64,000 nucleotides of DNA from Piedraia hortae CBS 480.64 (taxonomy: Eukaryota). The translations under genes and the position numbers were made by a program. The stretch spans positions 124,001 to 188,000 of the forward strand of contig MU005976.1 of NCBI GenBank assembly GCA_010093745.1. Direction: 5' to 3'. The notes below the pieces were generated by a model that was not told where the DNA came from, did not search any database, and saw nothing but the letters and a program-made list of their open reading frames with translations. Shown here one piece after another: positions 1 through 64,000 of this stretch; positions within the stretch are counted from its first letter, which is position 1; every line of letters begins with the position of its first letter.

Positions 1-94
1 CGTCTTCCCATCCACACGTGAAGACAGCTGCCCACGTTCCACTCCTTCCTAATTAGTGCATGGCATAGCTGTCAAATGTCCCCAAAACGATAGC

Positions 95-3000
95 ATGGAG
101 GATCCAGAGCTCCAAGGGGCCACCGTCGCTGCTAATGGCCGGCCGCCGTCTCCGGTCCTGTTCGACCCGCAGACGGTTATCAGATATCTCACAAACGTGC
201 TACAAGTCACTCTAGGAGCCACAGAACGCCAGCTCTCCGCCCCCGGAAGCCTACTCCACGACTCAGAACTCCCTCATACCCTCGCCAAATGTCAGCGTTA
301 TGCCTTCGAGCCGCAGACGGCGCTCTACGTGCTCAAACAAACTCCGGAATCCGACGATGAAGACGAGGAAGCTTTTGTCTTGAGTTCGGAGATCCTCTCC
401 AGCTCCCGCGCCGTTGCGTGTGTTGCCTTCTTGAAGCGCCCGGTTCCGCTCTCGCAACATGTTCCCATTAGTCGGCAGATTTCGGTTGTCAATTTGCCAT
501 TATCAGGTGATTCTGAGGCTTCAGTGTCGCCGTATGAAGGGCTGCATTCACTAGTCCGCGGAGCTTTGACACCGCTTTTTGAGGCTGCCGCGAGAGGCGC
601 CGAGAGAGATAACCTACGGCCAGATGGAGATGCGAGGATGGGGATCTCCGGTGCAAGGAGGAAGTTGGCTGATTTGGAAGTCAGCTTGCAGAATTTGCAG
701 CAGAATATTGAAGTTGAGGCTCCGCGGCTGCAGATTCATCCCATAGTATTCGAACGGTTGGAAGCGTCGGGAGGTAATTTGCAGATTGCTATGACGGATG
801 TACCAGAGTCCATTATTGGCGACTCGAGCCTGCTGAACAAGCTGCAGAGCATGGCCAACGACTGGATCAAGCAGATCAGAGACTTTACCAAGATTGCTGA
901 TGAGAGGCCTGTTGGTACGACGACGCAGGAGAAGAATTTCTGGCTCGCAATGGAGGCCGCTCTCGATGCCGTAGAGAAACAGCTTGCCGGAGGAGGCGTG
1001 TTGCTGACGATGAAGATTTTGGAAAAGGCCAAGAGACACGGCATAACAGCCAGTTTCTCCTCCGATACCAAATTGAAAGAGACAAAGGATATGGTGCAAA
1101 AGTACAATTCCCTCTTCCACGGGTTTCCCGTGGAGAACCTGCTCTCAGCCACGTCGGTAGCCAAACTGCGTGATGCACTAGACGATCTATTCATTCACCT
1201 GAACAAGAAGCTGCGCCTGACTCCATATCCGATTCAAAGGGCCTTGCCACTGGTGGAAGCCATCTCGGCCGACCTGGACAAGAGGCTGCATGATCTTCTT
1301 CCAGGTCGAGCCCTCATGCACATGCCCTTTGATGAGTTTTTCAACGTCATCTCTCAAGTGCAGGAAATTTGGTCATACTGGGATGAGGATCTGAAGGAGT
1401 TTACCAATGTTGCCCGAGACGCTACGAGACGGCGTAGTGGCAAGTTCATCCCCATTAAAATTACAAAACGCCATGATCGCACGCAGGATAGGCTTAATTA
1501 CGTCCTGACTTTCAGGGAAAACCATGAGCAGCTGCGAAAGACGATTGCGCATGTGCTCGGCCCGGAAGATGGTGTTCCAGAGGGAACCAACCAGGGCCCA
1601 AACGACTTGGACGGGGTAGATGCCATTCAGGAGATCTCACAGGCATATCTCGCCGTGCAGGATGTAGATGTGCTTGATATCTCGCCCGAGGGAGAGCGGT
1701 TGTGGATGCAGGCAGAGGCAATCTACAACGAGCGAACGGCGCGGGTTGAAAACTCCATCATCGCCCGTCTGCGAGATCGTCTGGCAGTGGCCAAGTCGGC
1801 GAATGAAATGTTTCGCGTCTTCTCCAAGTTCAATGCCCTCTTCGTTAGACCGAAAATCCGTGGTGCGATTAGCGAATACCAGGTACAGCTGATCAATAAC
1901 GTCCGCGATGACATTGAGATGCTCCAGCAGCGATTCACCCATCAATACGGTCAGTCTGAAGCTCATGCCATGGCCCAACTGCACGACCTGCCGCCCATCT
2001 CTGGCGCAATTATCCGAGCCCGCCAGATTGAGAGGCAGCTGGACAATTACATGAGCAAAGTCGGACATGTTCTGGGGCCAAATTGGGATCATCACTCTGA
2101 TGGCCAGAAGCTGCTCGTCCTCAGCAAAGGCTTCCGGCAGAAGCTCGATTCCAAGCCCATTTTTGATGACTGGCTGCGGGATATAGGGCGACGCAACTTG
2201 TCCATCTCGGGCAGACTGTTTGCCGTCACGCAGAACCGGGCAAAGGGGAATCAGCTGGAGATTCATGTCAACTTTGACTCGCAAGTCATCACTCTGTTCA
2301 AAGAGGTTCGCAATCTCGTCTGGCTGAGTTTTCCCGTGCCGCATGCCGTGTCGAGTGTATCCAAGGAAGCGAAGAGAGTCTATCCTTTTGCGGTAAGTCT
2401 GATGGAGAGTTTGAACACGCTGGCCCAGACGAATATGGCTATGGAAGAGTTGTCAGATGCTACGGATCTGCTCGCCGGTTTCCGCAACGAGGTGCAGTCG
2501 TACATTGCCAGGGGCGCGTCCGTCAGGTGGGAAACGTTTGTCCTCGCCTTTGACCTGCATGTCCGCACCATAGACGACTCGCGAGGTTCGGGCGATGATA
2601 AGCTGCATGTGCAGTTTGTGCGGAACCTGGGAACTGCTGTCACGACATTGCAGAGTAAAGTGGCCACACTGCAGACTATCAATGCATCGGTGGTTGCAAC
2701 CCTGAAAGAGCTTCAGACGTGTACCTTTTCTGCTGACACGTTCCGTACCAATATCGAGGCATTGCAGCGAGCGGTTGACCAGCTTAACCTCGAAGGGTAC
2801 TCCAATATTCCCTATTGGGTTGCCAAGACCAATGATCAAGTTGTTCAGACGCTGAACGCCCGTCTACAGCAAGCCATCAAGGACTGGAGTGATGAATTTG
2901 AGAGCAATGAAGCCACTACGACGAAGCAGGAAGGAATGCCTGACGTCGAAACTTCATCTCACGATATTGTCATGGCAAACCAGCTGATCCAGCTTGACCC

Positions 3001-6000
3001 GCCTTTGCCAGATGCCAAGGTCAAGTGGATAGAAAATTTGCACTCTTGGCTTGGTATTGTGTGGAACCTGCCTCGAATTCAGACATCTCGCTTCGAGAAC
3101 GCCCTCACCCTAGGCGGCCAGACGACGGATATAACATACTCTCAGCTGCCGCTCCTGTGCATGGACATGCTCACTGATCTCTATGGGAAGCTTGACGCCA
3201 AGCTCGCCCTGGCGCAGTCCTACGTCAACGAGTGGCTGCAGTTTCAATCGCTTTGGGATCTGCAGATGGATCAAATACATCAAGACATTGGAGAGGAGTT
3301 GGATCTCTGGTTGCAACTGATTTTGGAAATTCGACAGAAGCGAGACACGTTTGATACATCAGGCAGCACCCGGTCGTTTGGACATTTGCTCATCAACTAC
3401 GAACAGGTCCAGTCCAAGGTCAATGCCAAGTATGACCAGTGGCAGCATGAGTTGCTGGCGCATTTTGCTGTGCTTTTCGCCACGCGGCTGGTCGATGTGT
3501 ATGCCGAATTGCAAAAGGCACGGAAAGATCTCGAGGGCTCGTCCCTGCAGGCTTCGTCCACGGCGCAGGCAGTCCAGTTCATCACGATTGTGCAGTCTTG
3601 CAAGCGGCTGACAAAGGACTGCGAGGTGGACATGGAGACCTTTAGACACGGTCAGCAGGCCCTCTCCCGTCTGCGCTTCCAGTATCCCCGGGATTGGCTC
3701 TACGTAGAACAGGTTGACCACGAGTGGTCGGCCCTTGTAGAAGTGCTGGAACGAAAGAGCAAGCTCATTGCCGACCAGACTGACGCGTTGCGGGCAAAAA
3801 TTATTGCCGAAGATGGGGTTGTTCAACGTCAGATTGGAGACATGACGGAACGTTGGGGCGAACAGAGGCCTGTTTCGGGCTCCATTCCGCCGGCAGAGGC
3901 GGTGGCCACCCTTGACACTTTTGATGCGGATCTCACCCGTCTGCGTGAACAGTCGGATATGGTGTCGAGGGCCAAAGAGGCCTTGGATCTGCCTGTAGGA
4001 CCTGACAATTCCCTCGCCACGCTTCTTGAAGAGGTGCAGGATTTCAAATCGGTGTGGGCGAATCTGAGCATTGTCTGGACAGAGCTTAATGACCTCCGGG
4101 ACCAGCCCTGGAGCAGCGTGCAGCCTCGCAAGCTGAGACAGTCGCTTGACAACATTATCAAGACGGCCAAGGAGATGCCCAGCAGGATGCGGCAGTATGC
4201 TGCCTTCGAGCATATGCAATCTGTGCTTCGTCAACTGCTCAAAGTCAATCCTCTGCTGACCGAGATGCGTTCTGATGCAGTGCGTGAGAGACATTGGATC
4301 AAGATTTTCAAGACGCTGCAACCTTCTAAACGCTATTCGCCGCTCTCCGTCACACTTGGGGATGTCTGGGACCTGCAGCTGGGGCCGTCGGAATCGGTCA
4401 TTCGGGATGTCATCACCCAGGCCCAGGGCGAAATGGCGTTGGAGGAGTTTGTGCGTTCGGTCCGGGAATTTTGGCAAAACTACTCGTTGGATCTCGTCAA
4501 CTACAGGAACAAGTGTCGACTCATCCATAGCTGGGATGAGTTGTTTGCAAAATGCAGCGACCACTTGAATTCGCTGCAGGCCATGAGACATTCGCCCTAT
4601 TACAAAGAGTTTGAAGAAGAGGCTTCAGCGTGGGAGGACCGCCTCAACAGGATTCATGTCCTCTTCGACGTCTGGATCGATGTGCAGCGGCAATGGGTTT
4701 ATCTTGAGGGAGTCTTCACCGGTAACGCGGACATTAAGCATCTCCTCCCGGTAGAGTCTGCTCGATTCGCCAACATCAACAGCGAGTTCATGTCTGTCTT
4801 GAAAAAAGTGTACCGCTCGCCACAGGTTTTGGAGGTTTTGCACATTCCCGACGTTCAGCGGTCATTGGAGCGACTAGCTGATCTATTGAACAAGATCCAA
4901 AAAGCGCTTGGGGAGTACCTCGAGAAGGAGAGAGTCGCGTTCCCGCGCTTCTACTTTGTTGGTGATGAAGATCTGCTTGAGATTATTGGGAACAGCAACG
5001 ATACTGTCCGCATCGCGAAGCATCTGCGCAAGATGTTTGCGGGCATCTCTGGACTCGTCATGGAGCAGGAAACATCCATTGTGGGCATCACTTCTGCCGA
5101 AGGTGAGACAATCAGGCTGCGTAAACCGATTGATCTTGCTGTAACGCCGCGTGTCAATGAATGGCTTAGGGCTCTTGAGACGGGCACAAAAGAGACGCTC
5201 TCTGAAGCTCTAGTTGACGCTATTGGCGTACTAAGTTCTTTGGAGGAAGACGATATGGATTCATTTGAGGCGTTTATCCAACGCTTCCCGGCTCAGATTG
5301 TTGTCCTTGCCTCACAAATATTTTGGACGTCGCAGGCCAACACTGCCCTTGCCAATGGGGGCACTCTTCTTCATATCCTCCACGAACTTATAGTTGGTCG
5401 ACTAAAGTTTCTCGCGTCTACTGTACTCCGCGAGTTGGAGCCGCTCTACCGCAAAAAGTGCGAACATCTCATCACCGAGTTTGTGCACCAGCGAGACAAG
5501 GTAGAAGAGCTTGTCAAGGCCGGGGCTGATTCTCCAGAGCATTATCAATGGCTCTTGCAAATGCGTTATGAGTTTGATCCCAACGCCAGTCCCCTGGATC
5601 GAGTTCAAGTCAAGGTTGCCAATGCCGTACTGACCTATGGGTTTGAGTATCTGGGTGTGCCCGAACGTCTTGTGCGGACGCCACTGACGGACCGCTGCTT
5701 CCTCACCCTCAGTCAAGCGTTGTGTCAGCGGCTCGGTGGCTCGCCCTATGGTCCTGCGGGAACGGGCAAGACGGAATCCGTCAAGGCTCTTGGTGTGCAG
5801 CTCGGACGCTTCACGCTCGTTTTCAATTGCGATGACACGTTTGACTACCAAGCCATGGGCCGCATCTTTTTGGGGTTATCACAAGTCGGGGCTTGGGGTT
5901 GTTTTGACGAATTCAATCGTCTGGAAGAGCGGATTCTCTCTGCCGTCTCACAGCAAATTCAGAATATCCAGATTGGCTTGCGTAAGAGGGCGCAGGATCC

Positions 6001-9000
6001 CAATGCCAAGATCGATCTTATTGGGAGGCAGCTGAATGTGCATCCCTTGACGGGAATGTTCATCACCATGAACCCCGGCTATGCTGGTCGATCGAACCTC
6101 CCCGACAACCTGAAGAAGCTGTTCCGCAGCGTAGCCATGTCGAGGCCTGACAAGGAGATCATAGTAGAAGTCATGTTGTTCTCCCAGGGTTTCTCAGAGG
6201 CGAAGGCACTTTCACGACAGACTGTTCCGTTTTTCGCCAAGTGCAGCACCACGCTGTCGAAGCAGCCGCACTATGACTTTGGCCTGCGAGCGTTGAAGAG
6301 CGTGCTGGTCAGCTCTGGTGGACTGAAGCGGTCGAGGTTGGCGAGCGGCACCGGACAAGGGAGTGATTTTGAGCCGCAGATTATTGTTCAGAGCATCAGG
6401 GAGACGATTGCGCCTAAACTAGTGCGGACTGATGCCAAGCTCATGGAGGATATCGAAGCTGAGTGTTTTCCCGGAGTACAGTATGTGCCCGCCTCACTGG
6501 AGAACTTGAGGGAAGCGCTGCGTGAGGTTATTGAGGAGCGCCAACTCTTTGCTACGGCTGCGTGGATGACCAAAGTGTTGCAGTTGTACCAGATCCAGTG
6601 TCTGCATCATGGTGTCATGATGGTTGGCAGCTCTGGAACGGGCAAATCAACGGCGTGGCAGGTGCTGCTTGCGGCGATGCAAAAAGTTGACGGTGTCGAA
6701 GGCGTTTGCCATGTTATCGATCCCAAAGTTATGTCCAAAGAGGCCTTATATGGCAACCTCGACAGCACGACGAGAGAGTGGACAGACGGCTTGTTCACCA
6801 GTATCCTGCGCAAGGTAGTTGATAACCTCCGTGGCGAAGATGGAAAGAGGCACTGGATTGTCTTTGACGGTGATGTTGATCCCGAGTGGGTTGAGAATCT
6901 AAACAGTGTGCTGGATGATAACAAGTTGCTTACTCTGCCCAATGGTGAGCGGCTCGGACTCCCTCCCAACGTGAGGATCATGTTCGAGGTTGAGACGCTT
7001 CGCTATGCCACGCTCGCAACCGTCAGCCGTTGTGGCATGGTTTGGTTTAGCGACGATACCGTCTCCCTTGACGTGATTCTCTCTCGCTATCTTGCTCAGC
7101 TACGCACAGCTACCTTTGAGGATCTTGAGGAAGATGTTGCCATGCAGGCTTCGCCAGAGGGCAGACTTGCCTCACTCACACTCATGGCGGAGATTCTAAA
7201 TGCTCGCTTGACAGGGAACGAGTTCTTGCAAAAGGCCCTCGATCGGTGCAGGGACATGAACCATATCATGGAGTTCACTACTATTAGAGCTGTTGGCACG
7301 CTGTTCTCGCTGTTGAGAAAAGCCTGTCGGTTGATGCTGGAGTACAGCTTGCATCATCCTGATTTCCCGCCCACAGAAGACCAGATTGATGCGTTTTTGT
7401 CCAAGAAGGTTCTTTTGGCGACTGTCTGGGCGTTTGTGGGTGATTGTCCCTTGTGCGAGAGGAAGGTGTTTGGTGATTTCGTTGCTAGACTGGTCACGTT
7501 GGATGTCCCACTGTTGACGGAGCAGACTTCCCTCATCGATTATGATGTCTCATTGCCGAACGCGGCCTGGGTTCCCTGGCAGACACAGGTCCCGTCCGTT
7601 GATGTCAACACCCACTCCATTACGCAGACGGACATGGTTATTCCCACCGTTGACACCGTTCGTCATGAAGAGGTGCTTTACTCTTTCCTTGCGGATCATA
7701 AGCCACTCTTGCTTTGTGGACCGCCTGGGTCAGGAAAGACGATGACGCTTTTCAGTGCGCTGAGGAAGCTGCCAAGTATGGAAGTTGTTGGTCTCAATTT
7801 TTCCAGCGCGAGCACTCCCGATCTATTGGTGAAGACACTAGAACAATACTGCGATTACCGGAAGACGCTGAGCGGAGTGACTATGGCTCCGCGGCAAATT
7901 GGTCGCTGGCTGGTTCTCTTCTGTGACGAGATCAATCTGCCTGCACCGGATAAGTACGGCACGCAGAGGGTGATTTCGTTTATGAGGCAGTTGATTGAGA
8001 ATGGCGGCTTCTGGCAGACTTCTACCAAGACCTGGGTCAGTCTTGAAAGGATTCAGTTTGTCGGCGCCTGCAACCCTCCAACCGACGCCGGACGCACACC
8101 TCTTGGTCTGCGTTTCCTTCGCCATGCTCCGCTCGTCATGGTCGATTATCCCGGAGAGCTCTCTCTGAACCAGATTTACGCCACGTTCAACAATGCCGTT
8201 CTTAAGCTAGTCCCGTCTCTGCGTGGTTATGCTGAGCCGTTGACAAAGGCGATGATTGAAGTCTACATGCTCTCGCAAAAGCGATTTACGCCTGATATTC
8301 AGCCGCACTATATGTATTCGCCTCGTGAGTTGACCAGGTGGGTGCGTGCTATATATGAAGCTGTCAGACCGTTGGAGACGCTCTCTCTTGAAGGGCTTGT
8401 ACGCATCTGGGCCCATGAAGCTCTGAGGCTGTTTTCTGATCGGTTGCTTACCGACGCTGAGAGGCAGTGGACAGAGGAAACCATTGACCGCGTCGCTCTT
8501 GAGCATTTCCCCAACATTGATGAGAAGGCAGCGTTGCAGAGGCCTATCCTATTTTCTAACTGGCTCTCCAAGAACTATGTCCCCGTTGACCGGGATCAGT
8601 TGAGGGACTTTGTCAAGGCTCGTCTGCGGACGTTTTGCGAAGAGGAGATTGACGTCCCGCTTATCCTTTTTAATGATGTGCTGGAGCATGTTTTGCGCAT
8701 TGACCGAGTGTTCCGCCAGCCGCAGGGTCATCTTATCCTCATTGGTGTCAGTGGCAGCGGCAAGACGACGCTTTCCCGCTTTGTAGCATGGATGAACGGT
8801 CTTTCTGTCTTCCAGATCAAAGTCCATGGGAAGTATTCGTCCGAGGACTTCGATGACGACCTCCGCAACGTCCTTCGACGGTGCGGCTGCAAGGGCGAAA
8901 AGATTTGCTTCATCATGGATGAATCTAACGTGCTCGACTCTGGGTTCTTGGAGAGGATGAATACCCTGCTTGCCAACGGTGAAGTCCCTGGACTGTTTGA

Positions 9001-12000
9001 AGGAGATGAGTATGCTGCCCTCATGACGGCGTGTAAGGAAGGTGCTCAGCGCCAGGGTCTTCTTCTCGACTCCCAAGAGGAGCTGTACAAGTGGTTCGCC
9101 CAGCAGATCGTGCGAAACCTGCACGTTGTCTTCACCATGAATCCTCCCACTGAAGGCTTATCCTCCAAGGCCGCCACCAGTCCGGCCCTGTTCAATCGTT
9201 GCGTTCTTAATTGGTTCGGAGATTGGTCTGATCAGGCGCTCTACCAGGTTGCCTTTGAACTTACGCAGTCTGTTGACATTGATCGCAGCAACTACGCCAA
9301 GCCTGATAGTCTCCCGCTGGAATATGATCAGCTTGAACCGCCGCTCTCGCATCGTGACGCTGTGGTCAACTCCATGGTCCATGTTCACCACTCCATGCGC
9401 AACTTCAATAAAAGGCTGCAGAGGCAACTGGGCAAGGTTACTTATCTTACTCCCCGGCAATTTTTGGACTTTGTGGCTCAGTTTGTGAAGTTGTTTAATG
9501 AGAAGAGGGATGACCTTGAAGAGCAGCAGAGACATTTGAACGTTGGTCTGGACAAGCTCCGCGAGACGGTTGACAAAGTCTCCGAGCTAAAGCGCAGTCT
9601 GGCGGAGAAAAAGTCTCAGTTGGAGAGAAAGGATGCCGAGGCCAGTGAGAAGCTTCAACGCATGGTTGCCGATCAGAGAGAAGCTGAGCAAAGAAGAGCC
9701 GCTTCGTTGGAGATTCAAGCTGCTTTGGAGAAGCAGGAAGCTGAGGTCGCAAAGAGGAAGGAAGTTGTGCTTGCAGACCTCGCCAAAGCCGAGCCGGCCG
9801 TGTTGGAGGCGCAACGGAGTGTTAGCAACATCAAGCGTCAACATCTGACCGAGGTCCGGTCCATGCAGAACCCGCCCGCTGGCGTAAAGCTCGCATTGGA
9901 GGCGGTCTGCACACTGCTTGGCCACAGGGCAAACGACTGGAAGACGATTGTCAGCATCGTCCGGCGGGATGACTTCATTGCAAGTATAGTGAACTACGAC
10001 AATGAAAGACAGATGACGCCGCAGCATCGCAACAAGATGAAGGTCGAGTTTTTGTCAAAAGACGAGTTTACCTTTGAGAGGGTCTACCGCGCGAGTAAAG
10101 CGTGTGGACCGCTAGTGCAGTGGGTTGAGGCGCAGGTTAATTATTCAGAGATCCTGGACCGCGTTGGGCCACTGCGTGTAGAGGTTGAGCAGTTGGAAGA
10201 AGAGGCTCTGCAGACCAAGGCGGAGGCGAAGATGATTGAGAATACATTGTCTGACTTGACGGCCAGTATTGCGAGGTATACGGAGGAATATTCGTCACTC
10301 ATTGGCCAGACGCAGGCGATCAAGAGAGAGATGACGGCTGTGCAGTCCAAAGTTGACCGGAGCATGCGTCTATTGAACAGTTTATCGTCTGAACGGGGAC
10401 GTTGGGAAGAGAGCAGCAAGACGTTTGAAGCGCAAATGGATACACTTGTTGGACAGGTATTCCTTGCTGCTGCGTTCTTGGCATACTGTGGGCTCTATGA
10501 TCAACAGTACCGTCGGGCCATGTTGGAGGATTGGTCGTTTCACCTCTCGCAGTCGGGCATTGCTCTTAGTCCGGAGAGTACTTTGACCGAGTTGCTCTCT
10601 AATGCGGATGATAGGCAGCAGTGGCACGATCACGGCTTGCCGGTCGATGAGCTCTGCACGGAGAATGCTATCATGCTGAAGCGGTATAACCGGTACCCGC
10701 TCATCATTGATCCTTCTGGCCGCGTTACCCAATTCTTGCTTAATGAGCACGTCGAGAGAAGGTTGACGGTGACAAGCTTCCTAGACAGCTCCTTTACGAA
10801 GCAGCTCGAGAGCGCCCTTCGGTTTGGCAATCCGATTCTTATTCAAGATGCAGAACATATGGATCCGATCCTGAACCATGTGCTGAATAAAGAATATCAG
10901 CGCACTGGGGGTCGTGTGCTCATTCAGCTGGGCAAGCAGGAGATTGATTTCTCGCCTGCGTTTAAGCTGTATCTGTCGACAAGAGACCCGTCGGTTCATT
11001 TCGCACCGGATGTCTGCAGTCGGACGACTTTTGTCAACTTTACAGTAACACAGAACAGCCTCAAGGCGCAGACGCTGAATGAGGTTCTAAAATCTGAAAG
11101 ACCGGATGTGGATGAACGACGGGCGAACCTGGTCAAGATGCAGGGTGAATTTACGCAGCGACTGAGAAGGCTAGAGCGGATGTTGCTTCAGGCTCTGAAT
11201 GAATCTCGCGGGAACATTCTCGACGATGAGAATGTCATCCAGACGCTGGAGACGTTGAAGAATGAAGCGGCGGACATTACAGCCAAAGCTGCTGAGACGG
11301 AAGGCGTCATGACCGAAGTCAATACCATTATGGCTACCTATGACACCATTGCGAGGTCGTGTTCGGCCATCTTTGCCGTCTTGGAGCAACTCTACCATGT
11401 CAATCATTTCTACCAATTCTCGCTACAGTACTTTGTGCGAGTTTTTGAGGGTGTCCTAGCAAGTGCTAGGCAGATAAATGAGAAGGAGCCACGCGCGCGG
11501 ATCGATTTCATGGTGCGTGAGCTGTTTAGGAAGACGTACGCAGAGACGGCTGTTTCACTTCTGCAGCGCGATCGCCTGGTCTTGGCTGTTTTATTGGCCC
11601 AGGCTTCGCCGTTTGCAATGGATAAAGGGTTGATCGATACTTTGCTTGATGATGCTTTGCCGGGAAATGATGTCAAATCTGTGCCCGATCAGAGGGAGTC
11701 GGCCATGGCGATGGTGGCTCGTATGTCTTCTCTGAAAGACGTGTTTGCCAATGCAAGTGAAGAAGATTTGGAGGGTTTCATAGCTGCAGAAGATGCGGAG
11801 AATCATGTTCCTTCTCTGGGGGATGTCAATGCGAATGATGCTGCGCTGAAGGGACTGCTTCTGATCAAGATGCTTCGCATCGACCGTTTGATTCCTTCGA
11901 CGGAGAAGTTCATCACGACTGTTTTCGGCTCTTCTTTCTTGGCCGTTTCAGACGATGCCCTCTCCCGCGCAGCGTCCCATTCCTCGCCAACATCACCTAT

Positions 12001-12952
12001 TGCCCTCTGCTCCACACCAGGTTTTGATGCATCATACAAAGTCGACTCTCTCGTCGCCCGCATGCAAAGTCCATGCACAAGTGTAGCCATGGGCTCAAAC
12101 GAAAGCATTTCCTCAGCCGACAGTGCCCTCTCCAGCGCCGCTGCCAATGGAACCTGGGTCCTAATCAAAAACGTCCATCTCTCCTCACCCGACTGGCTCC
12201 AAAACCTCATCAAACGCATCGAAGCATTGAAACCACACAGCGATTTCCGCGTTTTCCTATCAATGGAACTAAATGACCGCGTACCCTCTGGACTCCTCCG
12301 CGCAGCAAAAATTTTAGTCCACGAGCCCCCTGGCGGAGTAAGGGCTAATCTCAAGGACTCACTCGCCACTCTTTCTGAAACGCAAACCGGCACCCACCCT
12401 GTGGAGCTCACCCGTGTCCTCTTCCTTTTGGCCTATTTCCACGCCATCGTACAAGAACGTCTCCGCTACGCGCCTCGCTTAGGCTGGACACAACTCTGGG
12501 AGTTCAATGACTCGGATTTTGAGGCCTGTGTCTTTATCGTCACATACTGGGTTGACTATGTTGCCAAAGGGAGGGTCAATGTCGCGCCAAAGACGATTCC
12601 GTGGGAGTTGATCCGCATCCTGGTGGGGGAGATGTATGCCGGGAAAGTCGACCACCCTGCGGATTTATCTGAAGTTTTCGAGCTGGTAAACAAGGTTGTA
12701 AAAGTCGAGGCGTTTGAGGAGGGGTGGGATTTAATTAGTACTGTTGGGGGAGAAGGAGGGAAGCTTCCGCTCCCTGCTGGTACGGGTTTGGGGGCATTTA
12801 AAGAGTGGGTTGATTCTCTACCTGAGCGGGAACCGCCTACTTGGTTGGGGTTGAGGAGTGATGCGGAGAGATTGGTCCTTGTCCGCACGGCGGAGGGGAT
12901 GGTGAGGGATTTGGAGAGGGTTACTGGAGTGTTGGAGGAGGGGGAGAGTTAG
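95..12952 (+). CDS. DYN1: Cytoplasmic dynein heavy chain (NudA/Ro-1/Dyn1), single exon, ~4285 aa
   Basis: Uninterrupted ORF with four AAA P-loops ([32 protein letters not shown]), [10 protein letters not shown], and a coiled-coil stalk with microtubule-binding domain. The first in-frame ATG is at 95; the ORF track starts at GTG 56. Confidence 0.97.
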
Positions 12953-14952
12953 CTATTTTCTTGTGTTTTGCTTTGCTCTTGTGTGAATTTATTGTGTTCG
13001 TTGTGACAATAGGGGTTCTGGAAGGGTTTCTTTTTTGTTGTTATCTTTTGCGGGTTCATCAGCCCATTCCCCTACCACTCTCGAAGCAATTAAACCAGAT
13101 CTGATATACACTAGCTCTCCCACCTCCCATTTTTGGTACGGGAGTGTGCCTGTAGGATTAGACGCGCGGTTAGTTGTCTTGATGAAGGTGACATTTGGGC
13201 AACCTATGAGACATTGTGGTGCCTGCTTCTTGCCGATGGAACAGGTTCAACGTACTCTGGGTTGGCAAAATGATTTTCTGCAGGATGGATCTACTGTGTT
13301 GATTGGCTTTAACCACCCCCCAGAAAGGCAGCGCAGTTATTGGTTGAGGGCCCACGCATGACTCCACTGACACCTCAGTCGCCTGATACGAGGTAGCCCG
13401 CGATTCGCAGACTCCAAAGTACCTCTTCACTTTTCCATCTCGTCCACCTTATCACTCTTCTTCAGCGGCGTTTGAGTGTGTCAGATTTCTCCCGAAGGAA
13501 GAAAGTCACCCCAAGGACATTCCCCTAAGGTGTTGTGTGGTCGATGACGTCGCCCCTGGGATTGTGCCAGATGTGGGGGCGTCTTGGCGCACTTCTACCC
13601 CTCGGTGACGGAATCACACGCACTTCACTTTTTGCTAGAGGGAAGATAGGAGGAGTGGGGAGATAACTTCCTCCCTTTCGATATCACGTCGCAGGAGACG
13701 ATTGCAGTCCAGGTTGCGTCGAAATGTGAGGCAGTCTTGGCACAGGCCTTAGTCTTACGTCCTCCCTTCCGACATCGCGTCCCGGGGGTAGGCCACGATA
13801 GATGCGATCGGGTTCGGGGCGGAATGGGGGGGTGTTTTGGCACAAGTCCTGCTCTCACTTTTCCTTGCAAGGGATGTGGGATTAGCGTTGCGGCCCACTC
13901 TGTGTGACTGTTTTGTATACGATGCTACACTACAATCATCACTTCTGTGGAAAATTGGGTTTTTGAAGGGGAGGCGACATGAGGTGATTGCTCTAAGGGA
14001 TAAGATGAAGGATGGACAAGGCCGATATAGCTCAGAGTTCGATATAGTTGGGCTACTACGCGCTCTTTAACCCAAGGGGCCAAAACATGGAGCAGAAACG
14101 CTGGAGCAGCTCCACTACCGGATCTCTGACAAGAAACTAGCCGGCTTTTGCAAGTTTGATAGCACGACTTGCCAAGTAAGCTGAAGCGACCGATCAGCAG
14201 TCCTAGAAGTTCCAAGCGCTCACGCAGGTTTCTCCCTCTGGGTCCGGAGCAGGCAAGAGATGAGCGGAACGACAAAGCTAAGAAATTTGCTCAAAGCTTG
14301 ATACGGCTTGGACCATTACACACTAGGTTCCGGGCACAAGCTCGGGAGTCGTGATCCACATATCGGACCACTGCACTCCCCGGGACGTGGAACAATAGCT
14401 TCATTGCAGGGTTGGGAAGCCCCTGAGATGGCCCGACGAATAAACAGCACGACAGAAGCCTGAAGAATTCCATTGCGGCTCTGGCGGGTTCTTCACCACA
14501 TTCGGCCTCCATAAAAGTGGGATATCGAAGACTGAAAGGCTGGTTCCTGCGCTGTTGTGTGGGGATGCTTGAAAAGGTCATGCGTAACACGACTCGTACC
14601 ATGGAGCTGCAGTGGGGGAACAAGTGTGTTGCACGCTTGGAATGGGTGGGGCACGGTTATCGAGGTGTTTGAGGACAGGACACTACACACTTCTCACTCA
14701 CACAGTGCCATACGATGGTCGACTATGCATCACAAAGATGCGGAGACTGGGAGGTGAAATAGTGAAGTGCGGAGGAATTTGGGTTTTAAGATTTGAGATG
14801 TCGTGCTATGCAAATTCGGGGTTATGGCACCTTGTAACGCATAATCGACCATTCATACCGGTCATCGAAGTCTTCAACCAGCACATCTGGAAAGTCAAGT
14901 CATTGAAAATCATTCCCGGCCTACAAGAAAGACAGATTGATGAGACGAGGTG

Positions 14953-15322
14953 TGTTGGATTCAAGCATCGTCGCTAGCACGTATGCGGGGCACTTGCATA
15001 GCAAGTCAGCGATACCTCCTACACTACCAGCTGCGCCCTGGGTTTTTTCCTCACAGAGGTTTGCTCTCAGCGCCATGTCATATGTGACATGGCGAATGCG
15101 CCCTGCTAGGGTACGACGTGACGTCACCAGCCCACCGGTACAGAATTTTCATTCTGAACGTCTCCTCATTTGAGATAGATAGTCATTTCACACTGTCATA
15201 TCGACACTGGTAATGAATCATATCCATCTGCATCTGTCCTGTTCCTGTTGTCGATTGCCGCCTATCGCTTCGTCCTCTTCGGCCCGCTGCGCACTCTCGC
15301 CCACGGGAGTCCGATCGCTACA
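14953..15322. mobile_element. LTR copy A (solo-LTR-like, inverted relative to copies B and C)
   Basis: TGTTGG...CTACA, 370 bp. It is the reverse complement of 16352-16712 and 20070-20430, with some indels. Flanks do not form a TSD. Confidence 0.8.
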
Positions 15323-16160
15323 ATCTTTACCTCCATAAAGGAGGGTTTCCCTGAGACGGGTCATTGTCTCGTTCATGCTTAAGGGCATGGTTCGCTGACG
15401 CTGTCCTGGCGAAGACGGTTAGACTGAGGTAGTGTGGGGAAGGTTTCGCACCTCACCTCACATAGAGATAAATATTTACATTTACCTTTTGTTCAGAGTT
15501 GAGTGCACACATTTGTCTGTGATCTACGTTCCGCTTTAGTCCTCGGGGGTTCATCCCCTCCAACACTATGTGTTGCTCCACCGTCTAGCACCTAGTAGAC
15601 TTAGACATATTCGCCCGCAGCAAATATGCAGGCTGTGCTAGCAGGTGGAGTCTATAATCTTGGCGAGGTAACTTGAGTCGGGAGGTGACTGGACTCAAGT
15701 GCTTGGAAGGAACGAAAACAAGGAATAATCAGAGTGTCTGCCTCCCCGGCCAGCCAAGTTTTATCATCTGATCTTGTGTTACCGCATCCGTGGACTCCAT
15801 TCCAGTGGGTCACAATAGAGTCGACGGTTGGGGCAAGTCGATGAAATTCTTGAGGCGAAGAGAACGACTTACTTTGCCCGCTACATCGAACAGAGTCGGT
15901 ATCTCAATGAATTCACCGTCTGTGCCTCGGTGGCTACGCGTAGATAGCTCATCATTATGTCCTCAAGTGTGGATAAGAGTTGCGCGATTTGCTTAATCAC
16001 GCAACTGGTTAAGGTCAAAAACGAGACTATAACTCAAAAGTCGTTTTCTGTGTAGCTAAGGGATCTTAACAAACAGAACTGCAAGCCTTCATTGACTTGG
16101 TACAATACCCAACAATCTTACTACCAAAGACACAAAATCATATGACCCCCTTACAAGGCA

Positions 16161-16939
16161 TCAAACGGTACTACCACCGTTGTGTTGAAGAAGATTGCCG
16201 ATGGGGACCATGATGTCAGCGTTGTTGTGGGAACCCTGGTTCGGAGGACCCATTGCGCCGACCTGCTGGCTAGTCACATTGGTTTACTTTTGTTCGGGTG
16301 AAAAGACATGGGGACGCCGTTGCCCTGCTGTACGTTAGAAGCGAGATGAGCTGTAGCGATTTGGCTCCCGTGGGTGAGAGTGCGCAGCGACCCGAAGAGG
16401 ACGGAGCGATAGACGGAACCAGGGACAGGACAGATGTAGATGTGTATGAGTTCATATTAGTGTCGATATGACAGTGTGAATGACCTGCTATGTCTATGAG
16501 GGGACGTTCAGAATGAAAATTCTGTACCGGTGGGCCGGTGACGTCACGTCGTACCCTAGCAGGGCGCATTCGCCATGTCACATATGACATGACCCCGAGG
16601 GAAAATTTCTGTGGGAAAAAAACCTAGGGTGCAGCTGGTAGTGTAGGAGGTATCGCTGACTTGCTATGCAAGTGCCCTGCATACGCGCTAGCGGCGATGC
16701 TTGAATCCAACATGAGCCAGGGACGAGACCATGACATTCGGCGCGTGGATCATCGTCTGGCCAGTTCCAAACGGGCCGTTAACAGACGGCCCTGCATGAT
16801 CTGGATAATCGTATCCCATGGAGCCATGAGGGGGAATGGTAGTCGTGTTCAAGACGTTCTGCTGATGGGCCATGTTCTGGGCAGTGTTGTGACCAACAGC
16901 CTGCGCAGCTCCGTGGGGGTTTTGATAGATAAACGCCAT
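16161..16939 (-). pseudogene. Q/N/H/G-rich low-complexity ORF interrupted by solo LTR B
   Basis: MAFIYQNPHGAAQAVGHN...VSSLAH runs into the LTR. Removing the LTR plus one TSD restores ...SLAHLASNVQQGNGVPMSFHPN, and a shifted frame then continues NVTSQQVGAMGPPNQGSH...GGSTV*. Confidence 0.45.
16352..16712. mobile_element. Solo LTR copy B with 5-bp target-site duplication TGAGC
   Basis: TGTAG...CAACA termini (TG..CA), 361 bp, flanked by TGAGC at 16347-16351 and 16713-16717. Confidence 0.9.
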
Positions 16940-18410
16940 GTTGCCTGAAGAGTTGACAAAGGCCTGATATGTTACGGTGAGGCTGTGAGTGCGCGCGGGA
17001 CGACCCGCGCCACCTAATCGCACAGTGAATTTGATACACCGACGCGTTCTGCTGGTTATTCATAGCTACGCTCGATACCGCGCGCGTATGGATGGCGCTT
17101 CTTGATTGGTTTATAGTATCATAGCTCTCCAGTAGATAGCAGTTTAAATTGTCCTCGTTATTGGGACTTATTGAACCTTTTCCCCTGAGCACCGTAACAT
17201 GATTGCCACCAGACGCCGCGTGATGCATCGCTCCATTGTTGTTAAGATGTACAGAAGCAAGTTAGCGAGAAAGGATATTACCGCCGATATTGCATTGAAA
17301 AGGTCCCCAAGGCCAACATAAAACCAAGGCTTCCACGGTTTGCGCGCACCGTGGCAATTGAAAACGACAAGCATGACTCGACAGCCTCGTCGCCAAGTTT
17401 CCCACGAATCTCAATGGTCTACACTGAACCTACGTCTTCGATAGACTAACAGAGTAACCTGCGGCATCCACCGGACGCGTGCAGGGCCGACATCTCTTGC
17501 CACCTGTCGACTCCAAAACGGTAGTGACCCGTCCCATCCAGTTTCGCGCTGCTTGGGAGATGCCTATCTTCGGCATTTGCGCCCACAATTCGAATGCCGT
17601 ATACACTCCTCAGGGGTTTAGTGCTCGCCATCAGTGAGTAGCGACTTCTTTGTTTAAGCTTTGGCCTCAAGTATTCAAAGTTGATTAGAGACGAAGCGGC
17701 ATCTGTCGCGGGGGCCAGCAGGTGATTTTGACAATCCTGTGCGATGGTAAACATTGGCAGACGGGTAGTAGCGTCCCCATGCACACGGCGATTTGATTTT
17801 GCTGTTGTTCAGGTGAGTAATTCGTTTTCCTTTGTTTTAGGGAGGCTGGGCCATTGGGGGTTTAAGTTGTGGTATGTATGTTTTTGTTACATAACTGCTG
17901 ATTGCTATGCGGATGCAACTTTCTTGGAGCACTGGTTAAAAGGAACTGGTGTTGTGTATGGCGATAGATGGATAGGTGGATTATGGACAGCACGAATTTC
18001 GTATCTCGATTGTAGCACGTTCCCGCACTCTAGTGATGTGTCCTTTCGGCTATCAGCTCTTTTCCACTACCTGATTGTCGTCATGTCTACTTCATGCTGA
18101 ACACCATCGTATAGTAACAGCCTCCTGATGTAGGTCTCTCAGCAGTAGAAGCGATACACTTACCCCAAAAGTGATTAACTTGATATTTATTTATTTGGCC
18201 AGCGTCAGGCCCTGCATCGGAGAGAGACGCCGGCATAGCCCTGTCTGGTGGTGGCCGTTACCCATAGTTCTCTACCCGTTCTGCCAACAGCTGATGATCT
18301 ATCGCTTTTGTTCCTGTGCGCATAAATGGCCAAACCCAAAAACTTTTGCCCTTATTACACCGCAACAGAAAATATCAGAGTACGTGTTGTGCAGGTCGCC
18401 GCGGAGCGAT

Positions 18411-18527
18411 CCGCAGGTGATGACCCACATCCCTGACCAGGGTTTGAGAACTCGGAAACCTTCTTGTGTAGCTCTAGATACGCATATATACGGACACGCT
18501 TGTGAGATGCCACTGCTTATTAGAACA
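18411..18527 (+). repeat. ~117-bp dispersed direct repeat, copy 1
   Basis: ccgcaggtgatgacccac...tgtagctctagatacgc...atacggacac...ctgcttattagaaca matches 20435-20552. Confidence 0.75.
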
Positions 18528-18727
18528 GTACGAGACTTTTCGACAAGAGAGCTTCCCATATGTAAGTCAACACAGCATCGATGATAAGAAAGCTCTATGG
18601 ACATAATGGTTCGTGAACTGCATAAACAACTATGCTCTGCTAGCATGAGAGACTTAGCTCACCCAATCCCATCATACCCCGAAAGCGCTTTGTACCGACA
18701 AACAGACACCCCCCCTGACCACCACTA

Positions 18728-19483
18728 TTAGTGCTGCGGGATATTTGTGCCATCCTTGAGGCGAAATGAGCGAGCAACCCCGGTGATATGGTTGTAAGCC
18801 TCCATGATATCATCCTCGGAGCTGGCACCACTGAACAGCACACTTCCGGTAGCATACACGATCACTGAGAGCTTAGCGAGTCGGTACGTCAAGCCGCTAC
18901 ACAGCTCCGGCTCAAAGAAGCACGAAGAAACATGCTCCTCCAGAGAGGCCTTCAGTGCGGTAAGATGAACACGATAACCAAGATGGGCATTCGCAACCAT
19001 GTTGGTGATCTTGAAGTCCAAGAAATACGGCTTGAATCCGATCTTTTGCATCATGCGCGCAATCTTACGCGCAGCAAGACGACAGTTCGCGCGGGACGTT
19101 GCTCCTGCAACAACCAGCATGCCATTGGTAAAGACTGACGTGCAGGATTTCGGCTCACGGAGGCGGATCCTCGCCGCAGTGAAACGTTTCGGGTTGTATT
19201 CCACATTGATGGCCTTCTCGCCCACTGTCTGGAGTTTAATGATGATGTCGAGGTCCACGGTGCCGACCACATTACTAGTAAGGATGTCGTTAGTATTGGA
19301 AGCAATACTTGGGGCCCATTGTGAGGGGAATAATTACTGCAACACGGGAGGCACAGGCTCACCCGGAACACGCGAAACGCTGGCTTCAGCAGCGAGCTTA
19401 AACAGGTACTTTTTGCCGACTGCCTTGGCGACGTCTTCGTGAGATCCGCACAAGGCGGCAGTTAGATCAGCGCGGTTGGACAT
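18728..19483 (-). CDS. Divergent TATA-binding protein paralog (TBP-related factor), 2 exons: 19483-19338 and 19274-18728, 230 aa
   Basis: Two TBP core repeats (NVVGTVDL...EYNPKRF...REPK...VFTNGMLVVAGA; FLDFKITNMV...FEPELCSGLTYR...VYATGSVLFSGA). The 63-nt intron 19337-19275 has a GTAATT donor, TACTAAC branch and TAG acceptor, and splicing gives an open frame from ATG 19483 (..PPVLH^NVVG). Confidence 0.9.
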
Positions 19484-19518
19484 GTTGAGTTGAAGTGCTT
19501 TCGGAACAGGCTGTGGTA

Positions 19519-19556
19519 GAAGAGGCAGAAGAAGCAGAGGGAGCGGGACTATATAA
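19519..19556 (-). promoter_or_regulatory. Putative core promoter of the TBP paralog (TATATA followed by a CT-rich tract)
   Basis: TATATA at 19550-19555, about 70 bp upstream of the ATG, followed on the minus strand by a pyrimidine-rich tract. Confidence 0.4.
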
Positions 19557-20069
19557 TGCGGTTACCGTGGGAGCGTCATATTGCGTCGTATCCATGGGAA
19601 TGACTCCTAAACGTGTTAAATGGGGTTTGCTCTCACGCGTTGCTATTGTTTGGCGACATGTACAGTGTGCGCGTCCTATCGTGTGAATGCCACTCATCTG
19701 TGGATTATTCATAGATGTGTGGAAATCTAGCTAGGTTACAGAGGCCTGGCATGTGGATACACTCGGCCTGGTCCACACAAGGACTGGCGTTTGAATGCAA
19801 TTTGACCCGTACGTACCTAAGTGCACTTTCCGCGCAGGGTATGATACTACGTTATCTTCCAATGTTTTACCCCCCACATAATGCCTGAATGCCCCCAAAA
19901 ATTCTTCGAAAGTGAATATACTCCTTATCACTCGCCAAAATTGTTGGCAAGGCCTACGATCACCCCTACAAAAGTTCGACAGAGACAAGCAAGATCAGTC
20001 GTGACCAAAGTGATGAAATTTGCGAGTCAATTCTCGAAACCCATGGGTACCGTGTGTGGATACCAGAGA

Positions 20070-20430
20070 TGTAGAGATCTGGCTCTCGTGGGTGAGAGTG
20101 CGCAGCGACCCGAAGAGGACGGAGCGATAGACAGAACCAGGGACAGGACAGATGTAGATGTGTATGAGTTCATATTAGTGTCGATATGACAGTGTGAATG
20201 ACCTGCTATGTCTATGAGGGGACGTTCAGAATGAAAATTCTGTACCGGTGGGCCGGTGACGTCACGTCGTACCCTAGCAGGGTGCATTCGCCATGTCACA
20301 TATGACATGGCGCTGAGGGCAAACCTCTGTGAGGAAAAAACCTAGGGCGCAGCTGGTAGTGTAGGAGGTATCGCCGACTTGCTATGCAAGTGCCCCGCAT
20401 ACGTGCTGGCGGCGATGTTTGAATCCAACA
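20070..20430. mobile_element. LTR copy C (same orientation as B), no TSD
   Basis: TGTAG...CAACA, 361 bp, near-identical to copy B. Flanks AGAGA and CTAAC differ. Confidence 0.85.
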
Positions 20431-20434
20431 CTAA

Positions 20435-20552
20435 CCGCACGTGATTGACCCACACCCCTAACCAGGGTTCGGGCACTTAAGAATTTTCTCTTGTAGCTCT
20501 AGATACGCGTGTATACGGACACACCTGAGGGGTGCCGCTGCTTATCAGAACA
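20435..20552 (+). repeat. ~117-bp dispersed direct repeat, copy 2
   Basis: Similar to 18411-18527. It begins 4 bp after LTR C. Confidence 0.75.
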
Positions 20553-20834
20553 AAGTATACAAAACACGCCGGTCTTGAGCTACATTTCTGCTGGATGGCC
20601 AGCATCAGACTGTAGACATCCGCGAGAAGCAGACAATGGTGGCCGGGTCATTTTTCCAAGGGTCACGGTGACCCCTGTCAAAAAATAATGTATACAGTTT
20701 TCTTTTGGTCCTTGCGGAAGCACGAAATACTTGGCCATGAGAATGGTGCATCGCCGTGCCGCAAGATGATGACGTATGAACGAAGCCCCGCACCAAGTTC
20801 CAATGCTTAGCAGATGATCTTCTCAGCCACAAAC

Positions 20835-21818
20835 ATGTCATTCACTGTTGCTGGTAAGCCCGTGGGCCCTATTGGGTTTGGCATGATGAGCCTCAGCAAG
20901 AACTTAAACATTGAAGAATCGTTTGCTACGCTCAAAGCAGCTCTCAATGCTGGTGCTAATCTGTGGAATGCGGGAGAGTTCTACGGAACTGCTGATAATA
21001 ACAGTCTTCACCTCCTAAACAGGTATTTTACTAAGTATCCCGAGGATACCAACAAGGTTGTTATCAGCGTCAAGGGATGCTTCAATATAGAAGGCGCCCA
21101 GGCCTTGAACGACGAAACTGGAGTAAAGGGCAGTATTGAGAACTGTCTCAGGATTTTGAATGGAAAGTGCAAAATCGCCATTTTCGAGGCTGCTCGAGGA
21201 GACCCTGATGTGCCAATCGAAACCACGGTGGGTGCCATTGCGAGATACGTCAAGGCAGGCAAGATCGGCAGCATTGGCCTAAGCGAATGCAGCGCTGCAA
21301 CGATACGCAAGGCCACCGCCGTACACCCCATCGCAGCTGTTGAAGTGGAGCTGAGCCTCTTGGAGGCAAAAGTACTCACCAATGGCGTTGCGGATGCTTG
21401 CCGGGAGCTGAAGATCCCGATTGTTGCGTATAGCCCGCTGGGTAATGGTTTCCTCTCCGGTGAGCTGAAGGAGTTCAACGATATACCCCCCGACGATCAT
21501 CGTCGATACTTTCCGCGTTTCCAGAGTCATAATTTTGACAGCAATATCAGAGTGGCTCACCAAGTGGAGATGGTGGCTAATGCCAAGGGATGTTCCATGG
21601 CCCAAGTGGCCATTGCTTGGGTGTTAGCACAAGCAAAGTTGATTGGTACGCCTGTTATCCCGATTCCGGGAACAGCCATTGCATCGGTTGTAGAGGAGAA
21701 CATGAAGCCGGCTGAGCTCACGGATGAGGATGTGTCTGGATTGTCGGATGCCGTGGCCAATATTGAGGTTAAAGGCGATCGTGCACCAGGGGCCTACAAA
21801 AAGTATTTGGTTGTCTAA
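20835..21818 (+). CDS. Aldo-keto reductase, pyridoxal reductase-like (AKR8)
   Basis: VGPIGFGMM, WNAGEFYG, VISVKG, FEAARGDP, GKIGSIGLSE, AAVEVELSL, AYSPLG, PIPG motifs. Intronless. Confidence 0.9.
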   Translation: MSFTVAGKPVGPIGFGMMSLSKNLNIEESFATLKAALNAGANLWNAGEFYGTADNNSLHLLNRYFTKYPEDTNKVVISVKGCFNIEGAQALNDETGVKGSIENCLRILNGKCKIAIFEAARGDPDVPIETTVGAIARYVKAGKIGSIGLSECSAATIRKATAVHPIAAVEVELSLLEAKVLTNGVADACRELKIPIVAYSPLGNGFLSGELKEFNDIPPDDHRRYFPRFQSHNFDSNIRVAHQVEMVANAKGCSMAQVAIAWVLAQAKLIGTPVIPIPGTAIASVVEENMKPAELTDEDVSGLSDAVANIEVKGDRAPGAYKKYLVV

Positions 21819-23137
21819 TGTACATGTGCCCATTAACAATGTTTGGGCCCAGTGTAGTTTGAAGTGCACCACGAACTTTGCTTTCGACCACTCAGCACCA
21901 TTTATCTTACTGTATGCCTGAGGATTATCCACGGGAACCGCATGTCATGATGCCTCAAGCGGCAGAACTGACGTCGGGATGCTAAGAAGCACAGGCCATA
22001 TCGCGGCCGGAGATGACGGTCGAGGCTTCCAGAGGTTTTTGCCTCAAAATGGGAAGTTTTTCTCTTGGCCCGGGTCACGGTTGCGTTCATTTTACAGCGC
22101 GTGTTCCACGACGTGGTCCCAGTGAGCCTAGATAGCGTGGGTAAACTTCTGAGCCTCACTCTTCTAAGCAGCCGCCGGGACCCGACGTCATGCAACAGTG
22201 GGGCTCTGTCCCTAAATCTTTCTCGCTGAAGGGCGCGTCGGCTTTCAGTAGCTGGAAGAGCCGCATATTGCGATCGAATGCTGACGTAGAGTGAGTAATA
22301 AAGTGCTGAACGGAATGAAAGTTTTGAATTCACCAATGTCGACTGGCTGAAAATGGGGTCATGGGCATGACATGATATCTTGCGTCATTCTGTAGCTGTC
22401 ACACGCGGGAACTCACCTCGCTCAGCTCGACGGTTTACAGACGAATGCAACGAGGCAATACCCCACTTGAGATGTGACTGCGGCTTGGGGCGATAGCACC
22501 GACACCGTAACCATGACTGGACGGGGTTTTGACAGTGAGGAAGCCTTGGATAGACGATTTTATGCCCTGCTTACAAGTTATAGGGCGGGTATGGCCTTCC
22601 CTTGTTGTGATTGAGAGGAGTGTGGGCTCAAGCGATTTGCGAATACGCAAACTTCTAGAAAGAAACAATCTGGCAGTTTATTGGTTGAAGAAGGGTTAGG
22701 AGACGTTGGATGTAACATGCTTAATGCACAAAGTGAACTGGACTATGAGGGTGGAGCTTCGACTCGACCAGTTGGAAGGAGTGAGTTAATCAGGGTGGAC
22801 AGCCAGCGTCACTATTCCAATGAACTCGAAGGGCACGACAAGTCCTTTAGAGATTATAACGGGCTTGACACTTCCCAGCATGTCGATATGAGGCGGCCTA
22901 GCTCTCGGGTCAAGCAAAGAAAATCGACCGAAGCTGAAGTTGTCAAGGAATCAACATTCCAACCCAAGTCCAAATGAAAGAAGTTAAGTCGGCGATGAGG
23001 CTGAGAGGATAAACGCGCGAGCAGGTACGCTACGATGAGCCTAACAAGAAGCTGTCAACGAATTTTATGGACCAAACCACAAAACATTCGAAAGCAGAAG
23101 TTGGTGTTAAGTCCCACGGTCAGCTTCGATCTAGCAA

Positions 23138-23869
23138 GTGCAGGCTAAGCTCCAGTACACACAACGGTCGGCAAGGTGCGGTGAGCAAGTCTTCTTTGCC
23201 AAACGCCCCGATCATGTGCCATCACCGAAACGGAAAAGAAGAGATTTGGTTGCTGATCTGACAGTCGAAGATGATTGGACTTGTTATGATCCAATAGTGA
23301 TCATGTCAGGATCTGACTCTGAGTCTGAAGTGAATAATGAGCCATGCAATGAGGATGCTGGGAAGCCCGAACTCTCTGCCGCTGAAACGGACCAACATAC
23401 CACGAGCGAGCAGGGAAGTCAAGAAAGCCATCCTGGAATGCCAGGTTCGCCCGAGTCAAGTGATCTTGCAGCCTCTGAGATGAGGAGGCTGGTTAATCTT
23501 CGCTTGGTTCAGCGACTTCCGTGATCCGCCATTCAACAGGCCTTCCTGGGTATGCCAATAACAACTCTTCTTGCACGGCTTGAAGAATTGAAACGTTCGG
23601 CAGCTAAACATAAATTACTGGACAGTATAATACTTGAGGGAAAAGATGGACTAGACGAAAAGTGGGAAAAGCTTGTCGCGAGCCTCCGATTAATATATCG
23701 TTGGACCCCGGATGGAATCAAGAAGCTTATACGCTATCGCGAGGTACAACACGTCAGCTACGATGCAATTTCAAAGCGCTTATCAGGAAGAACGTATGGG
23801 GCCGTCAAGGGCCTATATAACAGGCTCAAGAACCGAAGAGAGAGGGAAAAGATTTGGCGAAATATATAA
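23138..23869 (+). pseudogene. Myb/SANT-like helix-turn-helix protein, copy 1 (in-frame TGA at 23522-23524)
   Basis: The two ORF-track segments are in the same frame. WTPDGIKKLIRYREVQHVSYDAISKRLSGRTYGAVKGLYNRLK resembles a Myb repeat. The 5' boundary is uncertain. Confidence 0.6.
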
Positions 23870-25785
23870 TCCAAGGACAAAATGGAACTTGAGTGTGAAG
23901 AGTGACAGCTTTTCTTGTCGAAATATGGATGATGAGGGAAAGGTCCATGTGGAGCATGGGGTAAAGTTAAAAATGGGCCAAAAGAATGTCGTGAGCAGGC
24001 ATTGTGGGGTTTATAAGGAATGCAGTGAGCCTAAGAACAATCGCAATTTCACTTAGTAAGACAAGAAGAAGGTGCAAGTTGTCGCTAATCTTTTACGATG
24101 AAAACCTTCTTCACGTCAGTATCTGAGCTCCAGATACTGAAGGGAAGAAGCCATTCATGCCAGCATCAGTTGAAGTTGGCTTAACGCAGCTACGTCACAG
24201 TGGTATCATCTCGAGGCTCGTAAAGAAACTAGCAAGTCCGTACGGTGTGTTATGGACGGTTGTGGATAGCACCCAATCACGGAGCATGGTTCGCAATGGC
24301 ACATTGGCCACTACAAGCGTGAGCTAAGACTGGAGTTTTCAACCCGATCTGACCGATTCGGATCAAGGATTAAGATTGAGCCAAATCGGACCGCGTTACA
24401 TAACGAGTCTGTCTCAGGAAGACATTCTCATTTAAGTGAGAATTCTTAGAAGCCCTGCGCCTAATCGACCTTAGGCCTGTGTGTGACATCTCATAATCTT
24501 GACAAGTGCCGTCTCAGGTTGCACCAGACTGCGGGGCAGCCTTGACACAAAGGTTCTCCCTCACATCTTCCTTTCCGCATATACAAAATCACACACTTCT
24601 TGATTAATTTCACCTTTCGCCACCTCGATTAGACGTGAGTTGACTCCCTCTCGTTTTCGAAGGTATCGAGCCCAGATATTCACTCCCACTGTCATCCAAC
24701 AATTCAAGCTCTGATGGGCAATGTGATCTTCTCATGCTGTTCTCCTCACTTGCTTTCGTGTTCGGTGGCGTGGTCACGGCGAAGGCAGCTAGGCTTAGCT
24801 GTTGCATCATTGCGAACATCATCTGCACACTAATGCGCCCATCCTTCGTCGGGGTCGAGAGACTGACACCGCACATCTTACATTCACACGGTGCCAAATC
24901 AACGATGGCGCTCCTCAACTGTCAAAACATAAAAATAATCTTCCCCTTCGCCAGGAAGGGATCTTCATTCCCGCCGCAGCGGTGCACTGAGTTAGTCTTC
25001 AGTCGGCTTTGAAACCGCCGCAAACAAACTTTCCTCCGCGAGACCGAGACTGACTGTGAAAGATATAAGGGCATAAGCGCGGGGTGAGGTGCTCGTCTAG
25101 ATAATTTCTAGTATGATAATTATCAGCAAACAAATGTGGCAAGTGGCCTACTTCAAATGTGACCCTGGCTTGAAGTTATCGCACCGACACAAAAACAATG
25201 ACCTCACATAGTTTTGACGATGAAGAGGCTCTGGACAGACAACTCTATGCCATGTTTGCGAATTTTAGGGCCGGTATGCCATTTCGATGCTGTGAGAGTG
25301 AAGGGTGAAAGATCAAGAGATGTGAGAATGGACACCTCTTTGCGAAAGAGGAACTGGGAAATCCAGAGGTGAGAGAGGAACATCATGAGTTAGATGAACG
25401 TCTTGAGCGGGAATGTGAGAGTAGAGATCTGACTGATGGAGTTGAAAAAGGTGAGCTGTTGTGCAAAGTAAATGTTAAGATCTGCAAGTCATAAGAGGAA
25501 AGGGCAGGTAACCACTTCTGAGGATGACTTCATTGAGATGCTAACCATCCCCATACTTATCGATTTGCAGGATCTCAGCTCAGTGGGCAAGAAGACAGGA
25601 CTGGTGCGAAAGCAAGTACTCGGTGACAGTACACGAAGAATCGGTCAACGCTGTTCACAGGAAAAAGCACATGTCTTCACAATTCGGATTTTAAAGTCAA
25701 TTCTCGAGGCTAAGGCCATTCTAGTAAGCGCAAATTAAGCGCCAGTTCACTCGTAGGTGGGCTACATGCGGTTAGTAACGCAGCT

Positions 25786-26519
25786 TTGTCAGCTTGTGTC
25801 TATCGTGCACCGTCGTTCAAACGAAGAAGTGAATCGGTAATTGATCTGACGGTTGGAGATGATGAGACCTGTCAAAATCTCATGGGAATCCTGTCAGAGT
25901 CAGAATCAGAATCTGGAGAGAACGAGGAGTTATCAATTGGTGAACCTGAAAACCCCGCAGTGAATGATGCTGTCTTGAGTGAGAACGGTCTGGATGAGCA
26001 TGAGATTGAAGAAAACCTATGTGGGAGGTTGAGACTGCACACGTTAAGTAGGTTCCCTGCCTCTGCGATGAAGAATTTGGTTGATCTTCGCTTAATTCAG
26101 CGCCTTCCATTGGCGGTAGTTCAAGAGGCTTTCCCTGGTACGCCGGCGACAACCATTTGGGCACGACTCTGTAAACTGAGAGGTTCTGCGGTTGAGATAA
26201 GGATACTGGCTAGCATGACACCTAAGGAAAGATGCCGGCTAAGGAAAAGTGGGATATGCTGTCCGCGAGCGTTCGACCAAGGACTTTGTGGTCGCTAACC
26301 GAGATCAAAGGAGTCATCCGCTATTTCGAGGCGCATCGCCTCAGCTTGGAGGCAACCGCAGAGCAGCTCCCAGAAAGATCGATAACTGCTATTAAGAAGA
26401 AATGAAATCAGCTCAGGAATCCAGAAATGAGTAAAAAATTCTGGAAGAGTTTGTCGTTGGCAGATAAAAGGGAACTAGAGGATAAAGAGTGGCGGCTCTT
26501 GCAACGGAGATACGAATAA
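25786..26519 (+). pseudogene. Myb/SANT-like protein, copy 2 (frameshift near 26240 and internal TGA)
   Basis: Aligns to copy 1: VIDLTVGDD/VADLTVEDD, LVDLRLIQRLP/LVNLRLVQRLP, and in a shifted frame KWDMLSASVRPRTLWSLTEIKGVIRY...PERSITAIKKK*NQLRN. Confidence 0.6.
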
Positions 26520-26922
26520 TGAGGCAGAAGCGAGACCGTTACTGCCACCTTGCCAAGAGGTCAAAGATCCACGGTAAAATTCAGAACATGCAGACAAGTA
26601 TTTCGGAGAGCGACGAATAATTGCAAGTGCATGCATTCTTTACGACGGTAACTTGTGGCTTTCACACAAGTATTCGATACTTATCCTGTCCAAGATTTGC
26701 AATTATAATTGATGCCTGGAAATTGCATGTGCCACATTTTTTATGTGTTGAGTTTACTGCCAAGATGTCACAAATGATTGGGACATGCAGGTGGTCTGCA
26801 TGTGACATGCGCGGCGTGGTGGGGCGCATGTGGGGCCGCAACGACACCTCCATCGTCACAGTTGCGGGCGCAGACTGGGCGGAGCATAGCGTTTGCATTG
26901 TTTCTAACATAGACTAAGGGAG

Positions 26923-28279
26923 ATGGTACGGCAAGTCGATGCCGACGTACCGCAGCCGGGGCCGGCGCAGTTGGGTTCACGCGCGGGGCCGGACGAGTGG
27001 CTTGCGGAAGCACGCCAATGCCATTACCTACCCGAAAACGACATGAAGCGGCTGTGTGAACTGGTCAAGGAGTGTTTGATGGAAGAGAGTAATGTACAGC
27101 CGGTTCGCGCGCCCGTCACAGTGTGCGGCGACATTCATGGGCAGTTTTACGACCTGCTGGAACTGTTCGACGTCGCAGGCGGAATGCCGGGCGATGCTGA
27201 GGCCCGCGCCGCCGCCCGGAAGGAGCGCATAGCCACTCCGACGAGTCCGACGCGTGCGGGCGTTATCAATGCTGCCGATATCGAGCCCCCGACGCAGATC
27301 AGTGATCCAAAAGTGCGGCGAAAGATGAAGCGGAGATTCCAGCGCGACGCAGCGTATCTGTCACCACCGGCGGGAGAGCAGGCACCGTCAGGGGCGATAG
27401 ATGGGGACGAGGATACGCGCGGCAGGCAGATGAGTCGCGGGGGGGATGCGGAGACAGGATCAGACGAAGAGTCGGAGTCGGAAGGGGGCAGCGGGCAGTC
27501 GAGTCGGGCCATGGTGGATGGCAAGCAAAACTTTGTGTTTCTCGGCGATTTCGTCGACCGCGGCCATTTCAGCCTCGAGACGTTCACGCTACTCATGTGT
27601 CTCAAGGCCAAATTCCCGGACAAGGTCACGTTGGTGCGCGGCAACCATGAGAGCCGGCAGATTACACAGGTCTACGGTTTCTACGAGGAGTGTCAACAAA
27701 AATACGGCAACGCTAGCGTGTGGAAGAGCTGCTGCCAGGTGTTTGACTACATTGCGCTGGCAGCCATCATTGACGGCAAGGTGTTGTGTGTGCACGGCGG
27801 TCTTTCGCCCGAAATCCGCACATTAGACCAGATTCGCGTAGTAGCTCGAGCTCAGGAAATCCCACATGAGGGCGCCTTCTGCGACCTTGTTTGGTCGGAT
27901 CCCGAGGAGGTGGAGACGTGGGCCGTGTCTCCGCGGGGCGCTGGGTGGCTATTTGGTGACAGAGTCTCATCAGAGGTAGGTCTCCGAACTAAGTGCATTG
28001 TATCTGGCTGACTCAGTACAGTTCAACCATGTAAACGACCTGCAACTCATCGCCCGCGCCCATCAGCTAGTCAACGAAGGCTACAAGTACCACTTCCGTT
28101 CCCAGGACGTGGTTACGGTGTGGTCCGCACCAAACTATTGTTATCGATGCGGCAACGTCGCCAGCATCATGACCATTGGCGAAGATCTGCAGCCTGGGTT
28201 CAAGATCTTCTCAGCGGTGCCAGACCATAGAAGAGCAGTTCCTGCCGGGCGAACTGGTAGGGGCGAGTACTTTTTGTAA
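26923..28279 (+). CDS. SIT4: Ser/Thr phosphatase SIT4/PP6 catalytic subunit; exons 26923-27975 and 28022-28279
   Basis: [35 protein letters not shown] motifs and C-terminal YFL. 46-nt intron GTAGGT..GCTGAC..CAG. Confidence 0.93.
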
Positions 28280-28896
28280 ACAACCACTGCACTTTATTGC
28301 GTTTTCCAGCTTCATGCATGCTCTACCTAGTCGTGTAGATTACACATGCACATTTTCACCGCCAAAGTTGTAAGCTGGCCCCGACTCAAGGTAGGATGCA
28401 CATGTGCTAAATCATTTGGTCATGCGCTACACAAACGAGAGACACTTTCGGAAAATTAAAACTTTAAATCTTGCTCAACTATACCGTAGTTGAGAGACAT
28501 GGCAATTCAACGAGTGATGCAACTGACCCTTTCAGCTGGTTCGTACTTCTTCCCTCAATGCAATCCGTGCTTCACGGTGAGCCGCGAGTGCTCGAGTTCT
28601 TTCTTCCCGAAATCGGTGGGACGACAGTAGAAAGCCGGGAGTGGTGTTGGTCGCGAGAGGAATGAATCGCTTCATCTGCCAGCTGCAGATTGACTGCTGG
28701 GTGGTTACACGCAAGCTGAATTCTCCACTTGCAGGAACGAAACATTCCGTCATGAGAGGATTCTCATTCGTATTCTCGGCTACCTTGATCATGCAATGCT
28801 CGTGTTCCATGCGTATATATTCCCCTCGTCCCAGCGAGATTTGCTCCATCAGATTCAATCATCAACACAACTGACTTATTCAACATCAAAGACGAA

Positions 28897-29367
28897 ATGT
28901 TGACCTCTGTTCTTACTTTGGCCTTGACAATCTCGTCTGCCATGGCGGCTTCAGTTCAAGTCAACAACCGCTGCAACTTCGATGTGTGGACGAACTTGGC
29001 TACTGGTTCGCCCGATGTCACCCAGGCCGAGCTGAGCAAGGGCAAGTCCACCACAGTGGCTATCACTGGGCTTGGACATAGCGTCGGCATCACCAAGGCT
29101 CAAGGAGACTACTGGTCGGTGAATCTTTATTGTTAATCGCTTAACCACTGACGTCATCGCATTAGGGCCAGCAATGGCAAGAAGCTCATACTTGGTGCAA
29201 GCATTTCGGGCGGTATTTTGTACTGGACGGCAAGTAATGTCAATGGCAACCCGCTGGAGAACCAGTTTCAAGTTTCGGTGTCGGGAGGGTGTGCGGGCAC
29301 AAAGACGACGGATGGACAGGTTCGCACATGCAGCGATCAGGCCAATGTGATACTTGACCTATGTTAA
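28897..29367 (+). CDS. Small secreted Cys-containing protein (thaumatin/Bys1-like); intron 29115-29165
   Basis: Signal peptide, then VNNRCNFDVW. Splicing GTCGGT..ACTGAC..TAG gives ..DYWASNGKKLILG...CAG...TCSDQANVILDLC*. Confidence 0.7.
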
Positions 29368-29740
29368 GCATGAATATAGGGGGTTAGGTAATATGGACAG
29401 TGCTGTGGTAATCTTCTGCGATCGATAAATTGCTGCATGACAAATACCTTGCTGCATTCTGAGTCGCATATTGCGCCAGCGATCGACAGAAACAGACTTG
29501 CTTCCCTGATGAAATCATATGTAATCCTGCAGATGATTCGTAAAGGTTTTGAGTTTAGTTCGGTAGAGCTAGCTCATCGCGTGGGCAAACGAACTAATGC
29601 GGCGTCCCGTCGGGTCGGACCGTCTCCACGTGTGGCGCAACGTCCCGTCTCGCGCCGTCCCGTAGGTTGCGACTGGCGACTGGTAAATTGGGCGGGAGGC
29701 CAAGTACCGACACAGCAACACGCTGACACCAGCATATGGC

Positions 29741-32700
29741 ATGAACACGACACCCCAACGCACCCCCGTCGGGAGGCCTCGACGTGTGTCCACAGCCATG
29801 ACCAGACACTCGGATGACGAGCCCAAGACGGCAGTCAATGTCGGTGAGTACCGCGAGAAATGGATTGCGGCCACGACTGACGGCAGCAGCTGTACGTGTT
29901 CGGCCTCCGATTCCACCCTCGGATCCGCGCTATGATCTTATTCCGCCGCGATTCCGTGGCAGCACCTGTGAGGTCCCGAGCCAGAACAGTCTCGTGGTGC
30001 AGGCCAGTCGCGATGCGGGGGGCAATGCGCGTCAGGGCAGCAAGATGTTCTTGTTTGACCACGTGTTTGATGAAAAGGCCACGCAGGCGGATATCTGGGA
30101 CTATCTGAGCGGTAGTGTCGAGTCATTTACGTCCGGATACAACGTCTCCATCCTGGCCTATGGGCAGTCTGGATCCGGCAAGAGCTATACGATGGGGACT
30201 TCAGGGCCGGACGAGCAGAGTAACGTTAGCATGGCCGGCATCGTCCCACGCGCCGCCCTTGCGCTCTTCGAGAAGCTTGGCGCCGGGCCACCCAAGCGAG
30301 CGTCGGCCATGCAACTGCCCAAGAGATACTCGGCCCAGAGCCTGCCTAGCTACTCTGGCCAATCTTGCTCCTCGTCGTACCCCAAGTCGTGGGAGCTCAA
30401 GGCTTCTTACGTCGAGATTTACAACGAGAATCCCCGAGATCTCCTGCTGCCAGAAGACACGCCGGCCTCCCAGCGGCCGCAGGTGACGATTCGCGGCGGT
30501 GCAAAGGGCCGCATTCTGTTAGACGGCCTCAGCCAATGGCCAATCAACTCGGTAGAGGATGTGATGAATGCGCTGAACTTTGGCTCGTCCATCCGCCAGA
30601 CAGATTCCACGGCTCTCAACGCGCGGTCGTCGCGCTCCCACGCCGTCTTCAGCCTCTATCTGACGCAAAAGAAGGGCGGAGATGCGACGGTGGACAAGCG
30701 CTTCTCTGTGCCGGTGCCGACGGCATTTGACGGCGTGATGGTGGAGAGCAAGCTGCACTTTGTTGACCTGGCAGGCAGCGAGAGGATGAAGGATACGGGG
30801 GCAACGGGCGAGCGGGCACGAGAAGGCATTGCCATCAACGGTGGCCTTGCTGCACTGGGAAAAGTCATCTCGCAGCTGTCGACGAAGCAGACCAACGGAT
30901 TCATCTCGTACCGCGATTCGCGTTTGACGCGTCTGTTGCAAGATTCGCTGGGGGGCAACGCCATCACGTATATGATTGCGTGTGTCACTCCGGCCGCGTT
31001 CCACCTCAACGAGACGCTGAACACGATACACTACGCGCAGAGGGCCCGCGCTATCCAGAGCAAGCCCGAAGTGCAGTTGCGGTCAGACGGCGACAGCCAG
31101 GCCACCATGGAGCGGCTGCGCGCTGAAGTCACCTACTTGCGCGAGCAGCTGCGCGCGACTACTGGCGATCGGCCGGCAGAATCTGGACGCCGCGAGGAAG
31201 AGCTGCAGGCCAAGCTGGCCGACATGGAGGAGCATTACCGCGCCCTCCGCACCCGCCACACCGCCCTCGTCAATGAGCTCTCCCAGGCGCGTGATGCCGA
31301 GACGGTGGCCAGTCCCAGCGCGGAATCTGATGCCCAGGCCCGCATCCAGCGCTCCCATGCGTTTGCCGTAGCCGTGGACAACATGGCCAAGGAATATGAG
31401 AAGACGATTGAGAGCCTCGAGTCATCGCTGGCCAGAGCCCGCAGCGCTCTTTCCCAAGCCGAACTGGACAAGGAGACGCAGGTCAGGCATCTGGAGCAGA
31501 TGCTGCACCAGCTGCAGGCGCGGCTGCAAAAGGCGTCGGAGCGGGAGACGAGCCACGAAGAATACGTGAGGGACTTGGAGAGCCGCATTGAAGGCACCGT
31601 GGACGGCCAAGAACGCTCGGGTTCCATCATAGCTGACCTTAAGAAGGAGCTGGAACGAGCGCGGGCGAGCGAAAAGTCGGCCGAAGACTACATTGCCACG
31701 CTGGAAGACCGTCTGGCCGAAGCGGAGCAGGACCAGGACGCCATGCAGCAGGAATTGGAGCGTCTAGAGTTTGTTGTTGAAAGACAACGCAGCGTTGGTC
31801 GTCTGACGAATCTTCTGGGCGAGTTGGACGGATCTGAACAGACGGACGACGGTCTTAGGCCAGATTCGCCCGCCCGCAGCGTCAACGGCTCCGCCCTGGC
31901 CTCGACCGAGCCTGATGAACAGCCGTCCAACAAGTCCCCGGCCCAGACCGACTTCATGGCCGATAAGGTGGAGAACCTCACGCAGGAGCTGTTTGATCTG
32001 CGTTCGGAGCACGAGGGCACGCTGGCAGACTACGACAAGCTGCAGCAAAAGTACCAGACGGCACTACAGACGCTGGCAAAGCTCAAGTACGGCGAGGACG
32101 ACACGGCCACCCCTTTTTTAGTCGAAGCGGGGATGACAGACGGACGGCAAGGGCCTTCATCCTCGCGCTCACGGCCGGAATCGCCCTCGCCTGGGGTGTT
32201 GCGGTCTGGCGCAGAGGTGGATGGGAGCATTTTGACTACTGATGCAGCCGGTGGAGACCATCTGCCTTCCGATGCGGCCACAATGCTCTCCAAAATCCAA
32301 ACTGGTAACGTGTCGGCGATGGAGCTGGCTGCCAGCTATCAGACGTTGGCCCAGCAGTACGAATCTGCAAAGGCTAAGGCGGACGAGTTGGAGTCGGAGA
32401 TGAGGCGGTCCCACCACCGCCTGTCTGTTCCTTCGACTCCCGCCCAGCTCCGCCGCAAGTCGGAGGATCGCCTTGGTGCAAAGTCTCCAAAGGCCACGCG
32501 TGCCATTGCATCTCTGAAGAACATGTCTGTAGAGACGTTTGAAGACGATCCCGAACGCCGCCAGGGCTTCGAGCAGCACCTGAACTCGCTGGAGAAGGAG
32601 CTACAGGCCAAGACGGAGCGGGTGCAGACGTTGGAGCGTGATCTGGGCACAAGTCGGAAGGAGGTTGAAAATAAGAGCACAATCATCTCCGGCCTCACCC

Positions 32701-34268
32701 GTGAGCGCTCGTCTATTGCCGCCTCGTCCGGCTTTGATATTGAGGCCGTCATGCAGATGCGTCAAAAGCTGGAGGAGAGCCAGAACCATGTTCGCTCCTT
32801 ACAAGAACGCTTGGACGAGCACGGGGCCGACGGTGGTGTGCTTCACAAACGCGTCGAGGAACTCAAGGCGTCAGAAGCGCAGCTTCTTGCTACCATCGCC
32901 GGCATGGAGAAGTCTCTGCAGGATGCGCAGTCCCAAGAGGCCGCCTTTGCCCGGGAAAGGGCTCAACATGCAGAAACCGTCTCCGGCCTGCAGCAAGAAG
33001 TTGAACGGTGTAAGAGCCTCGCCAACGAACACACGTCTAAGCTGGAAAAGTCTCAGGCAGAGATGGAGGAGCAGATTCGGGAGCGGAACCTCACCCAGCA
33101 GGAGCTGCAGACGCACCGCGATCTGGTGGCAAATTTGGAGAGCCAACTTCAGGTGCACAAAGAGGCAACGAGCACGCACCAAGACACGATTGAGTCTCTA
33201 CGCGCAAAACATGCCCGAGAGACTGAGGAGCTAGCTCAGGCGAAGAAGGCGCTGGAAGAAGAGCACGAGGGCCTTCTGCTCCACGCATCCAAGGCTCTCG
33301 GCGTTCAAGGCAAGCGGGAGCCGGTGCAGACGCGGATGGCGGCATTGGTGGAGGAGCACCGCGAGCTGCAGCAACGTCACCGCAAGACAAACGGGGAGCT
33401 GCAGATGGCACTCACGACTACAGCAACGTTAGAGACGCGCAACGGTCAGCTGCAGGCGAAACTGGAGCGCGTCTCGGAGCGGGAAAAGCGCAGCGCTCGG
33501 CTGGTGGAAGAACTGGAAGAACAGCTCAATTCGAACTTTGACTCGCACCAGCGCGTTAACAACCGCCTGTCGACGATTCAGTCCGAGACGGAGCAGGTAC
33601 GCATGGGTATGGAACGGGAGTTGGACGAGCAAAAGGCTCGCAATGCTGCCCTCGAGGTGGGTGTTCCATCTAACTGTCCCGGTGGACGCATGACTAACTT
33701 GACCAAGCAACAAATCGCAGCAATGAAGCGAAATTCTGCTGGCTCCGAAGCCCCAGCACGTACGGGGTCAGGACGCAAAGCATCAGTGACGTTGCCTACG
33801 CCACCCCCCTCCATTCCCTTGCCTCCTTTGCCGTCTCTGCCCAACGGCGAGCGGACCACCTCGCCCATCAGTCAGTCCCCGCCGGCATCCCGCCAGGCAA
33901 ATCAGCAACAGCAGGCACTGCTCGAAGAGCAAGAGGCTCGTCTTCGCACCGTCGAAAAGCATCTCTTTGCCGAGAAGCAGCTCACGTCGACGCTGGAAGA
34001 GGCGCTTGTCGATTTAGAGACATCCACAAACCGCACCAAGGGCGAGATGGAGGCCTATCGCCGCAAGTGTGCACAACTAGAGGAAGAGGTTGTCAAGCTC
34101 CGCAAGGAAAATTCCATGTCCAAGGCCAGTCTGCAGGCGGTCGAGGAAGAGCGTGAGATGCGTCTGCGTGCAGAAAGGGCCCGTCAGGCTCTGGAGCAGC
34201 GTATGCTGGAGCTCAACGCGGATGGAAAGGGCAAGAAAAAGAAGAAGAACGCGCTCAACTGTTTCTAG
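29741..34268 (+). CDS. Kinesin (kinesin-4-like) with long coiled-coil tail; introns 29844-29889 and 33657-33707
   Basis: GQSGSGKS, SSRSH and DLAGSE motifs. The likely start is MNTTPQR..DEPKTAVNV^AVRVRPP via a GTGAGT..CTGAC..CAG intron. The second, in-frame intron reads GTGGGT..ACTAAC..AAG. Confidence 0.9.
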
Positions 34269-34537
34269 TGCTGTACTGTAGCTGGAGCGTTTCGTTAATG
34301 TAATTGCTGGGCGTGTTTCACTGTCTCATTGTATGCCAATATGGTCTTAGTTGCTGTGTGTATGTATAGCCGTTGTGTCTAAAAACAATCCTTGCAAGAC
34401 AATATTAAAAGCCTCCTTCTCATCTATGGTACATATTCCTTCAGCCTGTTCAACCTTGGCATCTGCTGATAGTCAAACTAACCAAGTTGTTCTGGTCAGA
34501 CCATTTAACATGCTGAAAATCTACCTCGTAACGGATT

Positions 34538-35458
34538 TCAAGTCCATTCAACCCGGATAGTGGGAAACTCCTTCACCGCTCGACACTTGAGGGCCTCTGT
34601 AAAGGTCTCCTTCGGACAAAGTGGAATCTCTCCCTTCCCGGATTGTTGAAGAAAGAATCTAGGCTGTGACTCTGCGAGATTGTCCTTCTTCCCTAGGGAA
34701 GGAGCATCCCCCTGCGTAGGATCTCGATCTTCACTCTGAGAAGCATCCCCCTCTCTCAAAGAATGACCTATCTTCCCGCCCTTGTCATCCTCAACAGGTG
34801 CATCCTTCCCTGGAAAACCACCACCCTGGAACCCATCCCTCCCCGTCCACGCATCAACCACTCTCAGCTCGGAATGAACCCCATGCCTAATTTCCCTCTT
34901 CTTTTTCCCCTCTGGAGAGTTATAAACCCACTCCACAGTCCAATGAACCTTGAGCACCCCCCTCCTCATCCTCCCCCGGGTCTGATTAACCCTATGCCTT
35001 GACATCCCCGCGGGCGCCCTCTCAACGCTTATCTCATTCTTCCTGAGATATTTAATCAATTCCTTGACCTTATCACTCCCGCGGACGGACGTCTGCGGAG
35101 CCATATTCCCCTCCTCGTCTTCTTTCTCTTCCCCCATAGACTTCTCCCGTCTCTCATCGATTTTAACGCCCTTTTCAATGGCATCCTCAACCCCCCTTAG
35201 GAATTGGTAATCCCGCGCAAGCCAGTCTACATTGCGAAGTGTTTGTTTGGGGATATATCGTGCAGGGGACGATGTTCCCGAGCAGGATTTTTGCGTCTTA
35301 TGGATCCCGAAGCACGTGAGAGAGCAGGTTCGTGTGTTGCATGCTGGACAGCGGTATTTACTCGCTGATTCGTAACTAGTGGAGGTTAGGAGGGACGCTT
35401 TGCGGGGAGAGGGAGGGGAAGGGGAGGGGGGAAAGGCGGACCAGGTTGTGCAGAGCAT
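34538..35458 (-). CDS. BCD1: Box C/D snoRNA biogenesis protein Bcd1-like, zf-HIT; intron 35441-35376
   Basis: Splicing gives MLCTTCYESASKYRCPACNTRTCSLTCFGIHKTQKSCSG. Also DYQFLRGVE, APAGMSRHRVNQT, WTVEW and C-terminal EFPTI. Confidence 0.75.
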   Translation of the reverse strand: MLCTTWSAFPPSPSPPSPRKASLLTSTSYESASKYRCPACNTRTCSLTCFGIHKTQKSCSGTSSPARYIPKQTLRNVDWLARDYQFLRGVEDAIEKGVKIDERREKSMGEEKEDEEGNMAPQTSVRGSDKVKELIKYLRKNEISVERAPAGMSRHRVNQTRGRMRRGVLKVHWTVEWVYNSPEGKKKREIRHGVHSELRVVDAWTGRDGFQGGGFPGKDAPVEDDKGGKIGHSLREGDASQSEDRDPTQGDAPSLGKKDNLAESQPRFFLQQSGKGEIPLCPKETFTEALKCRAVKEFPTIRVEWT

Positions 35459-36915
35459 CGCATGCGGATTATGGGTGGTGGAAGAGGTTTGGTGTGACAT
35501 GTACTTCACCTGCGTAAAGTTGAGACGGGGTAATCCCGGGAAAAAGTCTGGTTTCGATATCGATATCTATTGAGATGAGTTGGATAGTTAAGCTACTTGT
35601 GAGTTGTGAGTGTTCTAGGATAAGGAGTGGAAGGCGAAGTGGTTCTCCCCGCGTTGGATCGTAGCGCTGAACCGACCTCGAGCTGGTTGGAGCAACGCTG
35701 GAGCACGCTAGACCGCTTTTGGTTAACACAGACCTGTTACCCGGTTTGCGTCATGCGGGATGTTCCGCTCCCACGCTTGCTTACGATGGCTGACCGCCTC
35801 ATACGTTTTGGCCCGAGATGTTTCAAGCCACAAGTACCACAAGTTTCTTCGCCAGACGGAACGCATATAATCGGCGTTAAAATTGCTTTTGCAGAGCACA
35901 TCGCCCTGGCAAAACGACGAGGAGTGGGTCTGCGCTTATGACGGTTTTCGCTTATTGTTAGTCGTTTATTAGGGTTACGCGAGACATTCGTGGGTGTGGA
36001 GTTGAGTGTGGAGTTATAAACTTCCGAGGTCGCCCCCATACCAAGAGTGATTCTTCAAACCCCGGTTTTCTTTCGGAGTACAGCCTAGATGGGAAAGCTA
36101 AGCTAATGGCAATGTTCAGAGGGCTTGAAATAACAAGGTTGTTGTCGCTTTGGTGTTGTGCTTGGAGTAACTTGTGGTGGATAATGTCGGCCTGAAGCGG
36201 GGCTTGGCTTTCGCCGTGGTTTAAGGCGCATAATCTTGCTCACCGTAAGGTCCCACAGCGGGACAGGACAGTAAAGGGAAGTTGAATACTTCGATATGAG
36301 CTTTCTAGAAGATAGCGAGAAGGTAGCTAGAAGGAACGACGATCCCCTGTTGATGTTATTGAGTGTTATTGCCATTTCAGGGGTTCGTTACCCCGTACTT
36401 CGGCTGAGACCGTCCTCCGTTGCAGGCATTCCCCACCTGTCACGGAACGTCACACGACACAAGCTTTCAGACAGGCCGGTGGCAGAAGTCTATCGCGTAT
36501 TGTGGGGACCGTCAGCGGAGACGGATGACGGTCAGCCCCAATCACTTGTAATCACCGTCAGGATGCAGATGTGACACGAAAACAGGAGATTAGGTTCCGG
36601 CAAATGATCCTAGGGCGATCTACAGCCTGAGTGGCGGCATTGTTCGTCAAACGAGATGGGCAACGGGGTTGCAAACGACGTGCACAATGCATGACAAGCA
36701 GGAGCCTTGGTGTGACCTGACTCGCCAGCATCAAAACGTCTCATATTTATGAGTGATAATCATCCGGCGACGGCCGCTTGGTAGAAGCCGTCGACGGCAA
36801 AATCTGCAACCCTGTCGTATCCGTGCACGGTAGCCTCCAGCCTCCCGCCCCTAATTGGCTGTCGCCTCGTGTTGTGCTCCGGTCCTAGGTTCTCTCAACA
36901 ACTCCACTGCTGGAC

Positions 36916-39493
36916 ATGTCGCCCTCGCTGACCTCCCGTCCGCTGTCCCGCGACTCTCGTCCCATCAGTCGCGGCGACGACCATCTGCTGATTCCGAACC
37001 GCACCTCGTCGCTGCATTCGCGCGTTCAGCAACCAACAGGAGGCCAGATGCAGGCCCCCAAGACGCTGACCCATGCCTACATGGTATGCGGAGTCGGGCG
37101 AGAACCGTCGCAGTGGGTGCGCGCCCCGGCTCCGTCGCAGGGCAAGATTGCGCACATGAAGGGAGCCGTCGGCGGCTTCTGGTTGCCAGAAATCCTCGGC
37201 AGCAGTCCGCGACTGGATAACGATGCCGAGCTTGCACGCGCGCTACACGCAGCAATGCGCGCCTGTTTCCCGCACGATGTCGAGATTTGCTCGGGATCAA
37301 GTCAGCCGCACTGTCTACACCATGCCTTTGTATTGCAGCAGGACTCGGCTCACACGCTATACGGCATCGCGCTGCGCGTGTGGTCGCGCGCTGATGAGAA
37401 GCGTGCCGAGACGATTCGCGAGTTGCGGCGACGGGGAGACGAGGCTGATAGCAGCAGCGGTCCTTTCTGGATTCCCTACTGTCTGACTTTCCTGTCCCGC
37501 TATCCGCTGTACAACCTCTTGGGCGATTACTTGCGTGGTATGTGGATCCATTGGAACAAGGCCACGAACCTCTTCCACGCCGAGGAAGTCTCCCGTATTC
37601 TCTCTTTTCCTGCTCCGCGCCTTAATGATCTCGTGCGCATCGACATGAAAGATTACGCTCTTTGTTATCAGTTTCCGTCTAGCCCATCGGCCTTTCAAAA
37701 TTTCGATCTCTGGCCATTATTTTGCTGTCTCTCTCTACCGAACCTTGTCGGGCTGTTGGAAGCTGCCGTGTCTCCCACGCGGAGGATTATTCTTCTGTCA
37801 CACTACCCGGCCATGCTGACTGTTGCGGCTGAGACGGTACGCTTTTTGGTTCGCGTATACGAGTGGAGCGGTCTCTATATGCCCGTCGTTCACGCGCGGC
37901 ACGCGGCTTCGTTGGTGGAGGAGCCTGGCCCTTACATGCTGGGCATAACATCCGAGTGCCGGTCGCTTTTCACTGCTCCGCCCGATGCTCTCGTTGTCGA
38001 CCTCGATCGCAATTTTGTCCTTACCTCTAGCCCACCCATGGCGTGGTCGACGAAGCAGCGAACGAAACTCATGACCCGTTTGACACAGGCGTTGCAGGGT
38101 GATGTCGTACCGTCCGGCGTTCCACAACATCTCCGTTCTGCCTATGGCGGCGGTAAGCTTATTCCCGCTGGTCAGATCATTGTCATGCGCGGCGAGGTCG
38201 AGCGGGTGCAACCGCCAGCCTGGTGGCGACAGGACGAGGTGATGCAAGTCATGGATGCGGCGTGCGAGAAGTTGGTATATTCCACAGTCCCTGCAACTTG
38301 AAAATCTCTGCTGACCGATCTAGGGTAAAAATTCTACCATCAAAGCCCTTTTTGGCAGCTCTCAGAAGACACCGCTAGTGACCAAAGTGTCAACACGCCA
38401 TCTCAATGAGATCGTGCGTGAACGGAACCAGTATTCACGAGATGCTGCAGATGCCTGGCAGGACCTTGTCACCCTCAAGGGCCGCCTGGACACGGAAGTT
38501 TCCAAAGTTACTAAACGCAACCAGTTCCTAGTTGATGAGCTCGACAACTGGAAGCAGCAGTTCCTCAAGTTCCAAGCATTTGCCGAACAGCTGACGGCCG
38601 AAACTGGCGAGCTCAAGGCGCGCATCGACCAGCACAAGCGCGAGAACCGCCGTCTGACGGGTCTCATCGAGCAGCACAAGGACGATGCAGCCCGCCTCTC
38701 TCTGCGCCTCTCCGGTACCGAAAAGCAGCGCGACGACGCCCTCGAGGCCCTCGTCTTGCAGCAGGAAATCGCCCAAGAGCTCGAGCGCGAACGGAAGCGC
38801 AATCGCAAGGACCTCTCTGCCCTGCAACACACAAACACTAAACTTCTCCGCCAGCGCGACGATGCTCAGCGAGTCGTTCTCCATCTGCGTGCCCTTATCG
38901 ACGGTCAGGCCCACCACATGGAGCACATTGTGAAATCCATCCGACCTCCGGAGCCCTCGACCGTGCCCGGGGCCTTCAACTCGGACCAAGAAGATACCAT
39001 TGATCGTCTTCTCTCTGCAAACGGCCGCATGGATGCCGCCGACCGCCATCTTCGCGACAAGACCGACGCGATCGCGTACATCATCCGCAACATCTCAGAG
39101 CAATGTGCAGCGGCAGTCGAAGGGCTCGATCTCGCACGCCGCGCCGAAGCATCAGAAAAAGTCTCCCACGCCACTACTCCGCGGAGGCAAATGAAGACCT
39201 TTTCCCGCAGCACATCCTCCGAGTCCGGATCAGAATACGGCGACGCACAGTCTGACAGCGCAACAACCTACAAATCCTCCCTTGCCCTGCCTCCGACCCC
39301 GGACCTCGTTCACGACCGAAGCTCAACCTCAATGAGCGTCAACAGTGAAAACGCTCCAACGCCGAAACATCAAAGCCTTGTGCATGCGGTCGTTCAGGAC
39401 GGAGACGCGCCACAGGTCCCCGGTGTCGAAGAGGTCGAGCCCGTCACAAAGTATAGTCCGCGAGGATTGCCTGCGCGCAGGGTTGTGACTTAA
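36916..39493 (+). CDS. DENN-domain protein with C-terminal coiled coil; intron 38275-38323
   Basis: DENN-like core (PYCLTFLSRYPLY, WPLFCCLS, YMPVVHA..EPGPYMLG). The 49-nt GT..GCTGAC..TAG intron joins the two ORFs in frame. Confidence 0.85.
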
Positions 39494-41873
39494 TGTTTGG
39501 GAGGTGTATTTCTATGATGTGGTAGGGAGTGGGTTCGGTTGTTATTTTCTCTCTAGGGGTGTTGGGGGAAGAATGAGATTGTATATCTAGGGATTAGGTT
39601 ATTAGTGGACTAACTTATGGGATCTTATTGCAGAATATTGATGTGCTGGGCGTAGGGGTTTAAGTAACCGCGACCATGCCATGCGTATCTTTAGGAATGA
39701 AATTTGTTATGTTTTGCATTTCTGACAGGCCTTGGCAAACAAGGTCCAGGGTTTATGGTTGATGGCACGGCACGGCACAGGAGGCATGCCTAGGATTAGG
39801 ATAATATTTTAGCAGCATGGAAGTCGCTCAAGGAGCTGTGGATGACGATGACAAGAACGGAAATGCCGACTCCTTGCAATTCATTTCCAAGCAGTCAGTA
39901 GTGGGGGGGAACTGACGCTTCTGTTTCATCATCTGGTGCGAAGAGGTAGCTGAGGATCTAGCATGTGACTACACTAGCAGTAGTCTGCAGTAGTCTACAT
40001 CAGCATATATTAACGTGTGCTAAAGTGCATTGGCGCATTATTAGCGTCTCCTGCAGGCCCTTAGTATTGGGCATGTCAGGTGGCATGCCATTCTCCTTAC
40101 AAAGTTAAAGTGAGTCGGTCGAGTCCTTTATGGCGAATGCCATCGCTCGAGCAAGTGTCTGACAATTCAACCGTTCCGAGTAGATTGGCGTTCAATGGTG
40201 TTCTTCCAGATGACTTGCATGAAGCCTTGGCTTGGCTGGTTCTTGCCCAGTAGGGAAGGAAAGTTTATGAAGAGGATAAGCTTAACATCATGATATGTGC
40301 CTGCATACTTGAAAATCAGGTGTTTAGTGTGTCTGTGTGTTCTTTCTTTTAATAGGTGGGTGAGTAGGTCGGGAAGGAGATTTGTGGGGAATAAAACTAT
40401 CGGACCGCTTTTGGCAAAACTAGTGTATAACTCTAATCGACTATTTCGTGTGGTGCTATTCGCGTTTAAAGTGTTGATCAAAAGTGTGCGCGCAATTGAA
40501 AAGACACAGGCAAAACCCCATCTACCATAGTACCGCCCCCTGTGCGGGTCGTAATCCTCACACGAACCCTGCCTGCCCTGCTTCAGGGCATTATCAGCCT
40601 CCTTGGCATGTGAATAGGGATTCCAGATGGGAGATTCGTAGTTGTCGTTCTCTGTCCTCCTGTTCCTTCGCCAGCGTAATCCTTGTAAACGATTTCCTCT
40701 CCAGGAGTGAATGCTCCGCACAAATTGTCGTTTGCGTGGGCTTTATCGCCGGCGTTGGCCTTGGAGGCGAGGAGTTTCGGTCCTTCTTCAGGCTTGGCAG
40801 TGTTGTTGCCTGAGAACGAGTCGAGTGTCACATGCCTGGTTCGCCAGGCATTCCTTTGCAGGAGCCCATGATTATATATCAAGCCTTATAGCTTCCATAC
40901 AAGACCATATCTTGCTCGAACCTAGGCCTGTGCGTTTTCCGGCAAATTATTGAGCATTTTGCGACGACCCCCAAAAAGGAAGGAAGGAAGTCTGTTCCTA
41001 AGGTAGATAACGAGCTTTGATGGCATCGAGGTAAGAAAGAAAATTCATGATGTATAGAACCAAGGTGGAATGTAGGAACGAGAGTGTATAAAAAAAATTG
41101 TGGCAGGGTCCCCTCTTCGTTCAAAAAATTCTGAATCCCATCTGCGTGAGGTGTGGAGTTGAGAGAAAATGGTTGTCTTGGATGATAGCAGAAATTCTTG
41201 AGGGGTCCCGTGTGAAAATAGTCATGAGTGAAGCTTGGATCAAAGCTTCTTATCTTATATTGATAATACTAATTTGACCTGAGAACAAGCAGTAGTCAGA
41301 TGGATTCAATGAGAGTGCAGCCAAGGGTGCAAGCGCAACATTCGTGGATGATCGTCTCGAGGCACAATACTCTACAGGCTCATCAGAAATATGTCGCCTG
41401 TTATAACTGTTGTTAAACGTATGTACATTTTTTATAGGCTCAAGGACAGAAACCTGAAAGTAGCGGCAAGGGTTTCACGCCGATGCATTTGTTTCTAAGA
41501 CTCTCTAAAACCGATATCAGGGCAATGGTGTTCACAGTGGTCTAAATAAATAGACCAGAAGAGGAAATGTTCCTTCGGGACATACAGCAGATTGTCTCCT
41601 GGGGAGAAGAAGAGATTTGCGCAGTCCGCCGTATTCACATAGGGTAAAGTAAATCTTCACCTCCTTGACTTGCACGCAGCATTCGTACGGGAGTTGACAT
41701 GAAAGTCATGAATTTTCTCTAAGTCAACTTTTTACCCAAGTTAAGCTCAACATCTACTCTTCATTTTTACCAACGAAATCATATGCTTCATTTTCTCCTT
41801 ATCCTCTGCACTCAGTTTCTTACACAGCGACTCCGACCTCATTCAAGATCATCAGCATTTTATCATCACAAGG

Positions 41874-43100
41874 ATGTTACCGAGATATCGCGCCAATACC
41901 CCGCGTAGGGTGACAATGGCCACTGCTCTTACAGACGAAACTTACACGATGGAGAGTCTCCCGTATATACAGCCCAGGAAATCTCAGCCTGCAATTAAGG
42001 AACCAATTTCCTCCACAGTTGCAGGAGAGGCAGAGTTTAATTCCGCCGCTGGCAAGGCCTCCCCAACCAGGAGCCTCACACCCATCAACGTGGACTCAGA
42101 GTACGACACTACCTATCATGGAGAGATTAAACTCCCCACGGGCCGAGCCTGGCGTTCGATGCGGATCGCTTGGCTGCTCTTCATTTCTGTGGTCCCTGTT
42201 CTTGCACTCGCGTCTCTGTGGCATGCTTTGTCGTTGGGAGAACAAAGCCGGCTCACCCAGGTGTTTGCCGACAGCAACACTGAACAGTATAACAATGCGA
42301 ACAATGAGCAGCGGCTTGATGTCACACTAGCACGCAAGCTAATCGACGACTGTATCTCTGCTCTTCATGCTGATCTCCGCACGGAGCTTGCCCAAGTGGA
42401 GATGTGCGCGACAGAGAAGCTGTCTGTGCAAGCAGAGTCGGCGCGTACGAAGCTCGCGCACGCTGAGAAACTCACGTCAAACCCAGCATTTCAAAACCAA
42501 CAGCGTGCCATCAGCGAGCGCAACTTTCTGTCCCCTGCTCTTAGCGCACGCATAGACTTGCGCCAAACATCCCAAAGTGCCTCTAATCACATGGCTCCCA
42601 TCATCGCTCTGCAGTGCTGGCGGGGGGAGGGCGACTGTTGGTGCACGGCGCCCTCCAAGCCCGGTGAGGTCAAGGCCTAGCTGGTTACCAAGCTTAACAG
42701 TAGGATTCATTCGCGCGAAGCCATTGTGGAACATATTCTCGTACACGGCGCCAAAAATCCCTATGCTCCGCCTGAAAACATGACGTTCTGGGTTCAGGCT
42801 CCCGCTAAAATTATAGAGCAGGTCCGTGACGCAGCGTATGCGCACTTCGACCTCGCGAAATTGGCTCAATGCAGCAGCCAACCATCGTCTCAATAACATG
42901 TTTTTGCCGGGACGGGACGCTATGATGCCAGCGCAAAGAATTGGGTCCAGAGGTTCCCCATTATTTCTGGACCTGGAGACTGTGCTCGAGGGTATTCAAA
43001 GATCATTGTGCGCGTCACAACCAACTTGGGCGCGCCGTCTACGTGCCTGTACCGCATCCGAATGACCGGTGGTTTGCCTAGAGTTGGCGTGGAGAGTTAA
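41874..43100 (+). pseudogene. SUN-domain (Sad1/UNC-84-like) membrane protein with two in-frame stops
   Basis: TM helix and coiled coil, then NFLSPALSARID, GDCWC, VEHI, YD, VTTNLGAPSTCLYRIRMTG. One frame throughout, broken only by TAG 42678-80 and TAA 42894-96. Confidence 0.8.
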
Positions 43101-45369
43101 GCTGTTCAAACGTGTGCTAGATAATGTTCACGTGTTCCGAAGGGACATGATAAATTTCGCAAGAGGTGCGTCGATACTGGACTTTCATGGCAGCGGCCTG
43201 CTGATTTGGTCGTAGAATCGCTATTCCACTAAGCAAAGATTTGTTCAGTAGCATGTTCATTTCCCCCTGTTTTCCCCTTCTTTTTGGTGTTATGGACCCT
43301 TTCGAATGTTACGATGGTCAAAGGGGAGGCACACGTATTTCTTCAAAGCACATCACAAGACTGCTTTCCATTGAACGGTATCTCGCAGCATTGTTCGATG
43401 TTATGTGGTCGATCAATAGGTAGCTCAGCCAACAGTCTACATACCGACGAGCTTATTCCACCATAATTGGTGATTTACAGCACAAATGAAATATTTCACA
43501 ACCTCAAAAGCCGAAACATGTTGCTGCTGAAATTTTCCCACCGCAAAGCTCTTGTCTTTTGGTCATTCCCGTTCGCCAATCAAAGGGCAAACCGAAATTT
43601 TACCTGATTGCCAAGGGATATTCAAATGTTACTATATTCAACTTGCGTGACTGTATTAATACCTTGAAAGCATTCTGCACTGCCTATAGTGCGGTTTAGT
43701 GAAGGATGACGTCTCCTTCTGCTTGACTCTAGCAACGCGCAAGCGATCGACCCTCCGCCTGCCGTAACTACAGTATATACTAAGATAAGCCAACATACGG
43801 AAGCAATTCCGGAAGAAAAATGCTTGGGGTCTGTCTACCTCATCCTTGGCTGGTGGGAATTATACCATTAGACGCTGTCGCCTTTTTCTCATCCACTAGA
43901 CATCCCAGCTTTTAACATGAACTGGAATCCCCTTTCCAATCGGCGAAACCGTTGCAGCGTGTCATCAACTCGCCAATGCCGTATATGTCGGGAAGAAGAC
44001 GAGCTCTGAAGCTCATCGGTACTGAACACGCTCTTCTCAAATGGCAAACTCATTTGCAAGGGCAAATGCAACGGCAGTCCGGATTACGTGCGCGAAAGAT
44101 GTCTGCTAAAGTGACGTACCTGCTCTCGGAAATCACAGCAGAAGTACAGATGTTGCACAAGTGCGTATATGTCTTCCGTCGAAGGCCACCGAAAGTTGCT
44201 GATATGATCAAGATATTGCTCCTCATGGTGCTGTTTCTATTGATTATGTGCTTTCCAGGGACGATTGTGCTGTCACTCCTCTGGATCAATGTAGCAGTGC
44301 CGTGGATGGAAGTATTTCTGTGCGATCTTTCATCTGCTCTTCAATGCGATCTTATAAATCGTCCGAGCTGCTGGAACTCGCCGATCATCAATAAGGGCAA
44401 AGTATGCGGATATATGCCTGAGGAACATTTCATCAAAGGTATGTGGCATTGTTGTATTATAGTTGTTATGAGACACCTGATAAGGCGCCAAAACACCCTT
44501 GAGTGACTTGGTATCTTTAAGCGCTCGAACAACCGTGAGCCGATATCTTGGCATTGGGCGGCCCTGGATCGTGTGCTACGGGCGAACATTCTTGTGGACT
44601 CTTTATTTATGGGGTGAACTCATCAAATACCTTGAAACCTCCATAGTCTGCAAATGTGCTGGAAACTTATGGTAGGAAATGACAGCCAGTTACATGGAGC
44701 CGTTTTCAGAGCTTGCCATGACTCTGGAAGTGTTAGCATTGATCGACCCATCGACTTCGCCTACCTCCCATCTTGCTACCAACTCTCTGCTGCTAAACTC
44801 CGCCGCTGGTTAAACCAAAAAATCAGCCGTTGAGTTGCTACTCATATCGGTTGCTGCTGTCATAATTGCGGTGGTGACATGGCGCTACAATCGTGCCAAG
44901 CATCAGCGGAAAATGCGGGACAAGAAAATCAATGATGTGCGCTACGAAGTTATCATGACGCAGCTAGTTTCTAAAAGCCATGAGCAACCGCCACGAAGAC
45001 AGTACTTCGACGAAGTTGGCAGATCTTAAGAAGACAAGCGACGACCACCGTGTGGCGTTTGGAGAATGTCGGCAGTAACGTGATACCGATGGAAGCATAA
45101 TCGGACTCAACATTGGGAGCACATGCTCGGTTAATTGAGCCTACTACTACGTTGCTTATCGGTCGGAAACAAGCATACGGGAATGTGATTAAAGTTTATG
45201 CAAGTTTGAAATGTCACATCGAGAGTTTTGCCAAGACTCCTCCTCCTCCTCCTCATTTCCTAGATGAGCGATGCTGACAAGCGCACACCGCCATTAACAT
45301 CCTAACAACTTGTACTGATGGGGAGATTGAGGCAATCATCAAGCACGTTCTACCCCTGGGATCTACCAC

Positions 45370-45787
45370 ATTTACCGATCCTTTGACATTTCTCTGGAGA
45401 CGATATGGACTGCCATTGGATCCGTGTTCCAGTACAGGACCATACCGACTGCCCAAACACGTGTTCAGTCCCTGCTGATAAATCGTTGCTCCAACGACTC
45501 CGCTCAACCACCAGCACTATGTGCCAATAGATGACGCCACTCTCTACATTTCCAACCCCGACAATACCTTTGATGCGTGTAATGTGTATTCCAATGGCAA
45601 GGCGAGCGGCCCTTACATGAAAAATGCCGATGGATCTGACTACATTGAAGTAGTACGCCCTGGCTACACGGTGTTTACCGATTGGTTCCTGCCTCAAGCG
45701 ATCTCATGGTGGCCGGATTCTGCGAAGGATCACTCTGACGACATCCCTTGGGATGTTATTTGGCTGGACATGAACTTCTCCTACTAG
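45370..45787 (+). pseudogene. Glycoside hydrolase family 31 (alpha-glucosidase) internal fragment
   Basis: LETIWTAIG, HQHYVPIDDA, NADGSDYIEVVRPGYTVFTDW and DVIWLDMN correspond to the GH31 motifs ETIWTDID, HYVPIVD, GAVWPGYTVFPDW and GIWIDM. Confidence 0.75.
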
Positions 45788-46298
45788 AGTACTTGGGGCT
45801 TGGGAAGGTCTTCGAAAGGAAATTGACAGGTGACAGGACTCATTATACCTTTCAATCCCAAGTCGAGATGAGGCTCCTCTCGGAGAACCTTCGGCCTGCT
45901 TGTAACTAATAATTTTGCCTTTTGCTAGGAAGAGGTTCACGCCGTGCCTGTATGGTGGTGTAGAAGAGTGTCTCCCCGTTGCGTATGTGTGTGATAAAGT
46001 AGGGCACATTTAGAGCCGGTTTCTTCATTGACAGGAACTCGATGAGCTTTGGTACGGGTTTGGTGATTTTACGGGCATCTCCATTGGCGCGTAGGATAAT
46101 CACGGACAGAGCGAGAATGGTTTGTCAAGTGCGATTCATCGATGGCGAAAGAGCCATTCTCGAAGGCGGCAGACATGATGCGAATATGGTTTTATATCAT
46201 TCTTAAATTCATCCTCGGCGCACGGATGCCAGAGCCGAAACTAATGCATCATGATGATTACGCTCCAAAATTGTCCAGTCTTGTCATTGAGCATCTTG

Positions 46299-47360
46299 CT
46301 ATCCACTCCAATACGTTGCCCACTTGCTCCTTCCCCTTACGACATCAACAAAGTTTCTTGCTAGGACCCTGTTTGCTTGTTCTCCAAGGTGCACCACATC
46401 ATACCAGAGGAAGCTGTCCGGGGATGGATCTACCTCGCAATTTTCCCTTTGCAAGTCGCAGTGTGCCGCATACCCTGTGGAGTTTGCAGGGGCAGTGCCG
46501 TTCAGATATTTTGAAGGGTTTTCATACATGTCTTCTACCTGCCATGGTTTAGTTGATCGTGGGAAATTGTGATATCAACTTACCAGGCCATGTATATCAA
46601 ATATTGCGACTTCAGCACCTGGTAGGTCCAGTCTTTTAGCTGCATAGAGCTGATTGCCATATTCGTCTATACTAATCGTTATATCCGTAACGTTCTGATG
46701 GTCTTCAGATTTGGTGGACCAGTACCAGGTCGGTCCCACATCATTGGGTGGACCTGCGTACACCGGTGTCTTGTCGAACGGCAACACGTTAAAGACAACA
46801 AAGTGTCTCGCTCCGGTATCATATAGCCGCTTGACTTGGTTAAAGATGCAATTTATAGCATCATCTACACTCCTGTTCCAAGGATTACCGCGTACAAATT
46901 CGCCCCACTCGACACTTCCAATCCATATGGCATAGACTGTTGAAGCTTGTGGAACGTTCAGGAAAGGCTTTCCCGGGATTTTCTTCTTGCTTTCAGCAAC
47001 ATATGTGGGGAGTTGGTACGCTTCGATATCTGGAAGAGTCCTCTCTGGAACGTTATTGGTAACCGGCGTCAAGTAGCTGGAACAAACAGCGTTAGAGATG
47101 GCGTAGTTGTAGAGATTGCATCCTGTGTATTGCTTCACATAGTCAACCCAAGGTCTACCACCGTCGAATGCGTGGTAATTCACTGGATTGACCCATCCAA
47201 CTGGGGGCACTGTGTAGTTGTGGCTGACATAATAACTCCAACGAGAGTCGTCGGTAAAATCATCACCAAAAGAGACCAACGAGGTGAATCTGAAACGAGA
47301 CCATTTGTTCTCTGCTGGAACCGCTAGTGCAGTTGCAATGATGGTAAGCAAGAAGAGCAT
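46299..47360 (-). CDS. Secreted SGNH/GDSL (CE16 acetylesterase-like) protein, catalytic Ser absent; intron 46583-46539
   Basis: Signal peptide, SFGDDFTD, GGRPW, NYAISNAVCS, AIWIGSVE, FLWYDVVHLGEQ motifs. 45-nt GTAAGT..CAG intron. Confidence 0.85.
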
Positions 47361-47711
47361 CTTGATCTGTATAAAAGGTCATCGGGGCCGCAGTATTTAA
47401 GGTGACTCAGGCCGACTTCTTATGCTCCTTTTCGTGTTCGAGGATAAGATGTTAGCTATGCATCGTATCCGTGCTATTCTGCGAAGAAAGCGAGAAATTT
47501 AGCTTTAAGCCTTGAGTAAGCCATCATTACGAGAGGTTAAGGAACAGCAGGATGTTAAGAATATCATAGGTACTGGGGAGCCTCGCATGCAAGGCGCTAT
47601 CATGTAACAGCTTTCAGCCAATCAGATTGGCGCAGAGGTGCATCACCAAACTCCTAACCCTACTGTCGCATGACTCGTGCCCGACATCCTCCCCTCTCCC
47701 AAGCCTGTCGC

Positions 47712-47731
47712 CAGCAGCAGCAGCAGCAGCA
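47712..47731 (+). repeat. (CAG)6 microsatellite immediately before the CEF1 ATG
   Basis: cagcagcagcagcagcagca directly upstream of ATG 47732. Confidence 0.8.
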
Positions 47732-49894
47732 ATGTCGGTGGTCAAGGGTGGTGTGTGGACAAATGTGGAGGATGAGATTCTCAAGGCGGCGGTTTCCAAG
47801 TATGGGCTGAACCAATGGGCGCGAGTTTCGTCGCTGCTGGTGCGCAAGACGGCGAAGCAGTGCAAAGCGCGGTGGACAGAATGGCTGGACCCGGGCATCC
47901 GCAAAACAGAATGGTCGCAAGAAGAGGACGAGAAGCTGCTGCATCTGGTCAAACTGATGCCGACGCAATGGCGCACCATCGCTCCGCTGGTCGGCCGCAC
48001 CGCGACCCAATGTCTCGAGCGGTACCAGCGGCTGATGGACGATTTAGAGGCGCGAGAGGCTGCAGGCGAGCTGGGGCTGAGAGGACCAGAGGGCGGCGAG
48101 ACGGCCGCACCTACAGCCGACGACCTACGTCGTTTGCGACCCGGACAGGAAGATCCCGACCCAGAATCCAAACCGGCGGTTCCGGATGCCATAGACATGG
48201 ACCCCGTGGAGCTTGAGATGCTGTCCGAGGCGCGAGCACGTCTGGCTAACACGCAGGGCAAGAAGGCCAAGCGGAAGGCGCGGGAGCGGCAACTGGAGGA
48301 GAGCAGGCGACTTGCGGTGCTGCAGAAACGACGGGAGCTCAAAAGCGCGGGGATCAACGTCAAATGGTCATCGCGGAAGAAGGGAGAGATGGATTACAAC
48401 ACAGATATTCCGTTTGAGAAGGCTCCGGCCCCGGGCTTCTACGATACCCAAGAGGAGATTGATCGCAACGAAAGGGAGAAAGAAACGTTCGATCCGCGTA
48501 AGCAGCAGTTGGCCAATAAACGCAAAGGGGAAGAACAGGAGAAGCCGGAGAACAAGCGGCGGAAGGATGATTCCGGCAAAGCGGCCATGGCTAATCAGTT
48601 GGAGAAAATGCGCGAGGCGGAGCGGAACACCAGACGTCGACCTTTGCAGCTTCCCGCCCCTCAAGTCAGTGAGGTGGAGCTCGAGGACATTATCAAGATG
48701 GGTATGACGGGTCAGATAGCGGAAGAAGGGGAAAACGGCTCAACGCAGGGTCTGGTGGCTTCTTATACAAACGTCGTTGACCCCACGCCGCTGCGGACTC
48801 CTATGGTTCCCAAGGGCCAAGATCGGATTGTCAATGAGCTTCGGAATGCCCGGGCGAGAGAGAGCATGAACTCTGCTCTCCTTGGCGGTGAGAACGTTGA
48901 CCTTGCAGATGAAGGAACAACGGGCTACGCAGGCGCAGAGCCATCCAAGCAGGTGCAAGCAACGCCAAATCCGCTGGCAACGCCTCTTAGGTCAGGCATG
49001 ACTCCGGGCATGACTCCAGGACGTACGCCCCGCGATGCCCTTCAACTGAATCAAGGCCAGATGCAAGACACGATGCGTTTGGGGCTGCGGTCGAAACTAG
49101 CGGCTCTGCCCAAGCCTCGTTCGGTGGAGTTTGAGCTGGAACCTCCCGAGGAGCGGGCGGAGGAGGTGCAAATGGAGTTAATGCAGGAAGATGCAGCAGT
49201 CAGAGACCGCCGCAAGGCCGCCGAGGCGCAAGCCTTGGCGATGAAGGAGTTTCGCCGGCAAACGCAAACAGTGCAACGTGGACTTCCTCGACCAAGCATC
49301 ATCCGCGTAGAAGAATTGATGGAAGAGGCTCAAGCCCAAGAAGACGCAATCGAGCGTCAGGTTTCTGAAGAAGCCATCCGTCTCATGGTCCATGATGCGG
49401 CAAAATTTGGCGGGGCACAGGTGCGTGGGAAGGTTGAAGCGCCAAGGTATTTCAGCGAAGAAGCTCTGCAGCGTGCGAACATGGAGGTTGTCCTGGAAAT
49501 GGGCGGTAAAGGGGGATATGATCTTGACTGGACAAAGCGTGATGAGACAAGCCCTACTCCCGAAGAAGCCTCGAAAGCTTTGAGCCAGTTGCAAGACGAA
49601 ATCAGAGCCTCTGCAGAGCGTTGTGCAGTTGTGGAAAAACGTCTGGCAAAATTACAGGGCGGTTACGCTGCTAGACAGCAGACTTTGCTTCGAAAGATTG
49701 CCGCTGCTGCCGGGAAGCTGGACCGCAAACGCTTGGATGTCGTCGTCGCTAGAGAGACGGACATTTGGGAACAGGCGGAACTGGCTGAAAGGTTAGAAAA
49801 ATTACGTGACGAGGTTGCATTTGTGCGCAAACGAGAGAGAGAGGCACAGGAGGAGTACCGTGTGGTCAGAGAGGAGTTGAGTGTGCAGTCATAG
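47732..49894 (+). CDS. CEF1: Pre-mRNA splicing factor Cef1/Cdc5
   Basis: MSVVKGGVWTNVEDEILKAAVSKYGLNQW, two Myb repeats, EMLSEARARLANTQGKKAKRKARE. Confidence 0.95.
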   Translation: MSVVKGGVWTNVEDEILKAAVSKYGLNQWARVSSLLVRKTAKQCKARWTEWLDPGIRKTEWSQEEDEKLLHLVKLMPTQWRTIAPLVGRTATQCLERYQRLMDDLEAREAAGELGLRGPEGGETAAPTADDLRRLRPGQEDPDPESKPAVPDAIDMDPVELEMLSEARARLANTQGKKAKRKARERQLEESRRLAVLQKRRELKSAGINVKWSSRKKGEMDYNTDIPFEKAPAPGFYDTQEEIDRNEREKETFDPRKQQLANKRKGEEQEKPENKRRKDDSGKAAMANQLEKMREAERNTRRRPLQLPAPQVSEVELEDIIKMGMTGQIAEEGENGSTQGLVASYTNVVDPTPLRTPMVPKGQDRIVNELRNARARESMNSALLGGENVDLADEGTTGYAGAEPSKQVQATPNPLATPLRSGMTPGMTPGRTPRDALQLNQGQMQDTMRLGLRSKLAALPKPRSVEFELEPPEERAEEVQMELMQEDAAVRDRRKAAEAQALAMKEFRRQTQTVQRGLPRPSIIRVEELMEEAQAQEDAIERQVSEEAIRLMVHDAAKFGGAQVRGKVEAPRYFSEEALQRANMEVVLEMGGKGGYDLDWTKRDETSPTPEEASKALSQLQDEIRASAERCAVVEKRLAKLQGGYAARQQTLLRKIAAAAGKLDRKRLDVVVARETDIWEQAELAERLEKLRDEVAFVRKREREAQEEYRVVREELSVQS

Positions 49895-51201
49895 ATCTTG
49901 CAATCAATCTTCCATGATGTAGATGCTTCGTGCTGGCTGGTCTTGACACAAAGGAGCCTACCAAACAAGTTCATGGCCGACCGTTCAGGTCGGTCTCTTC
50001 GCAAGCACACTAGGAATTCAGATGTGGGGGTAAACTGGATAGTTTCTGGCGAATTCTACATGACAAAAGCTTCAAATCCCGTGCTATCAGTTTTGAATCA
50101 CCTCGTTGGAAACAGTATAGAAAAAAAAAAGACAACGCCATCAACCATACCTCTATCCCAATGATTATTACTCGCAACAGTCCTAACTATCAAGTCAACA
50201 TATCGTATTCGAAGATCCAATTTTCGCGCAAGCACACCAGACAGAACATGGCAAGGAAGAAACTCCTGTGTGATACAATGCAATAACCGTATAAGGCAAA
50301 GACTAGATCCTTGTAAGCAAATATATCCCTATGTACTTCCAAAGCCCTGGGCTGTCAATTGCATTATCCAGCAGTCGCGTGTACATGACACTTGACAGCG
50401 GCCACACCCGCCTTCCGCGTCGACTCCCTTAAAATAGAAACTCGTTTGCCACTAGAACCCTCCAGCATGTTCTCTCACGTACGAGAAAGTACGAAGTCCG
50501 TACCAAACGCCACACTCTGTTCTGCCATTTCCACAACTAACTAGAATCTTTCAGCATCATCAGCATGGACATGTGCGAAAGTAAGGGACGTCGGAACTAG
50601 GATGCTCCGAACTCTTCCAGAATCTTCCATAATTATCTGCGGTAGCGGTGGCAACTTCGGAAACGCCGAACCGTTTAGCGCCGACTGCTGTAGGATTGTG
50701 ATTGAACAGCGCCTCGGTTCGTCACATTATATCATAGACGCCACAAGCTAATTATCACAATGTTGGCAGATTACAAGCCTACTAGATAGTATCCTAACCC
50801 TTCCTACTGTGCGTCACACGAGACTTGATAATGAATGCCAGTAATTCTCCTAGCTACAACAAAAGATCGACAGTTATTCCTTACTGAAGAGGGAAAACAA
50901 ATCCGAGTGCCATTGCAGAGAAACGTGTCACAAAGACAACTCCCTCCAAGCCCTCACTCCCACAACTGATAAAATCTAAAGATATATCTCTCTCTGTCAT
51001 GCGTACATAGCTGGTAAGAAAAGCCATGGCAGTTCCCAATCCCTCCCTGAGTGAGAAAAACCCCGTCTCATGCAGTGAACGAAAAGATTTCCCCATTTTC
51101 AAAAACTCCCAGGTCCCCATAACATGCATAGATATCAATTCAATGGGGTATAATAAGACTCCAAATAAACTGTTGACGCCGAGGAACCTTGATTTGCAAA
51201 G

Positions 51202-52110
51202 TCAGGATAATGATGATAAAATTTCGGCGCAGTTTGCGTCGAAGCGCATGGACCAAAGGCGAATGCTGGTCATGAGTTTTTCTGTACGTGCGAGTTCACG
51301 GTGGCGGCCAAACATGGAGTCGACGAACTCGCAGCCAGAGCGCTTGCCCATGGTGACGGGCCGCGAGTTACCACATTCGCGTCGTGCTGCCCTCCACATA
51401 AAGTCCTCGCAAATCTTGAGCAGTTTGTTGAAGCGCTGCCACAGCCGCTCGCCAGATTCGAGGAAGTCTTCGATTAGGTCCAGATCCGCTTCATCTTTTA
51501 TCTGGGACAGGTGCTCCTCGGCAAGTTTAATCTTCGCGGCGAGAGATATGAGCAGCAGCCAGAGCTCGCCCGCAACTTCTGTCATTGGCGTCGAGCGCCC
51601 AAAGAAGAACACTGTCCAGTCGTATATCCACCGCCCCAGCGAATTTGCATCAAACACGCTGCCGAGGAGCAGGATGGGCTCCTCGTCGGGGTTCCAATTC
51701 TTGTATGAGTAGCCCGTCGGTATGCCGAACCGTTGCGCGTCACTCTCGGTTGCTTGTCGCGTCTGCTTCGGTCGCGCCTCTGGCTTCTCGTACAGAGGAT
51801 CGCGCGCTCTGTCGTAGTTATTGGTGGGCTTCGTGCGCTCCTCGTAGTAAGCCGATTTCGGCCGTTGCGACGCGTAGGCGCGCGCGCTGTTTACGTGCTC
51901 GTAGTAGGCCGATTGTCGCGGCACCGACGGCTGTGTGGTATACGTTGTCGCGCGACGAGCGCTTGGTTTGTGCGGCGGTGTTGCCAGTGGCGAGTACGCC
52001 GGATGTGAGTAGTAGGCATACTGTCTGCAGAACGGCGGCGTGTGCGGTGGAGACTGAAAGGCGTATGCGAATTGAGGCGGGTGCGCCGGATAACCCGCAG
52101 TTTGGAACAT
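51202..52110 (-). CDS. Conserved filamentous-fungal protein with Pro/Tyr-rich N-terminus
   Basis: C-terminal domain IPTGYSYKNWNPDEEPILLLGSVFDANSLGRWIYDWTV...SIRLWSMRFDANC is typical of a conserved Pezizomycotina family of unknown function. Confidence 0.8.
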   Translation of the reverse strand: MFQTAGYPAHPPQFAYAFQSPPHTPPFCRQYAYYSHPAYSPLATPPHKPSARRATTYTTQPSVPRQSAYYEHVNSARAYASQRPKSAYYEERTKPTNNYDRARDPLYEKPEARPKQTRQATESDAQRFGIPTGYSYKNWNPDEEPILLLGSVFDANSLGRWIYDWTVFFFGRSTPMTEVAGELWLLLISLAAKIKLAEEHLSQIKDEADLDLIEDFLESGERLWQRFNKLLKICEDFMWRAARRECGNSRPVTMGKRSGCEFVDSMFGRHRELARTEKLMTSIRLWSMRFDANCAEILSSLS

Positions 52111-54497
52111 GGGCCTTGAACTGAGCAGAGTTCAAGTTACATGAGAGCGTGAACGCGATGAGTCGTGAACATGAGCGTGAGCGTGCAGATTGCCCGTTTA
52201 GAAGTGTATTTAGGGCGCCAAGCCCCGAGGCTGGGTAAGCTAGTCCCGATCGGGCAAAGCGTGCTCGGTCAATCCGCCCCTCATCAGGCTCTAACCAATC
52301 GCATCCTTGCAGCGCTGCCGTCTCGGGCAGGGCGACAGACGGACTGCTTCCACAAGTTCATTGAGTGGTTTGGCTGGTCAACCAATGGCGGTTGAAAGAC
52401 TGGAAACGGCTCGCCCTCCCCGCAACTATCTTTAAAACGTTGGCGCGTTTATCGCTTCTGTTTCGTCCGTAAAAATTTGGTCTGGCTGATGGGTTTCACA
52501 GGATTGATACAGGACGATCACGCTAACCTGGCCCCCTCGAGTATGCGGGAGACCCTCGCCGCTCAGCTGCACCCAGTTTGGTACCCGAATACCCACCCGT
52601 TCGTTCATTGTGTGCAACACGAGAAATACGCAGCTCTGGCTAACCATAATGGGGTGCTTCCCTCCACGGCGTAGTGCGCAGCAACTCTCCAAGGCTGCAG
52701 ATCTGCAAAAACCGTCCCACAGTGAAACGTGCTATGCGCGCCCCCGTATTTGGAATGCGGTAAAGCTTTATGGGATTCAGGAACAGAAGCTTCAACCTTG
52801 TGTGTGTAGCTGTCGCGCCATGTCACACCCTTCAGGAACTAACTCGCGCCTGTCACACCACACCTTTGCACTGATCCCAAGTCAGCCGTCTTGGCAAGAT
52901 CTTGAGCTACGCTGACCATCTTTGGTTCATCCCCGAGACATGTCCACGGTTGCTTACACCGGGTGTGTCACTTGTGCATATGTAGCCGCCCATGACGTGA
53001 ACCGAAGCGTTTAATCTCGCTTTCGTTCTGCAAACTGCTTCTCCATGCGTCTGCCCACGAGACCGGCCGGTCGCATGTTTTGGTCGCAAGTATCGCCCAA
53101 ACAGCAGCATATCACAAGATGAGTAGCACATGACTCCGGTAGGGAGTGCCACCTCATGCAAATTATGACCTTTAGACACGGAATTTGGAGCTTAAGCACA
53201 TCGTTACTAATCGCGACATGCAGGTCGAAAGCGGGGTAAGTCGAACGACGGGCTCGATAGGCTCAAGAAGGATTTGGCTGACCAGGAGCTGAATCCCGCT
53301 GAGGACCTTGGCTGAAGTTGGACAATTTATGGAACAGGAAGAATCAACAAACACTTCCTCTCCCCAAGGATTGACTCTTCCTTGAGCTCTCGTGGTTCAT
53401 ACTCGAAGCATGCATGGACACAATTTGTCTCTGTAGCCTGATAAGTAAAGTTCACTGGATTGGCCCCAGTGTTCCTTCCGGTCATGAGTATTGCCGGAAC
53501 AGTTACATTAAATTGCGGCAAGCAGACGCCGAGATGCACCTTGAAATTAAACCAGGTTCGACGTTTGGACACAACATGAGAAGGAAAAAAATGACTGAAT
53601 ATGTACAGCTTAGGTAGACTCTATGTTGTGCTGGAAAGGCCCCTCCTGAATCAGAACCTTACCATCCAAAATGCCAAAAGGTCGAGAGTCAAGACCCTTT
53701 GTGAGCTTTCAGGCATCAGTATCAAGATTGGCCTATGATCCATCAGAGGCCGTGTTGGCACTACTGTGAGGTGTCATCTTTGCAGAGAAGCGAGGCGCCG
53801 GAGGAAGCGCTGCATAGGAAACCCCGCCTTAAACGATCGACCTATTTTACAGTCGAACATGGACATAGCGGATTGATTTGGCACAAATGTTGTTCCAGTG
53901 CCCACTGCATCCAAGTTTGGCAGTGATATCTACATACGCGTTGAATACCATTGCACAATTCCACATGTCTTTTAGCGTCCTATCGACGATTTGTACTTGT
54001 TGTTGATCCGACTCGCACAAAGCAGGCAGTGTCTTCACGGTTTCTCCTATGAATATCTGCCCTGTTCCATATCGGGCTGTTTACTGCCAGGCCACATCGC
54101 AGCTATCCAGCGTGGTCGTTTCTTGGCCAGTCACTTCGCAACCTGTTTGCATGATGAATACGATCACTCCACTTGGTCACTAACCTGGCTTTTAAAGGAG
54201 AAATGGACTAGGAAAAATCCCATAATTCAAAGCCTAAGTCCGAATACGGTTTCGCAGAATGTATCAGCTTCTTACTGGGCACAATGTAGACGACGAGCTC
54301 CCACTTTATTACTATCATCTGGAAATCAAACCCCTAAATCCATCATCAACCTCATCTCGAGCATCCAACCGACCTTTCCAAACACACCCATCGATGCCAA
54401 AACCGATCTCATAACCCTCTCTAACCAAAACCCAATCAACCCATCGAATCGAACCTCATAAAACATCCCAACCGAACCCAACCCCAAGCCCCAACTT

Positions 54498-54791
54498 CTA
54501 CCTCGAATTAACCCAAACCTTCAACTGCCCAAAGTTTTCCGCAATAATTTGCTGGAACCAATCCACGGCCAGGAGCCAATCACTATCATCCGAGACCGTG
54601 ATTTTATCCCCATCTGGGTCCTGGATTTTCATCAAACAAGGCGTTCGGCGGGGCTTATTGAACCTCTCTCGGATCAGTTTCTTGACTTCGCGGAAATCCG
54701 TCCCCCGCATGATGAGAACATAGCGTGTCACGCCGTCCCAGCTAACTTTGATGCGGATGTAGAGGGGTGGTTCTTCGGGTGGGGCGGGCAT
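54498..54791 (-). CDS. Small stand-alone PB1-domain protein (NoxR C-terminus-like), 97 aa
   Basis: IRIKVSWDGVTRYV (basic Lys), OPCA-like DPDGDKITVSDDSDW, and terminal LKVWV. Confidence 0.6.
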   Translation of the reverse strand: MPAPPEEPPLYIRIKVSWDGVTRYVLIMRGTDFREVKKLIRERFNKPRRTPCLMKIQDPDGDKITVSDDSDWLLAVDWFQQIIAENFGQLKVWVNSR

Positions 54792-55763
54792 GGTGTCTCT
54801 TGATGAATGGGGGAGGCTACGACGGTTGAGTGAAGGAGAGGGAAGCTTGTTGATGGGTTCGAGAGCAGTGTGTTGGTCACTGGGATTGTTATGCCGACTG
54901 GTTCGGGGTGGGGAAGGGAAGGGAAGTTTGTGAGAGATGTTGAAGAACATGTAGGGTTCTTTTGAGGTCGGGAGTATTTCTATCTGACAAACAGGCAAAC
55001 ATCGTCTATATTGATGTACACACACAAGGCAAAGAGGTTTGTTGAGGTTGAGGAGTGTTTGTAAGCGGTAGTGACTAGTTGAGGTGTTATTCTTTTAGGC
55101 AAACAGGTTGATGACCCATGTGTTCTACTTTATTCACGGAGGGGGATGGTTTTGTGTAGGGAAAGGGCTCGATGTCGCTATCGTGGTACTCAATTTGACA
55201 TCACTACACATCCAATAGCGATGATATTAAAGGAAGACAATTGCTAGGGAAGGACATGAAGACGAGCGTTATAAAACTGTGCCTGGCGGTATGGAATGCC
55301 ATACAATTCAACGACCTTGGACAGGCCGTCCTAGGGTCTTTCTGGATCGATCCCAAGCTTGAGAGAGGCTGATTGTTAATTATACCGTGGCTAAAAAAGA
55401 AAAGGAAAAAACAGAGCTTGGTGTTCTACAAGGCGACTGTCGATGAGCTCGACAAACAGACAAGCAGATCCGATGAACAGGAACACGAATAGATTGGCCA
55501 TGCAGGAGGCTTCAAAGGCACCCTGTATGATTTGCTTGCACTCGACAAAAGAGCAAACAAGCCCTCGACATTCATGTATCTCTTCATCAAAGCAAGTACC
55601 GTCATTATGAATAAGGCATCGCTCTGCAGAAAAGAACTCGCTTTTCGCTAGACGTATAACTGCATGCAGCCATGGTTAAAAGGCCACCGAGTAGATATTC
55701 CTAGCGGAATGGAAATGAGAAGATGAGATGGAACATATGTGAAGGACAGGGTGCACATTTCGC

Positions 55764-56265
55764 TTATGCTTGAGTCTTCTTCTTGTTGGCTTCGCGGCCC
55801 TTGGCAATGCGCTCGAGGATATTCTCACGATCCTTGTCCAGCTTGAGCTTCACAATCTCCACTTTGCTCGGAGCGACTCCGATGGGCACGCTTTGGCCGT
55901 TGCTCTTCTCGCGGCTGACTCTCTCGATGTGGATTACATACTTGAGGCGATACACGGACGTGACTTTCCCTTCACGGCCCTTGTTACTGCCGCGCTTGAT
56001 GACGACCTCGTCGTCCTTTCGAATAGGCATCGCGCGAACCTGCAATAGATGTGTTAATGAGGAACACATCATGTGCATGCGATGCTTACGTTGTACTTTT
56101 CACGAAGTTCTGCTATTGTCAGCATGAGTGGGAGACGAACTTGACGGTCTTACCTTTGGACAAAGGCGCGCTCATAATGACGCGGCGCACGCTCGAAGGG
56201 GCCTGGAAATAAGCCTTGCGGCTCTTTCGGCGGCTAGAATGCAAGTTCGAGTTGATCTTGGTCAT
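55764..56265 (-). CDS. RPL26: 60S ribosomal protein L26 (uL24); exons 56265-56154, 56109-56090, 56039-55764
   Basis: [47 protein letters not shown] after splicing two GTAAG..CAG introns. Confidence 0.96.
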
Positions 56266-56608
56266 TATTGCGGCACACTTGCGGTGGTGTCGTGTCGGTG
56301 GTGCAGGAATCAAAATCTGGAAGTGGGACATGCGCGGGGCTTGGCAAGAATTCGGAACGGACCGTGCCGCGCCGACCGCACTCGAAGAAGACACGCATCA
56401 AGATGTTTTGGGGCAAGGACAGTAGACCGTGAAGGATCGTTAGATGTCAAAAGGTACTTGCGGCCGGCCCGTGCCAGTCTGGCTTACTAGATTACATGTA
56501 TTACTGTCAATCGCCTTCACTCAAAGCTCGCATCTCTCTAGGTAGCATGTTCCATCGGTCTGCTTTCAAGTCACGTCGCTGTTCATTGCTGTATTCTTGC
56601 ATCGCATC

Positions 56609-56785
56609 TCATCGCGCTTTGGGAGGTAGGCTGTCGACTTTGCGGGCATTGCTCACTGGAGCGGCCTTGCCGGCTTTGCCGTCGTCTTGGGCATTGATTT
56701 CCAGGAAATGGTAGATGACAATCATGAGCATGGCTACGACGCCGAGGAAGACGGCCAGCTGGTAGAGGGCATCGTCGGTGATCAT
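56609..56785 (-). CDS. OST4: Oligosaccharyltransferase subunit Ost4
   Basis: MITDDALYQLAVFLGVVAMLMIVIYHFLEIN. Confidence 0.9.
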   Translation of the reverse strand: MITDDALYQLAVFLGVVAMLMIVIYHFLEINAQDDGKAGKAAPVSNARKVDSLPPKAR

Positions 56786-56938
56786 CTTGGGCAAGATTGA
56801 CGCTGTCTGGACTTTGGTGTGTGGTGCCGTATTTGGTGACGTTGTGATGCCAAGACCCCCGCCCAAAGACTTTTCCTTCACCCCTTCATCACACACGTTC
56901 ATGGAGAGTTTCCCTTCGCCAGCACCACAGTAATCGCC

Positions 56939-57910
56939 ATGGCGCCCAAAAAGGACAATGCGCCGAAGTCGGCCAAGGTGGCCGTCGACAAGACGTTTGG
57001 CATGAAGAACAAAAAGGGCGGCGCGGCCCAGAAGCAGATCAGACAGATCCAGCAGGCGTCATCGGCAGCCAAGACACCCGAGCAGAAACGCAAGGAGGCA
57101 GAAAAGGCAGCGCGCGAGAAGGAGAAGGAGGCGGCCGAACAGGCGCGGAAGGAGGCGGCCGAGCTGTTCAAGCCGGTGCAGACGCAAAAGGTGCCGTTTG
57201 GCGTCGATCCTAAGACCATCCTCTGCCAATTTTTCAAGAAGGGCGCATGCGACAAGGGTCGCAAGTGCAAGTTCAGCCACGATCTGGACATTGCGCGCAA
57301 AACAGAGAAGAAGTCGCTCTACACGGACACGCGGGAGGGCGAGGCGACAGAGGACGACAAGACCAAGAAAGATGACATGGCCGACTGGGATGAGGAGAAA
57401 CTGCGGAAGGTGGTGCTCTCCAAGCACGGAAACCCCAAAACAACGACGGACAAGGTGTGTAAATACTTCATTGAGGCAGTCGAGAACCAAAAGTACGGCT
57501 GGTTCTGGACGTGCCCCAATGGCGGCGAGAAGTGCATGTACCGCCATTCTCTGCCGCCGGGGTTTGTGCTCAAGACCAAGGAGCAGCGGGCCGCCGAAAA
57601 GGCGTTGATGGAGAAGTCGCCCTTGGCTACGCTGACGCTCGAGGACTTCTTGGAGTCCGAGCGGCACAAACTGACGGGGACGTTGATGCCTGTTACACCA
57701 GAGACGTTTGCCAAGTGGAAAAAGGAGCGGCTGGACAAGAAGGCGGCGGAGGAGCAGGCGCGGCAGGCCAAAGAGGCAACGGGACGCGCCATGTTTGAAC
57801 GTGGCGATTGGGAGGTGAGCGAAGACGAGGACGACGAGGACGATGCATGGAACCTGGACGAATTACGACGAGAGACAGAGGAGGCGGGAGAAGAGCAGTC
57901 AGCTGGTTAG
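56939..57910 (+). CDS. TMA46: Translation machinery-associated protein Tma46 (tandem CCCH fingers)
   Basis: DKTFGMKNKKG, CQFFKKGACDKGRKCKFSHD, CKYFIEAVENQKYGWFWTCPNGG. Confidence 0.93.
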   Translation: MAPKKDNAPKSAKVAVDKTFGMKNKKGGAAQKQIRQIQQASSAAKTPEQKRKEAEKAAREKEKEAAEQARKEAAELFKPVQTQKVPFGVDPKTILCQFFKKGACDKGRKCKFSHDLDIARKTEKKSLYTDTREGEATEDDKTKKDDMADWDEEKLRKVVLSKHGNPKTTTDKVCKYFIEAVENQKYGWFWTCPNGGEKCMYRHSLPPGFVLKTKEQRAAEKALMEKSPLATLTLEDFLESERHKLTGTLMPVTPETFAKWKKERLDKKAAEEQARQAKEATGRAMFERGDWEVSEDEDDEDDAWNLDELRRETEEAGEEQSAG

Positions 57911-58240
57911 CTTTTCAATCTATGATTTCGCTTCACGGTAAACGGCATAGAATAAGTACTGTAGTTGGATTTGCCTAAGCCGCTTTATGATTGACCCGTT
58001 CAAATTGATTGATTGCAGTTGAACATTTGGGAATACTGTTTCCATGGTCGTTCCCACGGTCAAATGAATTTCAATCAATGATGAACTGATGTGGGTGGGC
58101 CGCGGTCTATCCGATTCCCATTAACCAATGTTGATTAACTGAGCTACGTGATGCAACTCCTGCAATTGGTAAATCCCAACGGGTTGAACAGTGAATCCCT
58201 ATTAACAAATCTGGCGCATCTCCACATCCCCTGTTACCCC

Positions 58241-59278
58241 ATGACAACTTCGGCCGCCAGATTGCATTCCGATCATGGCGCCAAGTCGGGCACCATGGCG
58301 GTGGAATCGTCTGCACAGCCAAGCGTGCGACGGTCCAATCAAAGCCTTGACTACATGGCGCGCAGCCTGGGTGCCGGCGGAATCGCGGCCTGCGCAGCCA
58401 AAACTGTAGTCGCGCCGCTGGATCGCGTCAAGATTCTCTTTCAAGCCAGCAATCCGCAGTTCCAAAAGTACACGGGCTCGTGGTCCGGAGCTGTGCGCGC
58501 AATTTGCGACATTTACCGCAGCGATGGCGGCCGCGGACTCTTCCGAGGCCACAGCGCAACTCTCTTAAGGATCTTTCCCTACGGCGGCATAAAATTTATG
58601 GTCTATGAGCAGACACGCGCTTTTCTGATCCCGAGCGCTGACTTTGAAAATCCCATCCGACGTCTCATGGCCGGAGCCTTGGCTGGCACAGTCTCAGTGT
58701 GCACAACTTATCCTCTAGAACTAGTTAGGGTCAGACTAGCCTGGGAAACACAGGGCTCTACGCCACTGTCGCTGGTCAAGATATGTCGCTCGATATATGC
58801 TGAGCCGGCGGGCAGCGTAGGACTCGCCAATTTCTACCGGGGCTTTGCTCCAACCCTTCTTGGCATGATTCCTTACGCCGGCATGTCGTTTCTAACGCAT
58901 GATTATGCAGGTGATTTCATGCGCCGGCCGGCCCTGGCGAGATACACGGTGCAGCCGATTGAAAGCCAAGCACCTCAGGCTTCAGGCAAACCACCGCCAC
59001 TGACATGGTGGGCAGAATTGCTGACAGGTGCTATGGCCGGCTTTGTCTCTCAGACAAGCTCATATCCAATCGAGGTCATTCGGCGACGAATGCAAGTGGG
59101 GGGCGTTGTCGGTGATGGCCATCGCCTAAAGATTATGGAGGTGGCGCGACAAATCTGGCAAACTTCGGGCTGGCGGGGATTCTTTGTCGGTCTAGGCATC
59201 GGCTACGTTAAGGTCATTCCTATGGTGGCCACCAGCTTCTTTGTGTATGAACGAATGAAGATAGTGGTTGGGATATGA
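58241..59278 (+). CDS. LEU5: Mitochondrial carrier, CoA transporter Leu5-like (start could be 58295)
   Basis: Three PxD/ExxK/R repeats; AKTVVAPLDRVKILFQASNP and GHSATLLRIFPYGGIKF. Confidence 0.85.
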   Translation: MTTSAARLHSDHGAKSGTMAVESSAQPSVRRSNQSLDYMARSLGAGGIAACAAKTVVAPLDRVKILFQASNPQFQKYTGSWSGAVRAICDIYRSDGGRGLFRGHSATLLRIFPYGGIKFMVYEQTRAFLIPSADFENPIRRLMAGALAGTVSVCTTYPLELVRVRLAWETQGSTPLSLVKICRSIYAEPAGSVGLANFYRGFAPTLLGMIPYAGMSFLTHDYAGDFMRRPALARYTVQPIESQAPQASGKPPPLTWWAELLTGAMAGFVSQTSSYPIEVIRRRMQVGGVVGDGHRLKIMEVARQIWQTSGWRGFFVGLGIGYVKVIPMVATSFFVYERMKIVVGI

Positions 59279-59659
59279 CACTTTAGACTCATGCTTGGCC
59301 CAATCTGAATTTGGGTATGGCAGCACTGAATGGATACGCTAAAATTTTATACGATACCCATCTGATAAATTCATCACTTACACTGATCATCTCTTGGTGG
59401 GTTTGAATTATCTGCATCCCGACTATCAAGAGCTCTGTTGCAATATAACTGACAATCTTATGACAAGTCCGCCAAAGTGCTTCTGGTTAGACTGTAGAGG
59501 ATTTGATAATCGAGAAGGTGCATACAAATCTATCAAAACGTCCACGTCCTTGGCAGAGGTCAAGATTGAGTTGACGATCGCGTGACGGCCCGCTCCGGTA
59601 GTCCACATTGAGGACAGGTGGGGCAAACATTTTTCTTGGCGGATTGACAGCCAATCCCA

Positions 59660-61687
59660 ATGAACAACTTGATAGGCCACCACAAAACTTGTCGCCAAAC
59701 CTCTAAAATACCTAGATATGATGCCGGGTCCAATTTAGCTGGATTCAATTTCATTACTGTACCTGCAACCACGCAACATTTCCACCAGCGCGTGCTCAAT
59801 CTAGTACGACAATTTCGAGATGAACACCCAGATGACCTCTCATACAGAACAGCCGAGAGTCTAAACCGACTACCAGTAATTTCACCATTAGGGCCGCAAG
59901 ATACAGATTTGCAATCTGACACGGCGGCTTCTGCGCGTGAGGCTGTAGTAATCAGTCCATGGATCGATCTCGCGTCGTCGGATCCTCTAATTGCCCATGT
60001 CAGTTGCCAGGTCCTTTTGCTCGAAGTGGCAAATGCACATTTTTGTGGAGCTACTCAGATCTTGCTGGCTGGGCCTGTGAGTGCTGGTGTTGTGTCCTTT
60101 GCCAATGCCTTGTTGCGTGCTCTTGCACTGGGCGCTTATGCCCGTTTTCATATCTGGGTGCCCATGTCCGGAGAACTCGAGCAAGATATATTATCTGAAG
60201 GCGAACATCTAAGCGAGCTGGCGTGCACAGATACTGATGATATCGAAGATACCTGGAACGCGTGGAATACGATCCGTACGCTGTGTAACTATCACGAAAG
60301 ACTTCATGTTGCGCTTGAGCTGCCTCGTCAGACTCCACCGTCTTGGCTCTGCGACAGATGGTTTGCTGAACCAGTCTACATACTCACACTGCCTCGCACT
60401 GTGTTCATTAGTAACCCAAAGGGTTATCCAGTCCTCTCCAAGCTGCTGCAGGGCTTTCTGATGCGGTTCCTAAGACTTGTTTCCCCTCCTGCAATGCTAC
60501 TATGTGATGTAGGGCCATCGCCAGATCATTCACCGACACCGGCTGAGGCTCATTTAGCCCAGACTAGTACCGCCTATGTACAGTATCTGCAACATATGCA
60601 TCTGCGGGCAAATCCTGAATCCGAGGTAGACCGCGTCGTTCGCGGTTATCAAGACCATCTTCAACCTCCACTGCAGCCGCTAGCACACAATTTGGATAGC
60701 CTCACTTATGAAGTGTTTGAGAAAGACCCCGTCAAATATGCAAGCTATGAACAAGCAACATCTCGAGCACTGGCCCACTTGTATGAGAAGACCAAGGCTG
60801 CGGTGCGAGTGGCGGTTGTCGGTGCAGGGCGTGGCCCTCTAGTCACCGGAATCTTACGCGCAAGTGCATCGACCCTAATACCGGTTATCTGTTGGGCCGT
60901 AGAGAAGAATGGAGGGGCACTAGTCTTGCTCCAACGTCGGTGCAACGATGACGAGCTATGGAAAGGCAAAGTCACCGCCGTGCACGCTGATATGCGAGCA
61001 TGGAAAGGGCCCGAAGATGGACCCGTGGACCTGGTCATCTCGGAGTTACTGGGTTCATTCGGAGACAATGAACTGTCCCCCGAATGCCTGGATGGGCTAC
61101 CCTCAACCGTGCTACATCCTGACCATGGCATCAGCATTCCGGAAAAGTACAGTGCATACATAACACCAATCGCCACACCTCGCATTCACGCAGACTTGCT
61201 CTCACGTGCCAGCAGTGCTAGGGAACATCCATATGTCGTTAATTTAGGGCAGTTTGAGTTTCTGTCGCGCGTGGACGAAAGCCCGTGCATACAGCGCGCT
61301 TGGTCGTTTGTGCATCCTGCGCCAACGGTATCGAACCGCGATCAGAACATCCACCATACTCGCTCCTGCCAGCTCCGCTTCAAGTGCTACCACGGTGGAG
61401 TGTGTCATGGCCTAGCTGGATATTTTGATACTGTCCTCTTTGAGGATGAGGTGCTTTCTACGCACCCGGAATCGCATAGTGAGGGAATGATCAGTTGGTT
61501 CCCGATTTTCTTCCCGTTGAAGAGTCCGGTTTGGGTGCCGAAAGATGGGTGCATGATAGTGCATATGTGGCGTGCAACAGATGGGAGAATGGTCTGGTAC
61601 GAGTGGCTGGTCGAGGTGTTCGAAAATAGTAATCGCGTTGCCATGACGGACTTGGTGAGCAGTAAGAAGGAGGGTTGTTTAATGTGA
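59660..61687 (+). CDS. SKB1: Protein arginine methyltransferase 5 (Skb1/Hsl7)
   Basis: YQDHLQPPLQPL..NLDSLTYEVFEKDPVKY, VVGAGRGPLV, SELLGSFGDNELSPECLDG, SWFPIFFPL. Confidence 0.92.
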   Translation: MNNLIGHHKTCRQTSKIPRYDAGSNLAGFNFITVPATTQHFHQRVLNLVRQFRDEHPDDLSYRTAESLNRLPVISPLGPQDTDLQSDTAASAREAVVISPWIDLASSDPLIAHVSCQVLLLEVANAHFCGATQILLAGPVSAGVVSFANALLRALALGAYARFHIWVPMSGELEQDILSEGEHLSELACTDTDDIEDTWNAWNTIRTLCNYHERLHVALELPRQTPPSWLCDRWFAEPVYILTLPRTVFISNPKGYPVLSKLLQGFLMRFLRLVSPPAMLLCDVGPSPDHSPTPAEAHLAQTSTAYVQYLQHMHLRANPESEVDRVVRGYQDHLQPPLQPLAHNLDSLTYEVFEKDPVKYASYEQATSRALAHLYEKTKAAVRVAVVGAGRGPLVTGILRASASTLIPVICWAVEKNGGALVLLQRRCNDDELWKGKVTAVHADMRAWKGPEDGPVDLVISELLGSFGDNELSPECLDGLPSTVLHPDHGISIPEKYSAYITPIATPRIHADLLSRASSAREHPYVVNLGQFEFLSRVDESPCIQRAWSFVHPAPTVSNRDQNIHHTRSCQLRFKCYHGGVCHGLAGYFDTVLFEDEVLSTHPESHSEGMISWFPIFFPLKSPVWVPKDGCMIVHMWRATDGRMVWYEWLVEVFENSNRVAMTDLVSSKKEGCLM

Positions 61688-63153
61688 GTCGATGCACTGT
61701 TGACGATGGAGAATGTGTTGGAAGTGCCGGCCTTGCCACTGATTCTCCCAGACTGAAATGAATGACCTTACGTGGAATAGTTGCCCATACCATCATTTAC
61801 AACGCCCCTTTGGTCAAATGATAGTGGTTTGGTCCTCAGTCCTAAATGTCTGCCGTGCACAACCTTGTCTAATACGTCATTATTCTCTCCCATCCACCAG
61901 CAACCTCGTGCAAACTATCTTTCGTCGAACAACTAACCTGTCACAATGTCGCAACGTGTTGCGACCTTTATTGAGGCTGCCAATCTAGGCTTAAAGCACA
62001 GCTCATCAAAGCCAGAGAGGAAACGAACTAGATTCTACCTAGCAACTTTAGTACTTCCCGCATGGACTTATATTGGAGCTAGTTTCGGTGTTAAGAACTT
62101 ATTATCAACCTATGCAGCCTGTCCGTACATCAGCCATCGGTCTCAAGTCAAGATAGAATATTGTAATTGAATGGTGTGCATGTCCTTTCGTCACGAGACA
62201 TTCAAAGTACCGTACATAATAGCAAACAAAATCCTCATCAAGCTACCCCTTTGCAGACGCACCCGTCGACGCCTACCAACAGGTGTTTTTTTAACCCGAG
62301 CCTGCAGACTTGAACGACAACAATACTAGCGTGATCAGCATAACAAGCTGCAGTTTCATGTTCTCGTGGCTGGTACTTGCATTGGAGAATTTTTGGGATA
62401 ATCTTCGTCCAGGGACTTGCAGGTGTTATTTGAAATTCAGCCAGTAGAATTGAACGGCAACTATACCAGTATAGTCAGCGAATCGAGATGAATACTATAT
62501 GTGAAGTTCGTGTTATTCTGGTTGGTTGCTGGCATGGAGGATTGTCTTGACAGCTTTGGAGAACTTCTAGACATCATAGTGGTAGGAACAAACATTCTAA
62601 AATCTATCTGTGGCATAGGAGCATGTGCGGGTTGACAAACTAGACTCTTCTCGCGTTCGGCCGCTATTTGTCAATCACTACTGCAGAGATGATGCATATT
62701 CGAAAGGACAGAGTCCGGGACTGTAATGCGCTCGTTACTTGAAGTCAACAACCTGATGTCATTGGACTTGCAAAATCTTTCGCAAGGATCTTGGGTGGCC
62801 GGGGCCTGGAAGAAGTTCTGAAGCAATGCCACGGATTCATTTGGGACATCGCGGCGCAAGAGGTGACGAACTCTGAAGGCACCGATCCTGCCATGACATT
62901 GTAAAAAGGAACTGGTGCTGCAGCGAACGGGGCCATTGAGGTGCTCAAATTGGCGGTGTTGTTCTTCCTGCTAATCGAGCCCATGTGCTGTGCACATTGA
63001 ACGATGATGGGCTGCGTGGACCAGCATCGAGTACCACATGGAAACCGCTGGCGGATGCTTGTGAACTGGCAGAGTAATATTCACACGTAGCTCTGGATCT
63101 TTGAACGCTTCCAGCACAAGCCGCCCTGCCCGAACCATCTTGCCGTCCACGCA

Positions 63154-64000
63154 TCACCAGCCTCCTTCTGCCATGTGTTGGATACCAGAAAGCAACGCCA
63201 TACTCGTGGCAACATGGCGCGAAACAGCGTGCGGTTGGTATACTCCACCTGCTTGCTCTCTGGTGTGCTTGTTTGCCCCTTCTTGGCTTTGCGCGGTTGC
63301 TCCGATAATCGGGCTAAACCGGTCCACCCACATAGGGAAATGGAACAGCAAGTGCAACTTGTTGTGCTGGATCGTTTTCAGGCCCAAGACGGCCTCCCAT
63401 GCTTGCAGAAATCTTTCGGCCAGTCTCATCGCGTCCTCTACCACGTCATCGTAGAGCATTTTGATCAATTCAGCTGCGGAGTACCAGACTTTCAGCAGAG
63501 AATTCACTTGCTCAACTCTTCCCTTCGTGGTATAGAAAGATGTCAGGACTGCCGGCCAGGTCTGAATCAAGCGATGCCAGTCATTTCCAGTGAAGGTGAC
63601 GCTCCATTTCGTCAAATGTTCGGCGCTGATATCACTATCCAGTCCGGCTTTGTTCGAAGCTTGAGAATGCAGCGCAAGCCCCGACATATCCTTGGCGACT
63701 AGAGGATGACTCTTAGTTAAGCTCCAGATGTATTTTACTGTGCCCATCAAGGGGCAGTGGAGCACCTCGTATGGGAAGTCGCGATGCGGGTCGAAGCCCT
63801 CAACGGGGTACAGATTCCCAAGTGGCTGCGTAATACCAAATGTTCTACCGCCTTGTCTTTTGATGTACACGACAGCTCTGTGTGTCCATACGTCCAGAAG
63901 CTGTTCGAGCCTGTCAATGCTTATGCGGTCATACAAGCACACCTGGCAGGAGTACTTGCTCCGGAATTGATGGGACCCATTATTCGACGCTGCTGGTACA
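63154..64000 (-). mobile_element. DNA-transposon transposase remnant (CACTA/CMC- or Plavaka-like), runs off the window edge
   Basis: GSHQFRSKYSCQVC, FDPHRDFPYEVLHCPLMGTVKYIW and KLHLLFHFPMWVDRFSP..ATAQSQEGANK motifs. The frame is open up to 64000. Confidence 0.6.

What the first reader, a model, noticed from the sequence alone, without database searches (positions are those of the whole stretch)
18728..19483. Intact, spliced, highly divergent TBP paralog with a rewired DNA-binding surface: a possible fungal TBP-related factor
Seen: a stop-free 230-aa two-exon gene with canonical splice signals and an upstream TATATA, intact amid decayed neighbours. Established: fungal TBP cores are extremely conserved, and four Phe (yeast F99/F116/F190/F207) intercalate into the TATA box. 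By-eye alignment to remembered Spt15: F99 and F116 are kept, but ELFPG becomes ELCSG (F190C, P191S) and LIFVSG becomes IVYATG (F207Y). Positions 194/203/205, which are mutated in the altered-specificity TBPm3 allele, appear as T/S/I. A100, I103, T112 and L114 become T/R/C/S, and about 2 residues are deleted after YR. The EPE stirrup that binds TFIIB and both core Asn are kept. Inference: a second, TRF2/TLF-like basal factor that recruits the machinery at non-TATA promoters, or acts as a TBP antagonist.
Basis: partly seen in the sequence, partly recalled or inferred. Interest (0 to 1): 0.85.

Follow-up and report, generated by a model that had tools for sequence, protein, structure and literature searches.

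The report
Divergent extra TBP gene in Piedraia
The hair fungus Piedraia hortae carries an intact, spliced copy of the normally almost unchangeable TATA-binding protein gene that keeps the protein's shape and one half of its working surface but has rebuilt the other half, so it may be a second, specialised transcription starter of a kind not described in fungi, though its expression and function are untested.

Summary
Window 19483-18728 (minus strand) is a two-exon, 230-aa gene. Its spliced product is letter for letter the NCBI protein 'TATA-box binding protein-like protein [Piedraia hortae CBS 480.64]'. It has two TBP repeats (Pfam E 1.2e-36) and folds as a TBP saddle (core pLDDT 95-98; TM 0.93-0.95 to solved TBPs). 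It is only 38-42% identical to 36 canonical TBPs, whose median pairwise identity is 85%.

New here:
- A second copy, 83% identical, lies on the same contig, and DNA contigs point to a third.
- No relative above 43% identity exists among 1.84 billion representative proteins.
- The intron has the same position and phase as in 30 of 80 canonical fungal TBP loci, so the gene arose by DNA-level duplication of a fungal TBP gene.
- The N-lobe and both stirrups are conserved; the C-lobe is rewired.

Not shown: a separate canonical TBP in this genome, expression, or dN/dS. The most likely reading is a selected, lineage-specific TBP-related factor. The TRF2-like mechanism remains an inference.

The parts
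18728..19483 (-). Whole coding region of the TBP-like gene (230 aa plus stop, two exons)
   Evidence: The product is identical to NCBI protein P0003.
19338..19483 (-). Exon 1: Met1-Leu48 plus the first two bases (CA) of codon 49. Its end (VPGEPVPPVL-H) aligns with the canonical '..PGSGIVPTL-Q' just before the TBP core.
   Evidence: No Pfam family. Modelled as helices of low confidence, pLDDT 50-66.
19275..19337 (-). Intron, 63 nt, GT..AG, phase 2, with tactaac at 19295-19289. Same position and phase as the intron of canonical fungal TBP genes.
   Evidence: 30 of 80 environmental canonical TBP loci have a 50-113-nt phase-2 intron in the homologous Gln codon.
18728..19274 (-). Exon 2: the last base of codon 49, the whole TBP core and the stop codon
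19004..19273 (-). N-terminal TBP repeat (aa 50-139). The better conserved half: F99, F116, N69, V71, R98, V122, the NxEYNPKRF stirrup and the basic helix H2 are kept.
   Evidence: 46 of 90 positions equal the canonical consensus, and 25 of 31 invariant positions are kept.
18755..19003 (-). C-terminal TBP repeat (aa 140-222). The rewired half: F190C, P191S, I194T, L205I, F207Y, K211S, V213L, T215S, K218S, a 3-aa insertion and a 2-aa deletion. The EPEL stirrup is kept.
   Evidence: 24 of 82 positions equal the consensus, and 11 of 24 invariant positions are kept.
19550..19555 (-). TATATA, 67-72 nt upstream of the ATG (possible core promoter element; untested)
20066..20552 (+). High-copy repeat units on the 5' side of the gene: a ~365-nt unit at 20066-20430 and a ~120-nt unit at 20435-20552
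   Evidence: (summed depth in the thousands against 12.7 for single-copy DNA).
18411..18527 (+). Copy of the ~120-nt repeat unit on the 3' side of the gene (80% identical to 20435-20552, direct orientation)

Best explanation
This is a real protein-coding member of a small TBP-derived gene family private to the Piedraia lineage. It arose by DNA-level duplication of a fungal TBP gene, keeping that gene's exon-intron layout, and then changed very fast while still under selection for an intact TBP saddle.

The protein keeps several canonical features (sequence and model shown; partner binding inferred):
- the N-lobe DNA contacts, including the Phe pair F99/F116;
- the N-terminal stirrup and basic helix H2, which TFIIA, NC2, Mot1 and TAF1 use on canonical TBP;
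- the C-terminal stirrup E186/E188/L189, which TFIIB and Brf use.

Other features are lost or altered:
- the C-lobe Phe pair is changed (F190C, F207Y);
- most other C-lobe DNA-facing residues are changed;
- three DNA-side lysines are lost (K120M, K211S, K218S);
- most of helix H2' has been replaced.

Most likely mechanism (inferred): it docks the general factors like TBP but reads DNA asymmetrically. It therefore cannot make the canonical 5' TATA kink. It would act either as an alternative core-promoter factor at a subset of non-TATA Pol II promoters (an analogue of TRF2) or as a competitor that titrates TBP partners.

The confidence given is for 'selected, functional lineage-specific TBP-derived factor'. 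Within that, I would put roughly 35% on alternative promoter recognition and 20% on antagonist or decoy.
For: Gene and family:
- The ORF is intact, with canonical splice signals, and equals the deposited gene model.
- It has two TBP repeats.
- The AF2 model has mean pLDDT 88.1 and a core of 95-98. Foldseek puts TBP chains on top, with target-normalised TM 0.93-0.95 and rmsd 1.0-1.4 A over about 180 columns.

Divergence with the ORF preserved:
- Core identity to 36 canonical TBPs is 38-42%. Their median pairwise identity is 85%.
- Apart from a few doubled or fused plant and fish proteins at the top, the rows listed, mostly named Pezizomycotina, are 94-96% identical to the Aulographum core.
- The tree gives a stem of 2.75 changes per site to the Piedraia pair, which has 100% support. 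The branches after the duplication are 0.032 (this copy) and 0.18.
- 5.5% of non-synonymous single-base changes make a stop. At least 103 unselected replacements would therefore leave the frame open with probability about 0.003.

Constraint is patterned, not uniform:
- 25 of 31 canonical-invariant positions are kept in the N-lobe against 11 of 24 in the C-lobe (p 0.01).
- Identity to the consensus is 46 of 90 against 24 of 82 (p 0.005).
- The two copies are identical at 85 of 90 N-lobe positions against 62 of 80 C-lobe positions (p 0.0015).
- One search lists the kept and changed functional residues.

Origin:
- The intron position and phase are identical to 30 of 80 canonical fungal TBP loci.
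- A clade of the pair with the 10 named Pezizomycotina TBPs is not rejected (p-AU 0.766). The constrained tree is 16.5 lnL better than the short free search.
- Codon use is like that of neighbouring genes, with GC3 0.64.

Family and restriction:
- A second annotated copy, P0004, is 83% identical and sits on a contig of the same length, 287,431 bp.
- Extra single-copy-depth DNA contigs align at 82-84% to the N-lobe, intron and exon 1. Summed depth there is 36-41 against 12.7.
- Nothing else exceeds 43% identity among 1.84 billion representatives.
Against: - No separate canonical TBP of P. hortae was shown, so 'extra factor' rests on prior expectation.
- No splice-junction or clear RNA evidence was obtained.
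- No dN/dS could be computed. The higher N-lobe identity between the copies could come from gene conversion rather than constraint.
- The second copy is annotated as partial and has the longer branch, so the family may be decaying now.
- Universally invariant residues are lost: T112, L114, K120, T124, E129, F190, P191, I194, L205, F207 and V213. This could mean loss of DNA binding altogether.
- The gene sits in about 7.8 kb of anonymous, repeat-bearing DNA.
- Partner binding is inferred from residue identity only. The lists of contact residues are recalled, not taken from a call.
Confidence: 0.55

Rival explanations
1. Functionless duplicates on their way to decay. The family was once under selection, or drifted while still foldable, but this copy has no role now and merely has not yet been hit by a stop or frameshift.
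For: - Lineage-restricted, with no orthologues.
- The sister copy is annotated partial, has a 2-residue extra insertion and a branch 5-6 times longer.
- Many invariant DNA-contact residues are lost.
- The setting is repeat-bearing and gene-poor.
- No RNA holder was listed for the stretch.
Against: - The frame stayed open over a stem of 2.75 changes per site. An open frame after at least 103 unselected replacements has probability about 0.003.
- The splice signals are intact.
- Conservation is patterned: fold-determining and N-lobe invariant residues are kept.
- This copy's branch after the duplication is very short, 0.032.
- The model is confident.
Confidence: 0.22
2. It is the organism's own, only TBP (with recent duplicates), extremely diverged in a reduced genome. 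It would be the orthologue rather than a paralog.
For: - No canonical P. hortae TBP turned up among the rows I could see. That is a listing limit, not a test.
- P. hortae has the smallest genome (16.95 Mb) and fewest genes (7,572) of 101 Dothideomycetes (PMC7082219, passages read).
- The gene has the exon-intron layout of the canonical gene.
Against: - Apart from a few doubled or fused plant and fish proteins at the top, the rows listed, mostly named Pezizomycotina, keep 94-96% core identity to the query. A sole TBP at about 40%, lacking F190, P191, L114 and T124, would need co-change of the Pol I, II and III partners.
- The copies differ from each other at 18 of 80 C-lobe positions. That is unexpected for an essential factor.
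- None of 80 canonical TBP loci has the window's neighbours (aldo-keto reductase, dynein) within 1.5 kb. This is weak evidence because the flanks are short.
Confidence: 0.04
3. A TBP-like gene acquired from outside (giant virus or another eukaryote), or carried and copied by a mobile element, rather than a duplicate of the resident gene.
For: - It is equidistant (38-43%) from fungal, plant and oomycete TBPs.
- The free tree puts the pair outside all canonical TBPs.
- The nearest language-model clusters include TBP clusters whose few labelled members are mostly viral (leads only).
- It is multi-copy and bracketed by high-copy repeats.
Against: - It has the same intron position and phase as canonical fungal TBP genes, and homologous exon-1 ends.
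- A Pezizomycotina origin is not rejected and scores better than the free tree.
- Codon use looks native.
- No transposase or other mobile-element domain was found in the flanking ORFs.
- No closer donor exists among 1.84 billion representatives.
Confidence: 0.08

Closest known systems
Canonical eukaryotic TBP (yeast Spt15; Pfam PF00352; e.g. PDB 1ytb, 1cdw, 7o4i)
   Same: - Two TBP repeats and the saddle fold.
- N69 and N159, F99 and F116, R98, R196, V71, V161 and V122 are kept.
- The NxEYNPKRF stirrup, the basic residues of helix H2 and the E186-P-E188-L189 stirrup are kept.
- The intron position is the same as in fungal TBP genes.
   Different: - Only 38-42% core identity, against a median of 85% among canonical TBPs.
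- C-lobe changes: F190C, P191S, I194T, L205I, F207Y, K211S, V213L, T215S, K218S.
- N-lobe changes: T112C, L114S, K120M, T124A.
- A 3-aa insertion and a 2-aa deletion in the C-lobe.
- Helix H2' is largely replaced.
- Multi-copy and restricted to one lineage.
Metazoan TBP-related factor 2 (TRF2 / TLF / TBPL1)
   Same: - A divergent TBP-fold paralog, about 40% identical to the TBP core. The 40-85% range for paralog cores is stated in bioRxiv 10.1101/2025.10.03.680374 (passages read).
- TATA-contacting aromatic residues are altered. A TBPL1 N-lobe Phe to Trp change is described in PMC7221094 (passages read).
- The N-terminal extension is short.
- The Atlas lists a TBPL1 cluster among structural and feature neighbours (a lead only).
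   Different: - It is not an orthologue. TRF2 is described as a bilaterian acquisition, whereas this gene shares its intron with fungal TBP genes and is compatible with a Pezizomycotina origin.
- The changed residues sit mainly in the C-lobe here.
- No named TBPL1 sequence was in my tree, so the relationship was not tested directly.
Other lineage-specific TBP paralogs: insect TRF1, vertebrate TRF3/TBPL2, and the multiple TBPs of archaea
   Same: The principle is the same: duplication of the universal factor followed by specialisation.
   Different: - TRF3 stays close to TBP.
- The papers I searched and read in passages describe no fungal TBP paralog.
- This family is far more diverged than its host's relatives' TBPs.

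Membership tests
TBP superfamily (PF00352, two-repeat saddle) | Two tandem TBP repeats detected by the family profile | tested here: met
   E 1.2e-36, 124.8 bits against a cut-off of 22.9, in 2 stretches.
TBP superfamily (PF00352, two-repeat saddle) | Pseudo-symmetric alpha/beta saddle fold | tested here: met
   core pLDDT 95-98. TM 0.93-0.95 and rmsd 1.0-1.4 A to solved TBPs. This is a prediction, not a solved structure.
Canonical (orthologous) TBP / Spt15 | Four DNA-kinking phenylalanines (yeast F99, F116, F190, F207; the list is recalled) | tested here: not met
   F99 and F116 are kept, F190 is Cys and F207 is Tyr.
Canonical (orthologous) TBP / Spt15 | Near-invariant core sequence (about 80% or more identity across eukaryotes, 94-96% within Pezizomycotina) | tested here: not met
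   38-42% identity to 36 canonical cores; apart from a few doubled or fused plant and fish proteins at the top, the listed rows, mostly named Pezizomycotina, are 94-96% identical to the query core.
Canonical (orthologous) TBP / Spt15 | TFIIB/Brf-binding C-terminal stirrup (E186, E188, L189) and TFIIA-side N-terminal stirrup | tested here: met
   the residues are identical at sequence level. Binding itself was not tested.
Canonical (orthologous) TBP / Spt15 | Being the single essential TBP of the genome | not testable with these tools
   No genome is held. each list only 120 of thousands of hits, and no Piedraia row is among them.
TRF2 / TLF / TBPL1 | Orthology with metazoan TBPL1 (common origin, bilaterian distribution) | tested here: inconclusive
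   No named TBPL1 was in the tree. The intron shared with fungal TBP genes and the AU test favour an independent fungal origin. The literature describes TRF2 as bilaterian.
TRF2 / TLF / TBPL1 | No TATA binding, but TFIIA and TFIIB binding retained (recalled property) | not testable with these tools
   Only the residue pattern is available. This needs EMSA and pull-downs.

The most novel reading that the evidence does not exclude
Fungi, thought to run on one invariant TBP, have in the Piedraia lineage independently evolved their own small family of TBP-related factors. These proteins keep the TFIIA/TFIIB docking half of TBP, while the C-lobe DNA-reading face has been rebuilt and still differs between copies. 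Five of the 12 recalled C-lobe DNA-facing positions differ between the two copies. That would make this a convergent, fungal counterpart of TRF2 that directs a distinct promoter class. One speculative target is the promoters of the high-copy repeat that brackets the gene.
Probability: 0.3. Interest if true: 0.75.

Novelty: new variant of a known kind. Interest (0 to 1): 0.55.

Why it matters
TBP is among the most conserved eukaryotic proteins. Specialised TBP paralogs (TRF1, TRF2, TRF3) are treated as an animal innovation. The papers I could search contrast animals with yeast and describe no fungal TBP-related factor.

A selected fungal paralog at about 40% identity, with one DNA-binding lobe rebuilt, would be a natural experiment in three things:
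- which TBP surfaces can change while the fold and the general-factor docking sites stay;
- how core-promoter recognition can be re-specified;
- whether a second basal factor can arise in a very small genome (16.95 Mb, 7,572 genes; PMC7082219).

It is easy to test: express the 181-aa core, then run SELEX or a protein-binding microarray, pull-downs and yeast spt15 complementation. If it proves to be a decaying duplicate, it still shows how far a TBP saddle can drift and remain foldable.

Tried and rejected

3. Finding the P. hortae canonical TBP through protein searches:
- queried the Aulographum TBP core. It gave 4750 hits at E<=1e-60, of which 120 were listed, none from Piedraia.
- queried P0075, chosen because it shares His68, Ala124 and CRLAARK with the paralog. 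It proved to be an unnamed environmental protein whose relatives are early-diverging fungi.
- Both are limits of the listing, not evidence of absence. All 3 searches are now used.

4. Sequencing runs:
- No RNA holder was listed.
- X2 is only guessed to be RNA. It has an exact 217-nt contig over 18611-18826 (end of the CDS plus 117 nt beyond the stop, depth 5.8). It has a little cover in bin 19161-19311, and an exact 1140-nt piece over the neighbouring reductase (depth 31).
- X2 has no cover over exon 1 or most of exon 2. No joint 19338/19274 appears among the joints shown (4 further joints were not shown).
- I draw no conclusion on expression from this.

5. dN/dS between copies: not possible.
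- One search gives only the number of differing letters for two paralogous contig pieces: 53 in 292 nt over 19045-19336 and 29 in 186 nt over 19347-19532.
- Their positions were cut from the table, and I cannot tell which piece belongs to P0004.

6. Earlier findings of this scan: nothing on this genome. The only TBP notes concern archaea and a giant virus.

7. Synteny:
- No aldo-keto reductase or dynein lies next to canonical TBP in 80 environmental loci. The flanks are only 1.5 kb.
- One locus (L053) has a phosphatase resembling window 26992-27678. Its orientation differs, so I judged it a coincidence.

8. Flanking 'decayed genes': 0 of 19 ORFs hit Pfam.

9. The repeat: no Rfam family and no tRNA.

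10. Whether C-lobe DNA-facing positions vary more between the copies than other C-lobe positions: 5 of 12 against 13 of 68, p 0.13. Not significant, and the contact list is recalled.

Full report
**Observation**

On the minus strand, an ATG at 19483 opens exon 1 (19483-19338). A 63-nt intron follows (19337-19275; GTAATT...TACTAG; tactaac at 19295-19289). Exon 2 (19274-18728) runs to a TAA stop. TATATA lies at 19555-19550.

The exon translations join through the split codon CA|T. They give exactly the 230-aa protein returned at 100% identity by the protein search. NCBI names it 'TATA-box binding protein-like protein [Piedraia hortae CBS 480.64]'.

The product carries two Pfam TBP repeats (E 1.2e-36). 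It matches solved TBP cores at E about 1e-37. An AlphaFold2 model built on a 67-sequence alignment has mean pLDDT 88.1, with 95-98 over the core. Foldseek finds TBP chains on top, with target-normalised TM 0.93-0.95 and rmsd 1.0-1.4 A.

**How divergent it is**

- Over the 172-residue core it is 38-42% identical to 36 named canonical TBPs from fungi, plants, oomycetes, a cryptophyte and flatworms. Their median pairwise identity is 85%.
- A search with the Aulographum TBP core listed 120 proteins. Apart from a few doubled or fused plant and fish proteins at the top, they are 94-96% identical to it, and most named ones are Pezizomycotina from several classes.
- In a maximum-likelihood tree of 79 rows, the window protein and its sister copy form a 100%-supported pair on a stem of 2.75 changes per site. 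The branches after the duplication are 0.032 (window copy) and 0.18. Branches within the Pezizomycotina TBP clade are at most about 0.03.
- The pair falls outside all canonical TBPs, but this placement is unresolved because the branch is long.

**Residues**

Yeast numbering is anchored on Torulaspora P0397. The offset and the functional meaning of each residue are recalled, not taken from a call.

| Region | Kept | Changed |
|---|---|---|
| N-lobe | N69, V71, R98, F99, R105, F116, V122; the NxEYNPKRF stirrup; R137, K138, R141, K145 of helix H2 | A100T, V102A, I103R, T112C, L114S, K120M, T124A, E129R |
| C-lobe | N159, V161, R196; E186-P187-E188-L189 | F190C, P191S, I194T, V203S, L205I, F207Y, K211S, V213L, T215S, K218S; much of helix H2' |

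There is also a 3-residue insertion after position 178 and a 2-residue deletion around 198-201.

The divergence is lopsided:
- Identity to the canonical consensus is 46 of 90 in the N-lobe against 24 of 82 in the C-lobe (p 0.005).
- Canonical-invariant positions kept are 25 of 31 against 11 of 24 (p 0.01).

**A family, and private to this lineage**

- A second NCBI protein of the same strain, P0004 (183 aa, annotated partial, starting at the first core residue), is 83% identical. It sits on a contig of the same length, 287,431 bp. It is not in the window.
- The two copies are identical at 85 of 90 N-lobe positions but only 62 of 80 C-lobe positions (p 0.0015).
- I laid the contigs of a DNA run of the same organism on 17500-22000 at 80% or more likeness. 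Summed depth is 36-41 over 19010-19462, against 12.7 for single-copy DNA.
- Two paralogous pieces are visible: 19045-19336 with 53 differences in 292 nt, and 19347-19532 with 29 in 186 nt. This points to two further copies of the 5' half, one presumably P0004's.
- An exhaustive HMMER search of 1.84 billion representative proteins found 3915 TBP-domain proteins. Nothing besides P0004 exceeds 43% identity.

**Origin**

I fetched 80 environmental loci encoding canonical fungal-type TBPs, using a Dothideomycete TBP as the query, and looked for an intron just before the core.
- 30 loci have a 50-113-nt GT..AG intron of phase 2 splitting the Gln codon just before Asn-Ile-Val-Ala-Thr.
- 47 have no intron there. 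Most of these are 1-2-kb contigs, probably transcripts.
- 1 is unclear, and 2 lack the search motif.

The Piedraia gene's intron (63 nt, phase 2, in His49, which aligns with that Gln) is at the identical place. The end of exon 1 (PGEPVPPVL-H) aligns with the canonical PGSGIVPTL-Q.

Further points on origin:
- An AU test does not reject a clade of the pair with the 10 named Pezizomycotina TBPs (p 0.766). The constrained tree is 16.5 log-likelihood units better than the short free search.
- Codon use resembles that of neighbouring genes.
- No mobile-element domain was found in the flanking ORFs.

I conclude that the family arose by DNA-level duplication of a fungal TBP gene. It did not arise by retroposition or by viral or foreign transfer. 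How widely this intron position occurs outside fungi was not tested.

**Is it alive?**

- Neutral decay is unlikely to explain the sequence. 23 of 415 non-synonymous single-base changes (5.5%) create stops. At least 103 unselected replacements would therefore leave the frame open with probability about 0.003. The splice signals, the glycines and prolines of the fold and most N-lobe invariants have also survived.
- The window copy has changed very little since the duplication.
- This supports long-term selection for a folded protein. It does not prove present function.
- I could not obtain dN/dS. The N-lobe similarity between copies could reflect gene conversion.
- No RNA holder was listed for the stretch. 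A run only guessed to be RNA has an exact 217-nt contig over the 3' end of the gene. No junction-spanning contig appears among those shown. I treat this as no evidence either way.

**The open point**

- No genome is held.
- The two further protein searches can list only 120 of thousands of near-identical TBPs, and no Piedraia row appeared.

On prior grounds I give 'sole TBP' about 4%. The grounds are the 94-96% conservation in all relatives, the loss of residues invariant in all 36 canonical sequences, and the copies differing from each other.

**Mechanism (inferred)**

- The surfaces that canonical TBP uses for TFIIA, NC2, Mot1 and TAF1 (N-stirrup, helix H2) and for TFIIB and Brf (C-stirrup) are kept. 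So is the N-lobe Phe pair, which kinks the 3' end of the TATA box.
- The C-lobe pair that kinks the 5' end is Cys/Tyr. Most other C-lobe DNA-facing residues and three DNA-side lysines are changed. Helix H2' is replaced.
- The protein should therefore still dock general factors, but it should not make the canonical symmetric TATA complex.
- It would act as an alternative core-promoter factor at non-TATA promoters, or as a competitor for TBP's partners. This resembles TRF2 in logic but not in descent.

**Context**

- The gene lies in about 7.8 kb of anonymous DNA between the dynein heavy-chain gene (53-12952) and an aldo-keto reductase (20811-21818). The surrounding region is otherwise a housekeeping region.
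- The gene is bracketed by units of a repeat present at very high copy number in the genome.

**Literature**

- The searches 'TBP paralog'+fungi, 'TBP-related factor'+fungi+TRF2, and TATA-binding protein+gene duplication+filamentous fungi+paralog returned 5, 6 and 1 papers.
- I read passages of PMC7221094, bioRxiv 10.1101/2025.10.03.680374, PMC3597702 and PMC4419840. They describe TRF1 (insects), TRF2 (bilaterians) and TRF3 (vertebrates), and contrast animals with yeast. None describes a divergent fungal TBP paralog.
- The genome paper PMC7082219 (passages on Piedraia read) does not mention TBP in those passages. I did not open the supplements of these papers, and they may list TBP copy numbers per species.

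**Verdict**

This is a real, already annotated but undescribed, lineage-specific TBP-derived gene family. I rate it a new variant of a known kind. Interest is moderate to high, and depends on expression and on the presence of a canonical TBP.

Noticed in passing
window 14952-15326 (-), 16348-16712 (+), 20066-20430 (+); also 18411-18527 and 20435-20552: A ~365-nt repeat (88-95% identity between copies) and an adjoining ~120-nt unit. In the DNA run their summed contig depth reaches about 7400 against 12.7 for single-copy DNA, suggesting hundreds of copies in a 17-Mb genome. The repeat folds unusually stably as a single strand (z -5). It has no Rfam or tRNA hit. Its 3' part (about 20343-20425) looks like tRNA A and B boxes by recalled consensus, so it may be a SINE- or MITE-like element.
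   Followed up: partly
window 12953-18700 and 19560-20800: About 7.8 kb without any recognisable gene (0 of 19 ORFs with a Pfam hit), in a genome that averages about 2.2 kb per gene. The TBP-like gene is the only identifiable gene in this island.
   Followed up: partly
L053:2374-2727 and window 26992-27678: One environmental contig with a canonical-type TBP has a Ser/Thr phosphatase about 1.1 kb downstream that resembles the window's phosphatase gene (49-65% over short stretches). This is 1 of 80 loci, and the orientation differs. It is probably a coincidence between members of a conserved family.
   Followed up: partly
P0075 (unnamed environmental protein, 297 aa): An otherwise canonical fungal-type TBP that shares His at the Gln68 position, Ala at Thr124 and CRLAARK in helix H2 with the Piedraia paralog. 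Its nearest named relatives are early-diverging fungi, so these shared states are probably convergent.
   Followed up: partly
P0068, P0217, P0218, P0219 (plant proteins) and P0220 (a catfish protein): These database proteins carry more than one strong TBP-core match. They look like doubled or fused TBP gene models, and they outrank true orthologues in summed score.
   Followed up: no
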